From: a virus
Lineage: Duplodnaviria > Caudoviricetes
Length of the DNA: 64,000 nt
Direction: 5' to 3' (one strand)
Virus record (IMG/VR): IMGVR_UViG_3300014205_000180
Coordinates: 64,001-128,000 of that record
The notes under the pieces are model-generated. The model searched no databases. It was not told the DNA's origin and was given only the letters and a program-made list of their open reading frames with translations. This document shows positions 1-64,000 of this stretch, piece by piece; the first letter of the stretch is position 1, and every line of letters starts with the position of its first letter. The translations under genes were made by a program, and so were the position numbers.

Positions 1-3000
1 CAGAAGATAATGTAGATAGTGATTGCGTAGACTCAGAAGATACAGAAGATAATGTCGATAATGACTGAGTAGACTCAGAAGAAGCAGTTGATTCAGATGA
101 TAATGTCGATAATGACTGTGTTGATGGTGAAGAAGCAGTAGATTCAGATGATAATGTCGATAACGACTGCGTAGACTCAGAAAAGGCAGTTGATTCAGAT
201 GATAATGTCGATAATGACTGTGTTGATGGTGAAGAAGCAGTAGATTCAGATGATAATGTTGATAACGACTGCGTAGACGGTGATGAATTAGTAGATTCAG
301 ATGATAATGTTGATAACGACTGCGTAGACGGTGATGAATTAGTAGATTCAGAAGATAATGTTGATAATGATTCAGTAGATGGTGATGAATTAGTCGATTC
401 AGAAGATAGTGTTGATAATGATTGCGTAGATTCAGAAGAAACAGTTGATTCAGATGATTGTGTTGATAACGACTGCGTTGATGGTGAAGAGACAGTAGAT
501 TCAGATGATAATGTTGATAACGATTGTGTAGACGGTGATGAAATCGTAGATTCAGAAGATAATGTCGATAATGACTGTGTAGATTCAGAAGAAACAGAAG
601 ATAGTGTTGATAATGATTGTGTAGACTCAGAAGAATTAGTAGATTCAGATGATTGAGTTGACAGCGAAAAATTAGTTGATTCAGAAGATAATGTCGATAG
701 TGACTGTGTAGACGGTGATGAGTTAGTTGATTCAGAAGAAAGCGTTGATAATGACTGTGTTGATAGTGATGAATTAGTTGATTCAGAAGATAATGTTGAT
801 AATGACTGTGTTGATAGTGATGAATTAGTTGATTCAGAAGATAATGTTGATAATGACTGAGTTGATAGTGATGAATTAGTTGATTCAGAAGATAATGTTG
901 ATAATGACTGAGTTGATTCAGAAGATAATGTTGATAATGACTGAGTTGATTCAGAAGATAATGTTGATAATGACTGAGTAGATTCAGAAGAATTAGTAGA
1001 TTCAGAAAATAACGTTGATAATGACTGTGTAGATTGAGATGAGATAGTTGATTCAGACGAGATAGTTGATAACGATTGCGTTGATGGTGATGAATTGGTA
1101 GATTCAGAAGATAGCGTTGATAATGATTGCGTAGACGGTGATGAAGCAGAAGATAGTGATTCAGTAGACAATGAAGAGACAGTAGACTCAGACGATAATG
1201 TCGATAATGATTGTGTAGACGGTGATGAAACAGTCGATTCAGTTGATAATGTTGATAATGACTGCGTAGATGGCGATGAAACAGTTGATTCAGAAGATAA
1301 CGTAGATTCAGATGACTGCGTTGACAATGAAAAATCTGATGGCGATGATTGTGAAGATAATGTTGATAATGACTGTGTAGACGGTGATGAATTAGTAGAT
1401 TCAGTAGATAATGTTGATAATGACTGTGTTGACGGTGATGAGTTAGTTGATTCAGAAGATAATGTTGATAATGACTGCGTAGACGGTGATGAATTAGTAG
1501 ATTCAGAAGATAATGTTGATAATGACTGTGTAGACGGTGAAGAGACAGTTGATTCAGAAGATAATGTTGACAATGACTGTGTAGATGCAGAAGATACAGA
1601 AGATTCAGAAGATAACGTTGATAATGATTGTGTAGACTCAGAAGAAGCAGTAGATTCAGAAGAAATAGTTGATTCAGAAGATAATGTTGACAATGATTGT
1701 GTAGATTCAGAAGAAACAGTTGACTCGGAAGAAGCAGTAGATTCAGAAGATAATGTCGATAATGACTGTGTAGATGGTGATGAGTTAGTTGATTCGAAAG
1801 ATAATGTTGATAATGATTGTGTCGATTCAGAAGAAACAGAAGATAATGTTGATAATGACTGCGTAGATTCAGAAGACAATGTTGATTCAGATGATTGAGT
1901 TGATAATGAAAAATCTGATGGTGAAGATTGTGAAGATAATGTTGACAATGACTGCGTAGATGGCGATGAAACAGTAGACTCAGAAGATAATGTAGACTCA
2001 GACTGTGTTGATTCAGAAGATAACGTTGATAGTGATTCAGTAGATTGCGATGAAATAGTAGATTCAGAAGATACAGTTGATAATGACTGTGTTGATAATG
2101 ACTGTGTTGATAATGACTGTGTTGATAATGACTGTGTTGATAATGACTGTGTTGATAATGATGAAACAGCAGATTCAGAAGATACAGTTGATAATGATTC
2201 AGTAGACAGCGAAGAGGCAGTAGATTCAGAAGATAACGTTGATAACGATTGTGTTGATGGTGATGAATCAGTAGACTCAGAAGATAATGTAGATTCAGAT
2301 GACTGCGTTGACAATGAAAAATCTGATGGCGATGATTGTGAAGATAATGACTGTGTTGATGGTGAAGAGACAGTCGATTCAGATGATAACGATTCGGTAG
2401 ATAGTGATGAAGCAGTAGATTCAGAAGATAATGTCGATAATGACTGCGTAGACGGTGATGAAGCAGTAGATTCAGAAGATAATGTCGATAATGACTGCGT
2501 AGACGGTGATGAGTTAGTTGATTCAGAAGATAATGTCGATAATGACTGAGTAGACTCAGAAGAAGCAGTTGATTCAGATGATAATGTCGATAATGATTGT
2601 GTTGATGGTGAGGAAGCAGTAGATTCAGATGATAATGTCGATAATGACTGTGTTGATGGTGAAGAAACAGTCGATTCAGATGATAATGTAGATAATGATT
2701 CGGTAGATAATGATGAAGCAGTAGATTCAGATGATAATGTCGATAATGACTGAGTTGATGGTGAGGAAACAGTAGATTCAGATGATAATGTCGATAATGA
2801 AAAATCAGATGGAGATGACTGCGAAGATAATGTTGATAATGATTTCGTAGATTCAGAAGAAATAGTTGATTCAGATGAAAGTGTCGATAGTGACTGTGTA
2901 GACTCAGAAGATAATGTTGATTCAGAAGATAATGTTGACAATGATTCAGTTGATTGTGATGAAATAGTTGATTCAGAAGATAATGTCGATAATGACTGTG

Positions 3001-4830
3001 TAGATGGCGACGAAATAGTTGATTCAGAAGATAGTGTCGATAGTGACTGTGTAGACTCAGAAGATAATGTAGACTCAGAAGATAATGTTGATAATGATTC
3101 AGTTGATTGCGATGAAGCGGTAGATTCGGAAGATTGTGTAGACTGTGAAGAAGCAGTAGATTCAGAAGACTGTGTTGATAATGACTGCGTAGATAACGAA
3201 GATAACGTTGATTCTGAAGATGAAGATGATGATGATTCAGTCGACTGTGATGAAATAGTAGATTCTGAAGATAATGTAGATAATGATCGCGTTGATAGTG
3301 AAGATATGGTAGATTGTGTCGAAAATGATTCACTTGACAATGATGAAGAAGTTGATTCAGAAGACTGTGTTGATAATGAAATAGTAGATTGCGATGAAAT
3401 AGTAGACTGCGATGAAATAGTTGATTGTGACGATAAGGATCTTGAAGAATCAGAAGATGACGACGATGAACTAAAAGATTGTGATGATAACGATCTTGAA
3501 GAATCAGAAGATGATGTAGAAGAGGATAATGACGACAATGATCTTGAAGAATCAGAAGATGATGTAGAAGATAACGAAGATAATGAAGATAATGAAGATA
3601 ATGAAAAATCAGACGGAGATGAATTTGAAGATAGTGATACTAAAGATATCAAAGAAAGTGACGATGATGAAGTTGAATAAGAAGAATTAGTTGATGTTGA
3701 TGAAGAAGAAGTAGACGAAGATGAAATTGAGTTTGAACTTAACGATGTTAATGAAGATTCTGTTGACCAAGAAGTAATAGATGATGATAATGATGAATTA
3801 GTAGAAGTTGAAGATGACGATAATGATTCAGATGATAAAGATAATTCTGATATAGAAGATAATGATGTTAACGAAGTTGCTGATGATGGTGTAGATGACG
3901 ATGATGTCGAAGATGATTGCGTTGATAATGAATATGATGATATTGATGATGGTGTTGAATATGACGATGATTCAGATGATAGTGTCGATAATGAAAGTGA
4001 AGAGTTAGATGATGAAAGTGAAGATAAAGATGAATTTGATAATGTTGATTCAGATGAATATGAAGATTCAGATGATGATGTCGAAGATGATTGCGTTGAT
4101 AATGAATATGATGATATTGATGATGGTGTTGAGTATGACGATGATTCAGATGATAGTGTCGATAATGAAAGTGAAGAACTTGATAATGATGAATTAGTAG
4201 AAGTTGAAGATGATAATGTCGATTCAGATGAATATGAAGAATCCGAAGATGTTGTTGAAGATGATAATGTTGATAATGAAGAATCAGAAGATATTGATGA
4301 TGACAATGATGAATTAGTAGAAGTTGATGACGATGATGATGATTCAGACGACAATGACGATAAGGATAATGAACTAAAAGAAGATATTGTTGACAATGAT
4401 GAATCAGATGATAATGATGTTTCCGAACTAAAAGTTGATAACGAGCTAATTGAAATAGATGTATCAGAAGATTGTGATTCTGAAGATAGCGATGTTGATT
4501 CTGAAGATAATGATGTTGATTCTGAAGATAATGATGTTGATTCTGTAGATAATGATGTCGATGATTCTGTAGATAATGATATAGATGATTCTGTCGATAA
4601 TGAAGATACTGATGATTCTGTCGATACTGATGATTCTGATGTAGATTTAGATGATATCGAACTAAGTGATTTAATAGTAGATTCTGAAGAATAAGATGAT
4701 GATTCAGAAGTAATTGATGTTGACTCAGTTGATAATGAACTAATAGAAGATATCGATGAACTTAATGATATAGATGAATATGAAGACATGATCATTGTAG
4801 ATGAAGAGCTAGAACTTCTATCATCGAATA
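1..4830 (-). repeat. Degenerate coding repeat array (Ser-rich)
   Basis: Recurrent gattcagaagataatgttgataatgactgtgtaga units. There is a ~105-bp direct duplication at ~3899-4002 and ~4073-4177. Confidence 0.95.
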
Positions 4831-5119
4831 TTTCATGCAATTTTTTGCACGCGTAGTCTAAATCTATATCATAATCTACTTCACTTAATACTATATAATT
4901 TCTTATAAATTTTGTATTAGATCTAACTCTTAACCTATCATATTTTCTTGGATCATCACCATCATCTGGCATTGTTATTAATTTGCAGTCTATTCCTAAA
5001 ACACTGCAAAAAAGATTAACTTCAACAGATGTATATTTATCGATTATTACTTCATTATCAGCAAGTCTTAATGTTAACGCTTTATATCTTGGAGTAGTTA
5101 TCAATACAAATTCACACAT
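1..5119 (-). CDS. Giant Ser/Thr/Glu-rich repeat (mucin-like) protein, >1706 aa, 3'-partial
   Basis: ATG at 5119 with AGGT SD-like site upstream. Reads MCEFVLITTPRYKALTLRLADNEVIIDKYTSVEVNLFCSVLGIDCKL...LHEIFDDRSSSSSS, then STQSLSTLSSES-type repeats. The same frame is still in register at base 1 (...LSS). Its absence from the ORF track fits a frame with no stop inside the window. Confidence 0.92.
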   Translation of the reverse strand, partial: MCEFVLITTPRYKALTLRLADNEVIIDKYTSVEVNLFCSVLGIDCKLITMPDDGDDPRKYDRLRVRSNTKFIRNYIVLSEVDYDIDLDYACKKLHEIFDDRSSSSSSTMIMSSYSSISLSSSISSISSLSTESTSITSESSSYSSESTIKSLSSISSKSTSESSVSTESSVSSLSTESSISLSTESSTSLSTESTSLSSESTSLSSESTSLSSESQSSDTSISISSLSTFSSETSLSSDSSLSTISSFSSLSLSSLSSESSSSSSTSTNSSLSSSISSDSSLSTLSSSTTSSDSSYSSESTLSSSTSTNSSLSSSSLSLSTLSSESSSYSTPSSISSYSLSTQSSSTSSSESSYSSESTLSNSSLSSLSSSNSSLSLSTLSSESSSYSTPSSISSYSLSTQSSSTSSSSTPSSATSLTSLSSISELSLSSESLSSSSTSTNSSLSSSITSWSTESSLTSLSSNSISSSSTSSSSTSTNSSYSTSSSSLSLISLVSLSSNSSPSDFSLSSLSSLSSLSSTSSSDSSRSLSSLSSSTSSSDSSRSLSSQSFSSSSSSSDSSRSLSSQSTISSQSTISSQSTISLSTQSSESTSSSLSSESFSTQSTISSLSTRSLSTLSSESTISSQSTESSSSSSSESTLSSLSTQSLSTQSSESTASSQSTQSSESTASSQSTESLSTLSSESTLSSESTQSLSTLSSESTISSPSTQSLSTLSSESTISSQSTESLSTLSSESTLSSESTQSLSTLSSESTISSESTKSLSTLSSQSSPSDFSLSTLSSESTVSSPSTQSLSTLSSESTASSLSTESLSTLSSESTVSSPSTQSLSTLSSESTASSPSTQSLSTLSSESTASSESTQSLSTLSSESTNSSPSTQSLSTLSSESTASSPSTQSLSTLSSESTASSLSTESLSSESTVSSPSTQSLSSQSSPSDFSLSTQSSESTLSSESTDSSPSTQSLSTLSSESTASSLSTESLSTVSSESAVSSLSTQSLSTQSLSTQSLSTQSLSTQSLSTVSSESTISSQSTESLSTLSSESTQSESTLSSESTVSSPSTQSLSTLSSQSSPSDFSLSTQSSESTLSSESTQSLSTLSSVSSESTQSLSTLSFESTNSSPSTQSLSTLSSESTASSESTVSSESTQSLSTLSSESTISSESTASSESTQSLSTLSSESSVSSASTQSLSTLSSESTVSSPSTQSLSTLSSESTNSSPSTQSLSTLSSESTNSSPSTQSLSTLSTESTNSSPSTQSLSTLSSQSSPSDFSLSTQSSESTLSSESTVSSPSTQSLSTLSTESTVSSPSTQSLSTLSSESTVSSLSTESLSSASSPSTQSLSTLSSESTNSSPSTQSLSTISSESTISSQSTQSLSTLFSESTNSSESTQSLSTLSSESTQSLSTLSSESTQSLSTLSSESTNSSLSTQSLSTLSSESTNSSLSTQSLSTLSSESTNSSLSTQSLSTLSSESTNSSPSTQSLSTLSSESTNFSLSTQSSESTNSSESTQSLSTLSSVSSESTQSLSTLSSESTISSPSTQSLSTLSSESTVSSPSTQSLSTQSSESTVSSESTQSLSTLSSESTNSSPSTESLSTLSSESTNSSPSTQSLSTLSSESTNSSPSTQSLSTLSSESTASSPSTQSLSTLSSESTAFSESTQSLSTLSSESTASSPSTQSLSTLSSESTASSESTQSLSTLSSVSSESTQSLSTLSS
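2076..2161. repeat. Perfect 15-bp tandem repeat (gttgataatgactgt, ~5.7 copies; encodes TQSLS)
   Basis: Read directly from the sequence. Confidence 0.95.
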
Positions 5120-5190
5120 ATGATTTACCTGCTATTAATTTACATAGTTTAGCACCATGCATATTATATATTTGAATATGCACATACTAA

Positions 5191-6309
5191 TCATTTTATA
5201 TAATATTCTTTATTTATGACCTTTATATATCCTTCATGATTACCTGCCCTAAGCTCCGCTGGAACTAATACATCAACCCCATTTTCTATATCATGAACAA
5301 CCTTGCTTATAGCATCATTTGCAAATTTGTCTCTTTTACTATTGGTTATTTCTATCGTTGCAAGAGACATCGGTATCCTACATTCTGGGTATCCAACATC
5401 TCTAGCTGCAATATAGGCATTTAAAGCACAAATTTGTGCCATTTGGCTATGTGGCGCATCTTCTGAACTACTTATCAAAATTCTCCTAGCAATAAATCGC
5501 ATATCTTCACCACTAAGCATCCATCGGCCAAGGAAATATAAAGCTTGATTAACATCAGAATTTTGCACAGAATTTTGCCAAGCAGAAGCAAAATCGAAAT
5601 GTTCATTACCATTTGGACTTAAATAAAGGTGTTTACATGGTATAGCAATATCAACCAATGATTCAGTTACAGATCCATCACCATCAATTAATGATTCAAT
5701 TATTGTTTCAAGGACTGTGATTAATTTTCTCGGATCACCACTACATCTATTAATCAATAATATAACAGAGTCAGGTTCAACTTTAATTGATCTACCCTTA
5801 TCTTTATAATATTTAAAAACCTTTAACATTAATTTCATCATATCTTGTTTATCTAATGGCTTAGTTTCCCATACTAATACTCTACTCAAAATTGCCGCAT
5901 TAACAGAATGAGCAGGCTTTTCTACAGTTGTTCCAACTATAGTTATTATACCTTCTTCTACTGCTGGTAATAAAATATCTTGAACATTCTTAGCGAATCT
6001 ATGAAATTCTTGTAATAATAATAAATATTTAGTTCCCATTTTAAGTCTTGCTTCAGCTATTTCTAAAATTTTTCTAATGTCAGCGACTTTTGCTTCTGTA
6101 GCGTCTAACTCTTTGAATTCATAACCAGCATCATTAGCCAATGCCCTAGTTATTGTAGTTTTTGAACATCCAGTAGGACCCCATAGAATAAAACTAGTAA
6201 GTTTTTTAGATTTAGCCATTGCCGATATTGGACCATTATCACCGATCAAATGTTTTTGGCCAACCACTTCAGAAAGTGTACTTGGCCTTAAAATATGTGC
6301 TAATGTCAT
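5191..6309 (-). CDS. rarA: RarA/MgsA family AAA+ ATPase, variant Walker motifs, short C-terminus
   Basis: LAHILRPSTLSEVVGQKHL, SFILWGPTGCSKTT, QEFHRF, QDILLPAVEEG, ARRILISSSED. Start moved to the ATG at 6309. Confidence 0.9.
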   Translation of the reverse strand: MTLAHILRPSTLSEVVGQKHLIGDNGPISAMAKSKKLTSFILWGPTGCSKTTITRALANDAGYEFKELDATEAKVADIRKILEIAEARLKMGTKYLLLLQEFHRFAKNVQDILLPAVEEGIITIVGTTVEKPAHSVNAAILSRVLVWETKPLDKQDMMKLMLKVFKYYKDKGRSIKVEPDSVILLINRCSGDPRKLITVLETIIESLIDGDGSVTESLVDIAIPCKHLYLSPNGNEHFDFASAWQNSVQNSDVNQALYFLGRWMLSGEDMRFIARRILISSSEDAPHSQMAQICALNAYIAARDVGYPECRIPMSLATIEITNSKRDKFANDAISKVVHDIENGVDVLVPAELRAGNHEGYIKVINKEYYIK

Positions 6310-6358
6310 AATTATAATATACAAAGCTCAAAATATAAAATTATAAGTAAATATTAAT

Positions 6359-6538
6359 ATGAATCAAGATTACATCATATGGTATGGACCATATAGTGGA
6401 AAAGATGTTAGAGAATTAGCAAAAAATGAAGAATCTAAAATTTATATAAAGAATCAATTTGAAATGCTTGGTGAATGTCGTTTAAAACAAGCTATAAGAG
6501 AAGCGCTCAAGTACACATCTGATAATTGTCAATCATAA
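6359..6538 (+). CDS. Small hypothetical protein (59 aa), not in the ORF track
   Basis: MNQDYIIWYGPYSGKDVRELAK...SDNCQS*. Fills the gap and is preceded by TAAATATT. WYGPYSGK resembles the common phage FGKYKG-type module. Confidence 0.65.
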   Translation: MNQDYIIWYGPYSGKDVRELAKNEESKIYIKNQFEMLGECRLKQAIREALKYTSDNCQS

Positions 6539-6959
6539 TATCAAATTTTGTTTTAAAATATGACTCTGATTTTAAATAAGCATCACTTTTAAATTCGTTA
6601 AATTTTTCTTCATCAAACTTTGATATTAAAAATTCTGCTTTACATTTATTACATAAAGCCTTTTGTAAAGAGAAGTGATCTGGAGCATAACTTATTGATC
6701 CACATTTAGGGCATCTTGATTCTATATATATTATATTCTTAGGAGCTTCTATTTTAAAGAAAATTGGTATTTCAGATGAAAATTTTTTAGTGATAAATCT
6801 CTGTTCATTTAATATTTCACTATTATTTATAACGTATCGTTGAAATTCTGAATTAACAATTTCTATCGGCTTCATATGAATAAAATGACCTCGCATTTTT
6901 AACGACTTATTTTTATTTTCAGAATGTTCAGATATTAAGCCGTAAAATAGAAAATGCAT
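6507..6959 (-). CDS. Zinc-ribbon hypothetical protein
   Basis: CPKC...CNKC; GGAG upstream. Confidence 0.7.
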   Translation of the reverse strand: MHFLFYGLISEHSENKNKSLKMRGHFIHMKPIEIVNSEFQRYVINNSEILNEQRFITKKFSSEIPIFFKIEAPKNIIYIESRCPKCGSISYAPDHFSLQKALCNKCKAEFLISKFDEEKFNEFKSDAYLKSESYFKTKFDIMIDNYQMCT

Positions 6960-7069
6960 TGGTGGTGTTCTCCGTATTTTGTTAGTTTATCTGATGGGAA
7001 AAAAGAATCAACAATTGATTTAATATCACCTAATAATTAAATACATCGTACAATAGTATTTAAGAAATC

Positions 7070-7708
7070 ATGCCTATACAATTACAAATAGAAAAACTCC
7101 TAGCAACAACTAATTACGATGATTTCTTTAACTTATCAGAAGGTATCAAACTGTCAGACATCCCACTTCAAGATAGTTTATTAATAGCTGATAAAAGAGA
7201 TGAATTAAAAAAACTAAAATATTTTAATGATAATAAAATTCGTTTTACTTATTCTAATGATGAATATGGTGAATTAGCAAAAGAACTGCATAAAGAAATA
7301 GGGATACCAAAATATGCATATCCAGGTGACGCTGGTTTTGATCTTCCGATAGTTTTATCTAGAGAAGACATTAAAAATGGCTCACAAATTATATGGCCAC
7401 ATGAACGAAGCATTCTTTACACTGGGATGATTTTTGAATTTCCAGTTGGATATCATGGAAGGATAATCCATCGTAGCAGTTGTGAAAAGAATTATCGTTT
7501 AAGAGTCATTGAAGGAACAATCGACGATTACAGAGGCCAAGTTTTAATACAAGTTGCTAATCAAAATAGCTGCCAAGTAGTTGTCAGGCATGGCAATAGA
7601 CTAGCACAAATGATAATTTTACCAAATGCTGGTTTTGAAATTGAACAAGCCTTAGAATTACGTCAATCTAAAAGAAGTTCAAGGGGATTCGGCAGTTCAG
7701 GAAAATAA
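7070..7708 (+). CDS. dut: Trimeric dUTPase with N-terminal extension
   Basis: GDAGFDL, HRSS, GTIDDYRG, RLAQMI, RSSRGFGSSG (motifs I-V). Confidence 0.95.
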   Translation: MPIQLQIEKLLATTNYDDFFNLSEGIKLSDIPLQDSLLIADKRDELKKLKYFNDNKIRFTYSNDEYGELAKELHKEIGIPKYAYPGDAGFDLPIVLSREDIKNGSQIIWPHERSILYTGMIFEFPVGYHGRIIHRSSCEKNYRLRVIEGTIDDYRGQVLIQVANQNSCQVVVRHGNRLAQMIILPNAGFEIEQALELRQSKRSSRGFGSSGK

Positions 7709-7738
7709 TTTTACATAATTAAGAAAAATAAATAAAAC

Positions 7739-8146
7739 GTGAGCACTAAATGGTTATATATAGGATGTAGACTATCTGAATTGCCGCCTAATTTTTTAAC
7801 TGATTCAAAAAAATTAACTAAAGATGAAATAAAACAAATATTAGAATCGATACCGATAGAAGATGGCTCAGCTTATGCAAATTCAGAAGAAGATTTAGTT
7901 AGAACATTAATAAGTAATGGTATTTTTCCAGTAAAAATAAAACCATATAGCAACCTTGATAATAAAATTTTAAAATTAAAGAAAATTAGAAATATCGCAG
8001 CAAGAAATGAACCGATGAGAAACAATGCTGAAGAAGTTAAAATATTAAATCAATATGAAAAGCCAAAAAAATCAATGTTTTCAGTTATCGTTGTATTAAC
8101 TATAATAGTAACCATAATTGCAATAGTTATAATTTTAATTAGATGA
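7739..8146 (+). CDS. C-terminally membrane-anchored hypothetical protein
   Basis: Hydrophobic C-terminal tail SVIVVLTIIVTIIAIVIILIR. Confidence 0.75.
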   Translation: MSTKWLYIGCRLSELPPNFLTDSKKLTKDEIKQILESIPIEDGSAYANSEEDLVRTLISNGIFPVKIKPYSNLDNKILKLKKIRNIAARNEPMRNNAEEVKILNQYEKPKKSMFSVIVVLTIIVTIIAIVIILIR

Positions 8147-11100
8147 ACTTGAACTTGATGAACTTGATGAGCTAGAAACAATCCTGATCTTCAAACCGAG
8201 TGTATGGGCTGCACCAGGACCAGTTTCAGCAATTGACCATCCACTATCAATAAATGTCGGAACATTCTTAGGCAAAAGTGTGCCGTCACCCATCTGTCCA
8301 TCATTGTTTCTACCCCAAGCGTAACGATCACCATTGGTTTTTATACCAACAGCATGATAGAATCCTGCTGTAATTGACGCCCAACCACTGCTAATAAACA
8401 CTGGTACATTAGAATCAGTTCCAAATCCGCTATCGCCCTTCCCTAACTGACCGAATATGTTATAACCCCAAGCATAAAGATCGCCATTTGTTTTTATGCC
8501 AAAGCTGAACTTATCACCTGCTTCAACAACAGCCCAACCACCACTAATAAATACTGGAGTGTAAGAATCACTAAAGCTTCCATCGCCTAATTGACCCTTA
8601 TCGTTAGCACCCCAAGCATAAAGATCACCATCAGAATTAACAGCTAAACTATGCCATTGTCCTCCTGCTGCTGAAATCCAAGTTCCAGGAATTTGTAATG
8701 GCACATTTGAATTATTGATCGTTCCATCGCCTAACGCTCCAAAATCATTACGACCCCAAGCAAAAAGTTCTCCATTAGCATTGATGGCTAAAACATGGTC
8801 CTCGCCTGGGGCAATAATATCCCAGTTGCCGGGAATTTGTATTGGAACACTAGAAGCAATAAATGAACCATTACCTAATTCACCAAAATCATTATTGCCC
8901 CAAGCATAAAGAACACCACCTGGCCTCAAGCCAAAGCTTGAGACATAGCTTGCAAATACTTCTATCCAGCCACCACTAATAAATGTTGGAACAGTCGGTT
9001 GATTACCCATACTAGTAGTACCATTACCATATTGGCCAAACTCATTATAACCCCAAGCGTAAAGATCTCCCTCAGAATTTATAGCTAAACTATGCCAGGA
9101 ACCAGATGCGATAGCGCTCCAATCACCAGAAATAGAAAGTGGTGTACTTGAATTAGTAGTAGTATTATCACCCAATTGGCCTTGTGTATTATTACCCCAA
9201 GAATACAGATCATAAGCTAAAAGACTTATTGGTGGTAAACTACTAGATGAATCATCTGACTGTGAAGATGTTGAGAATGAAGACTGCTGAGATAAAGAAG
9301 ATGAAGAAGATGAAGAATTAGATAATGAATCTAGCTCTCCCATAGCAAGGCAATGTCCATCGCCAGTCTTGATTGATGTCCAGCCACTGCCGACGAAAAC
9401 CGGAACCAATGATGAATCGAAGGTACTATCACCAAACGTGCCAGAACTATTATCGCCCCAAGCCCAGAGATCACCATTGATCTTAATACCAATAGAGAAC
9501 GCATCTCCGCCATCAGCAGATGACCAACCACTGCTAATAAGCAACGGAATATTTGAGTTATTAGTCGTTCCATCGCCAAGCTGACCGTACCAGTTTCCGC
9601 CCCAAGCGTAAAGATCGCCACTAGTTGTAATACCAAAGCTCTGTGGACCACAAGCAACAGCTTTGGCCCAGCCACCACTGATAAATACCGGGACGTTGGA
9701 GTCGGCGTCCACACCATTGCCAAGCTGACCATTGAATCCAGAACCCCAAGCCCAGAGGTCACCGTTCGGTTTTAGACCTAAACTGTGAGCACCACCACCA
9801 GTTGAAACAGATGCCCAACCGCCACTGATAAATACCGGGACGTTGGAGTCGGTGAAAGTTCCATCACCAAGCGATCCGGCAGCGTTTGAACCCCAAGCCC
9901 ATAGATCACCATTTGGTTTTAGACCAAGACTGTGTGCATAGCCTAGCACCAACGTTGACCAATCATAGGGACCCATATTAACCGGTGTCGGCTGATTAGT
10001 GTTAGTTCCATCACCTAACTGACCAACATTATTTTCACCCCAAACATAAAGATTACCGTCAGTCTTAACACCCATTGCGAATGTACCACCAGCGAATACC
10101 TCTACCCAACCACTACTAATAAACACCGGAATATTAGAGGAATCAAATGTTCCATTACCTAACTGACCGCCACTATTATCACCCCATGCCCAAAGATCGC
10201 CATTAGCTTTCAAACCGAGAGAAAAGCTACCGCCAGCAACATAAGTTTCAAATCTGCCTGGACTTGCCGGAACGCTGGAATCAGTATTTGTACCATCACC
10301 AAGTTGACCACCCCAATTAGAACCCCAGGCATAAAGTGGTTCATTTTGTAAAATTGACGAAAATGAAGATAATATCTCGGTAGATTGTGATGATAAAATT
10401 TCAGTGCTAATAGATAACGATGACATTATCTCAGTGCTAAGAGATGATAGCAGTTCGGTAGATAGAGATGATTCGATAGATAAAGATGATTCGGTAGATA
10501 AAGATGATTCGGTAGATAAAGATGATTCGGTAGATGATTCAGTTGACAATGATGATTCAGTAGATGATTCAGTTGACAGTGATAATGAACTAAATGAACT
10601 ACTGCTACTTGACATATTTTGGTCTAATAATGTTACTATGACTGTTGGGCTGATAGTCGTTGTACCCTTAACACCAGCAGTCGAGTAGCCACCGCCCCAT
10701 ATTCCTTCTGGTGGAGTAACCGGTTCAGTTGGCCACTCGATCCAGCATGTCGATGGTGCAGGGTTGGACGTTAACCAATCTGCAATATTCGCATGTCCTA
10801 CCCCTGTATTTGGGTTATAGTTTAAGGAAAACTCACGAGTGAACGACCCAACAACTTGTTGTGTCCTCCAAAAATGAGCATTCGCAACAATCGTATTATA
10901 ACCTTGATATTGAACTACTACGATACCAGGAGTCCATACTGCTGCGCCAGGGTAAGACGAACGCATGACAGTTGTCAAATAATCAATACTTATATCACCA
11001 TAAAGCGCTGACGAACTGCTAATTGATTCAGAAGATACAGTCGATAATGACTCAGAAGACAGTGATGAATTAATTGATTGGAAAGATAACAATGATTCAG

Positions 11101-14100
11101 TAGAGTCAGTCGATAATGATTCAGAAGATAATGTTGATAACGATTGTATAGATAGTGATGAATCAGTTGATTCAGTAGAGTCAGTCGATAATGAGTCAGT
11201 CGATAATGATTCAGAAGATAATGTTGATAACGATTGTATAGATAGTGATGAATCAGTTGATTCAGTAGAGTCAGTCGATAATGATTCAGAAGATAATGTT
11301 GATAACGACTGTGTAGATAATGATGAATCAGTTGATCCAGTAGAGTCAGTCGATAATGATTCAGTAGAGTCAGTCGATAACGATTGTGTAGATAGTGATG
11401 AATAAGTTGATTCAGAAGATAATATCGATAATGATTCGGTAGATGGTGAAGAAATAGTTAATTCAGAAGATGGTGAAGAAATAGTTAATTCAGAAGATGA
11501 TGATCCAGTAGAGTCAGTTGATGATGATGAATCTGATAATGATGATAAATCTGATAATGATGAATCTGATAACAACGAATTAGAAGATGGAGACGAAGTT
11601 AGTGACGTTATTGAAGATTCTGTTGATAAAGAAGATTCTATTGATGCAGTCGATAACATAGATTCTGATGATAAGTATTCATCTATTTTAGCTTCACCAT
11701 TTGTTTCAAGATCAATCCATGTTAATGGGTTTTGCGTTGGATAAACAACTTCGCCATTTTTCATCTCAACATCAGCCCAAACTGTACCTTCTGTTTTCCA
11801 TTTACTGGCCTCAAAAGCAAAAAATGTTCCGCCAGTTCCTAAATCAGCAGGATCTACCCATGCTGGGCCATCAGTAATTAACATTTCTACTGATTCATTA
11901 ATAGCACAGTCTATTCCATAAGTAAACGGATTTGTAAATGGTACTTCGCCACACTTAACATTAGATTGATAGTAATCAACTACTTGTTCAACTCCTTCAC
12001 CTTCTATATAAGAATAATTTCTTATTATTTGTCTAGTAGTTGTTATAATTCCTTTTCTGTAAACTCTCCCATCAATAATATAACCAGTTGGTTCTTCACC
12101 TGGGATTCTTGGATCTTTAGTTATAAATATCAGATCGAGTACATCGTTTATCATTATCCATGATAATTCATATATAATATCATAAGTATCTTTATATCTA
12201 AATGCTCCAGTCTCAGGTAATATGCAATTATCACTATCATTAATGCATAACATATTCTTTATTTCATGATTTGTAAGTCTAGAACAAAGAGACATCTTTT
12301 CTATCAATAATGCAGTAAAATCAAATTCTAGTCTATCTGGAGACTGGTCAAAATTTCCATCTCTATCAAATAAAGAAACATCTTTATCACAGCTAATATC
12401 GCCAGTTTGTTCGCAATTAGCAATTAGACAGTTACAATCAAGTCTGAATGGTTCAACATATTGATAATCTGGTTCATCATTTCTAACGAATAACATTGAT
12501 TGACCAAAGAATCTGGCAGAGGTTTGTAAGGTTCCTAGTGGAATACCTAAGCCAGATGAAATTGCTGATCTATCAATATATCCAGATTCATCAGTTGAAT
12601 CATAACGATAGTTAAAATCAACACTTTCTTCATTTGTTTCTGAAGCATATCCGCCAATAAAATCTTCTTTTGTTTCAGTGCATGCACTATTAAATATTTT
12701 ACCATATTCATCTTCATATGATTTTTTAACAATATCAGTAATAGTAAAATCATCAACTACATATGGATTAACAGTTGTGGTTTGATAAACATTATGAGTT
12801 ATTAATCTGTCATCTCCTGTCGGAATCGAATGATTAGACAGAGAATCGATTTCCTGCTGTATTCCATTACCAATATAGATCAGGTCTTCATAATCCCAAG
12901 TAATAGACTGCTCTACAAACAGGCTGTTAGATTCAACATATTCATATGCCTCAGAATAAGTGTTAAATCCTTTTTCAATAATTGTTCCAGTGTACATTTC
13001 TTCAATGTCAAAATTACTTCCATTGAAATGAATATAAACTGATTTTCCTTCGATCGTTGATAAAACAGCATTTAGCGTATTCTCATAAACACCACATTTT
13101 GAATTTTCATCCCATGGTCTTTTCTTGACTAAATCTTGACCATATGAAATATTCTCATAAGTATAATTATAGTCATTCAATAAATAGCCCATCGTCAAGA
13201 ATCTATGCGATGGGAATCCAAGATGTTCTTTTTCAATATTCAAAGATGCTGGATTTAATGCTAAAGTATTTTGAGAAGTTTCATAATCATAATATGGTCT
13301 AGCACTATAATGTAGAGTGACTTTCTTATTATCGACACATATAAATCTATCACCTAAGAATCCTACATGTTGATGATCACGATCAACTTTAAGTCTATCT
13401 TCCCAATATACGCCATATCCAAGTTTTGGTCCGCATGGAACATTTCTATAAGTTTCTTTTAATGTTGTTTCATTGACAAAAGTCAAAGAATCTTCAACTC
13501 TTCCTTTATAACAGAAATCTGGTTTAGATGGCGATTCTTCACAATATGTTTTTCTATCATCTTCATTATGATCAAAATCAACATTACTTGGCAATACTCT
13601 ATCTTGACCTTCTTTATTTAATCCACAATCTTCACCAATGATATTGCCATGTTCATCGGTTGTTCTTTGATCCTTCCAGCCCTGAAATTCTTTTTCTAAA
13701 CCTTCTAATATGATAGATTTTAAATCAAGATCAGATTTTTTGAACCCTCTATCAGTAGATTCACATTCTTCATAATCAGTTGGAATTATTGCTGGAGGTA
13801 CTTGTAGATCACCTAAATCTGTCCCAGGCTTTAATATATCAGTACCAGATAAACAGAAATCAGTTACATTATAAATCTCATAAATATTAGCTACAAACTT
13901 TATTTTTCTGAGTAAAGAATGAAAAGCTTTTAACTTAAATATGAATGATAACATGTATAACAATAGGTTATAATCTATCGGCTCATTGTTTTTATTAACT
14001 ATTTCAACATCAAACCTGCTAGACCTTGTATTAATTATGTCATCTGGAATAATTATCTTAGTGCGTTCAAAAACTACGAATGCGAATACTTTACCACCAT

Positions 14101-15556
14101 CAATGCTAAGTTCATGATCGAAGTTTAACAATAACGTATTTTCATTATTATTATATGAAATATTAATGTGATTTGCGATTATTTTCTTGCTTATTAAATA
14201 AGTTCCTTTATCAACTAAAACTTTGTTAGATCCTATTAACCCATTGCTAAATGAAGAGTTTAATTCCTCTAATGATTTTGTTGTTATTACTCCATTAAAA
14301 TCAGTTCTTACTATATCATCGTTATAATATTCAAGATCATTCGACAGATTTTTAGAAAAATCAAGGAGCAATTGATGATCAGGAGTATCAGCCTTTACTT
14401 GATAAACATAAATTGCGATATCAACTTTTCTATTTGGGACAAATGTTAAAGGAATTACACCAGCACTAAATCCTTCAGCATCATAGTTAGCTAATGATTG
14501 ATCTACTTGGACAGTTAATTCAGATTCAAGACCATCATTTACACCTAATAATCTATTACCACTCTTATTAGCCCACAGATTTATTATAGTAACGACAAAT
14601 CCGAACATTTCAAACAATTCGTTTATTACTCTTTTTGATCCCTTCAATTTCTGAAGATGAACAGCACGCTTAAGAATTTGTCTTCTTAAATTATCAGAGA
14701 CGCCTGGATAGTTCGGAAGGTCCCAACCGATTAAATATGCTAAATATGGTATAAATACTGCTGGAACAAAATCTATTTGGTTTACACCGTCGAGAAGCTT
14801 TTGTTCATCAAATATGTCTTGGAACAAATCGGCAAACGGTCTATAAAATTCTAACGTTGGATCAGTTAATTCATTGAATCCTTCATAATTAAAATAAAGT
14901 GATGGTGTTCCATGAAACATTGCATGGTGTATATCACCAGGATGATTAACATTTAATATTATGTTAGATATTCCTAAATCAACACCTATGCATCTAATAT
15001 TACCATTTACAGTTGAAATTCTTCTAAAGAATGTTGCTTCCCATACGAAATTATATAATTTCGGCTTTGGTAAGCCATTAACTGGCATTAAAATATTTGA
15101 TAAATCATAATAATAAGCGTCTTTATAATATTCTACTTTTTCAGCTACGGAATTGCCATCTAAAGTATACTCAAAATAGTCTCCAGTTACAGCTTCTGAA
15201 TAATCGATACTAGTGTATATCTCTGCACCATCGACACCAATTGTTTTTCTATAAAATTGAAAACCATCAACCGAAATTCTTCTTTCAGCAAACTGAGTTG
15301 CTGAAACATTTATTTCATATAAAGCATAATCTGGAACTCTGAGATTAGAATTAAATGGTCCAGCAACCTTTGCTTGGTCTGGAGCATCAACAATATAATA
15401 TCTTATCTTTTGAGTTTCTGAATCACCTATGGCTAAATTGTCATCAGTTAATCTATGTCTCTCGATATAAATAACTGGCATCGCATATGGCTTAAAGCCA
15501 GTACGAGCATTATTTAGCGGAAACAGCTTAAAGTATGGATTATTTGATGTTGTCAC
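8135..15556 (-). CDS. Giant baseplate-wedge/tail protein: P2 gpI-like domain, Ser-rich stalks, two RCC1-repeat blocks
   Basis: FIPYLAYLIGWD...RRQILKRAVHLQKLKGS is a Tail_P2_I-like signature. There are 7+7 LxAWGxNxxGQLGxG repeats. Probable start is GTG 15556 behind CAAATATA (track start is TTG 15595). Confidence 0.88.
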   Translation of the reverse strand: MTTSNNPYFKLFPLNNARTGFKPYAMPVIYIERHRLTDDNLAIGDSETQKIRYYIVDAPDQAKVAGPFNSNLRVPDYALYEINVSATQFAERRISVDGFQFYRKTIGVDGAEIYTSIDYSEAVTGDYFEYTLDGNSVAEKVEYYKDAYYYDLSNILMPVNGLPKPKLYNFVWEATFFRRISTVNGNIRCIGVDLGISNIILNVNHPGDIHHAMFHGTPSLYFNYEGFNELTDPTLEFYRPFADLFQDIFDEQKLLDGVNQIDFVPAVFIPYLAYLIGWDLPNYPGVSDNLRRQILKRAVHLQKLKGSKRVINELFEMFGFVVTIINLWANKSGNRLLGVNDGLESELTVQVDQSLANYDAEGFSAGVIPLTFVPNRKVDIAIYVYQVKADTPDHQLLLDFSKNLSNDLEYYNDDIVRTDFNGVITTKSLEELNSSFSNGLIGSNKVLVDKGTYLISKKIIANHINISYNNNENTLLLNFDHELSIDGGKVFAFVVFERTKIIIPDDIINTRSSRFDVEIVNKNNEPIDYNLLLYMLSFIFKLKAFHSLLRKIKFVANIYEIYNVTDFCLSGTDILKPGTDLGDLQVPPAIIPTDYEECESTDRGFKKSDLDLKSIILEGLEKEFQGWKDQRTTDEHGNIIGEDCGLNKEGQDRVLPSNVDFDHNEDDRKTYCEESPSKPDFCYKGRVEDSLTFVNETTLKETYRNVPCGPKLGYGVYWEDRLKVDRDHQHVGFLGDRFICVDNKKVTLHYSARPYYDYETSQNTLALNPASLNIEKEHLGFPSHRFLTMGYLLNDYNYTYENISYGQDLVKKRPWDENSKCGVYENTLNAVLSTIEGKSVYIHFNGSNFDIEEMYTGTIIEKGFNTYSEAYEYVESNSLFVEQSITWDYEDLIYIGNGIQQEIDSLSNHSIPTGDDRLITHNVYQTTTVNPYVVDDFTITDIVKKSYEDEYGKIFNSACTETKEDFIGGYASETNEESVDFNYRYDSTDESGYIDRSAISSGLGIPLGTLQTSARFFGQSMLFVRNDEPDYQYVEPFRLDCNCLIANCEQTGDISCDKDVSLFDRDGNFDQSPDRLEFDFTALLIEKMSLCSRLTNHEIKNMLCINDSDNCILPETGAFRYKDTYDIIYELSWIMINDVLDLIFITKDPRIPGEEPTGYIIDGRVYRKGIITTTRQIIRNYSYIEGEGVEQVVDYYQSNVKCGEVPFTNPFTYGIDCAINESVEMLITDGPAWVDPADLGTGGTFFAFEASKWKTEGTVWADVEMKNGEVVYPTQNPLTWIDLETNGEAKIDEYLSSESMLSTASIESSLSTESSITSLTSSPSSNSLLSDSSLSDLSSLSDSSSSTDSTGSSSSELTISSPSSELTISSPSTESLSILSSESTYSSLSTQSLSTDSTESLSTDSTGSTDSSLSTQSLSTLSSESLSTDSTESTDSSLSIQSLSTLSSESLSTDSLSTDSTESTDSSLSIQSLSTLSSESLSTDSTESLLSFQSINSSLSSESLSTVSSESISSSSALYGDISIDYLTTVMRSSYPGAAVWTPGIVVVQYQGYNTIVANAHFWRTQQVVGSFTREFSLNYNPNTGVGHANIADWLTSNPAPSTCWIEWPTEPVTPPEGIWGGGYSTAGVKGTTTISPTVIVTLLDQNMSSSSSSFSSLSLSTESSTESSLSTESSTESSLSTESSLSTESSLSIESSLSTELLSSLSTEIMSSLSISTEILSSQSTEILSSFSSILQNEPLYAWGSNWGGQLGDGTNTDSSVPASPGRFETYVAGGSFSLGLKANGDLWAWGDNSGGQLGNGTFDSSNIPVFISSGWVEVFAGGTFAMGVKTDGNLYVWGENNVGQLGDGTNTNQPTPVNMGPYDWSTLVLGYAHSLGLKPNGDLWAWGSNAAGSLGDGTFTDSNVPVFISGGWASVSTGGGAHSLGLKPNGDLWAWGSGFNGQLGNGVDADSNVPVFISGGWAKAVACGPQSFGITTSGDLYAWGGNWYGQLGDGTTNNSNIPLLISSGWSSADGGDAFSIGIKINGDLWAWGDNSSGTFGDSTFDSSLVPVFVGSGWTSIKTGDGHCLAMGELDSLSNSSSSSSSLSQQSSFSTSSQSDDSSSSLPPISLLAYDLYSWGNNTQGQLGDNTTTNSSTPLSISGDWSAIASGSWHSLAINSEGDLYAWGYNEFGQYGNGTTSMGNQPTVPTFISGGWIEVFASYVSSFGLRPGGVLYAWGNNDFGELGNGSFIASSVPIQIPGNWDIIAPGEDHVLAINANGELFAWGRNDFGALGDGTINNSNVPLQIPGTWISAAGGQWHSLAVNSDGDLYAWGANDKGQLGDGSFSDSYTPVFISGGWAVVEAGDKFSFGIKTNGDLYAWGYNIFGQLGKGDSGFGTDSNVPVFISSGWASITAGFYHAVGIKTNGDRYAWGRNNDGQMGDGTLLPKNVPTFIDSGWSIAETGPGAAHTLGLKIRIVSSSSSSSSSSSSN

Positions 15557-15576
15557 TACTCTATATATTTGTCGGA

Positions 15577-16047
15577 CTAAAATGAAACAGGACAATAAAA
15601 TGGACAGTTTTTAATATTAAATATCCCTCTAAAACTTACATCATTAGATGTTGAACCTATCGACTTTAACATGACACCATCTTCAGTATTAAGTGAAAAA
15701 TCAAACTTATACTCTCCATCGTATAACTCATTGACAAATACTATATTTCCAATCATTACGCCACAAATCGTTGCTGAAATTGGAGCTTTTAATCCATTTT
15801 GTTTAGCAAAAGCCATACTCCGATATAACTTTAACGATATATTCTGTTGAAAATTTATATGGCTAACAAATAATACTACTGCATAATAATCTGGAGTTAT
15901 TTCCAGTTTTGATACTGATTTCCACCACCAATTATCTGATTTACCATTTAACAGCTGTAATATGGAGCCAGATTCTGGCTTTCCAAGTATTGCGACACAA
16001 TCTTTTAGAACTCCTAACTGATTAATTTTTATCCTTGACTGATTCAT
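15577..16047 (-). CDS. Hypothetical protein
   Basis: Packed ORF overlapping its neighbours. Confidence 0.7.
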   Translation of the reverse strand: MNQSRIKINQLGVLKDCVAILGKPESGSILQLLNGKSDNWWWKSVSKLEITPDYYAVVLFVSHINFQQNISLKLYRSMAFAKQNGLKAPISATICGVMIGNIVFVNELYDGEYKFDFSLNTEDGVMLKSIGSTSNDVSFRGIFNIKNCPFYCPVSF

Positions 16048-16300
16048 ATTTTTTAGTAGCTACCCTCTGGGCATTCCTAAACGATTTTGAATTATCATGT
16101 CTACTTAATGTCTTAAACTTGAACTTTTCACTTAGTATATCTTTAACAATTTTTTCAATACAAACTCCTTTGTATTCATACCAATGCATGATATTATCAC
16201 ATTTGTCAAAATAAAAAGCAATTGATGCAGTAGTCTTATCACTATATAAAATATTAACAATGTCGTATTGTCTATCAAACGAATATTTATCAACCTTCAT
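16022..16300 (-). CDS. Hypothetical protein
   Basis: Coupled to the sigma gene; GGAGG upstream. Confidence 0.7.
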   Translation of the reverse strand: MKVDKYSFDRQYDIVNILYSDKTTASIAFYFDKCDNIMHWYEYKGVCIEKIVKDILSEKFKFKTLSRHDNSKSFRNAQRVATKKYESVKDKN

Positions 16301-17108
16301 ATAAACCTCCTAACTCATCCTTAAGACGAGTCATTGCACATGTTACAATGGCACAGACTCTTTGCCTGGTTATGCCAATATGGTCAGCAACTTGTGCTTG
16401 TGTCATCGGCATAAGTTTTTCACCATTATATTCAAAACCGTACATTTTACTGATTACTTCACGCTGTCTTGCCGGAAGCTTAAAGACTGAATCCCTAATC
16501 TTGTGACATGCACTAAGATTAAGACCAACTTCCGAAATATATTCAATACTAATAGCATTGCAAACCTGATCTGACATTTCACTAAAAGCATCAATACTAA
16601 CTATTGATGGATCTATACGATGCCCGTTAACTAATTGTTTCTTGATCTTTTGCATGCCGCAACGTCTGCTCTCTTTTGCACCCTTCTGAATTTCACCCCT
16701 GATATAAGAAAAAACACATGTTGAGAATTGAGCCTTTTTAATAGTTGTCTGCCATTTGTGATTACACGAATCACATTCATGATCAAAAGTGCGATCGCTA
16801 GACGGATCAGCAAATCTGTCACTATCCATGATTTCTGGCATTTGCATTTCGTTATCGCATTGAGGGCATGTAATAGTCTCACCAGCAATCGACGGAGGCA
16901 GGTTATCACGAGCTTTAGCCTTACCATAACCAATCCATGCATCAGATACAGCATCGTCAATAGTGTATTTGGGGCTGTTGCCACGCACAGTATTATAAAT
17001 AGAATTAATAGTCGGCCTCAGTTCCTCAAATAATACTTCATCAGAATGGACTAAATGTGGCCTTATGGCTGAACATTTCTCAGGTTTCTGATTTGACTTG
17101 TGGCTCAT
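16290..17108 (-). CDS. Sigma70-family sigma factor with zinc-ribbon insertion
   Basis: Region 2-like DDAVSDAWIGYGKA...FSTCVFSYIRGEI; region 4 LPARQREVI...TQAQVADHIGITRQRV. Confidence 0.85.
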   Translation of the reverse strand: MSHKSNQKPEKCSAIRPHLVHSDEVLFEELRPTINSIYNTVRGNSPKYTIDDAVSDAWIGYGKAKARDNLPPSIAGETITCPQCDNEMQMPEIMDSDRFADPSSDRTFDHECDSCNHKWQTTIKKAQFSTCVFSYIRGEIQKGAKESRRCGMQKIKKQLVNGHRIDPSIVSIDAFSEMSDQVCNAISIEYISEVGLNLSACHKIRDSVFKLPARQREVISKMYGFEYNGEKLMPMTQAQVADHIGITRQRVCAIVTCAMTRLKDELGGLYEG

Positions 17109-17114
17109 AGATCC

Positions 17115-17723
17115 TCAGTCACGGTACTTTATCTTGTACCAGCATGGGTTTTTAGCAGACTGTAATTTACCACCAATCAATTTCGAATTTCTCTTCTTTA
17201 TAACAATTCCTTCACTTAAAGTAAAATTCTTTTGTTCATTGTAAAAATCTAAAACATTTCCTACAGATAACATAGGAATTTTAAATACTTGAAGATCACC
17301 TATGGGATTATTCATTGTAGCAGCTTCTAACTTTTTGAAAATAGGCAAATTTCTGCGGCTGTCCAGTGGCATGCTACCAGTGAATTTACCGTTAAACCAT
17401 GTGATATCGTGGAATCCGATGCATTCAATTAATGGAAGATTTACATTCATCGTGGTGTTTATCGACTTAATTCTTGAATGATTTATCCATTCACCATCTA
17501 TTGCACTACCATCTTCGAGAATTTCTCTGAATAAATCGATCAGTTTATTATTAATCTTCAAAATTTCGTCATGCCTGCTACGCGAGATTATCTTGCCATT
17601 ATCCTTACCAATTTCGATTCTATAGCCATCGAGTTTCATTTCACATGACCATTCATCGACTTCAACATCATTCAGAAATTCTTCTGAAGTCCTAATCGGC
17701 TTATCTGGTGCTATGAATTGCAT
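17115..17723 (-). CDS. ATP-dependent ligase-type nucleotidyltransferase (adenylation domain only)
   Basis: EMKLDGYR (I), IDGEW (III), FHDI (IIIa), EGIVIK (IV), WYKIK (V), then stop. Start moved to ATG 17723. Confidence 0.85.
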   Translation of the reverse strand: MQFIAPDKPIRTSEEFLNDVEVDEWSCEMKLDGYRIEIGKDNGKIISRSRHDEILKINNKLIDLFREILEDGSAIDGEWINHSRIKSINTTMNVNLPLIECIGFHDITWFNGKFTGSMPLDSRRNLPIFKKLEAATMNNPIGDLQVFKIPMLSVGNVLDFYNEQKNFTLSEGIVIKKRNSKLIGGKLQSAKNPCWYKIKYRD

Positions 17724-17794
17724 TGTTCTATCTGCCTTTTTATAACAACCTTTACAAAACCTTAAAGTCTCATAAAAAAGCATAAGGAAAAATC

Positions 17795-18241
17795 ATGACA
17801 ACAGAAATCGGTGAAAAAGTTCGTTTTCTCACCCATAATAATGAAATAAGCACCGAAATTTGCATAATTGCTGAAATTTGTAATGATAATACTGTTAAAT
17901 TAAAAAAACCAAATGGTGAAATGATGAGGATATTCAGTGACAGAATCAGGCCAGTTGAAATGAAAACTATCAGTAAACAAAGTGTTAATAATGAAAAGTT
18001 TGATCCATGGGCTGAAATAGATGATGGTGAAGTATGGTTAAAACAATCTAAATTCAATAGCTCAATAGTTATGAAATCATATACTATAATCAATTTATCT
18101 AAACAAACGTATAGATCTGTAAATGTATACAATGATAAAATAAGTAACATAAATATAAAAGACTTCAAATTAGAAAATTGTGAGAAACTCACAGCCAAAC
18201 TAGCCAAAAAAGGCTATAAAAAGATGGCTAAGGAGAATTAA
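17795..18241 (+). CDS. Hypothetical protein
   Basis: TAAGGA SD; first gene of the + strand AAA/VWA run. Confidence 0.75.
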   Translation: MTTEIGEKVRFLTHNNEISTEICIIAEICNDNTVKLKKPNGEMMRIFSDRIRPVEMKTISKQSVNNEKFDPWAEIDDGEVWLKQSKFNSSIVMKSYTIINLSKQTYRSVNVYNDKISNINIKDFKLENCEKLTAKLAKKGYKKMAKEN

Positions 18242-19627
18242 ATGATATTTTCAGAATTGGATTTAGCTATTTCAGTAGCCCATGCTGCAGATATACCACT
18301 GTTCGTATGGGGTCCTAGAGGAATTGGTAAAAGTAACGGCGTCAAGAAATATTGCAGAAGCAGGTTTCATTTCTACGACGAAAACGGTGTAGGCAGTGTT
18401 CCATTCTTTAATAGGGATATGCGTGCTGCACAAATGGAAGCTTCTGAATTAAGAGGGCTACCAAAAGAAGATGGTGATTCGTTCATCTATCTCCCTCCAA
18501 AAGATTTACCAAGAGGCACGTTTATTGATGAAATGGGCAATACTTGGGGAAGGAATTCTGACAAAAAACCAGAAGTATCGCCTATTTATACTGCGGTTAT
18601 CGAATCAGAAAAATATAAAACCGATAGTGAATTCAGAAAACTAACAGATAAAACATGGAAATTTAAAGGAAGAGTTGAATATCATAAAGGTATTTTGTTC
18701 TTAGATGAAATCAATAGAGGTGAAGATGATGTACTTCAAGCATTATTTGAATTAATTTTAGATAGAAAAACTGGCGGATACGAATTACCACTAAAAATAA
18801 TGATTGTTGGTGCTGGTAATCCATCTGGATCAAGGTATAGGACAAATACATTCGTATCTGATGCGGCATTTACTTCACGATGGTGCCATATCAGCATGGA
18901 AATTAACAATGATTATATTTCTGATTGGATGACTTATATTAAATCTACATCAATTGATAGTAATATAACTAACAAAATAGTTCAATTTTGTGCTGGAAAT
19001 AACGATCATTTAATTCAGAGCGAAGACGGTTCAGAAGAATTAATTATTGAACCAAATCCAAGATCATGGGAATTCGTCTCAAGAATAGAACAAGCAATCT
19101 ATGATAATTTAAATATCTTTAAAAGCGATGAGCAAAGAAATAATGTAAGAACAGAATTAATTCAAGGTTTAATTGGCATATCGATGACTAACGCATATAA
19201 AAATTGGGCTGCAGAATTATATCCTAATGATATTATTGAAAAAGGAGTTGATAAAACAATAGCATCAATACTAAAAACGATGAAAAGACCAGAAATGCAA
19301 GGTTTAATGTTTGGAGTGGCCAATTTAGCAGTTTCAATAAAAGAACCATCAAATAATCAAATAGAAAATGTAATATTATTCTGCAAATGGATGATAAACA
19401 ATAACAATTATAAAGATTTAGCAGTTGGATTCTGCAGAATGCTAACTAACAATGAGTTAGAAAGCAGCTTAAAGGGCGCTGCCCTAATTAATCCATCAAT
19501 TCAAAGAATATTGAATAAGCAAAATAAAGTAAGAACATGGTACAATGCATTAACAAATGATGCATCACTATCAAACGAAATACAATTAACTGCTTGGGGA
19601 ACTGAAATAAAGTTAGATAAAAAATGA
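18242..19627 (+). CDS. MoxR-like AAA+ ATPase
   Basis: GPRGIGKS, ILFLDEINR, VGAGNP, AFTSRW, NPRSWE. Confidence 0.92.
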   Translation: MIFSELDLAISVAHAADIPLFVWGPRGIGKSNGVKKYCRSRFHFYDENGVGSVPFFNRDMRAAQMEASELRGLPKEDGDSFIYLPPKDLPRGTFIDEMGNTWGRNSDKKPEVSPIYTAVIESEKYKTDSEFRKLTDKTWKFKGRVEYHKGILFLDEINRGEDDVLQALFELILDRKTGGYELPLKIMIVGAGNPSGSRYRTNTFVSDAAFTSRWCHISMEINNDYISDWMTYIKSTSIDSNITNKIVQFCAGNNDHLIQSEDGSEELIIEPNPRSWEFVSRIEQAIYDNLNIFKSDEQRNNVRTELIQGLIGISMTNAYKNWAAELYPNDIIEKGVDKTIASILKTMKRPEMQGLMFGVANLAVSIKEPSNNQIENVILFCKWMINNNNYKDLAVGFCRMLTNNELESSLKGAALINPSIQRILNKQNKVRTWYNALTNDASLSNEIQLTAWGTEIKLDKK

Positions 19628-20835
19628 GTAAAAATAAAATGATGGATGCCAGATGCAGAATTCAAATTCTGCATCCATGGTATGGAACATTTTCTACTAG
19701 AATAGATTGGATAGAAGATGAAAGAATTAAAACTGTTGGGGTGAATTTTAAAAAAGGCGGTAGGGTAAATTGCTATTATAATAAAGATTGGTGTGATCAG
19801 CTATCAATAGAACAATTAATTGCTGTTATTATTCATGAAATAGAGCATGTAATTAGAATGCATCCGGTTAGATCTATAGGCCCAACTAATGAACATCATG
19901 TTATAAATAATATAGCACAAGATTGGTTAATAAATGGCACAAAAAATAGAAAAGAAATAGAAAATTTACCTGATTGTGGCATGTTTATGCCAGACCCAAA
20001 TGATAATAATGATCTTTGGGACGGAATAGATTTAGATTTTTTCACTATTTCGCACACTAGTGAAGAAACCGCAAAATGGTTAATTAGCAATTCAACGATT
20101 AAAAAGCTTGATAATGGTTGGGCATTAATACTAAACAATGGTAGATTACTCCATGTTGAATTACATGATAATCATGATATATGGTCTGAAAGTGACGCAT
20201 CAAATGATGAAGTCAGACAAACAATAAAAGAAATCATAAACTCAACAACAAAGACTGCTGGATCACCCCCAGGCCATTTAGAAGAATTCATTAACAAAGT
20301 TCAATCGTCCAAAATACATTATTCACATTTATTAAGAAATTTAATAGGAAGATCAATCGGGCAAAAAAGAAAAACATATTCAAGATTAAATAGGAAAAGA
20401 CAAGAATTTGGGATAAAAGGAACGTCATCTCATGGTGGTAATGAATTAACCATAATGGTTGACACTAGCGGGTCGATGTACACTAAAGTATTAGAAGTAG
20501 TATTTGGTGAGATAGAAGCAATATCACAGAAATTTAAGATAAAATTAGTTGAATTTGATAGCGAAGTACAAAAAGTAGCCGATTATAGAAAAGGTGATTG
20601 GAAGAAAATAGCTATAAAAGGAAGAGGTGGAACCTGCTTCAATAAAGTTCTTACTTATATTGAAGAAAATAATTTAGTAGCTGATGTTAATATTTTACTA
20701 ACAGATGGGTGGGATATTCTACCACCATCAAGAAAATATCAACTAATATGGGCAATAGTTGGGTCTGATAACTGCAAAAAATTCAAACAGCAAGATTATT
20801 GGGGTGACCTATTAGAAATTGATCGTATTATATAG
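19624..20835 (+). CDS. DUF2201-type metallopeptidase-VWA protein
   Basis: HEIEH zinc motif; DTSGSM MIDAS; GRGGT; LLTDG; ATGA-coupled to the AAA gene. Confidence 0.9.
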   Translation: MSKNKMMDARCRIQILHPWYGTFSTRIDWIEDERIKTVGVNFKKGGRVNCYYNKDWCDQLSIEQLIAVIIHEIEHVIRMHPVRSIGPTNEHHVINNIAQDWLINGTKNRKEIENLPDCGMFMPDPNDNNDLWDGIDLDFFTISHTSEETAKWLISNSTIKKLDNGWALILNNGRLLHVELHDNHDIWSESDASNDEVRQTIKEIINSTTKTAGSPPGHLEEFINKVQSSKIHYSHLLRNLIGRSIGQKRKTYSRLNRKRQEFGIKGTSSHGGNELTIMVDTSGSMYTKVLEVVFGEIEAISQKFKIKLVEFDSEVQKVADYRKGDWKKIAIKGRGGTCFNKVLTYIEENNLVADVNILLTDGWDILPPSRKYQLIWAIVGSDNCKKFKQQDYWGDLLEIDRII

Positions 20836-21550
20836 ATCCCATTATTTGATCTATTTCGCCATCAAGTTCTGTTTTTTCGCCACCATCCTGGCCTTCCTTA
20901 GCTTCTCCTTGGCCTTCCTGTGCCTCTCCTTGACCTTCTGTGGTTCCTGCGGCTTCTGGCGCGGCCTGATCGTCTAATGGCTCTTCTGGCGTTATCTCTG
21001 GCTTATTTTCTACTTCATTTGATACTAATCCCATTCTATTAAGAACCCTATCTGAAATATTTTGTAAGAACGTTAATGGGTCTTTATCATCATCTATCCA
21101 GATAACACCCTTCTCCAATATCTTTTTATCTTTAAATAACTGCGTCATATATTTGGTCTTCTTACCCTGCTTAGCACTTAATGATCTAGCTCTTAAAATA
21201 AATCCACCAACGTGTTTAGACTTCAATTCGTTATTATCAGTTGGAATAGCTGTCCATTTAACAACTTTTTCTGGTGCTACTGGCTCAGGATCTATACTAA
21301 CTGGTTCTGGCATATCAATGCCATCTGGAGTATCTGGAGAATCAATTGCTCCAAGTTCAGATTCAAAGTCATCTAATGAAGCTTCTGCATCATCACCAGC
21401 GTCATCACCACCTAAATCCATATCATTGTTGCCAACAGCATCAAAACCAACGTCAGTTGGATTAATATCTTTCTGTGAATCATCTTTTGGAAAATCAGAA
21501 GTTTTAAATTCTTCTGGATTTATCGGTTTAAACGGATCGAATTCAGGCAT
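20828..21550 (-). CDS. Acidic hypothetical protein (possible head/internal protein)
   Basis: D/E/P-rich; EGQGEA repeats. Confidence 0.75.
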   Translation of the reverse strand: MPEFDPFKPINPEEFKTSDFPKDDSQKDINPTDVGFDAVGNNDMDLGGDDAGDDAEASLDDFESELGAIDSPDTPDGIDMPEPVSIDPEPVAPEKVVKWTAIPTDNNELKSKHVGGFILRARSLSAKQGKKTKYMTQLFKDKKILEKGVIWIDDDKDPLTFLQNISDRVLNRMGLVSNEVENKPEITPEEPLDDQAAPEAAGTTEGQGEAQEGQGEAKEGQDGGEKTELDGEIDQIMGSI

Positions 21551-21998
21551 TGAATTCTTCCTTTACTATATCAGAAATCTCTGATATTCTTTCACCAAGA
21601 GCTAAAAATTTTTCTTTTGAATCAGGCTTCATATTAACAGCAAATTTGAACCAGTTTTTGACTATTCCATCTAATTGATCTGTAATGTTTTTTAATGTGT
21701 ATCCAGAAGAGTTTGGTTCATTAGTTTGATTTAGCTTTGGATTATAATTTTCAATTTCAGACATATCATCAACTTTTTCATCTGATCCTATCTCAGCTTT
21801 AGAATCAAGACCAGCTTCAAGACCAGCTTCTGGACCAGCTTCAAGGCCAGCTTCATCTCCGCCCATCAATTTATTAATTTCTGCATCTAGCCCAGGAGCA
21901 CCATCTAATTCAGTCCCAGCATCTTTATCAATGTCTTTTAAGCCTTCTTCTTCTGAAAGAAGTTTCGTATGCAACTTTGAAATGCTTGATAATTTCAT
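21543..21998 (-). CDS. Acidic hypothetical protein with MKLS...LLSE leader
   Basis: EAGL/EAGP 12-bp repeats near 21810-21855. Confidence 0.75.
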   Translation of the reverse strand: MKLSSISKLHTKLLSEEEGLKDIDKDAGTELDGAPGLDAEINKLMGGDEAGLEAGPEAGLEAGLDSKAEIGSDEKVDDMSEIENYNPKLNQTNEPNSSGYTLKNITDQLDGIVKNWFKFAVNMKPDSKEKFLALGERISEISDIVKEEFNA

Positions 21999-22596
21999 TT
22001 CTAATGCCTTGTATTCCTGAATCTAGGTCTAAAGATACAATTATTTGTATCTCTGAACTAGTTGGTTTTCTCTTATATATTTTATTAAATAAGAATTCTA
22101 CATTATTGTCATTTTTTGATATATTGTTAGAACTAAATATCGCTGACATTCGCATTAATTGCCATACATTAATCATATTATATCCACTATCATTGAATAT
22201 TCTTCCAAACTTATATCTAACATATCTTCCAATTTCATGTAAATTATCAAAATTTATATCAACTTTAGATATCTCTTTATATGCTTTAGATATTATCTTG
22301 GAACTAACTTCTAAATCTCCATGCTCTGCATATATTGATTGCATCACATATGTATTCATATGAATATCAGGGTTTACCGGCCTGTTAACTTTTGTCAAAA
22401 ACTCCATATGTTCTAAATCATATTTGGTTGGTTTTCTATTATTACGTATAAAATATGCTTTTGAATAGTCTTTAATTCCAGTATTATTAATATAATGTAA
22501 AGCATATGTGCATTCGTACTGCCTTAACGTATTAACATCATACAGGTAAATAAATGGTGACAAATTTATTTCACATTCAAGGGACTTAAACATCAT
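21928..22596 (-). CDS. Hypothetical protein
   Basis: 222-aa ORF; no motif recognised. Confidence 0.65.
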   Translation of the reverse strand: MMFKSLECEINLSPFIYLYDVNTLRQYECTYALHYINNTGIKDYSKAYFIRNNRKPTKYDLEHMEFLTKVNRPVNPDIHMNTYVMQSIYAEHGDLEVSSKIISKAYKEISKVDINFDNLHEIGRYVRYKFGRIFNDSGYNMINVWQLMRMSAIFSSNNISKNDNNVEFLFNKIYKRKPTSSEIQIIVSLDLDSGIQGIRNEIIKHFKVAYETSFRRRRLKRH

Positions 22597-23704
22597 GATT
22601 CCAGTTTATAACCAGATTTTTACTGATGATGATGCTAAAGCTGTTCAAGATGCTGTAAAATCTCAATTCATAACTCAAGCAAGTCCGGAAGTTGATAAAC
22701 TTGAAGATAATTTTAAACGTCTTACTGGAAGAAGACATGCTATTAGTTGTTCTAATGGCACAACAGCATTGCATCTTGCACTTTTAAGTACCAACCTTGA
22801 AAGGAAAAATATAGCGATCCCTGCTTGTTGTTTTGTGGCTGTAGCTTTTGCTGTAGAATATGTTAAGGCTAATCCAATTTTTATTGATGCAGATATCGAT
22901 TCTTGGAATATGGATTTAAATATTCTAGAACGTAAATGCAAACTATGCAAAATAGATGCCGTAATAGCTGTTCATAATTATGGAAATCCAATAGATATGA
23001 TTAGATTAACTGAATTGTCACTAAAATATGGATTTAAAATAATTGAAGATGGATGCGAGGCATTAACATCAATTGCTAATTATAAGCCAGTAGGAAGTTT
23101 TGGTGAAGCATCTGTATTTAGCATGTATGGAAATAAATTAATAAGCTGCGGTGAAGGTGGAATGATATTAACAAATGATGATAAAATAGCTGACAGATGC
23201 AGATTGTTAAGAGGTCAAGCGCAACAACCTGGAAAAAGATTTTGGCATTGTGATATTGGATATAATTATAGAATGACTGGAATGCAGGCAGCACTTGCCA
23301 ATTCACAAATTAAAAGAATAAAAAATACTTCATTTAAATTAATACAAATAGCAGAAACATACGCTAGATTATTTGGCGATAAATTCATAACACAAAAAAC
23401 TCCATTCTTTGGTCATTTTAATTCATGGTGGATGTTTTCGATATTTAATAAATCAGATAGTGATTATTATGAAAAAACGTCCAAACGGCTTAGTGCATGC
23501 GGATATGATTCAAGACCGATATTCCCGCCAATTCCACTAATGCCGCCATGGAGCCATCACGAATTGACAGAAAATGATTTTCCTGTAGCTGTGAAATTAT
23601 GGAAGCAGGGAATAACTCTTCCTGGCGGTCCAGGCATAGAAATAACAGAAGTTGAAAAAATTGCTAAAATTATCCTAAATGATTATTCTTCCTCTTATAA
23701 ATAA
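22595..23704 (+). CDS. DegT/DnrJ PLP aminotransferase, GDP-perosamine synthase-like
   Basis: SNGTTALHLAL, IIEDGCEA, FSMYGNKLISCGEGGM (PLP Lys), GYNYRMT. Confidence 0.9.
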   Translation: MIPVYNQIFTDDDAKAVQDAVKSQFITQASPEVDKLEDNFKRLTGRRHAISCSNGTTALHLALLSTNLERKNIAIPACCFVAVAFAVEYVKANPIFIDADIDSWNMDLNILERKCKLCKIDAVIAVHNYGNPIDMIRLTELSLKYGFKIIEDGCEALTSIANYKPVGSFGEASVFSMYGNKLISCGEGGMILTNDDKIADRCRLLRGQAQQPGKRFWHCDIGYNYRMTGMQAALANSQIKRIKNTSFKLIQIAETYARLFGDKFITQKTPFFGHFNSWWMFSIFNKSDSDYYEKTSKRLSACGYDSRPIFPPIPLMPPWSHHELTENDFPVAVKLWKQGITLPGGPGIEITEVEKIAKIILNDYSSSYK

Positions 23705-24290
23705 ATATTGGCCTATTTTGTGGTTTAACACTTGAAGCTTCACCAGCAAATTTTTTCTCAAAATATTCAATGTATCCATGGAAGAATTTTGGACCTTTAA
23801 GTATTATATAATCAGTTTCAATCTTCGTTCTAGTAAAATTAATTATTTTATTTTCAAGATTATTTTTATTAAAATCAACAAATATCATTTGATGTGGTAA
23901 TAGCATCAATCCAGGTTTATAAATTTGAAATACTTTATGATAATTTAGTTCTTCTAATGTCACAATTATTTCTGGTTTAACCTCCTTTACTACAGTGTTT
24001 TCTTTTCCTTGATTTGATGGTTTAACAGGTGCGCGATTAACATTTTCATTATCGAATATTAACATATGCGGATAACGTTCTTTTAAAAATTGAATTAACA
24101 GTCCAGATTTTCCTGCTTTAGATAATTTGCCATATATTTCTTCCATTTTTACTTTATTATCACCACAAGATTTACCAAGTTTTAAAAAATTTATTAATTC
24201 ATCGTGATATTCAATAGATATAGATTTTAACCATTCTTGAAAATCATCACGTCTTGATAATCCGCAGAATCTTGTAACGTCTATTTTCAT
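23670..24290 (-). CDS. Hypothetical protein
   Basis: 206-aa ORF at the end of the minus-strand operon. Confidence 0.7.
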   Translation of the reverse strand: MKIDVTRFCGLSRRDDFQEWLKSISIEYHDELINFLKLGKSCGDNKVKMEEIYGKLSKAGKSGLLIQFLKERYPHMLIFDNENVNRAPVKPSNQGKENTVVKEVKPEIIVTLEELNYHKVFQIYKPGLMLLPHQMIFVDFNKNNLENKIINFTRTKIETDYIILKGPKFFHGYIEYFEKKFAGEASSVKPQNRPIFIYKRKNNHLG

Positions 24291-24303
24291 TTAAAATTAT
24301 CTA

Positions 24304-26364
24304 CTAGTCAGTAACAGGATCAGTCGGATCTAAAATTGGCACAACGACTTTTTTAATTGAAGATTTTGGATCGCCTATTGTTTTAAATGCAATATCGTTA
24401 TTAATATTACTAATTATAAGATCTGAAAGATCCTTATCATAAACTAATCTTATCTTAGTATTTCCATCATCTCTAGGCAGTCCGAAGAATCCATCACCAT
24501 CAACAGTCGGCCAAGCTATTGCAACTTGCTCTCCTAGTACATTCTTGAAATATGCAATGAATGGTGTTGTATCATATTCACCACCACCACAGGTTACATC
24601 AGTACCAATGCTTCTGAACACCACTATGAACTGAGTTCCAAATATCGATGTGTGAGCAGCGCAAGCTTTACCTATTCTCCATCCACGCTCATAAAATGCG
24701 GCATGTGACGCTCTGATGATTGATGATGGAAGATCTGCTATGGTTGGATCAATTACTACTTCTGTTGTAGCTGTTGGTTCAACATTATCACATTTTTCAA
24801 AACATTTAGTTGGCTGTATGCACAATCTGACCTTACCATCAATACTTATTATGCTACCATTAGGCGGTGGCGGATTTAAATAAAATGATGCTACTCCACC
24901 GTAATGCTTAAATCCAATAACATCACCAACATAAGAAGCATTCGCTAATGGTTGATTGAAATAACCTCTATTTTCAGATGTATAAAGTCTACTGATCTTA
25001 TTATCATCTTGGTCTTTATCAACAAATTTAACACTATATCTTCCAGAATATCCTAATTTGTCATATTGCGGGCAGCATTCAACTATTGTTGAAACATAAT
25101 CGCCAGCAGGTAAATTGACACTTATAGCTCTTTGTTGATTAACATTGTAACTCTTTAAGTCAACAATTAAGAAACAATCTTTGCAATCGTAAGTGTCTGG
25201 ATTTGTACCATTAAATCTTGCTTCTCCTTCAGCTTTACCAATATCACCTGGCAAAAAATCATATGGATTTTGTTGTGGATTTGCTCTTGGATATTTAGTA
25301 TCATCATCACTTGTTAATTTGAAAGCATACATCGCCTGTGCCGCTGCGTACCTAGCCATTGACCAGCTATTTCTTATCGTCTGATTCTTTTCTTTACTGT
25401 CTATTGCTTCAATCGCGCAGCATAAAGCTTGTTTCTGCGAATTAAACATCTCCATCATTGCATTCAGCCATTTTCTAACAAGATTTTCTCTCTCAACTTT
25501 TGCAATATTTAATAATTCAATAAATCTCTCTTTTATTTGTTCCTGAATCGTAAATGTATCAATATAGAATATTTCAGTTGAACACACATTTCTATAACAT
25601 CCAGATTTACATGGAGCAATACGCTCTTTTAATGCTGTAAGCCACGTAGTCTTTTTATTGACCCAATGTACTCTATTGGGGCATGCTGTAACATTTCCAA
25701 CGTTCCCAAGAACAACTATTAATTTTCTTGGATCTTCCGGATCATTTTTTATATCAACAACAACTTTTTTAATTCTTGATTGATCAACTAGTGCATAATC
25801 CTGTACTAAAGTTCCAACATATGGAGCGTTGTTTCCATCTGCCCCTTTAGGTCCTCTTGGGCCAGTTTCTATATTATCACGTCCTGGCTTGCCTCTTTCT
25901 CCCTGGTCGCCATCATCTCCAGGCATTGATCTGTATTTTATCTTACCGCGTAATTCAAGTTCTTCAACTAAACGACTAATATTTATTGAAAAGTCTATTC
26001 CAGACGTATTTTCATGAATAATAAAATCGACTTTTTCTTTTTCTGATTTATTAATCACATCAAGACTACTTAAAATATTTAAATCATTCTTTGAACTTTC
26101 TATTTTTACAATTCCTTCTCTATAAACAGTATTACATTCATCAGATGTTAAAGTAGTCTGCGGTGGTGGTATCAATAATGAGTTTAATTTATTAAAGTCT
26201 TCACTAGACATTAATCCATCATTATTAACACTTGCTAATGGAACATTTGATAATCCGATTATTCTTTTCCATGAATTAGTAGGTTTTTGATATTGATAGT
26301 ATATGCCACTTGAATATTCAAAAACATCACCATCAGTAGGATCGTCAGGAAACTTTATATTCAT
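24304..26364 (-). CDS. Collagen-repeat tail fibre/baseplate-like structural protein
   Basis: FPDDPTDGDVF start; PLASVNNDGLMSSEDFNKL; G-X-Y run; Cys-rich. Confidence 0.75.
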   Translation of the reverse strand: MNIKFPDDPTDGDVFEYSSGIYYQYQKPTNSWKRIIGLSNVPLASVNNDGLMSSEDFNKLNSLLIPPPQTTLTSDECNTVYREGIVKIESSKNDLNILSSLDVINKSEKEKVDFIIHENTSGIDFSINISRLVEELELRGKIKYRSMPGDDGDQGERGKPGRDNIETGPRGPKGADGNNAPYVGTLVQDYALVDQSRIKKVVVDIKNDPEDPRKLIVVLGNVGNVTACPNRVHWVNKKTTWLTALKERIAPCKSGCYRNVCSTEIFYIDTFTIQEQIKERFIELLNIAKVERENLVRKWLNAMMEMFNSQKQALCCAIEAIDSKEKNQTIRNSWSMARYAAAQAMYAFKLTSDDDTKYPRANPQQNPYDFLPGDIGKAEGEARFNGTNPDTYDCKDCFLIVDLKSYNVNQQRAISVNLPAGDYVSTIVECCPQYDKLGYSGRYSVKFVDKDQDDNKISRLYTSENRGYFNQPLANASYVGDVIGFKHYGGVASFYLNPPPPNGSIISIDGKVRLCIQPTKCFEKCDNVEPTATTEVVIDPTIADLPSSIIRASHAAFYERGWRIGKACAAHTSIFGTQFIVVFRSIGTDVTCGGGEYDTTPFIAYFKNVLGEQVAIAWPTVDGDGFFGLPRDDGNTKIRLVYDKDLSDLIISNINNDIAFKTIGDPKSSIKKVVVPILDPTDPVTD

Positions 26365-28271
26365 TGGTCACACCTTGCGCAATATTTAATGTACACGCTT
26401 ATCGAACCAGCTAAGTCATCCTTATCGCCAGCTATCTCTAAGTAGATTTTATCATTATCATCAGCAAAAGCTCCAATAGCCATTTCTGTTATTGGACCAG
26501 TTAAATAAGCATTTATTACACCATTTTTATTGTGTGGATCAGTTATCTGGGAAGACATTGGCATTGGTACTTTAACTATTGATTCACTATTTTCTATATT
26601 CATAACTAATCCTCTATCAGAAACACCAGAACCTACAATATAACCACAATCTGGCTGTGATTTATTATAAACAGTTCCATCTTTATATTGAATTATATAA
26701 GCGCCACGTGGTAATTCAACACCACCAACGCCATTTTTAATATAGTATTTTGTTCCAGGTACTATTTCAACTTTAGCTAATAACTTACTTTGAATTCCTG
26801 GGCAGACATCACCATATGTCACTTCACCGCTAGCTTCCAATATTTGTTTAGCATAATTACAAATATCTGATGTATAATTGAAAGAAGCAGTTGTTATAAC
26901 TACATTCTGTTCTGCATTATATTCATAGCCATTTGAATTTGTTTTCTTCTGAATTGTATCGCTTATCTTAGCAGCAATTTGTTCATAGTTATTAAAATCT
27001 TCAATTGCGACAGGTGTTACATTACCTCCACCTCCACCTTCCTCAATATTTTCACTAATTCTGCATACACAATCTGCAATAGCGCTAGTATTAAGTGCAA
27101 TAGCAGCAAGCTCAGTGGCTATCTTACCATCAATTAAAACTATTAATGAATTAAAAGCATCAAGAAGTTGTTGGCCACAAACACCATTATCAGCCAAACC
27201 CATGCAATATTCAAAAGTTTCACTAAATTGTTTAGCAGCAAGTTGGGCGACAAGCGAATCTAAAACTTTTCTAGCTTCGTCATCTTTTTTAAATATGAAA
27301 TCTTTTATTTCTTGATCATATTCTAATAAATATTTATCAAATATTATTTTATAGCTTCCGATAATTTGATTAACAAAATCTGATAATGCCTTCCTTGAGA
27401 TCTCAGTATCACCATCAACCAATTCAGGATTAAAATCTATTGGATAAGCTAAAACACCAACATCAGGTTCTAAATCCATGTTTTCATTATCTGGTGCTAT
27501 TATTTCATAATTAAGCCCATCATTCCATTTTAACGATCTAACTATTGGCATAACAACTAATCTGTCTGCTGGCGTACTATCATCTGGTACAGCTAACTTA
27601 GCTTTTGTGACAGATAAAATTGATTTTTGCTGATCTAATTCAACACCAACTACTGCTGTATCATAGAATGATTCATCTATCTCAACAACTAATTGATCAA
27701 CAACAGATATTCCTGTAGCATCATTGCCAGGTTTTCCAGACTTACCTTGCGGGCCATCTCCAAACCCATCATCACCATCAGGGCCATCAGGTCCAGTTAC
27801 TCCTTTTGGTCCCTTACTTCCCGGCACCTCTATACATAAAGTATCAAGAAACAGTTCACTGAAATTTATGTCTATTGATGGTATCTTATCTATTTCTGGA
27901 GAGCTTGTAGCTACAGGACATGTTTTAGTTATCAGTTTACCATTCAAATCTCTGCATTTTATATCTAACGTATTAGATTTTAAAACTATATCGCCAGTCA
28001 TTAACCCACTTATTCCATAGCCAGACACTTTTCCAAATGAAAATTTTGTCAATATTCCAAATCCACCAGCTTTCTCAGGGACAGAATTTAACAAACTTTT
28101 AAGTTCAGAACTTAAAAGACCAATTGTGCTTTCATCAGCTAATGGAACATTAGGAACAAACCCTTTAAATATCCAAGTGATAGTTTCAGCGCTGTATTCC
28201 CATTGACGCCTCCATGAATCAGTAAATTTCATCCCGTCAAACGGGACTATTGGTAATTCAGGAGTGCTCAT
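26361..28271 (-). CDS. Collagen-repeat tail fibre/baseplate-like protein, paralogue of 24304-26364
   Basis: PLADESTIGLLSSE; GSKGPKGVTGPDGPDGDDG. Confidence 0.75.
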   Translation of the reverse strand: MSTPELPIVPFDGMKFTDSWRRQWEYSAETITWIFKGFVPNVPLADESTIGLLSSELKSLLNSVPEKAGGFGILTKFSFGKVSGYGISGLMTGDIVLKSNTLDIKCRDLNGKLITKTCPVATSSPEIDKIPSIDINFSELFLDTLCIEVPGSKGPKGVTGPDGPDGDDGFGDGPQGKSGKPGNDATGISVVDQLVVEIDESFYDTAVVGVELDQQKSILSVTKAKLAVPDDSTPADRLVVMPIVRSLKWNDGLNYEIIAPDNENMDLEPDVGVLAYPIDFNPELVDGDTEISRKALSDFVNQIIGSYKIIFDKYLLEYDQEIKDFIFKKDDEARKVLDSLVAQLAAKQFSETFEYCMGLADNGVCGQQLLDAFNSLIVLIDGKIATELAAIALNTSAIADCVCRISENIEEGGGGGNVTPVAIEDFNNYEQIAAKISDTIQKKTNSNGYEYNAEQNVVITTASFNYTSDICNYAKQILEASGEVTYGDVCPGIQSKLLAKVEIVPGTKYYIKNGVGGVELPRGAYIIQYKDGTVYNKSQPDCGYIVGSGVSDRGLVMNIENSESIVKVPMPMSSQITDPHNKNGVINAYLTGPITEMAIGAFADDNDKIYLEIAGDKDDLAGSISVYIKYCARCDQ

Positions 28272-28300
28272 TTTTATATATTTGAGGTATAAACTAAATA

Positions 28301-29107
28301 CTAATTTTCTGGCATCTTAAAAGGAACTGGTGTTCTAAATGATCTTGAACTAATTTCACTTTTATCTAAAAGATTTTCTTCTTTTATTTCAGATGTTATT
28401 GTATTAACATAATCCTTAATTATATTAAATAATTTTAACGAACATTCTTCAACTCTTTGTTCATATTTCAGCTGTGAAACGAAATAATCCTTTATTTCTG
28501 ACCATATAATATCAACCAAAATATACCTCTCAACTGATTCTGATGAGCTTAATCTGAAAAATAGATTATAATTTACTGATAATTCAAATTCTGATAATGT
28601 TCCTTTATATCTATTTAATATTTCTCCAATATTGGTCCTAATACTATTCGCTATAAATTGTTCTCTATGTTTAAAGTCTGATTCTTTTATAATAAGCCAT
28701 TCGTTTAATGAATCTCTTACTTCAAAATACACAGCTTTAAGAAATACTAATTTAATTAAATTAATACTGTCAGCACTATTTGTTGTGCCAGTTACTTTCT
28801 GAGTAAGCACATTAATCTTAGAATTTAATTCATTAATATTTGATAAACCATTCATGAACAGATTTAACTTAGTAATTTCATCTTTCAATGAACTAATGCT
28901 ATCAGAAATTTTCGAATTAGATGACGCTATCTTGGTAGCTCTATTATTTTTTGCATCTTGATACGATTTAGCTTTTTTGTATTGAACAACATAATAAACA
29001 ACTATACAAATTGCGGCTACTATGCCTAGGACAACAGATGCCCAAATCGCGCTATCGCGTAATTCACCAAAAGTTCTAATTAATGCGGCGTAATCTTGAT
29101 CAGCCAT
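28301..29107 (-). CDS. Single-pass membrane protein with coiled coil (possibly holin-like)
   Basis: AIWASVVLGIVAAICIVVYYVV TM segment; start moved to ATG 29107 behind CAAATTTA. Confidence 0.6.
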   Translation of the reverse strand: MADQDYAALIRTFGELRDSAIWASVVLGIVAAICIVVYYVVQYKKAKSYQDAKNNRATKIASSNSKISDSISSLKDEITKLNLFMNGLSNINELNSKINVLTQKVTGTTNSADSINLIKLVFLKAVYFEVRDSLNEWLIIKESDFKHREQFIANSIRTNIGEILNRYKGTLSEFELSVNYNLFFRLSSSESVERYILVDIIWSEIKDYFVSQLKYEQRVEECSLKLFNIIKDYVNTITSEIKEENLLDKSEISSRSFRTPVPFKMPEN

Positions 29108-29141
29108 GTAATAAATTTGATAAATCAATAATCATCATATA

Positions 29142-30896
29142 TTAACCTATCCAAGTACCACTTGTTCCGTCGAATCTCTTCCAAACAGTTCCATCAAACC
29201 ATTCGTCGCCATGTATTGGATCTCTACCCATAATCTTACGCAGTCTTGGCAGTATGTCATTATCATAATCAAAATTAGCATCATTTGCTGAATTTACTTT
29301 CAATGTAACACTTCTGCACAATAATGATCCAGTATATCCATACTGGTCAATGTCATCATTTTGAGCAAATCCAGATTCAAGAAGATCTATTTTGTCACCA
29401 AGTCCGATATCAGATTCACAAACATATCTGTTTTTATCAGACGGCTTGATAGGATTGACTCTTCTGGCGGTCGATCCAAGAGAAGCATATGCTTCTCCCA
29501 TTGTCGGAATCTGCATTGGCGAACGATGTAATGCAAAATCACCAAGCTGAGCATTGAACATTCTATCAGGCGGTTCATTGATTATTTGCAAGAATGTATC
29601 AAAGAATGATTCTATTTCATTGCTTGAATACCACGAATTATTAAGTATTACATATCCAGATCCAAAATTCTGGAAGTTTAACTGCCAATCGCTTTCAGAA
29701 TTTGTCTTTAAAGTATTGAGTGGTGTTATTTCTACCAATGTTCCAGGAGCACTGCCACGAACTAATACTAATGAAGCGAATTCAATTAATTCTTTGCTGT
29801 TGCTGCCTAATATCGTATTATATGTAGAAAATACAAACTGCAGTTGATTTGCAGCAGGATCTAATCTACGAACTCTGGTGCAAAACACTGGATAGTTGTC
29901 TTCTAACTCATTACTCCTATCACCAACAGGAGCAGCCATCATAAAGCTATCAAACATGCTTGCTGGAATATAAACAGTTCCAGTAGATGAACCTTCAATA
30001 GATCCAAGATTTGCGCCTATTCTCCATGGATAATTTAAAGCACTTAATACAGAAGAATAATCAACTCCAATTGGCGGTATTAAATTATATGCACTAGCCA
30101 CTAACATTCCAGTTCCATGAATTACAGCAGGTAATGAATAATCACCTTCAATTTCAGCGCCACCAATTACAGTATCTGATATTTCATAAATAGCATAGTC
30201 ACCAGTAGTTGCAGATGAAGATCCGACAACTGGCGGTAATGCATTAATAAAGTCAGCCTCAGTTTCAACATTTAATGTTCTGAATATGATATCTCCAGAT
30301 ATTCCCTGATGTTCACTTGTTGGAATAGCTGGATTAAATTCAGTCGCTGTGCATGGAGTAATATAAACTATTTGGAATGAAAGAGTGCTATCTATTTTAT
30401 AATCAACATAGAAGATTCCAACTTCAGAAGATCCGCCAACTGGTATTCCAGTAAATACTAATCTGAATGTTCCAGTTGGAGTTCCGCCGCCAGTACCACC
30501 AGTGCCGCCACTGCCAGTACCACCAGTACCACTATCACCATCAAGTCTAATTATTCTAGCTAATCTTAATGATCTATAAGAAGATTTCAGAGATACGTGA
30601 CAATCCCATAGCCATGAAATAGGTAACGAAATCTTAGAAGTTCCAACGTTAACTGTAGGATTGATTAAAAATGGGAACAAACCCTGATGACTTAATCTTA
30701 AACCAACTTGATCAAGAGTTTTTGCTATGATTAATTGACGTACTGTTAAATCAGCTAATGGTCTATTATAAACATCAAAATAATGCGGATCATTTGCAGT
30801 TAACCATCTAATCGCAATACTTTCATTTGTAGTCATCAAATGAAATAGTGATCCTGGATTCACTGTAGGAATAAGATTAGGATTAATAGTTGGCAT
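29142..30896 (-). CDS. Putative virion structural protein
   Basis: Beta-rich; GTGG linker; structural-gene context. Confidence 0.65.
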   Translation of the reverse strand: MPTINPNLIPTVNPGSLFHLMTTNESIAIRWLTANDPHYFDVYNRPLADLTVRQLIIAKTLDQVGLRLSHQGLFPFLINPTVNVGTSKISLPISWLWDCHVSLKSSYRSLRLARIIRLDGDSGTGGTGSGGTGGTGGGTPTGTFRLVFTGIPVGGSSEVGIFYVDYKIDSTLSFQIVYITPCTATEFNPAIPTSEHQGISGDIIFRTLNVETEADFINALPPVVGSSSATTGDYAIYEISDTVIGGAEIEGDYSLPAVIHGTGMLVASAYNLIPPIGVDYSSVLSALNYPWRIGANLGSIEGSSTGTVYIPASMFDSFMMAAPVGDRSNELEDNYPVFCTRVRRLDPAANQLQFVFSTYNTILGSNSKELIEFASLVLVRGSAPGTLVEITPLNTLKTNSESDWQLNFQNFGSGYVILNNSWYSSNEIESFFDTFLQIINEPPDRMFNAQLGDFALHRSPMQIPTMGEAYASLGSTARRVNPIKPSDKNRYVCESDIGLGDKIDLLESGFAQNDDIDQYGYTGSLLCRSVTLKVNSANDANFDYDNDILPRLRKIMGRDPIHGDEWFDGTVWKRFDGTSGTWIG

Positions 30897-30917
30897 GTTA
30901 GTTATCCAATTCCTTTG

Positions 30918-31145
30918 TTATATTTTACTAGTAGTAGATTTTGCAGGTGGCTTTATGGCAGATTTTAATAGCTCTGTCCGTAACTTATTTTCTTTATCAA
31001 TTTTAGACCATATATCAACTGATCTTTTAACATCCCTATTAATTTGATTCCATATGACGTTTCTGTCTTTTACTGGTACACCACTCAACAATTTTAATAA
31101 ATATTCAGAAGTAGAACTGGTCAAATCAAGAGTAGTATTAGTCAT
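30918..31145 (-). CDS. Hypothetical protein
   Basis: Coupled ORF. Confidence 0.65.
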   Translation of the reverse strand: MTNTTLDLTSSTSEYLLKLLSGVPVKDRNVIWNQINRDVKRSVDIWSKIDKENKLRTELLKSAIKPPAKSTTSKI

Positions 31146-31620
31146 CTAATGGTTCTTCTTTTTTCTTTTTTGGATTTTTTCTTGCACAAATATTGCCATT
31201 ATATATACCATCCTCGCACTTAGTCAATTCTAAATATTTTGCCGGACCCTTAGTTGATACTAATAAATTTAAAAATTCGTCCAAATCAATCAAAAGATCT
31301 GTTATTTTTTCAATTGTTGACTGTTTGAAACTTGGTAGCACTAGTGATTTAATATCACTTATCAATACTTCTGTTTTTTTAACTGCTTCACCACTTGTGA
31401 TATAATATTTATGTGGATTTATAATTATACCATTATCACATTCTATTGATTTAAATGATCTGGCAATATCTGGAAATATCCAAATCTTTTTTACATCACT
31501 AGTATCTAAACTAGTTCCTAATTTAGTATATGGGATTTTGGCATCCTCATCATCAGCATCTATTTCAATCAATTGTTTTTCTAAAAGCTCTTCAGCTTCT
31601 TGTGAATAAACTAGATTCAT
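31138..31620 (-). CDS. Hypothetical protein
   Basis: ATGA-coupled to the upstream glycosyltransferase. Confidence 0.7.
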   Translation of the reverse strand: MNLVYSQEAEELLEKQLIEIDADDEDAKIPYTKLGTSLDTSDVKKIWIFPDIARSFKSIECDNGIIINPHKYYITSGEAVKKTEVLISDIKSLVLPSFKQSTIEKITDLLIDLDEFLNLLVSTKGPAKYLELTKCEDGIYNGNICARKNPKKKKEEPLDD

Positions 31621-32537
31621 TTTGTTCCTATATTATTCTCGGCGTTCATGATATATTCAGCAACATTTATCGGATCGCACTTTAAAACATGGCTATTGGC
31701 GTATCCACATGATTTCATTGAAATTGAGTCTGATACTCCAATTTCAATAATTGTTGGTGTCGGTCTGGCAGCAGTTGCAAGCATTGTTATTCCAGAACCT
31801 ATTCCTATAACATATCTACATTTTGATAAAACTGCAACTGTCCTTCTCCATGTCATTCCATTAGCTCCAATAGTTCCTTTTATTATCGATTCATTTGGAC
31901 CAGCGAAAGAAATTAACTCAAAACCACGATTTTTCATCAACTTAGCAAATTCAGTGAATTTATCAATATTCCAGTAAGGTTCATGTGAATAACTTATATA
32001 TTCAAGACCTATACATTTTTTATTATTAATAAACTTATTGGCGTATTCAATATCATCATCTGACACAGGAATATTCAGTTTTCTATCACCAAGCATTTCA
32101 CCAATATTTATTTTAGCATTATGAAAAAATTGATGTGAAATAACTGGAAAAGACCAAACATGAGTTTTCCATACTGCACTATAAGGAAAAACAGATGGAC
32201 AAAGCTTTAAGTTTATATCATTATAATTATTCATTATATGTTCACCAATTTTAATTCTTTCTTGAGGATTTAAATCAGATGGAAGACCAAAAACTTTATC
32301 AAAATCTTTATTAAGTTCGTAAGCATTTAAATAGTAATTTTTTGTTAAAAAGACAACACAACTATCTGGATATTTTATTTTGTAATGTTTTACTATAGCT
32401 GTTGAATTTGTACTATCGCCAAGATTTCCATAGATTTCTATTAATATTTTTATAGATTTATTTGATGACCTTAAAAATTCAACAGCTTTATCAACTATTG
32501 ACAAAGATTCTGACAATTTATCTTTTTTATCATTCAT
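31617..32537 (-). CDS. GT9-like (GT-B fold) glycosyltransferase
   Basis: GNLGD...HYKIKYPDS, W(N)IDKF, CRYVIGIGSGITMLA. Probable start ATG 32537. Confidence 0.75.
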   Translation of the reverse strand: MNDKKDKLSESLSIVDKAVEFLRSSNKSIKILIEIYGNLGDSTNSTAIVKHYKIKYPDSCVVFLTKNYYLNAYELNKDFDKVFGLPSDLNPQERIKIGEHIMNNYNDINLKLCPSVFPYSAVWKTHVWSFPVISHQFFHNAKINIGEMLGDRKLNIPVSDDDIEYANKFINNKKCIGLEYISYSHEPYWNIDKFTEFAKLMKNRGFELISFAGPNESIIKGTIGANGMTWRRTVAVLSKCRYVIGIGSGITMLATAARPTPTIIEIGVSDSISMKSCGYANSHVLKCDPINVAEYIMNAENNIGTK

Positions 32538-32565
32538 TTTAATGATTACTTGCGATTTCTTATTT

Positions 32566-33453
32566 CTAGAAATATTTGTTGACTTCTGCAATGATCTCGT
32601 CATATTTTTTAGCGTTGACAGACTTTGCGTTTTGTTTGCCATAGCAGTTTCTCATGTTTATTGGATCACCTATATTTATCTCAATTAAAGGAGTCTTAAT
32701 ATCATCACATGCTGATAAAACTGATAAACCACTACCACAACCTATCATTAGTTTAGCTCTTTGTATTACCACTTTAGCTTGTTTCCATGTGCAGCCACGA
32801 GCATCAAATCCATAGTTTAGTTTTGGGTCAGCATTTGATCCCATATATATAACTGGAACACTAAATTTAGATAACATCTCATTATAAACATCGATCGACC
32901 AAGTTGAATTATGTGGAGGTTTTGATAAAGTATAGCTATTGTATTCTAATGCTATGTATGGCCTATTTAATAAGCCATTTTTAATAATAAAATTATCATG
33001 CCACTGATAATCAGTTATTTCGTGCGGAAGAACTGGTTTTCTTGGAACTCTTAACGTTTTTATATCAGCATTAAATAATACGTTATCTATAATATTTCCG
33101 CTTTGTGTCCATCCACTAACAGCAACACATGGAAACAATACTTTTTTAAATCCTAATCCATTAACCCATTTCTTTAATTCTTGACGATCAGATGGTTCAA
33201 GACCATGCGGTAATGGAAATATTACGCACGGAATTAAAGCAGCAAATGAATCAAATTGTTCATAATATTTTTCACTAACTGCCCATATTATATTACTTTT
33301 TGGATATTCATTTCTATAATGATTAACAATCATGCTAACATGTAAACAATCTCCAAAATTTTTATGACCTTCAATGAATATAGTATCACCGATTGGCCAT
33401 TTATAATTGGCAATAACTTGTTTAATTATTTCTTTTGATCTTTCTAAACTCAT
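32566..33453 (-). CDS. GT9-like glycosyltransferase, paralogue of its neighbour
   Basis: NFGD...HYRNEYPKSNIIW, AKLMIGCGSGLSVLSA. Confidence 0.75.
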   Translation of the reverse strand: MSLERSKEIIKQVIANYKWPIGDTIFIEGHKNFGDCLHVSMIVNHYRNEYPKSNIIWAVSEKYYEQFDSFAALIPCVIFPLPHGLEPSDRQELKKWVNGLGFKKVLFPCVAVSGWTQSGNIIDNVLFNADIKTLRVPRKPVLPHEITDYQWHDNFIIKNGLLNRPYIALEYNSYTLSKPPHNSTWSIDVYNEMLSKFSVPVIYMGSNADPKLNYGFDARGCTWKQAKVVIQRAKLMIGCGSGLSVLSACDDIKTPLIEINIGDPINMRNCYGKQNAKSVNAKKYDEIIAEVNKYF

Positions 33454-34142
33454 TTCCATTTGCCTTTAATTTTAGTTTCACGTGCAGGAACACCAACAAC
33501 CACTGCGTTATCTGGGACATTTGATGTTACTACTGCACCCATTCCAACAATTGCATTTTCACCTATCGTCAATTTTTCTCTAATGCACGCACCAGATCCT
33601 ATATAAGCACCTTTCTTAATCAAACATGATCCACCAATTGCAGAATTCGGACCAACACAAGCAAAATCTTGAATTACACAATGATGTCCAATAGTTGCGC
33701 CATAATTTACAAGTACATGTGATCCTATTTTAGACATCGGCGCAATTACAGCATTTGGCGCTATTACTGTTCCATTTCCAACATGATTCGAAAGTATAAC
33801 AGCGCCAGGAGTTATTATTGGTCTGCCATACTTTACAGGATTAGTAATTGAATTATATAATTTAATAGCATCAGTTACTTCTATATCCATTCTAATTTTT
33901 ACATCTGATTTACCAGATCCTAAATATAAATTGCAATAATCATTTAAATGATCAAAGAAATCGTAGATCTTATGATAAAATTTCACTTCACAAGAGTCTT
34001 TATCTATATCATTAAACGAATCGTCAAAGTTTTCAGAAATTACAGCATACTTACGATTTTGTAGTAACGATATTGAATCTAATTCGATTAAATAAGTTAA
34101 CAATTCACAGGCAAATGGACCACCACCTATTATTACGTTCAT
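33450..34142 (-). CDS. NeuD/PglD-family sugar acetyltransferase (hexapeptide repeat)
   Basis: VIIGGG N-terminus; left-handed beta-helix repeats; GAVVTSNVPDNAVVVGVPAR. Confidence 0.9.
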   Translation of the reverse strand: MNVIIGGGPFACELLTYLIELDSISLLQNRKYAVISENFDDSFNDIDKDSCEVKFYHKIYDFFDHLNDYCNLYLGSGKSDVKIRMDIEVTDAIKLYNSITNPVKYGRPIITPGAVILSNHVGNGTVIAPNAVIAPMSKIGSHVLVNYGATIGHHCVIQDFACVGPNSAIGGSCLIKKGAYIGSGACIREKLTIGENAIVGMGAVVTSNVPDNAVVVGVPARETKIKGKWK

Positions 34143-35368
34143 TTCACAATCCCCCAGATTTTATTTTTTTCGACTTCAGTATCTTTAAATATCTTTCTAA
34201 TTTTTTCTTCTTCGATTCTTAAGTTATAAGCTTCTGTATACTTAGGATCAATCGGTTTGGCTTTTGTCCATGTTTTAGTAAATTCCCTGACATCATCTTC
34301 TGATAAAATATTATTATTAACTTTCATCAATGCTACTTTAGTTCTATCCTTAGCATCTTTTAATTCTTTTCTTCTAACATCTAATAATGCTTTTATTTTA
34401 GCCCTATCATCTTCAGTATATGCTTGTGCGATCTTTTTAGCTTCAACTACTTTTACCTCATTTTCAGCATCGACTTTCCTTGTGTACATTCCTAAAGTTT
34501 TTTCAATCTTAACTCTTGGAAAGCCTTTTAAAGAATTATCAATAGCTTCATTTATGTCAATCATTGGAAATACTGTTAGTCTACTTTTCGGATTACAATT
34601 GTAAACTTTAAATCCTACTTCACTGAATATCGTCCGCATTTCACCAAACCATTTCATCATACTACTATAAGTAGAATTATTTCCATTAATACTTCCAGTC
34701 GATCTAGGCTGTTTAAAACTATAATTTCCACCAGTCCCGTCTTTTGCTTCTTTTGCTTTATCCATATAAAAATCAACACCTAATAAATAAAGATTTCTTA
34801 TTCCAAGAAGATATAATATTCTTACAGCAGCTAAAAATACTGATCTGCCGCCACCAATTTTAGAATGATTTCCCCAATTTATTTTATCTTCAAATAAATA
34901 ACAATCAGTACGAACAACTTCGTTTCTTCTGTAATAAAAAACATTTGGACAATCACCAACTTCTTTCTTAGTCTCAATTATTTTATCACCAGTGCTGTCT
35001 GATAGTTTTTTATGAATATGAGAAATTGGAACTATTTTTTCAATTTTTGGGTCCATCCAAATAGATTGTAAAAAACTAGCCGGATCATCAACACATGTCC
35101 ATAGATTAGGTCTGAAAACTGCTGGGCTATTGTTCAACCCCATTGTCAATATTCCAGGCTCCATCAACAATTCTTTATTGACGTCTTTAAAACTTGGACC
35201 ACTAGCTATTAAAAATGCTGATCCTCCGTTATATCTGTTAATAAATGGAACTTCTTGGAAATGTTTAGTAAAAAACATCGGAGGAATAGCATAATAATCC
35301 TCAAACTTAAAATTTTTACCTTTAAAACTATCTACATTTATCTCTAATTTATTGTAATCATCGTTCAT
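34139..35368 (-). CDS. Maf/DUF115 (MptE-like) family transferase
   Basis: FLIASGPSF, GLNN, WTCVDD, LGIRNLYLLGVDF, VYNCN. Confidence 0.75.
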   Translation of the reverse strand: MNDDYNKLEINVDSFKGKNFKFEDYYAIPPMFFTKHFQEVPFINRYNGGSAFLIASGPSFKDVNKELLMEPGILTMGLNNSPAVFRPNLWTCVDDPASFLQSIWMDPKIEKIVPISHIHKKLSDSTGDKIIETKKEVGDCPNVFYYRRNEVVRTDCYLFEDKINWGNHSKIGGGRSVFLAAVRILYLLGIRNLYLLGVDFYMDKAKEAKDGTGGNYSFKQPRSTGSINGNNSTYSSMMKWFGEMRTIFSEVGFKVYNCNPKSRLTVFPMIDINEAIDNSLKGFPRVKIEKTLGMYTRKVDAENEVKVVEAKKIAQAYTEDDRAKIKALLDVRRKELKDAKDRTKVALMKVNNNILSEDDVREFTKTWTKAKPIDPKYTEAYNLRIEEEKIRKIFKDTEVEKNKIWGIVK

Positions 35369-35399
35369 TCTTTAAATACGAACAAAAATTAAATAAAAA

Positions 35400-38075
35400 T
35401 TAATTTACCATAAATTGATTAAAATGTTTAAGCTGATCACTGACTGACATTTCTTTAACAATCGCCCCAGGCCATAATCTTAATCCAACTTTACCAATTA
35501 TATGTCTATTTACAGGCCAGTATGGTGAATTAACTGCTACTGGAGTTGGTAACTTACTCGACAACTCAGGATCTGGTGATATTAATAATCCATTCCACCA
35601 AACCCATAACTGAGTATCTATCGCCATTATTGTTAAATCATTCCATTGCTCAGTTTGTCCATTTACAACTGATGGCAATAAACCGCCATCATAGACTTTG
35701 AATCCATCAACATCAGCAGTAGCGCCTGTTCCAACTCCATCAGAAATAAATCCTACTTGAGTATAAATCTTGCTTACAGTAAACTCACCTGGAGCAAATC
35801 CACGGACGAAATCATCATATGGGTACGGTTTACCATCAAGTGCAAGTCTATCAAGATTATAAGGAGTCTTCATGCTCAATTTGCCAGCAGACATCTGTAG
35901 CTGTACTGACTGAGATTCTGTAGTAGCATTAACGCTAAATTCTAATCTAAGAGCAGGAGAAGTATAATCAGCATGCATTATCTGACACATTACTGTATTG
36001 ACAGATGACTCAGCGATCGGATTGGTACCAGTTGTACCACCACTTAGATAATCTTCATCAAACGGGAACATCGAATCAGTTCCTATTAAAATAACATTTC
36101 CTCCATCATAAATCTTATGTCCATATTTCCAGAAGATATCACGATAAACACCAGTTAAAATTCTTAAGGTGCCAGTTTGTGGAATTGTCTTAAAATCAAG
36201 ACCATTAACCATTATGTATGGAAGATTATTATACGTTCCAGCACCTATGACGCCACGTTTAGAAACCTTTAAGAAAATATCGTCAATACTGTCTATCGGA
36301 GCACCAAGTAATATATCAATTGGTGGGAAATCACTGGTTGGCGGTCTGCCAATCTTGAAATTAACAAGCACATTCTTGTGATTAGCTCTATTCCAAATAA
36401 ATACTGGTTGATCACTATATTGTTTAGCATAGATATTATAATTTGTTCCAAATATTCCTAAATCACGAACATCAACCTTTCCATCTTTATTAAGGTCAGC
36501 GTCAGGATTAAAAGCAGTCTCTCCAACTGTCGTATTCATTGATGCCATTAATAATGCCAAGTCAGCATCATCTATCTTACCATCTTTATTTATGTCTCCA
36601 CGATTATCATTAGCCATCTTTTGAACTTTTAATGCTGGAATACTATAATCAATAACTGCTTGATATCTTCCATTTACTGGGAATCCGCTAGGCTCATATG
36701 TATCATAAATAGCATTATAATCGCCATCATTAGTTAATAACAAAGGATCTTCAAATCCAGTTATGCCCCACATGCTTCTTTCATAAACGCGAAGATCACT
36801 TACATCATCAATACTTGCAGTAAGTTCAGTTCCGGTATTTCCTGTACCAGTTCCAGCATTATGATTTGTATCATCTCTCTGCTCATATAATTCACCAAAC
36901 CTGATCGAATTAGACAACGACCATAAATGAGAAGGATTAATCATTGGACGCTTATTGCAGTAATAAGCGTATTTTCTAATATTATTGACTCTCGAAATTT
37001 CAAATGCCCAAATATCAACAAGTTCTCCAACTTCAAGTAACTGAGCTACACTGTCTTTTACCAAAGTTGAGTTTTCATACTTCCATATATTAGTAGCAAC
37101 AAATTCATTTCCGACAGTCTTAGCCTCTTGAATTGACCACATCTTCATCAAGTATTGGTTGGTCGATAAAACTGTACTTGTATATCCAGTAACAATAGCC
37201 ATCTGCTTAGTAATGGTATTACCATTATAAAGCAGTGCACCAAGTAAGCCAGGTTCACTCGCTCTAGATAACTCAAAAGTTACTTGACGACCATCCTTAT
37301 CAGAACCCATATACCAAACGCATTCTGGAACTTCGGCAGGTCCAGGAGTAAATGCCCAGCCAACATTCGTAGTGCCGTCATTGCGACGACGCATTACCAT
37401 ATTCAATTCAGCTAAGTTCTGTACATTGCCATTCTTATAACGCTTAAATTGGATTGTTGGAACATTATTCTTCTGTTTGAAGAAATCATCTGGTTTATTA
37501 GCATTAAATAATTGATTTTCTGGATAGACATAAATCTTAAGTTCACCATATGAATTAACACCCGGCATTATACCATTGCAACTAGGCGGTCTTACTGAAC
37601 GAAGGTCTGACTCATCTTGAATCCAATAAATCTGAGCGCATTCTTCGCAACCACAAGAAAGAGGTATTGGTGTATCAGCAGTAAAACGAATTATATTACC
37701 AACACGTTCCAAGCTAATAAATTCACTTCCCGCAGCTAAAATAATATCACCCTGCATCCAACCGCCATCATCTGGCATGCCAGCGCCCATAAATCCAAGA
37801 ACACCAAGTCTGGTCTGAGTCAGTGAATCAAGTTTGGCCTTGTCAGCGGCACTTATAAGACCACGAAGCCATGGTGTTGCTTCAGGAATTGGATCTTCAG
37901 ATACGTGAGTCATACCATGAAATGATGGTATGATTATTTGATTCTGTTTGGCAAATAAAGTATTTGTTTCTTTATCGTATTGGAAGCCATGGACATTTCC
38001 ATCTGCACCAGGTATTTCAACATATTCACGATCAACAAGATCGTCTTTGTTAGGAACACCTATTTTTATGGTCAT
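35400..38075 (-). CDS. Large structural protein with dockerin-like double Ca-binding loop
   Basis: PEATPWLRGLISAADKAKLD; GDINKDGKIDDADL...ADLNKDGKVDVRDL. Confidence 0.8.
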   Translation of the reverse strand: MTIKIGVPNKDDLVDREYVEIPGADGNVHGFQYDKETNTLFAKQNQIIIPSFHGMTHVSEDPIPEATPWLRGLISAADKAKLDSLTQTRLGVLGFMGAGMPDDGGWMQGDIILAAGSEFISLERVGNIIRFTADTPIPLSCGCEECAQIYWIQDESDLRSVRPPSCNGIMPGVNSYGELKIYVYPENQLFNANKPDDFFKQKNNVPTIQFKRYKNGNVQNLAELNMVMRRRNDGTTNVGWAFTPGPAEVPECVWYMGSDKDGRQVTFELSRASEPGLLGALLYNGNTITKQMAIVTGYTSTVLSTNQYLMKMWSIQEAKTVGNEFVATNIWKYENSTLVKDSVAQLLEVGELVDIWAFEISRVNNIRKYAYYCNKRPMINPSHLWSLSNSIRFGELYEQRDDTNHNAGTGTGNTGTELTASIDDVSDLRVYERSMWGITGFEDPLLLTNDGDYNAIYDTYEPSGFPVNGRYQAVIDYSIPALKVQKMANDNRGDINKDGKIDDADLALLMASMNTTVGETAFNPDADLNKDGKVDVRDLGIFGTNYNIYAKQYSDQPVFIWNRANHKNVLVNFKIGRPPTSDFPPIDILLGAPIDSIDDIFLKVSKRGVIGAGTYNNLPYIMVNGLDFKTIPQTGTLRILTGVYRDIFWKYGHKIYDGGNVILIGTDSMFPFDEDYLSGGTTGTNPIAESSVNTVMCQIMHADYTSPALRLEFSVNATTESQSVQLQMSAGKLSMKTPYNLDRLALDGKPYPYDDFVRGFAPGEFTVSKIYTQVGFISDGVGTGATADVDGFKVYDGGLLPSVVNGQTEQWNDLTIMAIDTQLWVWWNGLLISPDPELSSKLPTPVAVNSPYWPVNRHIIGKVGLRLWPGAIVKEMSVSDQLKHFNQFMVN

Positions 38076-38109
38076 TCTTGTTTCCTCTTAATCTAATTAT
38101 ATATTTGAG

Positions 38110-38331
38110 TTAAACTAAAGATACCGGTTCCCAGATAGCATAAGTCTTAGATAACATTTTCTTTCTATATAAAACATTATGTCTTGTATTGTAAAAATGT
38201 TCTGTTCTTGATGTCAATGGGTCAATATTATAAAAAGACATTGTTATATGCTGACTATTTAAGAAATGATAACTCAATCCACCTACGCTTGGATAGCCTC
38301 GTTTTTGAAATAAATCATCTAAAAAACTCAT
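38110..38331 (-). CDS. Hypothetical protein
   Basis: Fills the gap after gmd. Confidence 0.65.
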   Translation of the reverse strand: MSFLDDLFQKRGYPSVGGLSYHFLNSQHITMSFYNIDPLTSRTEHFYNTRHNVLYRKKMLSKTYAIWEPVSLV

Positions 38332-38336
38332 ATAAA

Positions 38337-39389
38337 TTAGATTTTATTATGGTACTTTAATTCCATACTCATCATATTAGCTACCAATGAATTAAAATCA
38401 TATTTTGGTTTCCAGCCAAGTTTTGATCTAATTTTCGATGAGTCACCAAGGAGGACATCTACTTCAGAAGGTCTAAAGAATTTTTCATTTACTTGAATTA
38501 TTACTCTACCATTAAGAAATGCTACTTCATTAAGACCTTTACCAGACCATTCAATTTTACCAATATCCATCCACTCAAAGCATTTATTAATAAATTCTTT
38601 AACAGTATGGGTTTCACCAGTTGCGACAACCCAATCGTCAGGTTTATCATGATCCATGATAAGCATCATAGCTCTACAAAAATCTTCAGCATGGCCCCAA
38701 TCTCTAAAAGCATTGAGATTTCCAAGCTGTAATGGCTTTATCGATCTATCATTGTGAAATTTAGCACACCATTTTGTTATTTTACGAGTGACGAATGTTT
38801 CGCCTCGATAATATGACTCATGATTGAAAAGTATTCCATTAGATCCAAATAAATTATAAGCTTCTCTATAATTCTTGGTTATCCAATAACCATAAAGTTT
38901 AGCTGCGCCATATGGCGATCTTGGATGAAACGGAGTTGATTCAACATATCCATTTTTTGGCATTTCATTTGATAAGCCACCAAACATTTCACTAGTTGAG
39001 GCTTGATAGAATCGTGTTTTTGGACTGTGCTTTATGATAGCATCAAGCAGTCTTAAAACACCAACACCATCGACATCAGCAGTATATTCTGGAACTTCAA
39101 ATGATACCTTAACATGACTTTGTGCGCCAAGATTATAACAAACATCTGGTTTGATTGTTGATACCAAACTTCCCAAATTACTTGAATCAGTTAAATCGCC
39201 ATGGTGGAGAAATAGTTTCTTGTTATATATTAATCCATCATCCATCAAATCATCAATTCTTGAAGTATTAAAAGTTGACGATCTACGTATAATCCCATGA
39301 ACTTCATAATCCTGTTCAAGTAATAGCCTAGTCAAAATTGACCCATCTTGGCCTGTACACCCGCTTATAAGAGCGACTTTCTTTTTCAT
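38337..39389 (-). CDS. gmd: GDP-mannose 4,6-dehydratase
   Basis: ALISGCTGQDGS, AQSHVKVSF, FYQASTSE, SPYGAAK, FNHES, RDWGHA. Start at ATG 39389 with GAGGA SD. Confidence 0.97.
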   Translation of the reverse strand: MKKKVALISGCTGQDGSILTRLLLEQDYEVHGIIRRSSTFNTSRIDDLMDDGLIYNKKLFLHHGDLTDSSNLGSLVSTIKPDVCYNLGAQSHVKVSFEVPEYTADVDGVGVLRLLDAIIKHSPKTRFYQASTSEMFGGLSNEMPKNGYVESTPFHPRSPYGAAKLYGYWITKNYREAYNLFGSNGILFNHESYYRGETFVTRKITKWCAKFHNDRSIKPLQLGNLNAFRDWGHAEDFCRAMMLIMDHDKPDDWVVATGETHTVKEFINKCFEWMDIGKIEWSGKGLNEVAFLNGRVIIQVNEKFFRPSEVDVLLGDSSKIRSKLGWKPKYDFNSLVANMMSMELKYHNKI

Positions 39390-39390
39390 T

Positions 39391-40314
39391 TTATTCCTCG
39401 TGAAATCTGTCGAATTTATATTTAAACTCTTGTGCAATGCTATTATTATTTTCTATGATATTAATAAATTTAATACTAGAATCGCGACTTAGCTTTAGCC
39501 TATTTCTAACAGTAATTGATGAATCATAGCCTAAACAATTTAGTTTCGATTTTAATTTGTTAATACTGTCATTATCAAAACAATCAGTACAAAGTGCGAC
39601 ACACTTACGCATTGTGTAACCATCACCAATAAACCACCAATAAAAAGATTTTGGTGTTAAGTTAATGTCATTTGGAATAATTTTAACATTTTTATACCAT
39701 CTATTTCTATGAAATAAAAGATCATTATAAAATGATGATTTAAAATGCCAATATTTATTTTTAGTTCTCCATGAATTATCTGAAATTTTTGAACCCCATG
39801 GATTACTAAAATGAAGCTGACTGAATTCTTTACTGATATCAATTAAAGTGTTTTTAAATTTACATCCATATGTTATTCTAGCTGATACGTTCGAGTAATC
39901 CAAGTGACCATCACCTAACATTAAGCCATCTAGAACTTCTACCTGAATATTGGTTAAATTACATAATTTTTGTTGCCATATAGAAGCTTCAGATATAGAT
40001 CTAGTTTTAATATCATATTTTAAAAAATTATTTTCTATAGAAGTTACATGAACATCTAACTTATCTGCTATTTTTTGTTGTGACAAATTATCATCCCAAT
40101 ATAATTTATTTAATAATTTAACATATTCATCTTCTGATATTTTAAGTCTCTTGTATATTAATTCAGAGTTATTGATTTTATTTCTCTTTATTCCTTTTTT
40201 AATGTTTCTTATAATTCGTTGTATTGATCCCCTAGATATTCCTAAAGTTATTTGTATTTGCTTATTTGTATACCCATTAACACGCAATTCTTTAACTTTA
40301 TTCCAATCTATCAT
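39391..40314 (-). mobile_element. Free-standing LAGLIDADG homing endonuclease with N-terminal HTH
   Basis: DGLMLGDGHL and YWWFIGDGY. Confidence 0.88.
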
Positions 40315-40347
40315 CATGTATTTTTGACTGGAACAACAGGTCAGAAG

Positions 40348-40587
40348 TTATATCTTTGCAACAGCTATATCTTCAACAACACCCTGCCAATCATAATTAG
40401 TTGAAGCATCAGCTGATACCTCAGGAAACTGAATAAAAGTCATGTTTCTAGTAACACCAAAAATGAAAGTATCGAATGGAACTTCATCTGGATTAACTCT
40501 TGGAAGATTGCTATTATCACGTGGTATTTTTACAAACCCGCCAACTACTGGAAGAGTTCTAACTATTTTAATTTCATTAAGGCTCAT
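40348..40587 (-). CDS. Hypothetical protein
   Basis: CAAATTTA-N4-ATG start. Confidence 0.7.
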   Translation of the reverse strand: MSLNEIKIVRTLPVVGGFVKIPRDNSNLPRVNPDEVPFDTFIFGVTRNMTFIQFPEVSADASTNYDWQGVVEDIAVAKI

Positions 40588-40599
40588 AAATTAAATTTG

Positions 40600-41802
40600 C
40601 TATTCATAAACAAATAGATATCCATTAAGGCCCGGAAATTGAGAAGTAATCATCGGTATTTTTCTTGATGGCTTAAACTCCTGTTCAATACTTTCAACAA
40701 ATGGATTGCTGACGAATATTATATTAACATCAACTTTTTTGAAGTGATTTTTCATATAGTAATCAAACATTTGTCTAGTAAACTTAAAATCAAAATCAAC
40801 TATTGCAAAGTCATACTGATCATTGTCATTATATTCACCAATATTATCATAATCAATAAATTTAGATATTTCTTTATAATAAGTATCAAATGGACATGTT
40901 GGTCTAAAACGATAAGAACACTCTTCTGCTGCAGCAGCTAAAAACTTTTCTCCATATCTCGGCTCAAAATCAAAAAAAGTCTTCCCAGATAATCCAAGAT
41001 CTTTAATTATTAAACGATAAAGACATGTTGGTCTGAATTTACATAATTTAAAAAAGCTTTGTTTATAATTCGATACTTTTATGGCTTTAATGATGTTTTT
41101 ATAATCAAGATCGATCGTTTTACGAATTCCATCCTTTTTAAATCTTTTATTTTGCCTTAATATTCTCAAAATTGCGCGGTACCATTTATGAATTGTATAC
41201 TTATGTTTAAAATTAAAGATCAATTTAGTGCTACTTAAATTATAATAACCATTTGGCATAAAATGTTCAAGAATCAAATCTCCAGGTCTGTCAGTATTTC
41301 TAAACGTACTCTTCTGCAATCTATAACCATTAGCCCGTTTATGTGAATTGATGTTTTCATTAAGTACATCATGATAATTTTTTATCAATACTTCATTAGG
41401 ATATTTAAATGGCTTCCATCCATGTTCAGTTATAAAATCTAACAAACTATGAACAAATAAATAACGATCAAAGAATTTTAATTTAGCATAATCATCATAT
41501 GACCATTTTGATAAGTTAAAGTATTCATCATCTGATTCAATCTCATTAATGCCATATTTATTAAATCTTGGAACTGATTTATTTTCACTTAATTCATCAA
41601 ACCACCTAACATCTGGGGCAATCCATAAAAAGTGTTTTTTCTTAAATTGGAGGCCCTTACCATAAAGCTTTCTATTTATGCTTATCGTATCCTTTATAAA
41701 ATTGTTCCATATAACTTTAAACCCATAATAATTAATATTAGACTTTTTTACCCTATTGTTTAAATCTAGGGACTTCTTTAAAGCTCTGTATGCTTGTTCC
41801 AT
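40600..41802 (-). CDS. Degenerate DNA methyltransferase-like protein
   Basis: KFRPT...GKTFFDFEPRYGEKFLAAAA resembles phage MTase QFRP...VLDxSxGWGxRLxA, but lacks the canonical motifs. Confidence 0.55.
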   Translation of the reverse strand: MEQAYRALKKSLDLNNRVKKSNINYYGFKVIWNNFIKDTISINRKLYGKGLQFKKKHFLWIAPDVRWFDELSENKSVPRFNKYGINEIESDDEYFNLSKWSYDDYAKLKFFDRYLFVHSLLDFITEHGWKPFKYPNEVLIKNYHDVLNENINSHKRANGYRLQKSTFRNTDRPGDLILEHFMPNGYYNLSSTKLIFNFKHKYTIHKWYRAILRILRQNKRFKKDGIRKTIDLDYKNIIKAIKVSNYKQSFFKLCKFRPTCLYRLIIKDLGLSGKTFFDFEPRYGEKFLAAAAEECSYRFRPTCPFDTYYKEISKFIDYDNIGEYNDNDQYDFAIVDFDFKFTRQMFDYYMKNHFKKVDVNIIFVSNPFVESIEQEFKPSRKIPMITSQFPGLNGYLFVYE

Positions 41803-42400
41803 GAATTTTATTATAATTATCTATCTTAGCTAATCTTTCTGCATTTCTTATCTTCCATCTCTTCATAGCACTAGCACAATTCCTTGTTCTTGGATATATA
41901 TCATTATTAATTAACCAATCATAAATAGTGTAAACACTAACACCAGCAATTGAAGCCATTTTTCTTATACCAAGTTTATCATCAAAATAACTTTTTATTA
42001 ACCACTCTCTGTTATTATATTGATTCTTACTCTTAACTGATTCCTCTAAAGATTTTGTTTTTATACCATACCTTTTAAATCTCTTTTCAACTGTCCTTAT
42101 CGTTCTGCTAATTATTCTAGCTATAGTTTTTATGCCATATTTTGAATAAGCTTCACGAAACCATGCTTCATTATCCCAAATATCTTGCGAGTTAACTTTA
42201 ACTATATTAACACTCTTACGTTTTCTATGTGCTCTCAAAAATGGTGCTTGTTCAGTATCTGATTTAATATCAGCATCAATTCGCCACTGTCTTATAATAT
42301 GAACTGGAATTTTTGTCTTTAAAGAGATTTCATAAACAGTATAATCTTTATAATCATCAAAAAATTGCTTTTTCTCATCAACGTTTTTCGGCCTTATCAC
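41753..42400 (-). CDS. Multi-HTH DNA-binding protein
   Basis: Three HTH-like units, e.g. IKTIARIISRTIRTVEKRFKRYGI. Confidence 0.7.
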   Translation of the reverse strand: MIRPKNVDEKKQFFDDYKDYTVYEISLKTKIPVHIIRQWRIDADIKSDTEQAPFLRAHRKRKSVNIVKVNSQDIWDNEAWFREAYSKYGIKTIARIISRTIRTVEKRFKRYGIKTKSLEESVKSKNQYNNREWLIKSYFDDKLGIRKMASIAGVSVYTIYDWLINNDIYPRTRNCASAMKRWKIRNAERLAKIDNYNKIHGTSIQSFKEVPRFKQ

Positions 42401-42403
42401 ATC

Positions 42404-43159
42404 CTATTTACTAGGAATACCAGAATCCTGTTCTTCTTCACCTTCTTCAAAATCAAGATCTTCTGGCTTAATCTCCTGATCATCTAGTCCAGGGTCAGAC
42501 TTTCCAAAATTCTTATCTTTTTCAACTTCGCCTTTTTGTTTTGGCTTAATCTGCTTAATTTTATCATGTGCTATCTTGCTATCGATTTTTTGATCATCAA
42601 CATCTTTTATTTCTTTATCTAATGTTTCTTTACCATCACGATCTGGTTCGTCTCGATCAAGATCAAGACTCTGCTTATCCTTATCAATATTATCTATTTC
42701 TTTATCAGCGTCTTCTGGCTTTTTAATTTCTGGTTTATCAGTCTTAACATCTGGTCTGACAAATTGCTTAGGCGTAACAGCTTTAGTAAGAGGATCTTTA
42801 ATATCTTGAGGCTTTGGCTCTCTGAAGAATTTGAGAGTTCCTGGTGCAATTATTCTAACATGATCCTGATCATATGTTCTATAAGCACGATCAAATATCT
42901 GCGGTGCTAATCCGCGCAGTTTTCTAACTCTGCGCCTTAAATTTCTATCACCAAGAATTGTCGGCAGATTCTTTTGAAGATCGACTACCTGATCATCAGA
43001 AAGATAATTTAAATTAATACCACATAATAATTTCGTACCTCTATGATTAACCCATCTTCCAAGAGCTAAAACATTCGGTCTGGGATCAATATTGAACCGG
43101 TCGTAACTTAAATCGTAACGACGACCGTAGCCTTCACAAAGAACTAATGATAGTTTCAA
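42404..43159 (-). CDS. T4 gp2-like DNA end-protector candidate with acidic tail
   Basis: DPRPNVL...GINLNYL...AYRTY resembles the gp2 family (P-L...GLNLHY). Confidence 0.55.
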   Translation of the reverse strand: MKLSLVLCEGYGRRYDLSYDRFNIDPRPNVLALGRWVNHRGTKLLCGINLNYLSDDQVVDLQKNLPTILGDRNLRRRVRKLRGLAPQIFDRAYRTYDQDHVRIIAPGTLKFFREPKPQDIKDPLTKAVTPKQFVRPDVKTDKPEIKKPEDADKEIDNIDKDKQSLDLDRDEPDRDGKETLDKEIKDVDDQKIDSKIAHDKIKQIKPKQKGEVEKDKNFGKSDPGLDDQEIKPEDLDFEEGEEEQDSGIPSK

Positions 43160-44084
43160 ACTTATTTCTCTTTCTCTTCATTGACCTTACATTATTTTTG
43201 TACATGTATTCCATTATTTTGATTCCTTTTTTCTTTTTAGCTACTAACACATAAATTGTTTTAGAATTATAAACATTTAAGTTACTTATGCCAACATTTT
43301 TTGAAATTATTTGACCAATATATTCAAGCTGATTCATAAATGGATCTACTAATCTCCATGTTGGATATTGTTTACCTTTTTCATTAATGATGCTTATTGT
43401 CCCATCTCCATCTGTCATTCCTCTTAACCAATGACTAAATAAATCATCTGGTATCAATTTAATTAATTCAATACCGCCTTTTTTGAATTCATTAAATTTT
43501 AAATTAATTAATGAATTTTTAATTTTGGCAGAATTTATATTAACGTATTTCTGGATAGTTCCAGGGCTGAATGATTTTTCATTTCTAATATTTTGCTTAA
43601 TTTTATAATCAGATTCTAAATCATTTATAAAATTAAGCAAAACATCTTCATCTTTTGATGATAAACTAATCATTTGATTGTCTTTACTGACACATCCATC
43701 AGCACATAAATATCCAAGCCAATAAGCCATTAATGGCGTCCACTCTTCAAAAAACTCTTCATTTAATGAATGTTCTCTATGATTTATTCCTTTTGTTACA
43801 CTAACACCCATTTCATGTAAAACTTCATAAATAGTACCAACATTAGAATTATGTGATTTTGCTATATCAATAACACTGATATTATTATTATACATATCAA
43901 CAACTTTTTGTTTATCAAAAATTTTTTGTTCACGTTCAAATGGTTTTCTTGGAGTCCAACCATTATTTTTAAATATTTTACCAATTGTTACATCACTAAC
44001 ACCATAAATATCACCTATTAATTTAAACGATTTATTTTTATCATAATATAAACTTTTTATATTTAATTCAATATCGCTATTCAT
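43134..44084 (-). mobile_element. Free-standing LAGLIDADG homing endonuclease with HTH repeats
   Basis: YWLGYLCADGC and WLRGMTDGDG. Confidence 0.9.
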
Positions 44085-44088
44085 ATCC

Positions 44089-44096
44089 TATATTTG
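44089..44096 (-). promoter_or_regulatory. Class II (putative late) motif CAAATATA-N4-ATG, representative copy
   Basis: Same motif family at 5167, 15564, 22561(+), 28277, 29112, 38100, 40319, 40592, 46301, 47330, 50001, 53309, 55375, 56292, 56993(+), 60649. Confidence 0.75.
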
Positions 44097-44101
44097 ACTA
44101 C

Positions 44102-44272
44102 TTAACTACTTAATAATTTACGTATACGCTTTCTGATTTTTATCTCTTTAAGATGCTTCAGATCAATATTGCAAACATAAAGATTACCTTTCTTATTCAT
44201 ATTAATATAAATAATATCATCTAAATCTACATTGGTTGTTTCATGATATTGATCAATATTTGAAGTATTCAT
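44102..44272 (-). CDS. Small hypothetical protein (56 aa), not in the ORF track
   Basis: ATGA overlap with the deaminase stop; MNTSNIDQYHETT...RKLLSS*. Confidence 0.6.
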   Translation of the reverse strand: MNTSNIDQYHETTNVDLDDIIYINMNKKGNLYVCNIDLKHLKEIKIRKRIRKLLSS

Positions 44273-45222
44273 TTCATTTTTCTCTTGATTATTGCCTGAG
44301 CGGAAAAATTATAAGCATTGTTCTTGATCTTTTCAATGTCATTATTTGATAACCCAGTTTCATTCTTTAATACATCGTATTCATTACTAATGTTTGAACA
44401 TATTATTGCCGGGTCGTCTGTACCAACATTTATAATGAAGCCATTCTTGATCATTTCATTTACAGGGTGTTTGCCTCTCTTTGCTACACCAGTACAAAAA
44501 TTACTAGTTAGACATACATCAAAAGAAATCAATCTATCACTAGTCATTTTAGCTAATTCTTTATTATCTGCCACAGCTATGCCATGACATACTCTATCTA
44601 AATTAAGAATATTAATAGCATCAATAACATGTTGTGATTTGTCTATTTCACCAACATGTGCCATACAAACACGTTTAGCACTATGCCATCTTTTATAAAT
44701 CGGCTTATAAAAATCAACATCAAAATAATTCTCATCACCAACTATATCAATACCAGCAATGCATTCAGCAACTAAATCATTATTAATTATATCACTAATC
44801 TTTAATTGTACATCTTTGTCCATATCATGCTTCAATGATAATACTAAATCTACAGTTATTCCTAAATTAGATGAATGAATTTCAAATTCAGAAATAAACC
44901 ACAAAACAAATTTTGTAATTGATTCATTTTTGCTTTTTAAATATTTTAGGTATTTGTTAATAGAAAATTTTATTTCAGCATAATCAATACCTTCCTTCTT
45001 TAAACCCCAAACAACATCTTGAATGGTCAATGATATATTATCATGATTCCATTCAATATTATCTAATATTTTAAATTTATTAAAGAATGATTTATAGGAC
45101 AATTTTTCATTCTTACCAAAGGTCATCAGTTTATTAACTTTTTTGATATCAATACCAGATATCTTACTGACAGTATCAACGCTAATTGAACCGCCCATAT
45201 GGCGGTGAGTCTCACATAGCAT
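44269..45222 (-). CDS. add: Adenosine/AMP deaminase family protein
   Basis: HRHMGGS, GIDIVGDE, HVGE, RVCHG, CLTSN, GTDDP metal and catalytic motifs. Confidence 0.88.
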   Translation of the reverse strand: MLCETHRHMGGSISVDTVSKISGIDIKKVNKLMTFGKNEKLSYKSFFNKFKILDNIEWNHDNISLTIQDVVWGLKKEGIDYAEIKFSINKYLKYLKSKNESITKFVLWFISEFEIHSSNLGITVDLVLSLKHDMDKDVQLKISDIINNDLVAECIAGIDIVGDENYFDVDFYKPIYKRWHSAKRVCMAHVGEIDKSQHVIDAINILNLDRVCHGIAVADNKELAKMTSDRLISFDVCLTSNFCTGVAKRGKHPVNEMIKNGFIINVGTDDPAIICSNISNEYDVLKNETGLSNNDIEKIKNNAYNFSAQAIIKRKMK

Positions 45223-45241
45223 TAATTTTAAATACTATAAT

Positions 45242-45754
45242 TTAGAAAGTACGACCACGATATCCAAATATCGATCCTGCAACATCAATACTCATAACTT
45301 CAGCATCAGCAACAGATGAATCAAGAAGAGCAAGTAAATCATTAGCAAATTGCACAAAATATGGATCTACCACTCTATTTGCAGAGTTAACGCATCCAAA
45401 TCCGGTAACACCACTATTAGTATTAAGGACTGTTACCGCTTCAGTTGGGCTTTTTGGAACTTCACTATGAGTCTTTTTTATGTTACCATTAATAGTCAAT
45501 CTGGCAACGAAATTACCAAATGCCAATGTTGCTTTCACTGGACTAGAAAATTCATCAATATAGCCAGCAGTACCAAGAGCTTCATTTAATGCAGCTTCAG
45601 CATTATTAGCAATTTTTTCCATTTCAAACTTCTTTTCCATCCTCTTACCATATCCGGCAGGAAAATTGATTTGCATTTTAGCGATAAATGGAATAAAAAC
45701 GTTACTCTGGGTGAATGGACTCTGACTTAAAGCGCCGGTTGATAATGCAGTCAT
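45242..45754 (-). CDS. Hypothetical (probably structural) protein
   Basis: AGGA SD; AAAATATA upstream. Confidence 0.75.
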   Translation of the reverse strand: MTALSTGALSQSPFTQSNVFIPFIAKMQINFPAGYGKRMEKKFEMEKIANNAEAALNEALGTAGYIDEFSSPVKATLAFGNFVARLTINGNIKKTHSEVPKSPTEAVTVLNTNSGVTGFGCVNSANRVVDPYFVQFANDLLALLDSSVADAEVMSIDVAGSIFGYRGRTF

Positions 45755-45791
45755 TTGTTTGTCCTAGGTTATATTTTCCAGATTGAAACAA

Positions 45792-45822
45792 CGACACCCG
45801 CCCACAAAGTAGGCGGGTGTCG
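45792..45822 (-). terminator. Intrinsic terminator
   Basis: 11-bp stem cgacacccgcc/ggcgggtgtcg followed by TTGTTT on the minus strand. Confidence 0.85.
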
Positions 45823-45844
45823 CTTTGCTATCTTGCAAACCCGA

Positions 45845-46273
45845 TTAGATCGGGCGGAAGAGGCCGCGAGGCAGCGGGGAAGCTGCGCGGACTTCGGCGT
45901 GCAGATCTTCAGTCAGATGGCCATCGGCCTTCTGGATGAAGAGGTCGTGGCGGGTGCCGACCAGCTGAGCCGGGAATGCCAGGTTGGCAACGCCAGCGGC
46001 CACATCAGCCACCGTAGCACGCTCGCGGGTCTCAAGCACAACGGGCATGCCGTAGCGCCAAGCCGGATTCGGGCCAGGAACGCCAGCAGCAGCCGCTGCA
46101 GCAGCGGTATCAGCCAGGGCGTAGAAGGCGTCGATTTCCTCGCCGGGGGCGATCACGACCACTGGGCCGAGGCGCTGAGCCATCTGCTTGATGGACGAGT
46201 TGCGGGGGACATCGGTACGGGTACGGACGGTACGACGTACTGAGATGAGAGCATTGGCGGGCTGGTCTGCCAT
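45845..46273 (-). CDS. GC-rich hypothetical protein, probably highly expressed
   Basis: TAAGGA SD, CAAAAATA upstream and its own terminator; 40/60 G+C in line 46021. Confidence 0.85.
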   Translation of the reverse strand: MADQPANALISVRRTVRTRTDVPRNSSIKQMAQRLGPVVVIAPGEEIDAFYALADTAAAAAAAGVPGPNPAWRYGMPVVLETRERATVADVAAGVANLAFPAQLVGTRHDLFIQKADGHLTEDLHAEVRAASPLPRGLFRPI

Positions 46274-46335
46274 GGGAGTAGTTCCTTATGAGGTCTACAA
46301 TATTTTTGCTCGAAATTATTTATTTCTAATAAATT

Positions 46336-47325
46336 TTAATTAAAATCTGGATGAGGTTTCATTTTACTATCATTGATAATCCATCTTTTACTATAACATC
46401 TGTGTTCATTTCTGCATGGTCCAATATAATCAAGGAATCTACGTCTCTCTCTTCTTTTTATAATATTAATCATAGGACCTTGAGTAGTGTAATAATTACA
46501 TTCAATTGGCATCTTACTAACCAAAAATTTAACATCATTTTCAGTAAATCCATTAGTACACAGTCTCAAACTACTATTTCCTGACGTTCCATCACCAAGA
46601 TACCACCAATAACAAGTTTCTGATGTTAATATTAAATCTTTTGGAACAATTTTTATTCCATTAGGATACCATTTATTTCTTAATATAGTTAAATCTGGAT
46701 ATGAATGTGACATAATGGCATAATTCGTATATCTTTTATTAGTTCTTTTATCTAAATAAGAATTTGTTTTTAAATGCCAGCCAAGTCTTTCTAAAACTTT
46801 ATATCTAACATCATTAAGAACTTCCATATAATGACAAGTATACTGCAGGCTTGCATTTCTAAATTCATATCGATTGCTAACATATAGATTACCATCACCT
46901 AAAAGCATTCCGTTTATTATTTCAAATTCTAAACTAGTAAGATTAGCTGGCTTGGTCTTTAAATATAAAGATTCACCAGATGATCTCTTTTTTATTCCAT
47001 ATTTAGGAAAATAATGTTCTTGTACTGTTTCTGTGCTTACACCTAATTTTATAGCTATTTCTGGAATAGTATTTGTTTTATATTCTTCAATTAAATAATT
47101 TGAAAATTCTTGTTCTGTTTTAAACCCATGATTAATAAATCCATGGCCAACAATAACGTTTATATTAAATTTATCAATGACCCTACGTATTGATGAATAT
47201 CCAATTTTAAGTTCATGTTGTAACTGACGTAAATTTTTACCAATTTTATTTTGTGATTCAATATAACAAGCTAATTCACTTTCAGATGAAAATCCGCATT
47301 TTTGATAAACTTTTAATATTGGCAT
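46336..47325 (-). mobile_element. Free-standing LAGLIDADG homing endonuclease with HTH repeats
   Basis: NGMLLGDGNL and YWWYLGDGT. Confidence 0.9.
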
Positions 47326-47368
47326 GTTTTATATTTGAACAACAACACTATACATGCACAATTCAGAA

Positions 47369-48607
47369 TCAACGCTTTTGAGAAGCAGCATCGAAATCGC
47401 CGCGATAAATATAAAGATCTGTAACCCACATTCCTGCATGAATTGTATGTTCAAAACCATACACTAACCATTTTCCATTTCCGCCATATGGGGCACCATT
47501 AACATCAACCCAAGTTAAATTTATTGTGTATCCACCTAAATTACTACTATCATGAACTTTATGATTTCCTAAAACTCTTAATTTTATTCTATATAGTCCA
47601 TTTAGCATATTCAAAAACATAGCTCTAGCTCTTCCATCAATATAATCTTGATATTTTATACCAACCTCGCCAGCACTAAGTTCTGGTACTGCCATTATTT
47701 GAGTCCAGCCACGATCTTCATCAGTCGGCTTAGTAAAACTCTGATCCTGTTTTAAATCAACATTTAATTTATTGCCAGTATTAGAATCTTTTACTTTTAT
47801 TTTATCCTTTGTAATACTATTACTTTTATCACAATAAAGGCCAGATATCGCTGATATTCCAGCAGTACCAAGAACAGTTTGTAAATTAGATAAGTAATTG
47901 TTCTCCAAAACTTGCCATGATATCACATTTTGAGCACCTGATGGATTAGCATTTACTACATAATCGCCAAAAGTTCCGTTCGACAATTCAGCTTGTTCTT
48001 TTATAATGATTTTTTCATCAACACTTGCTACAACCCATTGAGTTTTTTTATTAGTTATTGATGATGACCAATCAACTAATGACATTATAAAAGATTTAGG
48101 ATCTTGTCTCATCATCCACCATTTATTTTCTTGATTGTCTACTGTTACACCAATATCAACTGATATACCAGGAGCATAGTCTCCAACAACTTTTTTAATA
48201 ACATCAGAAACTTTTCCTTTATAAACTTTACCCTCTGCATCTCCCCAATTAAGATACCATGTTGGAGGATCAATAGCTATAAATTGAAAAAATCCAGATG
48301 ATTGACCACCCTCAGGGGTCATAGCATCCAAATCAGTCATGTATGCAATTCGTTCATCAGTTTCTTTACCACTGATGTTCCATTTAATTTTCCATTTTAC
48401 TTTAGTAGGCTTCTTTCTAGCATCTTGTAGATATTTTTCATTAGCAATTTCTTGAAATTTTGCTAAATGTGGATCATTAAACAAAACATATATTGAATAT
48501 CCACCATTTATTAATGATCTCCATTGAAATCTGTTTACAAAACGACTTAAGTTAGGTCCATCATCAATAGATATGGTAATTACTACATCTGCACCAGCTT
48601 TTTCCAT
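47369..48607 (-). CDS. Baseplate hub (gpD/gp27-like) protein
   Basis: Position after the tube gene; GKVSDVIKKV...GKWLVYGFEH architecture. Confidence 0.65.
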   Translation of the reverse strand: MEKAGADVVITISIDDGPNLSRFVNRFQWRSLINGGYSIYVLFNDPHLAKFQEIANEKYLQDARKKPTKVKWKIKWNISGKETDERIAYMTDLDAMTPEGGQSSGFFQFIAIDPPTWYLNWGDAEGKVYKGKVSDVIKKVVGDYAPGISVDIGVTVDNQENKWWMMRQDPKSFIMSLVDWSSSITNKKTQWVVASVDEKIIIKEQAELSNGTFGDYVVNANPSGAQNVISWQVLENNYLSNLQTVLGTAGISAISGLYCDKSNSITKDKIKVKDSNTGNKLNVDLKQDQSFTKPTDEDRGWTQIMAVPELSAGEVGIKYQDYIDGRARAMFLNMLNGLYRIKLRVLGNHKVHDSSNLGGYTINLTWVDVNGAPYGGNGKWLVYGFEHTIHAGMWVTDLYIYRGDFDAASQKR

Positions 48608-49107
48608 TATTTAACCTCATACCATGAAAATTTTACAGTAGCTGTAACTGATAATATTTCGGAAGATCCATATGATAGTTGACTTTTTGCTATATTACTA
48701 ACCCAACAATTTTTAAATGAATATGTGACCAATTTAGACCCTTTACTATCGTTTAAATCAATTATTACATCATTAACATAATCGTCAAAATCACCTATAC
48801 CTTGATCGGCAGTATGAACAAGATCAAGGTATGTTTCTAATTCACTCAATAAATCTTTTGGTGTGTAAAAAACTAATTTTAAATCAGAATAATTGGCAGA
48901 TTTTCCAAATTTATAAGTTGATCCAGGCGTTTTGATTTGTAATTCTTCTATAATTCTTTCCGGCAGATCAACATCTTTTAATAAATTTAATGGTGGATTA
49001 TGCCCAGGTTGACCCATAAATATTGACATCGAAAAACGATGAGCACGCAAAGTCTCAGTTTTTGAATCTGGACCATCACCTTCACCATTTATTTTAAATC
49101 CAGGCAT
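48607..49107 (-). CDS. Tail tube-like protein (T4 gp19 family)
   Basis: VDLP...YKFG...YSFKNCW...LSY...TATVKFSW. Confidence 0.8.
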   Translation of the reverse strand: MPGFKINGEGDGPDSKTETLRAHRFSMSIFMGQPGHNPPLNLLKDVDLPERIIEELQIKTPGSTYKFGKSANYSDLKLVFYTPKDLLSELETYLDLVHTADQGIGDFDDYVNDVIIDLNDSKGSKLVTYSFKNCWVSNIAKSQLSYGSSEILSVTATVKFSWYEVK

Positions 49108-49415
49108 TATAGTCCTAATGTCCTTACAAAACTCATCCTTGGTATCTTAATAACTTCACCAGATTTTGGCCAATTAATAGTATTTTTGGGCCTATTTCCC
49201 ATAACGATTACCCAATCATAAAATGATAAATTATAAAACTTTAAAGAAATTAGATCTGGTCTTCCATCATATCCATTTTCAGTTGACCATTCATCATATT
49301 GATCACCATTCATATTTTTTAATGCATCAAAACCCTCCATAAGCCCATATGTTTCAGCACCATTTCTAGTTCTGATTAAATCAGTGTTTCTAAATCTACT
49401 ATAACTTAATGCCAT
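49107..49415 (-). CDS. Baseplate wedge gp53-like (LysM-like) protein
   Basis: GRPDLISLKFY...WVIVMGN...GEVIKIP. Confidence 0.8.
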   Translation of the reverse strand: MALSYSRFRNTDLIRTRNGAETYGLMEGFDALKNMNGDQYDEWSTENGYDGRPDLISLKFYNLSFYDWVIVMGNRPKNTINWPKSGEVIKIPRMSFVRTLGL

Positions 49416-49417
49416 GA

Positions 49418-49996
49418 TTAATACCACCCAGGTGTTGGTTTTTCTTCTAATGTCTTAAGTTCTTGCATTGGCGTGTCACCACCGCCACCATCTCCGACAG
49501 GTTTTAGCTGAGTAACAGACAATAGATCCATTGATAATTTAACATGTAATGGATACCATGCTCCGCCAATATTAATTAATTCAGGACTATATATAACATT
49601 TACACTGTTCAACCTCCAAGTAGTCCTTTTCTTAATTAAATTATATAGTTTATTAATTTCAACAATAGGATAATCAACCATATTTCCACCTTGATAACAA
49701 GTATAAAAATATGATTTAACTTTGTCTGTTATTTCATGTACAAAATCTGGTGTCCACTTACCACCAATAACCCACTGAAATTCCAAGCCAAGATCTCTTG
49801 GATTGCCAGATTTAAAAAATGCTATTGGTTCATATGACATTGCATCAATAGTATTCCAATTAGCACTTTTGGAATCTTTAGTAATAGTTGGTGGAAATTG
49901 CAAATTACTACTATTTAAAATAAATCCAGATGGATTTCCTTTTATTGAAACATTTCCAATAGCATTTTGATCAGCTTTAGTTAAAACAAATGCCAT
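49418..49996 (-). CDS. Tube-initiator/baseplate protein
   Basis: QFPPTITKDSKSANW...; lies between the tape measure and gp53-like genes. Confidence 0.6.
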   Translation of the reverse strand: MAFVLTKADQNAIGNVSIKGNPSGFILNSSNLQFPPTITKDSKSANWNTIDAMSYEPIAFFKSGNPRDLGLEFQWVIGGKWTPDFVHEITDKVKSYFYTCYQGGNMVDYPIVEINKLYNLIKKRTTWRLNSVNVIYSPELINIGGAWYPLHVKLSMDLLSVTQLKPVGDGGGGDTPMQELKTLEEKPTPGWY

Positions 49997-50031
49997 ATTT
50001 TATATTTACATTAAATCAATATTTAAACATT

Positions 50032-53000
50032 TTAAGCAGCATAATCTCCATTAGCTGATGTGGTTCCAAAACCACCACCCATAACCATTTCATTAAGTAT
50101 TTTCTTGAGAACCTCAACAGATTGATCAAGTTTAGGACCAACGCTATCATCAGAATTATCAGCAAGTAATGCCTTTATTTCTTTTAATTCTTTGATAATT
50201 TCTTTATTTGAATTATTAGATGCTTCTATTGTAAGAGCAAAACTCTTTTTAATTTCTTCTGAATGATTCGGTTGTTGCGGATCAACAGAATTAATAGCTT
50301 GCATATCTTGCATCGGTTTAGCTATTTTACTAATAGCTGATGCAACTCTTTCAGCCTTACCTTCAAATGAAGAGAACCAACCAGAACTATCATTAATGGC
50401 TTCAACAAATACTTTAAGTCCATCAGCGATAGAAACAAATGACTTACCAACTTGATCACCAACACCACCAAGTGCTGTTATTGGACCAAGTAATGTATTC
50501 ATTGCAACAGCCATTTTTTCAGCATTTGCCACAATACCACCAGTAAAGAATGACATTATTGCACCACCAGCTAAAGCGGCAGCAAATGCAGCAAGCCCAG
50601 CAGCCATTCCAATTAATGCTGGTCCAGCACTTAATGGAACACTAGAAAGAGCCTCAAATAATTTTGCTATTTGACTTGGATCTATTAAAGAAATTGCAGA
50701 TCCTAATGCAGCAACGCCAATTGCTAGCAATGCTCCAACAGCTGCTAAGCCAGCTGCGCCAATTAATGCAGGAACAATAAGTGGTGCCATTAAAGCTAGT
50801 ATACCCATTGTAACTAACAATCCTCCAACCATTATTCCAAGAACTCCTGTCTGTTCTAAAGTAATTCCTTCAGAAGCCATCCCTAATAATCCAACACCAA
50901 CAGCTAAAGAAGCTCCCACTAAGCCAACAAGGGCAGCGCCAATTAATGCTTTTGGACCTATTGATGTCATCTTTGATAATATCCATGAAGCAGCAACTAT
51001 TCCGCCAACAGTTATGGCCAATTGTGCAGCTTTATCTGGCGGTAACAAATTAGCCGCTAATCCAAGTGCAGCGACACCAACACTAAGAGAAACTCCGACT
51101 AAAGCAATAACACCAACAGTCTTTAATACTCCACCCATTTTAATTCTAGCCATTGTATCAAAAAACCCTTTCAATTCTAATGCAAACCCTCTTAAGCCAC
51201 CACTTTTTACACCACTTAATGATTTGCTATTTTCACCAGCTGCTTTTAGTGATTCTCCAGTTTTATCAACTACTTTGCTGCCAGATTTGAAATAATTGAC
51301 CATACTTTTAAAAGTACCAGTAATAGATGATAGACTATCTTTAAACATTGAAAGAGACTTTCCTACCGCAAAAACTGATACACCAAGTGCAGTCAATGAC
51401 CCGGCTGCTAAAATAACCCATGGCGCTATATCATTATCAAGTAATGCAGCTAAAATATTTATAACAGGTTGTAACCCACTAGCTATTTGTCCAAAAATAA
51501 CTCTCAATCTATCAAGAGCTTTAGTTAAATTATTATTTGCATCATTTTGAGCAATAGTAGCTTTAGCTTCAGCCTCTTTTCTACTAGTCATTTCTTTCGT
51601 GATTGCAACTCTTTTTGCATCTTCTGACAAATTACCATATTTCTTATCCATTTCCTCTCTCAAACCTTTACTAGCTGCAGCCATGGAATTAAGCTCAGCA
51701 ACTGGCTTACCAGTTAATTGCATAGACATCATATTTTGTAATGCTGGCGGCATCTTGCTTATTTGAGTAGCATATTTTTCTGCATTTTTACCAATTTCGG
51801 CCATTTGAGCACTTGGATCAGTGCTCATTAAAGTCTTACCTAATAATAATATATTATCCATTGGTTTAGCCATAGAATCGGCAAATGAATCCATAGCAGC
51901 GTTTGAATCATATCCGGCATCTTTGGCGGCCTTACCAAGTGATGATAACATTACAGTATATTGAGTTGTTAATGGTATTCCAGCCTTCAATAATTCAGCG
52001 TTTCCTTTATATGATGATCTTAATAAATTCATATTTTTATTGAGAATTTGTGCTACATGCGACACTTCGTTAACGCTCATGCCATATTTTTCAGTAATAT
52101 TAGTTAAAACTGAATTTAATTGAATTGAAGCTTTAAGTCCATCACGATGTTTTTCTTCAATATCAATAGCACTACTAGTAGCAATTCCTAAAGATCCAAC
52201 TCTTAACATTAATTCAGTAGTTTGATTAGATGCCATACCAGTTGATCTTGAAGTATGAGCTATTATCGATGCATATAATGACAATTCGCCAGCAGCATCT
52301 TTACTGCCTTTAGCAACAGACTTAAATGAAGATGCTAATACTGAACCAATAGCTTCATCAGCTTGATCAGCTGTGATAGTAACATTACCAAGTCCACTAT
52401 CTAATTTTTCAAATTCTTTGGAAAGACCGCCGCCAGCAGAAGCGATATTATTGCGCATATCTATCATTGACTGAGATAAAGTTTGTGTCTTTCCATTTGC
52501 ATTAACTAAAAAATTATTAGAAACTTGATTATTCTTCTTCCACATATTATGCATTTCAGACAATGAATCTTTTATTCCGCTTAATGGTCCTTTTAACGCT
52601 GATATTAATATACCAGCAGTAGGCAATAAAACCAAAAATCCAGTAAATACACTCGATATTTTATTCCAAATATCAATATGTTTAGTAGATTCAACATTTA
52701 TATCATTGATAGCCGCCCGCATCTTCTTTACTTCATCAACATTTTTCCCGAGCATTGTTAGATGTACACCGCCACGTTGTTCAGCAGTCTTTAAAGCAGA
52801 TATATATTTATCGAATTCTATTTTCTGAGATTTAGTAAGTTTCAATTCAGTAACTCTACCCTTTAATATATTATCTAATAGATCTTTATGATCTTTTTGG
52901 AACTTGTTTACATCCTTGTAATATTTAGTAAATTCAGTATTTTGTTCAAGTTGCTTTTTTAATGCCACATTATACATCGTCAATTCTTCACCTTGAAGCT

Positions 53001-53301
53001 TCGACACATTAACTAACGCTATTGCTTCATCAAGTATTCTTTTTCTATTAGCAATATCAGACATATTTTGAGCATCAATTGATAATCCAGCTTTATTAAT
53101 GTCTTTAATAGCATCAAGTAAATTATTAGCAATCGTATTTTGTTGTGGTTGAATTATGTTTACAGGATTATTACTAAAAAACTGACTAAATTGCTGAAGT
53201 TTATTAACTATCTTATCAACACTAGACTCAATAGCATTCAATGCAGTGATAGCCGCACCAGTTTGAAGATCAAGATTAATTTGAAGTAATAGTGCTGACA
53301 T
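50032..53301 (-). CDS. Tape measure protein
   Basis: 1089 aa, helical, with Ala/Gly-rich hydrophobic repeats; upstream of the baseplate genes. Confidence 0.85.
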   Translation of the reverse strand: MSALLLQINLDLQTGAAITALNAIESSVDKIVNKLQQFSQFFSNNPVNIIQPQQNTIANNLLDAIKDINKAGLSIDAQNMSDIANRKRILDEAIALVNVSKLQGEELTMYNVALKKQLEQNTEFTKYYKDVNKFQKDHKDLLDNILKGRVTELKLTKSQKIEFDKYISALKTAEQRGGVHLTMLGKNVDEVKKMRAAINDINVESTKHIDIWNKISSVFTGFLVLLPTAGILISALKGPLSGIKDSLSEMHNMWKKNNQVSNNFLVNANGKTQTLSQSMIDMRNNIASAGGGLSKEFEKLDSGLGNVTITADQADEAIGSVLASSFKSVAKGSKDAAGELSLYASIIAHTSRSTGMASNQTTELMLRVGSLGIATSSAIDIEEKHRDGLKASIQLNSVLTNITEKYGMSVNEVSHVAQILNKNMNLLRSSYKGNAELLKAGIPLTTQYTVMLSSLGKAAKDAGYDSNAAMDSFADSMAKPMDNILLLGKTLMSTDPSAQMAEIGKNAEKYATQISKMPPALQNMMSMQLTGKPVAELNSMAAASKGLREEMDKKYGNLSEDAKRVAITKEMTSRKEAEAKATIAQNDANNNLTKALDRLRVIFGQIASGLQPVINILAALLDNDIAPWVILAAGSLTALGVSVFAVGKSLSMFKDSLSSITGTFKSMVNYFKSGSKVVDKTGESLKAAGENSKSLSGVKSGGLRGFALELKGFFDTMARIKMGGVLKTVGVIALVGVSLSVGVAALGLAANLLPPDKAAQLAITVGGIVAASWILSKMTSIGPKALIGAALVGLVGASLAVGVGLLGMASEGITLEQTGVLGIMVGGLLVTMGILALMAPLIVPALIGAAGLAAVGALLAIGVAALGSAISLIDPSQIAKLFEALSSVPLSAGPALIGMAAGLAAFAAALAGGAIMSFFTGGIVANAEKMAVAMNTLLGPITALGGVGDQVGKSFVSIADGLKVFVEAINDSSGWFSSFEGKAERVASAISKIAKPMQDMQAINSVDPQQPNHSEEIKKSFALTIEASNNSNKEIIKELKEIKALLADNSDDSVGPKLDQSVEVLKKILNEMVMGGGFGTTSANGDYAA

Positions 53302-53355
53302 CTAATTTTATATTTAACCAAAACTATTTACTAGTATTAATAATTTACAAATTCT

Positions 53356-53368
53356 TGTTATAAAATAG
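53356..53368 (+). promoter_or_regulatory. Class I (putative early) motif TGTTATAAAATAG, representative copy
   Basis: Also at 17735, 55779, 59657, 61327, 61919 (all minus strand, each upstream of a gene start). Confidence 0.75.
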
Positions 53369-53380
53369 CAGGAGAAAGAT

Positions 53381-53917
53381 ATGAGTGATGACGAAAAAGA
53401 TAATGGAATGGGAACTTTTGCAATTTTTATTATATTTGGATTTATTTGTGGAATTTTGACCAATTTATTCATTATTTTACCAATTAAACATTATATTTGG
53501 ATCAAGTTACCACCAGATGAAAGAGGATCATGGTTAAAAACTATGACTCCATATGGTGAAGGAATTAGCATGCGTGGGATTTTGACATGTCTTTATTATG
53601 GACTTTTTTGGATCTTTTTTGCAATTATAGCTGCAAATATCGGAGAACGTGGATTTTATGATTTCGTTCACGCAACTGGTGTAATGATCATGTTTTCAGT
53701 ATTCATGCTGACATACTTAGGAACATCAATTTGGATAGCCCATCATGATATAACAAGCACAATTTATGACAATGGAAACAAAGATTGCAAAAGGCTTTTG
53801 GCGGAACGTATTGAAGATGAACGAATCAAAAAAACTACCCATACCAAGTGGGCAACTGAGGAAGACACTAAATTAGACTCTGATCTGGCTGAATTAAAAA
53901 CAAGAGGAACAATTTAA
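53381..53917 (+). CDS. Membrane protein (3 TM segments)
   Basis: Hydrophobic segments; GGAG SD; class I motif upstream. Confidence 0.8.
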   Translation: MSDDEKDNGMGTFAIFIIFGFICGILTNLFIILPIKHYIWIKLPPDERGSWLKTMTPYGEGISMRGILTCLYYGLFWIFFAIIAANIGERGFYDFVHATGVMIMFSVFMLTYLGTSIWIAHHDITSTIYDNGNKDCKRLLAERIEDERIKKTTHTKWATEEDTKLDSDLAELKTRGTI

Positions 53918-54270
53918 ATTATCTTAATACTTCTTCCATAAGCTACCATATCCTTATGCAATGAATTAGTTAAATCTAAGATATGTCTAGAAGTTTTTAG
54001 TGCATCAACAGAAAATAGATCGTCAGGATCTAGCTTAGCAATAGCTTTTTTAATTCTTCCGAATTCTTCAACCAAAGCTTTATACATTGCATTTAAATAT
54101 TCTTTAAAAATATCATCAGTTTTACATCTTTGTAATTTTTCAATAGTTGTTTGGTATATTGCTTCATCATAATCATTTTTAGCACTATCTCTTAACTTTA
54201 CATACTTTGCGATTAACGGGTCTAATTTACCCGTTATATCAACCGATTCGTTAATTAAACTTAATTTCAT
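53914..54270 (-). CDS. Hypothetical protein with MKLSLINE leader
   Basis: ATGA-coupled. Confidence 0.75.
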   Translation of the reverse strand: MKLSLINESVDITGKLDPLIAKYVKLRDSAKNDYDEAIYQTTIEKLQRCKTDDIFKEYLNAMYKALVEEFGRIKKAIAKLDPDDLFSVDALKTSRHILDLTNSLHKDMVAYGRSIKII

Positions 54271-55370
54271 TTTGTGAATGTAAAGTAAGTTACTAATCCG
54301 TCTTCTCTGCGTTCTGGTATACCAAATTTAGGAGATTTATTATATCCATGGTTTCTAGCTATCCGTATAGCTGCCTCCATGGCGTCCTTTAAAGCGCCAT
54401 CATCATAAAGAACACCTACTTGATAGTGCCTTCCTGGACTATTCACAACTACTCCAGTTTCTTCAGCAGATAATATTCTAACACTTTCGATAATTATCTT
54501 AGAACCAGCATTTATAACGAACATTCCATTACTTGATTCAATTACCAAATCCTTAACCAATTTAGCTTCATATACTTTCTTAATACTTGGATTTCTTACC
54601 GGATCATCGACCAATGAATTTTTATCAGATGTCGGGTAAGTAGTCTCCCGTGGCTCTTCTGAGGTCAAAATTTCAACAATATGTTCTCTAACATCATGAG
54701 GTAAATCTTTGAGGTCTTCTATGGCATCAATATAAAATGGCTGCCAAGCTCCATCATAAAAAGGTGTTGGCTTACCAGCCTTATCTTTAGACATTTTTAA
54801 AATATTCCATACATCACTATCGGTATAATTAGATGGGAGGGTTCCAAAACCTGCCCCCTCAATAAGTTCACTATCAATACCCAATCTTGCAGCTATGACT
54901 ATGGCTTTATCCCTGCCCATCGGTCCAAGATTAACTGCAAGTAATTTCAAAGCATCAATCACTGATTCATCGCGTATCGGCTTCTCTTTTGGTCCAGAGC
55001 CAATTTCTGAATCTTTAAACTGATCAGCAGGTATATGTCCTGGAATATCTACATCAGTTATTTCTGAAGTATCACTAAGATCAATTGTTTCTTTTGGCTT
55101 ATATTTTTCAGCCTCAGCCCTTAATAATTCAAGATATATATCTCCGGTAGTCTTCTTGCTTTTCTCTTGAGATTGTCCAAAAGATGGACGTAACCCACCA
55201 TGTCCTTGGTTTGACTGTTGCTCTTTGTTTTTCTTTGAAGCTAAATCAAACAATTCATTAAATTTACGATTATCCCATCCATTATCCTTTAGAACTTTCT
55301 CTAATTGAGCCACAGCCTCTCTGTTTACTTCAAACGAACTTTCGAATATGAGCAATAGTTTTCTAGCCAT
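54267..55370 (-). CDS. Hypothetical protein (possible internal head protein)
   Basis: CAAATTTA-N4-ATG; LLLIFES leader. Confidence 0.75.
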   Translation of the reverse strand: MARKLLLIFESSFEVNREAVAQLEKVLKDNGWDNRKFNELFDLASKKNKEQQSNQGHGGLRPSFGQSQEKSKKTTGDIYLELLRAEAEKYKPKETIDLSDTSEITDVDIPGHIPADQFKDSEIGSGPKEKPIRDESVIDALKLLAVNLGPMGRDKAIVIAARLGIDSELIEGAGFGTLPSNYTDSDVWNILKMSKDKAGKPTPFYDGAWQPFYIDAIEDLKDLPHDVREHIVEILTSEEPRETTYPTSDKNSLVDDPVRNPSIKKVYEAKLVKDLVIESSNGMFVINAGSKIIIESVRILSAEETGVVVNSPGRHYQVGVLYDDGALKDAMEAAIRIARNHGYNKSPKFGIPERREDGLVTYFTFTK

Positions 55371-55385
55371 ATTCTAAATTTGATA

Positions 55386-55766
55386 TCAACAACCATCAAA
55401 TAATTTCTTTGCCTCTATATACATATCATTAAGCTTTTTATTAGTCCAGCCATATTCTTTAAGCTTATCTTCAATAGCAAATCCGCCACCAGACAACAGT
55501 TTTACTTTGTTATTGTCTTCCTTTTCCAAATTAATTCCAGTAACTGTGTCATTGTTTGATTCTAGCCATGCAATGGTTTCTTCTGAAACATAAATTACCT
55601 TAAGTTCGCCATTAATCATGGCGAATAACGACTTGCTAACCAGAACAGCTTCAAACCCATTGCTGTATTTATCTGATTGGTCACAGACTGTTACTTCATA
55701 GCTATCATTATCGACCAGAATTTTAATCCCAGTCTCTGCCTCTTTGGCAAAGCAGATCATAGTCAT
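55386..55766 (-). CDS. Hypothetical protein
   Basis: Class I motif plus GGGG SD. Confidence 0.75.
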   Translation of the reverse strand: MTMICFAKEAETGIKILVDNDSYEVTVCDQSDKYSNGFEAVLVSKSLFAMINGELKVIYVSEETIAWLESNNDTVTGINLEKEDNNKVKLLSGGGFAIEDKLKEYGWTNKKLNDMYIEAKKLFDGC

Positions 55767-55792
55767 AATACACCCCTACTAATTTATAACAG

Positions 55793-56287
55793 TCAAGATG
55801 GTTCCATTAATATTCTAGCATCTGGTTTACAGCTATGAGTCCAACATTTATTAACATCATCATATCTAAATGAATAATCCTTTTCTCGCATCACTACATC
55901 ACAATGAGGACAAGCTAGATCGAAATGATTAAGAGGTATTTTCTTAAAATATGGAATACCAGCTTCTGGTTTTTTGGCCAATAAAATGGCTGCGATATCT
56001 GAGATATGACTTTCTGCTAACATATTCTTTTTAGCTTCACGTATTACCATATATCCATGATCGGCTAAATAATCTATAACTTCATCTGATTGACCAGATA
56101 ATGCAGCCAAAATTGAGTCTTCTTCAGAAAGACATAATTTATATCCATTTTTTGAACAATATTCTTTAACTATTTTAAGCTTAATATCTTTAATATCTGA
56201 GGTAACTTGATATTTAGATTCGCATATCTGATTTATTTTAGATATTGAATTTAAGGCAAGAAGTTGTTTTAATGTGAGAAGGTCCAT
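55793..56287 (-). CDS. Hypothetical protein with C-terminal zinc motif
   Basis: CPHC...CWTHSC. Confidence 0.75.
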   Translation of the reverse strand: MDLLTLKQLLALNSISKINQICESKYQVTSDIKDIKLKIVKEYCSKNGYKLCLSEEDSILAALSGQSDEVIDYLADHGYMVIREAKKNMLAESHISDIAAILLAKKPEAGIPYFKKIPLNHFDLACPHCDVVMREKDYSFRYDDVNKCWTHSCKPDARILMEPS

Positions 56288-56341
56288 ATTCTATATTTAC
56301 ACCAAAATCTGGTGTATCACAATCTAAGGTATTTAAATAAC

Positions 56342-56995
56342 ATGCTAGGCCACGACATCTTCAAGTTCCAAAAAACAAACTTCAAAGAAGAAATATCAAT
56401 TAAAGATGAAATTCCTAACGATCTTTTATTATATGAGCATCTTGATTATTTTGACCGTGATGGTTATGAGCTTACGGTTCTTGAACGCTCTATACACAAT
56501 CATTTTGAAATTCCGCTTGGTTATTGTCTCAATCACATCAGCGTATGCGAAAGATGGGTACACCAAACAAATAAATGTTCAATAGTCCTCGATCATAGTT
56601 TACTATCACATCGTTATTCATATGAAGGAAAAGCCAGGACACAAATAGAAGGTTTATGTAAGAAACGGCCAGAATTAAGAAAGTTATTAGCAATTAAACC
56701 AAAATGGGGAATAGATTTCTCAGTTGATTTCATAGATGAAAATAATTGTTTTGAATTAGTTCACATAGAACATGATGCTTATAAATATGAAGAAATTCAC
56801 GCAGCGGCTGGAAAATTATCATCTTTAATAATGAATACAGATTTTAAACAGTTAGCCTTAAAAATGATAGATGAACAGGAAAAATGGTCCAAATTGAATT
56901 CTGATGACCAAAGCGACTATAAAGCTAAAGCTTTTGGCTTCAAGAGAGCTTTCAACACTCAAAAAGCAATATCTGGAAGATTAGTCTCTCAATAA
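56342..56995 (+). CDS. Hypothetical protein
   Basis: FDRDGYELTxLE and PKWGIDFSVD blocks; probable start ATG 56342. Confidence 0.75.
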   Translation: MLGHDIFKFQKTNFKEEISIKDEIPNDLLLYEHLDYFDRDGYELTVLERSIHNHFEIPLGYCLNHISVCERWVHQTNKCSIVLDHSLLSHRYSYEGKARTQIEGLCKKRPELRKLLAIKPKWGIDFSVDFIDENNCFELVHIEHDAYKYEEIHAAAGKLSSLIMNTDFKQLALKMIDEQEKWSKLNSDDQSDYKAKAFGFKRAFNTQKAISGRLVSQ

Positions 56996-57004
56996 ATATA
57001 AGTG

Positions 57005-57721
57005 ATGAATGTTACTAAAAAATTATTATTAAGATATAAGTCATTAGGGTTAAAAGTAAACGAAAGAGAAGCTTGCGATTTTACAATTTATGATTTTGCG
57101 GCATATGGATTAGGCGATCAATGCAGACTAGTTAATTATTTGTTGATGAACAATTATAAAAATATCAAACTACAAGTAAGAAGGCCAAAATTAGTAAACG
57201 AAATGTTGTCTCTATTTGATTCTTATCCAAATAATATAATTGCGCCACTAAATTTTAAAGAGCATGGCAAACGAATAGATTTAAAACATTATCACTTAGG
57301 AAAATATTTAAAATTCAAAAAACATTGGACTCCAAATAATAGTAAAATGATATTGACGCAGCTTAAAGGCTCCCATGCAAGATCGTGGATGAAAAACACG
57401 CCAGAAGAAGGAATTAACAAACTAAAGTTATTCATGAATAATCTTGGATTTAGAATAGAAGAAATTAATCATGATAACAAATTACCATTACAATATACTG
57501 TTGATATAATGAATAATTCAAGATTATTTATAGGAATTGAAAGTGGATGGTCACACATAGCTCATAGTAGCGGTATTCCATGTATAATTATTAAAAACAA
57601 TCAAATTGGGAAATTTATATATAATTATCACGTTGGTAACGAATACACAGTTTACAATAATGTAAATGAATTAATATCAAAATTCGATATTACTTTAAAA
57701 AGTTATAAGGATAATTTATAA
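57005..57721 (+). CDS. GT9-like glycosyltransferase
   Basis: GLGD; LFIGIESGWSHIAHSSGIPCI; TAAATATA-N4-ATG start. Confidence 0.75.
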   Translation: MNVTKKLLLRYKSLGLKVNEREACDFTIYDFAAYGLGDQCRLVNYLLMNNYKNIKLQVRRPKLVNEMLSLFDSYPNNIIAPLNFKEHGKRIDLKHYHLGKYLKFKKHWTPNNSKMILTQLKGSHARSWMKNTPEEGINKLKLFMNNLGFRIEEINHDNKLPLQYTVDIMNNSRLFIGIESGWSHIAHSSGIPCIIIKNNQIGKFIYNYHVGNEYTVYNNVNELISKFDITLKSYKDNL

Positions 57722-58383
57722 TGGATATTGCTTTAAAATATTTAAATTCGATTAATAAGAAAATTAATAAAAATGAAAGAAACATAGACAAATTCAAAAT
57801 ATTCAATGACGCATTTTTGATAAATCTAGATAATAGAATTGATAGATTAAAACATTCAATCATGCAGACAAGTAAAGTCGATATAAAATTTAATAGGTTT
57901 AAAGCTTTATCTTTCACTGATAAAGGAAAATATTGGTCAACTGGCGTACGTGGATGTGCAGAATCACATATTAAAATAATGAAAGAAAATATTGATAATA
58001 AATTTCCAATTTTAATAATGGAAGACGATTTAGTATTTACAAATAATTTTAATAAATTCATCGAATTCATTAAAATATTGCCGCCAAAATGGGATTTATT
58101 ATTTTTTCATAATAATTCTGGTAATAGTCTCAAAATAGAATGGCATGACAAGCCAGTGCTTGATACTCAATTTTATATAGCCAACAACCAATCATTACAG
58201 AAGATAATTGAACTATCGAACAAAAATTGTGATCCAATAGACAGATTTTTTGTTCGTAGTAATCAAATAAAGAAATACTGTACATCAATTAATTTAGTAA
58301 TACAATCAACAAATTTAGGAACTAATATAAAAGAAAATGAAAGATACTTAGCACGTAGATCAAAAAGAAACAGAGGTTTATGA
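57721..58383 (+). CDS. GT25-like glycosyltransferase
   Basis: INLDNRIDR, GCAESH, ILIMEDD, WDLLFF. Confidence 0.85.
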   Translation: MDIALKYLNSINKKINKNERNIDKFKIFNDAFLINLDNRIDRLKHSIMQTSKVDIKFNRFKALSFTDKGKYWSTGVRGCAESHIKIMKENIDNKFPILIMEDDLVFTNNFNKFIEFIKILPPKWDLLFFHNNSGNSLKIEWHDKPVLDTQFYIANNQSLQKIIELSNKNCDPIDRFFVRSNQIKKYCTSINLVIQSTNLGTNIKENERYLARRSKRNRGL

Positions 58384-59135
58384 AAATAACTATAAATTAT
58401 TTAAAAAAAATAAACCGCATCATTTCGAATGATAATAATGGTAACATCATAAAAACTAATGTATTGATTTTCATAGTAGCATTTGGACCTGAATATCAAA
58501 AACAAGCGTTAATGCTTATCAAATCTTTAAAAATCCATGGCTTGTTTAATGGTGAAATAATATGCTTAATTGATAAATGTCATATTGATTTAAATGTTAA
58601 AACAATAAAAGTAAATGGTATAGAACCAATGAAATTAAGAATGTATGCAGATTATTTTATTGATTTTTGTAAATATGATAAAATAATTTATCTTGATGCC
58701 GACATAATATGTGTCAATAGATTAGATAAATTATTAATTAGTGACAAATTGTTATATACAGAAGAGCAGTGGAATAATGAAGGCAACTTAACTTTTTTTA
58801 ATGACAATGAAAAACATTTATTCAGAAATGGCAATGGAATTAATTCTGGAATATTTTGTATAAATAGTAATATGATAATAAAATTATTAAAATTATGGAG
58901 AGAAATACATGATCAACTGAAATTTAAAAAATTAAGCCGTTTTTTAAAATATTTTTCGGACCAAGCTGCGTTTAATTACATAATAAGAAAACAATTAATA
59001 GAAAACGAAGCACTAAATTTTGGGATAATCGATTTTCCACACAATAAAATAAAAAACAAAGATAGAATATTAATTCACTATACTTCAAATAAAAAATTGA
59101 TGGAAGATGATTATAAACGTTATAACCTTATTTGA
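58380..59135 (+). CDS. GT8-like glycosyltransferase
   Basis: KIIYLDAD, INSG, DQAAFN, IHY. Confidence 0.85.
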   Translation: MKITINYLKKINRIISNDNNGNIIKTNVLIFIVAFGPEYQKQALMLIKSLKIHGLFNGEIICLIDKCHIDLNVKTIKVNGIEPMKLRMYADYFIDFCKYDKIIYLDADIICVNRLDKLLISDKLLYTEEQWNNEGNLTFFNDNEKHLFRNGNGINSGIFCINSNMIIKLLKLWREIHDQLKFKKLSRFLKYFSDQAAFNYIIRKQLIENEALNFGIIDFPHNKIKNKDRILIHYTSNKKLMEDDYKRYNLI

Positions 59136-59643
59136 ATTCAATAATATCATCTTGACCAAACTTCTTTTCAACAACTCTATTATTGATTTTATATTTCACA
59201 AAAAAGAATTTTGGTACAGTTGGCGTGCTAATTGATGGATGGCCGATAACCTTCCATGCTTCATCTTTGTCAATATATGGCTTAGTCCCATTTTCAGTCT
59301 TTTCTAAGATATACTTTATTGCGTCAATTCCATTCTTACCGTTTGGAACATCATATATAGCTGAAATAATTTCAACTCCACCAAGCAAATTCGGAGTAAG
59401 CTCTTCAATACGCTTCTTGATCGCAAGAGCGCCCTCAAGATTACCAGCCTTGGTTTCGGCATCCTGGGACTTCTTGAGTGCCACGACGAGTACCTTCTTG
59501 GCCGCTTCGTCACGCTTGTCATATTCTGCCTTGGCCTTGGCCATTTCGGCATCATACGCCTTTACAGCATTAGCGGTCGAAGCCGGAAGGGCTTCGCCAG
59601 CGAAGCAGATGGCAGAGATTGCGAGGATTAGAGCGATCTTCAT
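59128..59643 (-). CDS. Secreted protein (signal peptide plus helical domain), GC-mosaic gene
   Basis: MKIALILAISAICFA signal; KKSQDAETKAGNLEGALAIKKRIEEL. Confidence 0.8.
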   Translation of the reverse strand: MKIALILAISAICFAGEALPASTANAVKAYDAEMAKAKAEYDKRDEAAKKVLVVALKKSQDAETKAGNLEGALAIKKRIEELTPNLLGGVEIISAIYDVPNGKNGIDAIKYILEKTENGTKPYIDKDEAWKVIGHPSISTPTVPKFFFVKYKINNRVVEKKFGQDDIIEFK

Positions 59644-59690
59644 GATTATTTCCCTACTATTTTGTAACAATTCAAACCAATCTATTAATA

Positions 59691-60644
59691 TTATGGCAGA
59701 GTAGATTCCGACGATAGGGTAGATTCTGACGATAGGGTAGATTCTGAAGATTCCGACGATGGGGTTGATTCTGAAGATGTTGATTCAGTAGATGCTGATG
59801 ACGGTGATGAATCAGTAGATGCTGTCGATAACGATTCAGTAGATGCTGATGACGGTGATGAATCAGTAGATGCTGTCGATAACGATTCAGTAGATGCTGA
59901 TGATGGTGATGAATCAGTAGATGCTGTCGATAACGATTCAGTAGATGCTGATGATGGTGATGAATCAGTAGACGCTGTTGATACCGATTCAGTAGACGCT
60001 GATGATGGTGATGAATCAGTAGACGCTGTTGATATCGATTCAGTTGATTGTGATGATGGAGATGAATCAGTAGATGCTGTCGATAGCGATTCAGTAGACG
60101 CTGATGATGGTGATGAATCAGTAGATGCTGTCGATAGCGATTCAGTAGACGCTGATGATGGTGATGAATCAGTAGATGCTGTCGATTGTGATGAATTAGA
60201 TACCGATTCAGTTGAATCAGATGTTACCTCAGAAATAATAGATGAATCAGATGTTACCTCAGAAATAATAGATGAATCAGATGTTACTTCAGAAATAATA
60301 GATGAATCAGATGTTACCTCAGAAATAATTGACGAATCAGATGATAATCCTGATACATCAGATACCTCAGATGTCTCTGATGTTAATTCAGAGATAATAT
60401 CTTCTGATTCATCAAGCAGTGCTGATGAAATAGCTCCTAAATTAGGATTATCACTAGTATTAGCTATCTTTAGGTAAAATCTTATAAACTCTTCATTTTT
60501 AACTTTAATGATATTTCTATTTATGCCTAAAATAGCACATACATCACTAATTTTCATCTTAGTGGTGTTAGATAATATGGCCTTATTATCAATCACTCTT
60601 AAAGTTATTATATCATATGTAGGCGTTTTAATTCTTATAAACAT
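59691..60644 (-). CDS. Ser/Thr-rich repeat protein, paralogue of 1-5119
   Basis: Shared N-terminal domain; SSIISEVTSD and STESLSTASTDSSPSSA repeats. Confidence 0.9.
   Translation of the reverse strand: MFIRIKTPTYDIITLRVIDNKAILSNTTKMKISDVCAILGINRNIIKVKNEEFIRFYLKIANTSDNPNLGAISSALLDESEDIISELTSETSEVSDVSGLSSDSSIISEVTSDSSIISEVTSDSSIISEVTSDSSIISEVTSDSTESVSNSSQSTASTDSSPSSASTESLSTASTDSSPSSASTESLSTASTDSSPSSQSTESISTASTDSSPSSASTESVSTASTDSSPSSASTESLSTASTDSSPSSASTESLSTASTDSSPSSASTESLSTASTDSSPSSASTESTSSESTPSSESSESTLSSESTLSSESTLP
59782..60190. repeat. 51-bp coding tandem repeat (~8 copies)
   Basis: gattcagtagatgctgatgayggtgatgaatcagtagatgctgtcgataac; flanked by a 30-bp repeat (~4 copies, 60211-60340). Confidence 0.92.
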
Positions 60645-60705
60645 ACAGTATATTTGAGTTTAAAAAAATAATGTTTGTTCATAAAAATATCAAAATTAAA
60701 CGAAT

Positions 60706-61314
60706 TTATTTAATATTATATTTATATATAACTGATCCAACATTGTTCTTGAATTTGCTATCGCTGTTCATATTGACAACTATTTCGCCACCTTCAACGA
60801 CAGTAATAGACCATGGACTTGCTGATGTATTTGTGCCTATCCTACCAATTTCAACATTTTTACCATCCTTGCGAATACATACACTAGGAGTCGGACAGTT
60901 TAAATCAGCATTATTTTCCTTAACATCTGGATTCTTTTCCTTAGATGGTGGATATGCAGTCCAACCACCAGACACGTATTGAAAAGATAATACCGATCCT
61001 GCTTTCACTACTCCAATTGAAACATCAGTTGAATCTTTACCATTTGTACTATTAATAGTAATAGAGGTCCAATCAGTAATAACTGGAACAGTCCATCCAG
61101 TTGTAGTATTGCCATTGTTTCCATTATTACCATTGTTTCCATTACTGCCATCGCCATTACCATTATTACCAGCATTGCCAGTATTTCCTGTACTTCCAGT
61201 TACTCCATCACCATTATTTCCCTTACCATTATTACCAGTAGTCCCATTGCCATTTGAATCGGCTGAACTGATAATTGAAGCGATTAACAATAGTATTACT
61301 GGAATATGTAACAT
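60706..61314 (-). CDS. Secreted protein, Gly/Asn linker plus LecA/PA-IL-like beta domain
   Basis: Signal peptide; GNN repeats; VSGGW...IGRIG...GEIVVNMNSD...NNVGSV. Confidence 0.65.
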   Translation of the reverse strand: MLHIPVILLLIASIISSADSNGNGTTGNNGKGNNGDGVTGSTGNTGNAGNNGNGDGSNGNNGNNGNNGNTTTGWTVPVITDWTSITINSTNGKDSTDVSIGVVKAGSVLSFQYVSGGWTAYPPSKEKNPDVKENNADLNCPTPSVCIRKDGKNVEIGRIGTNTSASPWSITVVEGGEIVVNMNSDSKFKNNVGSVIYKYNIK

Positions 61315-61366
61315 GATATATCTCCATTATTTTATAACATGTTCAATAAGTTTATTAATATAAACA

Positions 61367-61397
61367 GTTTAGCCGTGGCTATTAACCACGGCTAAAC
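61367..61397 (-). terminator. Intrinsic terminator after the cold-shock gene
   Basis: 12-bp stem gtttagccgtgg/ccacggctaaac followed by TGTTT on the minus strand. Confidence 0.85.
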
Positions 61398-61415
61398 GAT
61401 CACACGCGAGGGGAT

Positions 61416-61865
61416 TTAGCGGGCTGAGATAGCAGTGTAGATTTCCTGGATATCGCCAGCAGAAAGAACCACATCACCTTCAACATCCCTAGCAAGGATT
61501 TCGACCAGTTTCTTAAACTGGCATTCAAGACGTTCAACACGTACCAGTGCACGCTGACCAGCATCGACAAGTGGTGTCCTGGGACCCTGACTACCACCTG
61601 CACTCCCGCCAGTATACGGCTCACGCTTGCTCAGAAGCTTGACGTGACGAGCCTTAAGCTCATTGCTTGCAGTGATTTCCAATTCCAACTCAACCTCTTC
61701 ACCAACATTGAGCGATCGGAACCCCTCAATATCAATGTCGGATTGGTGGACGAACACGTCATCATCTTCGCTTGATTCACCAGTGATCTGGATGAATCCA
61801 TACCCACGCTTCGGATTGAAGCGCTTGACTGTTCCACGGACGACATCGCCATTCACGAGAGACAT
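61416..61865 (-). CDS. Cold-shock domain protein with C-terminal extension
   Basis: GTVKRFNPKRGYGFI (RNP1), DVFVHQSDI (RNP2); GGAGG SD. Confidence 0.93.
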   Translation of the reverse strand: MSLVNGDVVRGTVKRFNPKRGYGFIQITGESSEDDDVFVHQSDIDIEGFRSLNVGEEVELELEITASNELKARHVKLLSKREPYTGGSAGGSQGPRTPLVDAGQRALVRVERLECQFKKLVEILARDVEGDVVLSAGDIQEIYTAISAR

Positions 61866-61954
61866 TTTTACCTCCTGGGTGTTATAGTCTCTATTATTGC
61901 ATCAGCGAAGTGCTGATACTAATTTGTAACAAGAATCCTCTGTTAGTTAATATA

Positions 61955-62194
61955 TTATTTTGGATCAGCTTCAGCCGCACCTTCAATTGGCGCAGTTGAC
62001 TTATTAAAATTAACTATCATACTATTAACAGTATTGCTAATATTTGTATATGCATCGGTTCTGTCCTTCGGCATCACTCTATCAAGAGCATTCTTTAAGA
62101 CAAGAATTTCATTCTTGTTTAAAAATTGAAGATTAAATAATGGTACTTTCGACTTATTATCGAGTTCGATGATATGGACATGACCATGTGCCAT
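61955..62194 (-). CDS. Hypothetical protein
   Basis: GGAG SD. Confidence 0.7.
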   Translation of the reverse strand: MAHGHVHIIELDNKSKVPLFNLQFLNKNEILVLKNALDRVMPKDRTDAYTNISNTVNSMIVNFNKSTAPIEGAAEADPK

Positions 62195-62208
62195 GATTTT
62201 CTCCTATC

Positions 62209-62493
62209 TTAGGTACTTATTCTATCTGACTTTGCATCAATGAATCTAATTTCACCACCCAATCTAATACCTTTATCTTTAGCCAATCTCATAAATCTAT
62301 TATATGTTAACACATCATATCCATATTTGCTAACTGTCTTAGTATTTCTTAATTCTTCCGCTACAGGAGAAGAATCATTTGATTTTTTGTTATTAACTTT
62401 ATAATCTATAATCATGGTCAATAATTTTATAAGATCACATTCATTATGATCATCTGGAAGTTTAAAATATAAATCAATGTGAGCTATTTTCAT
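62209..62493 (-). CDS. Hypothetical protein
   Basis: Coupled ORF. Confidence 0.7.
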   Translation of the reverse strand: MKIAHIDLYFKLPDDHNECDLIKLLTMIIDYKVNNKKSNDSSPVAEELRNTKTVSKYGYDVLTYNRFMRLAKDKGIRLGGEIRFIDAKSDRIST

Positions 62494-62849
62494 TAAATTT
62501 TAATAATTGCATCTAATCTTGGTTTAACACGTTTACGAACACCATCTAATTGAGAGCTAGTAAATTTAATAATAGCATTAGCAGTCAATTGCTTTGTCAA
62601 TTTACCCATACTACCGCCTTTAGCAATGATATTATCATCTATAAATTTATAGACTGCTGCATGAACATCGCGACCACCAACATCAAGTCTAATAAAACTC
62701 TTAATATTCTTAGCGTCATCTTTGATCTTTTTTATTTGAGAGAAACGAGTTATTACTGCTGTCATAGTCATAGACTTACAAAAATCAGGCGCTCTTACCT
62801 TCGTCTTCTCCAGTTTGTGGTGACGGGCTGGATTGTTGATCTTTTTCAT
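62493..62849 (-). CDS. Basic hypothetical protein
   Basis: AGGA SD. Confidence 0.7.
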   Translation of the reverse strand: MKKINNPARHHKLEKTKVRAPDFCKSMTMTAVITRFSQIKKIKDDAKNIKSFIRLDVGGRDVHAAVYKFIDDNIIAKGGSMGKLTKQLTANAIIKFTSSQLDGVRKRVKPRLDAIIKI

Positions 62850-63243
62850 ATATTAATCCTTTTGTAGCATCATAAACATCGGTGTAAATTTCTCTAATTT
62901 TAGTTACTGGAAGGCCATGTTTTTTAGATATCTCTTCAAGAGCCTTCTCAATATTTATAGATTTTTCTTTGATATTGTCAGTTATTTTTTGAATACTATT
63001 ATTGAATAATTCAAATGCTTTTTTAGCTGCCGGATCTTCTGTTAATTCTATTGATGATTCAGGTACAGGACCATTACCTAATGGCGTTCCATCCTCATCT
63101 AAAATAATGATTATCCAATTTTTCACCCCAGCAATATAAGATTCAGAATCTTCAATAAATCCGAACTTACCAACTAATTCACTTGGTGCACCATTAATTG
63201 GACGGACAACTTTGATAAGGCTATTAATTTCAAATTTTGACAT
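62785..63243 (-). CDS. Hypothetical protein
   Basis: AGGA SD. Confidence 0.7.
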   Translation of the reverse strand: MSKFEINSLIKVVRPINGAPSELVGKFGFIEDSESYIAGVKNWIIIILDEDGTPLGNGPVPESSIELTEDPAAKKAFELFNNSIQKITDNIKEKSINIEKALEEISKKHGLPVTKIREIYTDVYDATKGLIYEKDQQSSPSPQTGEDEGKSA

Positions 63244-63994
63244 GTGTTATTCCTGTGGCTTCTGAGCCGATTGAGTTAATGAGGACCAAGAATGCAACTC
63301 TGGCCACTAATCCACTTTCAATATGAACTTTATTAAGACGATTTAATTCTCTATAAACTTCTTCTCTATCTTCATTTATCTTATATCCATAATTATTTAA
63401 CATTTCATTAATCTTAAATAAAATATGCTCTGGCAAGCCAGATTTTGATTGTGAAATAGTTGAACTATTAGAATAGAATTTATTAGCCCATTCTTCTATT
63501 TCTTCATCTTTTAATTTAGCTGATTCTAAATCACCGTCATAAACTGTTTCTTCGCCAATAACTTTAGTTTTTTCGTGAAATAAAAGATGACCAGACTTGT
63601 TTTTAAATATTTTAATATCACCAGAGATTGCTTCTTTACCAATAACAAGCGCATAATTCATTCTCAAACATAAAAGATTAAATAAATCTTTATCCAATTT
63701 CAAACTATTGTTTAATAATTCTAAATATAAATCTTTGTGCGGTAATTTTCTAATCCAATCGCCAAGATGTTGATCTATAAAAGATTCAGGATTTCCACCT
63801 AATTCAAATGACCACCTATTAAGATGAACACGATAATAAACAGATAACATGAATTTCGGATAAAGTACAAAATATCTTCCACCAAGTTTATCAGCTTCCT
63901 CTTCCAATTCTTCAAAAAAAGTCTTTTTAACAGGCGGCGATTGTTGCTGCGGTAAACTAGGCTGCAGGTCAGATAATAGATCGTAATCTGACAT
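63230..63994 (-). CDS. Hypothetical protein
   Basis: 254-aa ORF. Confidence 0.7.
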   Translation of the reverse strand: MSDYDLLSDLQPSLPQQQSPPVKKTFFEELEEEADKLGGRYFVLYPKFMLSVYYRVHLNRWSFELGGNPESFIDQHLGDWIRKLPHKDLYLELLNNSLKLDKDLFNLLCLRMNYALVIGKEAISGDIKIFKNKSGHLLFHEKTKVIGEETVYDGDLESAKLKDEEIEEWANKFYSNSSTISQSKSGLPEHILFKINEMLNNYGYKINEDREEVYRELNRLNKVHIESGLVARVAFLVLINSIGSEATGITHVKI

Positions 63995-64000
63995 ATTAAC

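Follow-up and report, generated by a model that had tools for sequence, protein, structure and literature searches.

A single minus-strand reading frame in a tailed phage encodes a protein of 2,209 amino acids (aa), in which a small N-terminal head is followed by a Ser/Thr-rich stalk of 2,090 residues. The gene lies at the left edge of the window, i.e. the whole stretch of 64,000 nucleotides (nt) that was analyzed (G000:C1:64001-128000, where G000 is the record of the present phage), and it is real and under selection. The interpretation that we favor, with moderate confidence, is that of an anchor-plus-tether protein displayed on the virion, the tether of which has grown huge and the tip of which is absent. 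A long, possibly sugar-coated virion tether appears most likely because, in relatives, this head or this stalk is joined to adhesin-like tips; we infer both attachment to the virion and a tether function, the virion location being deduced from these relatives. Since the tip is absent in the present phage, the stalk itself would be the exposed part. The same absence counts against our interpretation, as a copy without a distal domain leaves nothing obvious for the "tether" to tether.

Within the window, the gene occupies positions 1..5119 (minus strand; residues 1-1706), as judged from its open frame and substitution pattern, and an open-ended ORF listing gives it as 1,706 aa at 2..5119, running off the left edge. 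In the whole record, the frame continues without any stop from genome position 69119 to 62490; it thus extends 1,510 bases to the left of the window, where it is closed by a TAA codon (62490-62492). An initial annotation of this DNA had pointed to a hidden ORF of more than 1,700 aa, initiated at ATG 5119 and continuing past the window edge. The ORF proved genuine, all 2,209 codons being free of in-frame stops, and its length had to be revised; it had escaped notice because frames that cross a window edge are left out of ORF lists. An in-frame stop lies just four codons upstream of ATG 5119 (open frame 2,213 aa), an AGGT motif resembling a Shine-Dalgarno sequence can be read 7 nt upstream of the same ATG (5127..5130, minus strand), and a Met-Cys start is common to all homologues of the head, herein called head1.

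Approximately 155 stops would be expected in the minus frame from its positional base composition, while none was observed, and not one of 1,892 one-base paths to a stop has been realized. The private substitutions in the repeat array (n = 66) are mostly located at minus-frame third codon positions (51/66), and 79% of them are synonymous, versus 31% for random changes. No new stop was created by these substitutions in the minus frame (6.3 expected; P about 1e-3), whereas plus-frame stops arose at the neutral rate (three observed versus 2.8 expected). Both the third-position bias of the repeat variants and the protein-level selection deduced from it, as initially proposed, are therefore borne out.

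These observations also bear on the suggestion that there is no gene at all, and that the region is non-coding tandem-repeat DNA, an assembly artefact, or the site of genuine acidic plus-strand frames (possibly with TGA recoded), which we consider very improbable. Low-complexity repeats often keep several frames open, and another minus frame is indeed open for 1,532 codons; moreover, TGA accounts for 17 of the 23 stops in the plus-strand frame rich in Asp, Val and Glu. However, the remaining stops in that frame comprise five TAA and one TAG, and with the standard code the remainder of the window is read without difficulty. The acidic plus-strand ORFs are shadows, as the initial annotation had held. 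In addition, the conserved head is in frame with the array, each relative likewise has a Ser tract fused to its head, and substitutions concentrate at third positions of this very frame. An assembly artefact is unlikely because the longest exact repeat in the array is 104 bases, with none reaching 127 bases, and because an independent contig, assembled from a different sample, also contains such an array (at least 1,560 aa).

Ser makes up 49% of the whole protein (1,083 residues), followed by Thr (14%; 306 residues), Leu (11%; 245 residues), Glu (145 residues) and Gln (103 residues). The stalk is 66% Ser plus Thr, is devoid of aromatic and Cys residues, and contains only 22 Lys and Arg residues among its 2,090. 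The picture of a folded head of about 100 aa followed by an S/T/E/L/Q repeat nearly without Lys and Arg was accordingly correct, and stalks of this kind are systematically missed by gene callers and tryptic proteomics because Lys and Arg are so scarce. The proximal part (residues about 101-611; 3287..4819, minus strand) is Ser-rich and irregular on translation, with short or irregular periods in TRF. From about residue 612 onward, a regular array of a 17-aa (51-nt) unit, SLSTLSSESTxSSPSTQ, fills positions 1..3286 (minus strand) and runs beyond the window edge. It is defined by TRF periods of 51, 102 and 153, by a 17-aa spacing between units in 31/52 intervals, and by an autocorrelation peak of Ser and Leu at lag 17, and it is interspersed with the punctuation motif SSPSDFSLS. 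Units of other lengths (11, 20, 23, 31 aa and more) occur beside those of 17 aa. The C-terminal domain that the initial annotation had anticipated in the adjacent window does not exist, since the repeat is followed by only about 18 non-repeat residues, at which the protein ends. The same annotation had called the stalk unusual for a phage, and we found no published description of comparable giant phage stalks in the literature searched.

A regular periodicity raises the question of whether the stalk, instead of being a disordered mucin-like chain, might fold into a beta-solenoid or a fibre of stacked strands, in which each 17-aa unit would contribute one strand and its two Leu residues the core; the resulting rod would measure about 60 nm. 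The 17-residue periodicity of Ser and Leu is strict, the mean hydropathy of the stalk (0.446) is slightly above the order/disorder boundary for its charge (0.437), and AlphaFold2 (AF2) draws one strand per 17 residues over about 170 stalk residues. Nonetheless, we regard such a fold as improbable. The confidence of the AF2 models is poor (mean pLDDT 48, with the best blocks at about 60 and other models at 23-45), and solenoids are a habitual output of AF2 for tandem repeats of any kind. Moreover, the varying unit lengths would break a regular solenoid, and a stalk of the above composition has no aromatic or Cys residues with which to build a core.

Head1 (residues 1-100; 4820..5119, minus strand), as delimited from its homologues and an AF2 model, is predicted to be an alpha/beta domain with moderate confidence (pLDDT 73, pTM 0.60). 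It had no match in Pfam or PHROG. When the moderate-confidence model was compared with PDB and BFVD by Foldseek, no match had an E value below 0.3, the best hit of a wide VIA-align search with the same model had a Z score of only 4.0, and none of the known capsid- or tail-binding folds was matched by this model (pLDDT 73). Among 1.8 billion representative proteins, four real homologues were found, plus one extra through a word-indexed profile search; the phmmer matches were P0004, P0005, P0007 and P0008. Profile hits of the family had E values of 3e-47, 1e-46 and 7e-26. The syntenic gene of a related phage (G001/L009) is 37% identical in head1 (E 1e-22). Similarity spans the whole head, with residues M1, I7, T9, L17 and C38 being invariant. 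To judge from these sequences, head1 appears to represent a rare, orphan and lineage-specific family, in which a domain of about 100 aa precedes a Ser tract.

The other members of the head1 family consist of a head, a Ser linker and a folded tip. The orthologue at L009 contains 10 DUF285 stretches (E 1e-160), and P0005, P0007 and P0009 each end in a folded domain of about 200-350 aa. In bacteria, DUF285 proteins are surface adhesins (PMC5071367). No DUF285 (PF03382) repeats were found in the 2,209-aa protein, the head of which has no Pfam match and the remainder of which is repeat. The stalk cassette is common to different genes of the lineage. The array on the independent contig mentioned above (G002, same lineage) is built from the same 17-aa unit and matches the giant gene in its punctuation motif, terminal sub-units and position-specific codons; it follows a different head, head2, and the head2 orthologue in G001 bears propeller-like repeats in place of the array. 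A further copy of the 17-aa unit, recognized by a unit match, lies in the Ser-rich linker (11000..11680, minus strand) of a 2,486-aa baseplate-like protein with Tail_P2_I and RCC1 domains, where 39/42 nt are identical to copies in the giant gene. Finally, a paralogue of 317 aa (59691..60644, minus strand), detected by pairwise and profile comparisons (34% identity to head1 over 50 aa; profile E 7e-26), joins a head1-like N-terminus to a Ser/Thr repeat without a distal domain.

The presence of tips in relatives invites another explanation, namely that the giant gene is a relic fibre gene that lost its distal binding domain, and that its repeat then ran away by slippage or unequal crossing-over, leaving an open ORF with a functionless or near-neutral product. 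The G001 orthologue and the metagenomic homologues all possess a folded module at the C-terminus, which the giant protein lacks, while near-perfect 51-nt copies and the 104-nt exact repeat denote recent expansion. In addition, Ser codons are 98% TCN in this gene versus 65% across the remaining genome, which suggests a history of amplification from few units rather than long independent selection. We nevertheless consider a relic unlikely, since the substitutions that followed duplication are still filtered, as described above. The present genome also encodes three stalk-only proteins (513, 2,209 and 317 aa), which together with the giant array on the related contig suggests a recurrent state and no one-off accident. 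Nor did a shuffle test support a derivation of the last 18 residues from a propeller blade, as 272/500 shuffles scored as high.

The gene directly upstream of the giant gene (5191..6324, minus strand) encodes a RarA/MgsA-like AAA+ protein, as identified by Pfam and PHROG matches. In three phages (the present window, L009 and L011), the head1 gene is directly downstream of this RarA-like gene, with a gap of only 29-72 nt, on account of which the two may be co-transcribed; the 317-aa paralogue, by comparison, is not located downstream of the RarA-like gene and is missing from G001. The RarA-like neighbor is 79% identical to its L009 copy, as opposed to the 37% of head1, which indicates fast evolution of the head, as is typical of host-facing proteins. 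The surroundings are devoted to nucleotide metabolism and replication (RarA-like, dUTPase, RNR, ThyA) and include no structural block, a location that counts against a virion tether. One could therefore imagine a product that never joins the particle, i.e. a polyanionic Ser-rich polymer, expressed with the replication genes, that stays intracellular or is released upon lysis and, for example, diverts or soaks up host kinases, glycosyltransferases or proteases, or forms a matrix. The short gap behind the RarA-like ATPase gene, the nucleotide-metabolism genes all around, and the fact that the protein was found to lack a signal peptide, a transmembrane segment and an LPXTG motif are in line with this idea, which we still hold to be rather improbable. 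Relatives end in DUF285/BspA-type repeats and head2 proteins in propeller-like repeats, both of which are typical extracellular binding modules, and the 17-aa unit also connects the domains of a protein that includes a phage-tail domain. Moreover, accessory virion genes of T4-type phages are often scattered beyond the main structural blocks.

On the favored anchor-plus-tether reading, the giant gene, genuine as it is, evolved late and in modular fashion within a lineage of T4-like jumbo phages, and its lineage-specific 100-aa head most likely attaches the product to the virion. The 51-nt unit would expand and contract via unequal recombination; selection keeps the array in frame and preserves its peptide, and different genes of the lineage share the unit as a cassette. 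The tether bears adhesin-like tips of DUF285/BspA-type or propeller-like repeats in relatives; the exposed stalk of the present phage would act as a long, flexible, acidic and highly hydrated filament, perhaps O-glycosylated through the phage's own sugar-nucleotide and putative glycosyltransferase genes. By standard polymer rules, we estimate that the 2,090 stalk residues have a contour length of several hundred nanometres and a random-coil radius of roughly 20 nm, and if located on the particle, the stalk would rank with the longest flexible appendages known in tailed phages. The recurrence of one repeat cassette on different heads and in a baseplate protein offers a testable mechanism for rapid changes of fibre length or tip. 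A bolder version, which we advance only tentatively, is that a mobile Ser/Thr "tether cassette" of 51 nt recombines between anchor or structural genes and inflates to more than 2,000 residues, and that stalk-only products form a probably glycosylated brush around the particle, repeat number tuning length and hence reach, stickiness and shielding. Such a polymer brush, if true, would be for bacterial viruses what the glycosylated fibril layer is for giant viruses.

The serine-rich repeat glycoproteins (SRRPs) of Gram-positive bacteria, such as Fap1, GspB, SraP and PsrP, have stalks that are heavily O-glycosylated by dedicated glycosyltransferases. The phage protein resembles them in its very long Ser-dominated repeats, which form an extended stalk of hundreds to thousands of residues, and in that repeat number varies in length in both. 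However, SRRPs have a signal peptide for the accessory Sec system (SecA2/SecY2), while the phage protein has neither a basic n-region nor a hydrophobic h-region: its highest 19-aa Kyte-Doolittle mean (1.39) is inside the head, and residues 4-8 fall in a strand of the folded domain in the AF2 model. Nor does any motif like the C-terminal LPXTG anchor of SRRPs occur anywhere in it. The binding region of SRRPs is placed between two Ser-rich blocks, whereas the phage protein is one small folded head, N-terminal and phage-encoded, followed by uninterrupted repeat; SRRP repeats are SxSx dipeptides, whereas the phage unit of 17 aa includes Leu, Glu and Gln. In place of the gtfA/gtfB and secA2/secY2 genes of an SRRP locus, Pfam scans of the neighbors and most of the window revealed only other glycosyltransferase types and no Sec components. 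Should the stalk be on the particle, it would place phages beside Gram-positive bacteria and giant viruses as users of Ser-rich, possibly sugar-coated stalks for reaching or shielding.

In T5 pb10, T4 Hoc and fibritin, a small anchor domain fixes the protein to the particle and is followed by a linker and an exposed module. The relatives that bear DUF285 or propeller-like tips are consistent with this architectural logic. Still, no sequence or fold similarity was found between head1 (moderate-confidence model) and pb10, Hoc, Soc or fibritin, the linker of the present phage exceeds theirs in length by one to two orders of magnitude, and the present copy has no exposed folded module. Polyserine and Thr/Pro linkers are also found in secreted carbohydrate-active enzymes and cellulosomal proteins of bacteria, e.g. 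Saccharophagus degradans (PMC2386152). As in the 2,486-aa baseplate-like protein and the relatives, these Ser-rich spacers join folded modules, but they span tens of residues, not thousands, and always lie between two folded domains.

As cited in PMC12619734, Freeman et al. (2023) described glycosyltransferases of mycobacteriophages (Che8, Corndog, Myrna) that O-glycosylate Ser/Thr-rich tracts of the virion. The present phage is similar in having Ser-rich tracts in a protein with a tail domain and several sugar genes. According to that citation, however, the tracts of mycobacteriophages are short C-terminal tails on capsid or tail-tube subunits with demonstrated glycosylation, whereas those of the present phage amount to about 2,100 residues in a dedicated protein known from its sequence. 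DNA can be the substrate of phage glycosyltransferases instead (PMC12619734). Genes for Gmd, a DegT aminotransferase, an LbH acetyltransferase and GT25 are present in the window, along with weaker GT9-, GT8- and TibC-like ones, and glycosylation of the stalk by these putative sugar genes is plausible. No glycosyltransferase is adjacent to the giant gene. In the lineage, a conserved GT2 plus Glyco_transf_7C enzyme is encoded near the head2 gene; it was not found in the 150-kb fragment of the present phage. The GT25 and the weak GT8-, GT9- and TibC-like genes lie 26-54 kb from the giant gene, adjoining the 317-aa paralogue. Four glycosyltransferase-like genes form a block (56312..59135, plus strand) in which GT25 is over the Pfam cut-off and the TibC-like and GT8-like matches are weak; the block is convergent with the paralogue, and its content differs between the present phage and G001.

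The minus-strand frame that the initial annotation took for a hidden, mucin-like gene running past the window edge proved to be a real gene. It is open from the ATG at 5119, leaves the window at the left edge (2..5119, minus strand, 1,706 codons in an open-ended frame listing), and its window part translates by machine without a stop. It had seemed hidden because the default listing omits frames that run off the window. Within the whole IMG/VR record (150,988 bases, completeness estimate 60%, with the window at 64001-128000), the gene extends from the ATG at genome position 69119 to a TAA at 62490-62492, and its product has 2,209 amino acids (aa). An AGGT motif lies 7 nucleotides (nt) ahead of the ATG, and the open frame reaches just 4 codons further upstream. 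The protein is 49% Ser (1083 residues), followed by Thr (306), Leu (245), Glu (145), and Gln (103), and its stalk of 2,090 residues contains 22 Lys and Arg, 158 Asp and Glu, 2 Gly, and no Cys. The C-terminal domain expected in the adjacent window is absent: the last repeats are followed by ~18 non-repeat residues and then by the stop codon, which abuts a convergent 322-aa gene. The idea that these 18 residues are a remnant of a propeller blade was rejected, as their local alignment was no better than that of shuffles (272/500). An exact match of the full 2,209-aa protein was absent from the 15-billion collection; since two other proteins of these records were absent from it too, this result is uninformative on gene calling.

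Tandem Repeats Finder (TRF) gave periods of 51, 102, and 153 nt in the array, at ~70% matches. Exact repeats inside the array reach 104 nt at most, with no recurring k-mer of 127 nt or longer; the array is therefore resolvable by ordinary assembly, with an uncertain copy number in a few perfect stretches. An equally long array of the 17-aa unit is carried by G002, an independent contig from another sample.

The repeat variants had been read as a sign of selection at the protein level. The wobble positions of the plus-strand Asp/Val/Glu frame coincide with those of the minus frame, so third-position variation alone cannot decide the coding strand. Over the gene, however, the plus frame contains 23 stops (17 TGA, 5 TAA, and 1 TAG) versus none in the minus frame. 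In the latter, 1,151 codons are stop-adjacent and could become a stop by 1,892 different single-base changes; its positional base composition predicts ~155 stops. We then counted substitutions that occur only once within an otherwise repeated 17-mer, and that can therefore be regarded as independent, post-duplication events. As had been claimed, most of them (51 of 66) fall at minus-frame third positions; 79% are synonymous in the minus frame (31% at random) versus 53% in the plus frame. New minus-frame stops number 0 against 6.3 expected (P about 1e-3), whereas new plus-frame stops occur at the neutral rate (3 observed versus 2.8 expected). In addition, a conserved, folded N-terminal domain (head1) precedes the array in the same reading frame. 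The stop counts, the unused paths to stops, the substitution pattern, and the in-frame head together identify the minus frame as the real one. The earlier interpretation is partly supported: the gene is real and under protein-level selection, its hidden C-terminal domain has to be given up, and its mucin-like nature is putative. Recoding of TGA, which might have rescued the plus-strand acidic frames, is ruled out by the 5 TAA and 1 TAG stops there. A second minus frame, rich in Leu, His, Tyr, and Gln (window 1-3333, minus strand), stays open over the regular part of the array for as many as 1,532 codons and could mislead gene callers. It shadows the real frame: over the whole gene it is broken by 28 stops, it lacks a head, and the substitutions do not fall at its wobble positions.

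An exact search of IMG/VR with a 32-nt piece of the repeat unit matched one other record, G002 (IMGVR_UViG_3300014205_000774; 21,231 bp). The first 5.1 kb of this contig (L018:2-5131, minus strand) are occupied by a giant Ser-rich open reading frame of at least 1,710 aa that ends at the contig end. Its array shares with ours the 17-aa unit, the SSPSDFSLS punctuation, position-specific codons, and, towards the C-terminus, SSSRSLSTLSSQSTESSS/DQSSSSS sub-units; the two arrays are ~72% identical at the DNA level in many registers. Its N-terminal domain (head2, ~150 aa) is unrelated to head1. Neighbors of this gene include RecA, a DnaB-like helicase, pieces of a family A polymerase, a 5'-3' exonuclease, and an enzyme with GT2 and Glyco_transf_7C domains. 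G002 is of the same lineage as our genome (G000) and G001, a related phage record: RecA of G002 is 87% identical to that of G001, and a head2 homologue (47% identity) lies beside the G001 RecA gene. In the product of this G001 homologue (L021:1-2025 = G001:C1:37727-39751, minus strand), head2 is followed by ~300 aa of Ser/Pro/Thr stalk and then by propeller-like repeats. These repeats are of the RGIFGGG...IDYVTI..GNAxDFGDL type, which matches no Pfam family; judging by eye, a 615-aa LamG-domain protein of our genome (genome 52004-53851) appears to end in repeats of this type.

Within our genome, Ser/Thr tracts occur in five genes, three of which encode only a small N-terminal domain and a stalk. 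Besides the 2,209-aa protein, these are a 317-aa head1 paralogue (window 59691-60644, minus strand) and a 513-aa protein (genome 48048-49589, L012:4048-5589, plus strand). The latter has an unrelated N-terminus of ~100 aa, ~390 aa of SLSTES-type repeats, and a Tyr/Pro-rich tail of 30 aa, with neither a Pfam match nor a counterpart in G001. A 2,486-aa protein (window 8135-15595, minus strand) has a Tail_P2_I-like domain and two RCC1 propellers along with three Ser-rich linkers, one of which contains the unit of the giant gene (39/42 nt identical). Alignment with the G001 orthologue covers just ~1,310 residues (66% identity), so the distal part of this protein differs between the two phages. In all of these tracts, Ser is encoded almost exclusively by TCN, suggesting that the repeat DNA has a common origin or has been exchanged. 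That one stalk cassette occurs behind two different heads and also within a baseplate-like protein merits follow-up, as does the recurrence of stalk-only forms.

Head1 (residues 1-100) matched nothing in Pfam, PHROGs, or NCBIfam, found no usable neighbor in the ESM Atlas, and gave no tblastn match among 50,697 GenBank phages; a scan of IMG/VR with the single head1 sequence was likewise negative, and the sole return of a metagenome scan was a 1.9-kb contig. A phmmer search of 1.84 billion representatives recovered four true homologues (P0004, P0005, P0007, and P0008), two further matches being repeat proteins regarded as spurious, and a profile search added P0009. Five family members had no Pfam match even at E up to 10. 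All members start with Met-Cys, share I7, T9, L17, and C38 in the alignment, and continue from the head into a Ser-rich tract; the family is rare but real. An AlphaFold2 (AF2) model from a 7-row alignment predicts a mixed alpha/beta domain (pLDDT 73, pTM 0.60), for which Foldseek found nothing significant in PDB and BFVD (E of 0.3 or above) and VIA-align wide found no significant fold among 48,161 chains (best Z 4.0). Two assignments made by eye, head1 as KilA-N/Bro-N and the tip of P0005, P0007, and P0009 as an Ig domain of the He_PIG type, found no support from Pfam.

In G001 (locus L009), the RarA-like neighbor is 79% identical to that of our genome, and directly downstream of it lies a head1-bearing gene (head identity 37%, E 1e-22). 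Its product runs from the head through a Ser linker, a small domain, and a second Ser linker into at least 10 DUF285/BspA-type stretches (E 1e-160) that reach the contig end. A P0009-type gene (L011) is also found directly 3' of a RarA-like gene, and P0005, P0007, and P0009 end in a folded region of ~200-350 aa that matches no Pfam family. Judged by 37% identity versus 79% in the neighboring gene, head1 is lineage-specific and fast-evolving. DUF285 proteins are bacterial surface proteins, one of which has been implicated in adhesion (PMC5071367).

Display on the particle is favored by the DUF285 and propeller-like tips and by the occurrence of the stalk unit in a tail-domain protein. These proteins fit a modular anchor-tether-tip design, in which a lineage-specific head is joined by a Ser-rich tether (about 30 to >2,000 residues) to interchangeable binding modules. 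For the 2,209-aa protein, virion attachment, a tether role, and O-glycosylation are inferences. Since a tip is absent in our genome, the stalk would be the sole exposed element, and may form a hydrated, acidic, perhaps glycosylated filament; alternatively, the tipless protein may be a relic. The hydropathy of the stalk lies at the order/disorder boundary, its 17-residue period is strict, and AF2 placed one strand per unit in a 255-aa segment with low confidence (mean pLDDT 48), too weak a model to choose between disorder and a solenoid. We rate the protein as belonging to known kinds, Ser-rich stalk proteins and modular phage fibres. It would work like the stalk of a bacterial serine-rich repeat glycoprotein (SRRP) or a polyserine linker, but every SRRP-defining feature tested (signal peptide, LPXTG motif, central binding region, and gtfA/B-secA2/Y2 locus) is missing. 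Among phages, the closest precedent comes from mycobacteriophages, in which short S/T-rich tails of capsid and tail-tube proteins are O-glycosylated (Freeman et al. 2023, as cited in PMC12619734). Full-text literature searches turned up no account of giant Ser-rich phage stalk proteins, and phages go unmentioned in a 2024 review of viral O-glycosylation.

Over ~100 kb, our genome is collinear with G001; it encodes a gp23-type capsid and a gp19-type tail tube, and the giant gene is surrounded by RarA-like, dUTPase, class II RNR, and ThyA genes. The window also contains sugar-pathway genes (Gmd, DegT aminotransferase, and LbH acetyltransferase) and glycosyltransferases (GT25, and weak GT9-, GT8-, MptE-, and TibC-like matches), with glycosyltransferase genes at 56312-59135 and 31617-35368. 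The 317-aa paralogue and a 202-aa gene are present in our genome but not in G001 (window 56312-60644 versus G001:C1:107767-110996), and in the adjacent glycosyltransferase cassette a half-size TibC-like gene and GT25 stand where G001 has a second GT8-like gene; this co-variation of stalk-only paralogue and glycosyltransferase pair is a single instance. The GT2/Glyco_transf_7C enzyme near the head2 gene is conserved in the lineage and absent from the 150,988-base fragment. A PDB sequence search with it gave no match at E 0.001 or below, so the label ppGalNAc-T-like refers to its Pfam domains only. Among the sugar-pathway and structural genes lies an 891-aa protein with a type I dockerin domain (E 7.5e-8; window 35400-38075, minus strand), possibly a hint that the host bears cellulosomes or displays cohesins.

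Open reading frames between the Ser-rich genes had no Pfam or NCBIfam match, and the record has no tRNA-Ser according to ARAGORN. The T4 late-promoter motif TATAAATA precedes just 3 of the 177 genes, the giant gene not among them, so the T4 rule probably does not govern late transcription here; a phage sigma factor with a clear match for region 4 only (E 1.5e-9) is encoded at window 16290-17108 (minus strand). A stretch of 8 kb contains three LAGLIDADG homing-endonuclease genes (window 39391-40317, 43134-44084, and 46336-47325, minus strand). At window 18242-20835 (plus strand), the gene of an AAA_5 (MoxR-like) ATPase and, after it, that of a DUF2201 metallopeptidase/VWA-like protein form a pair that is conserved in G001, at 72-73% identity.
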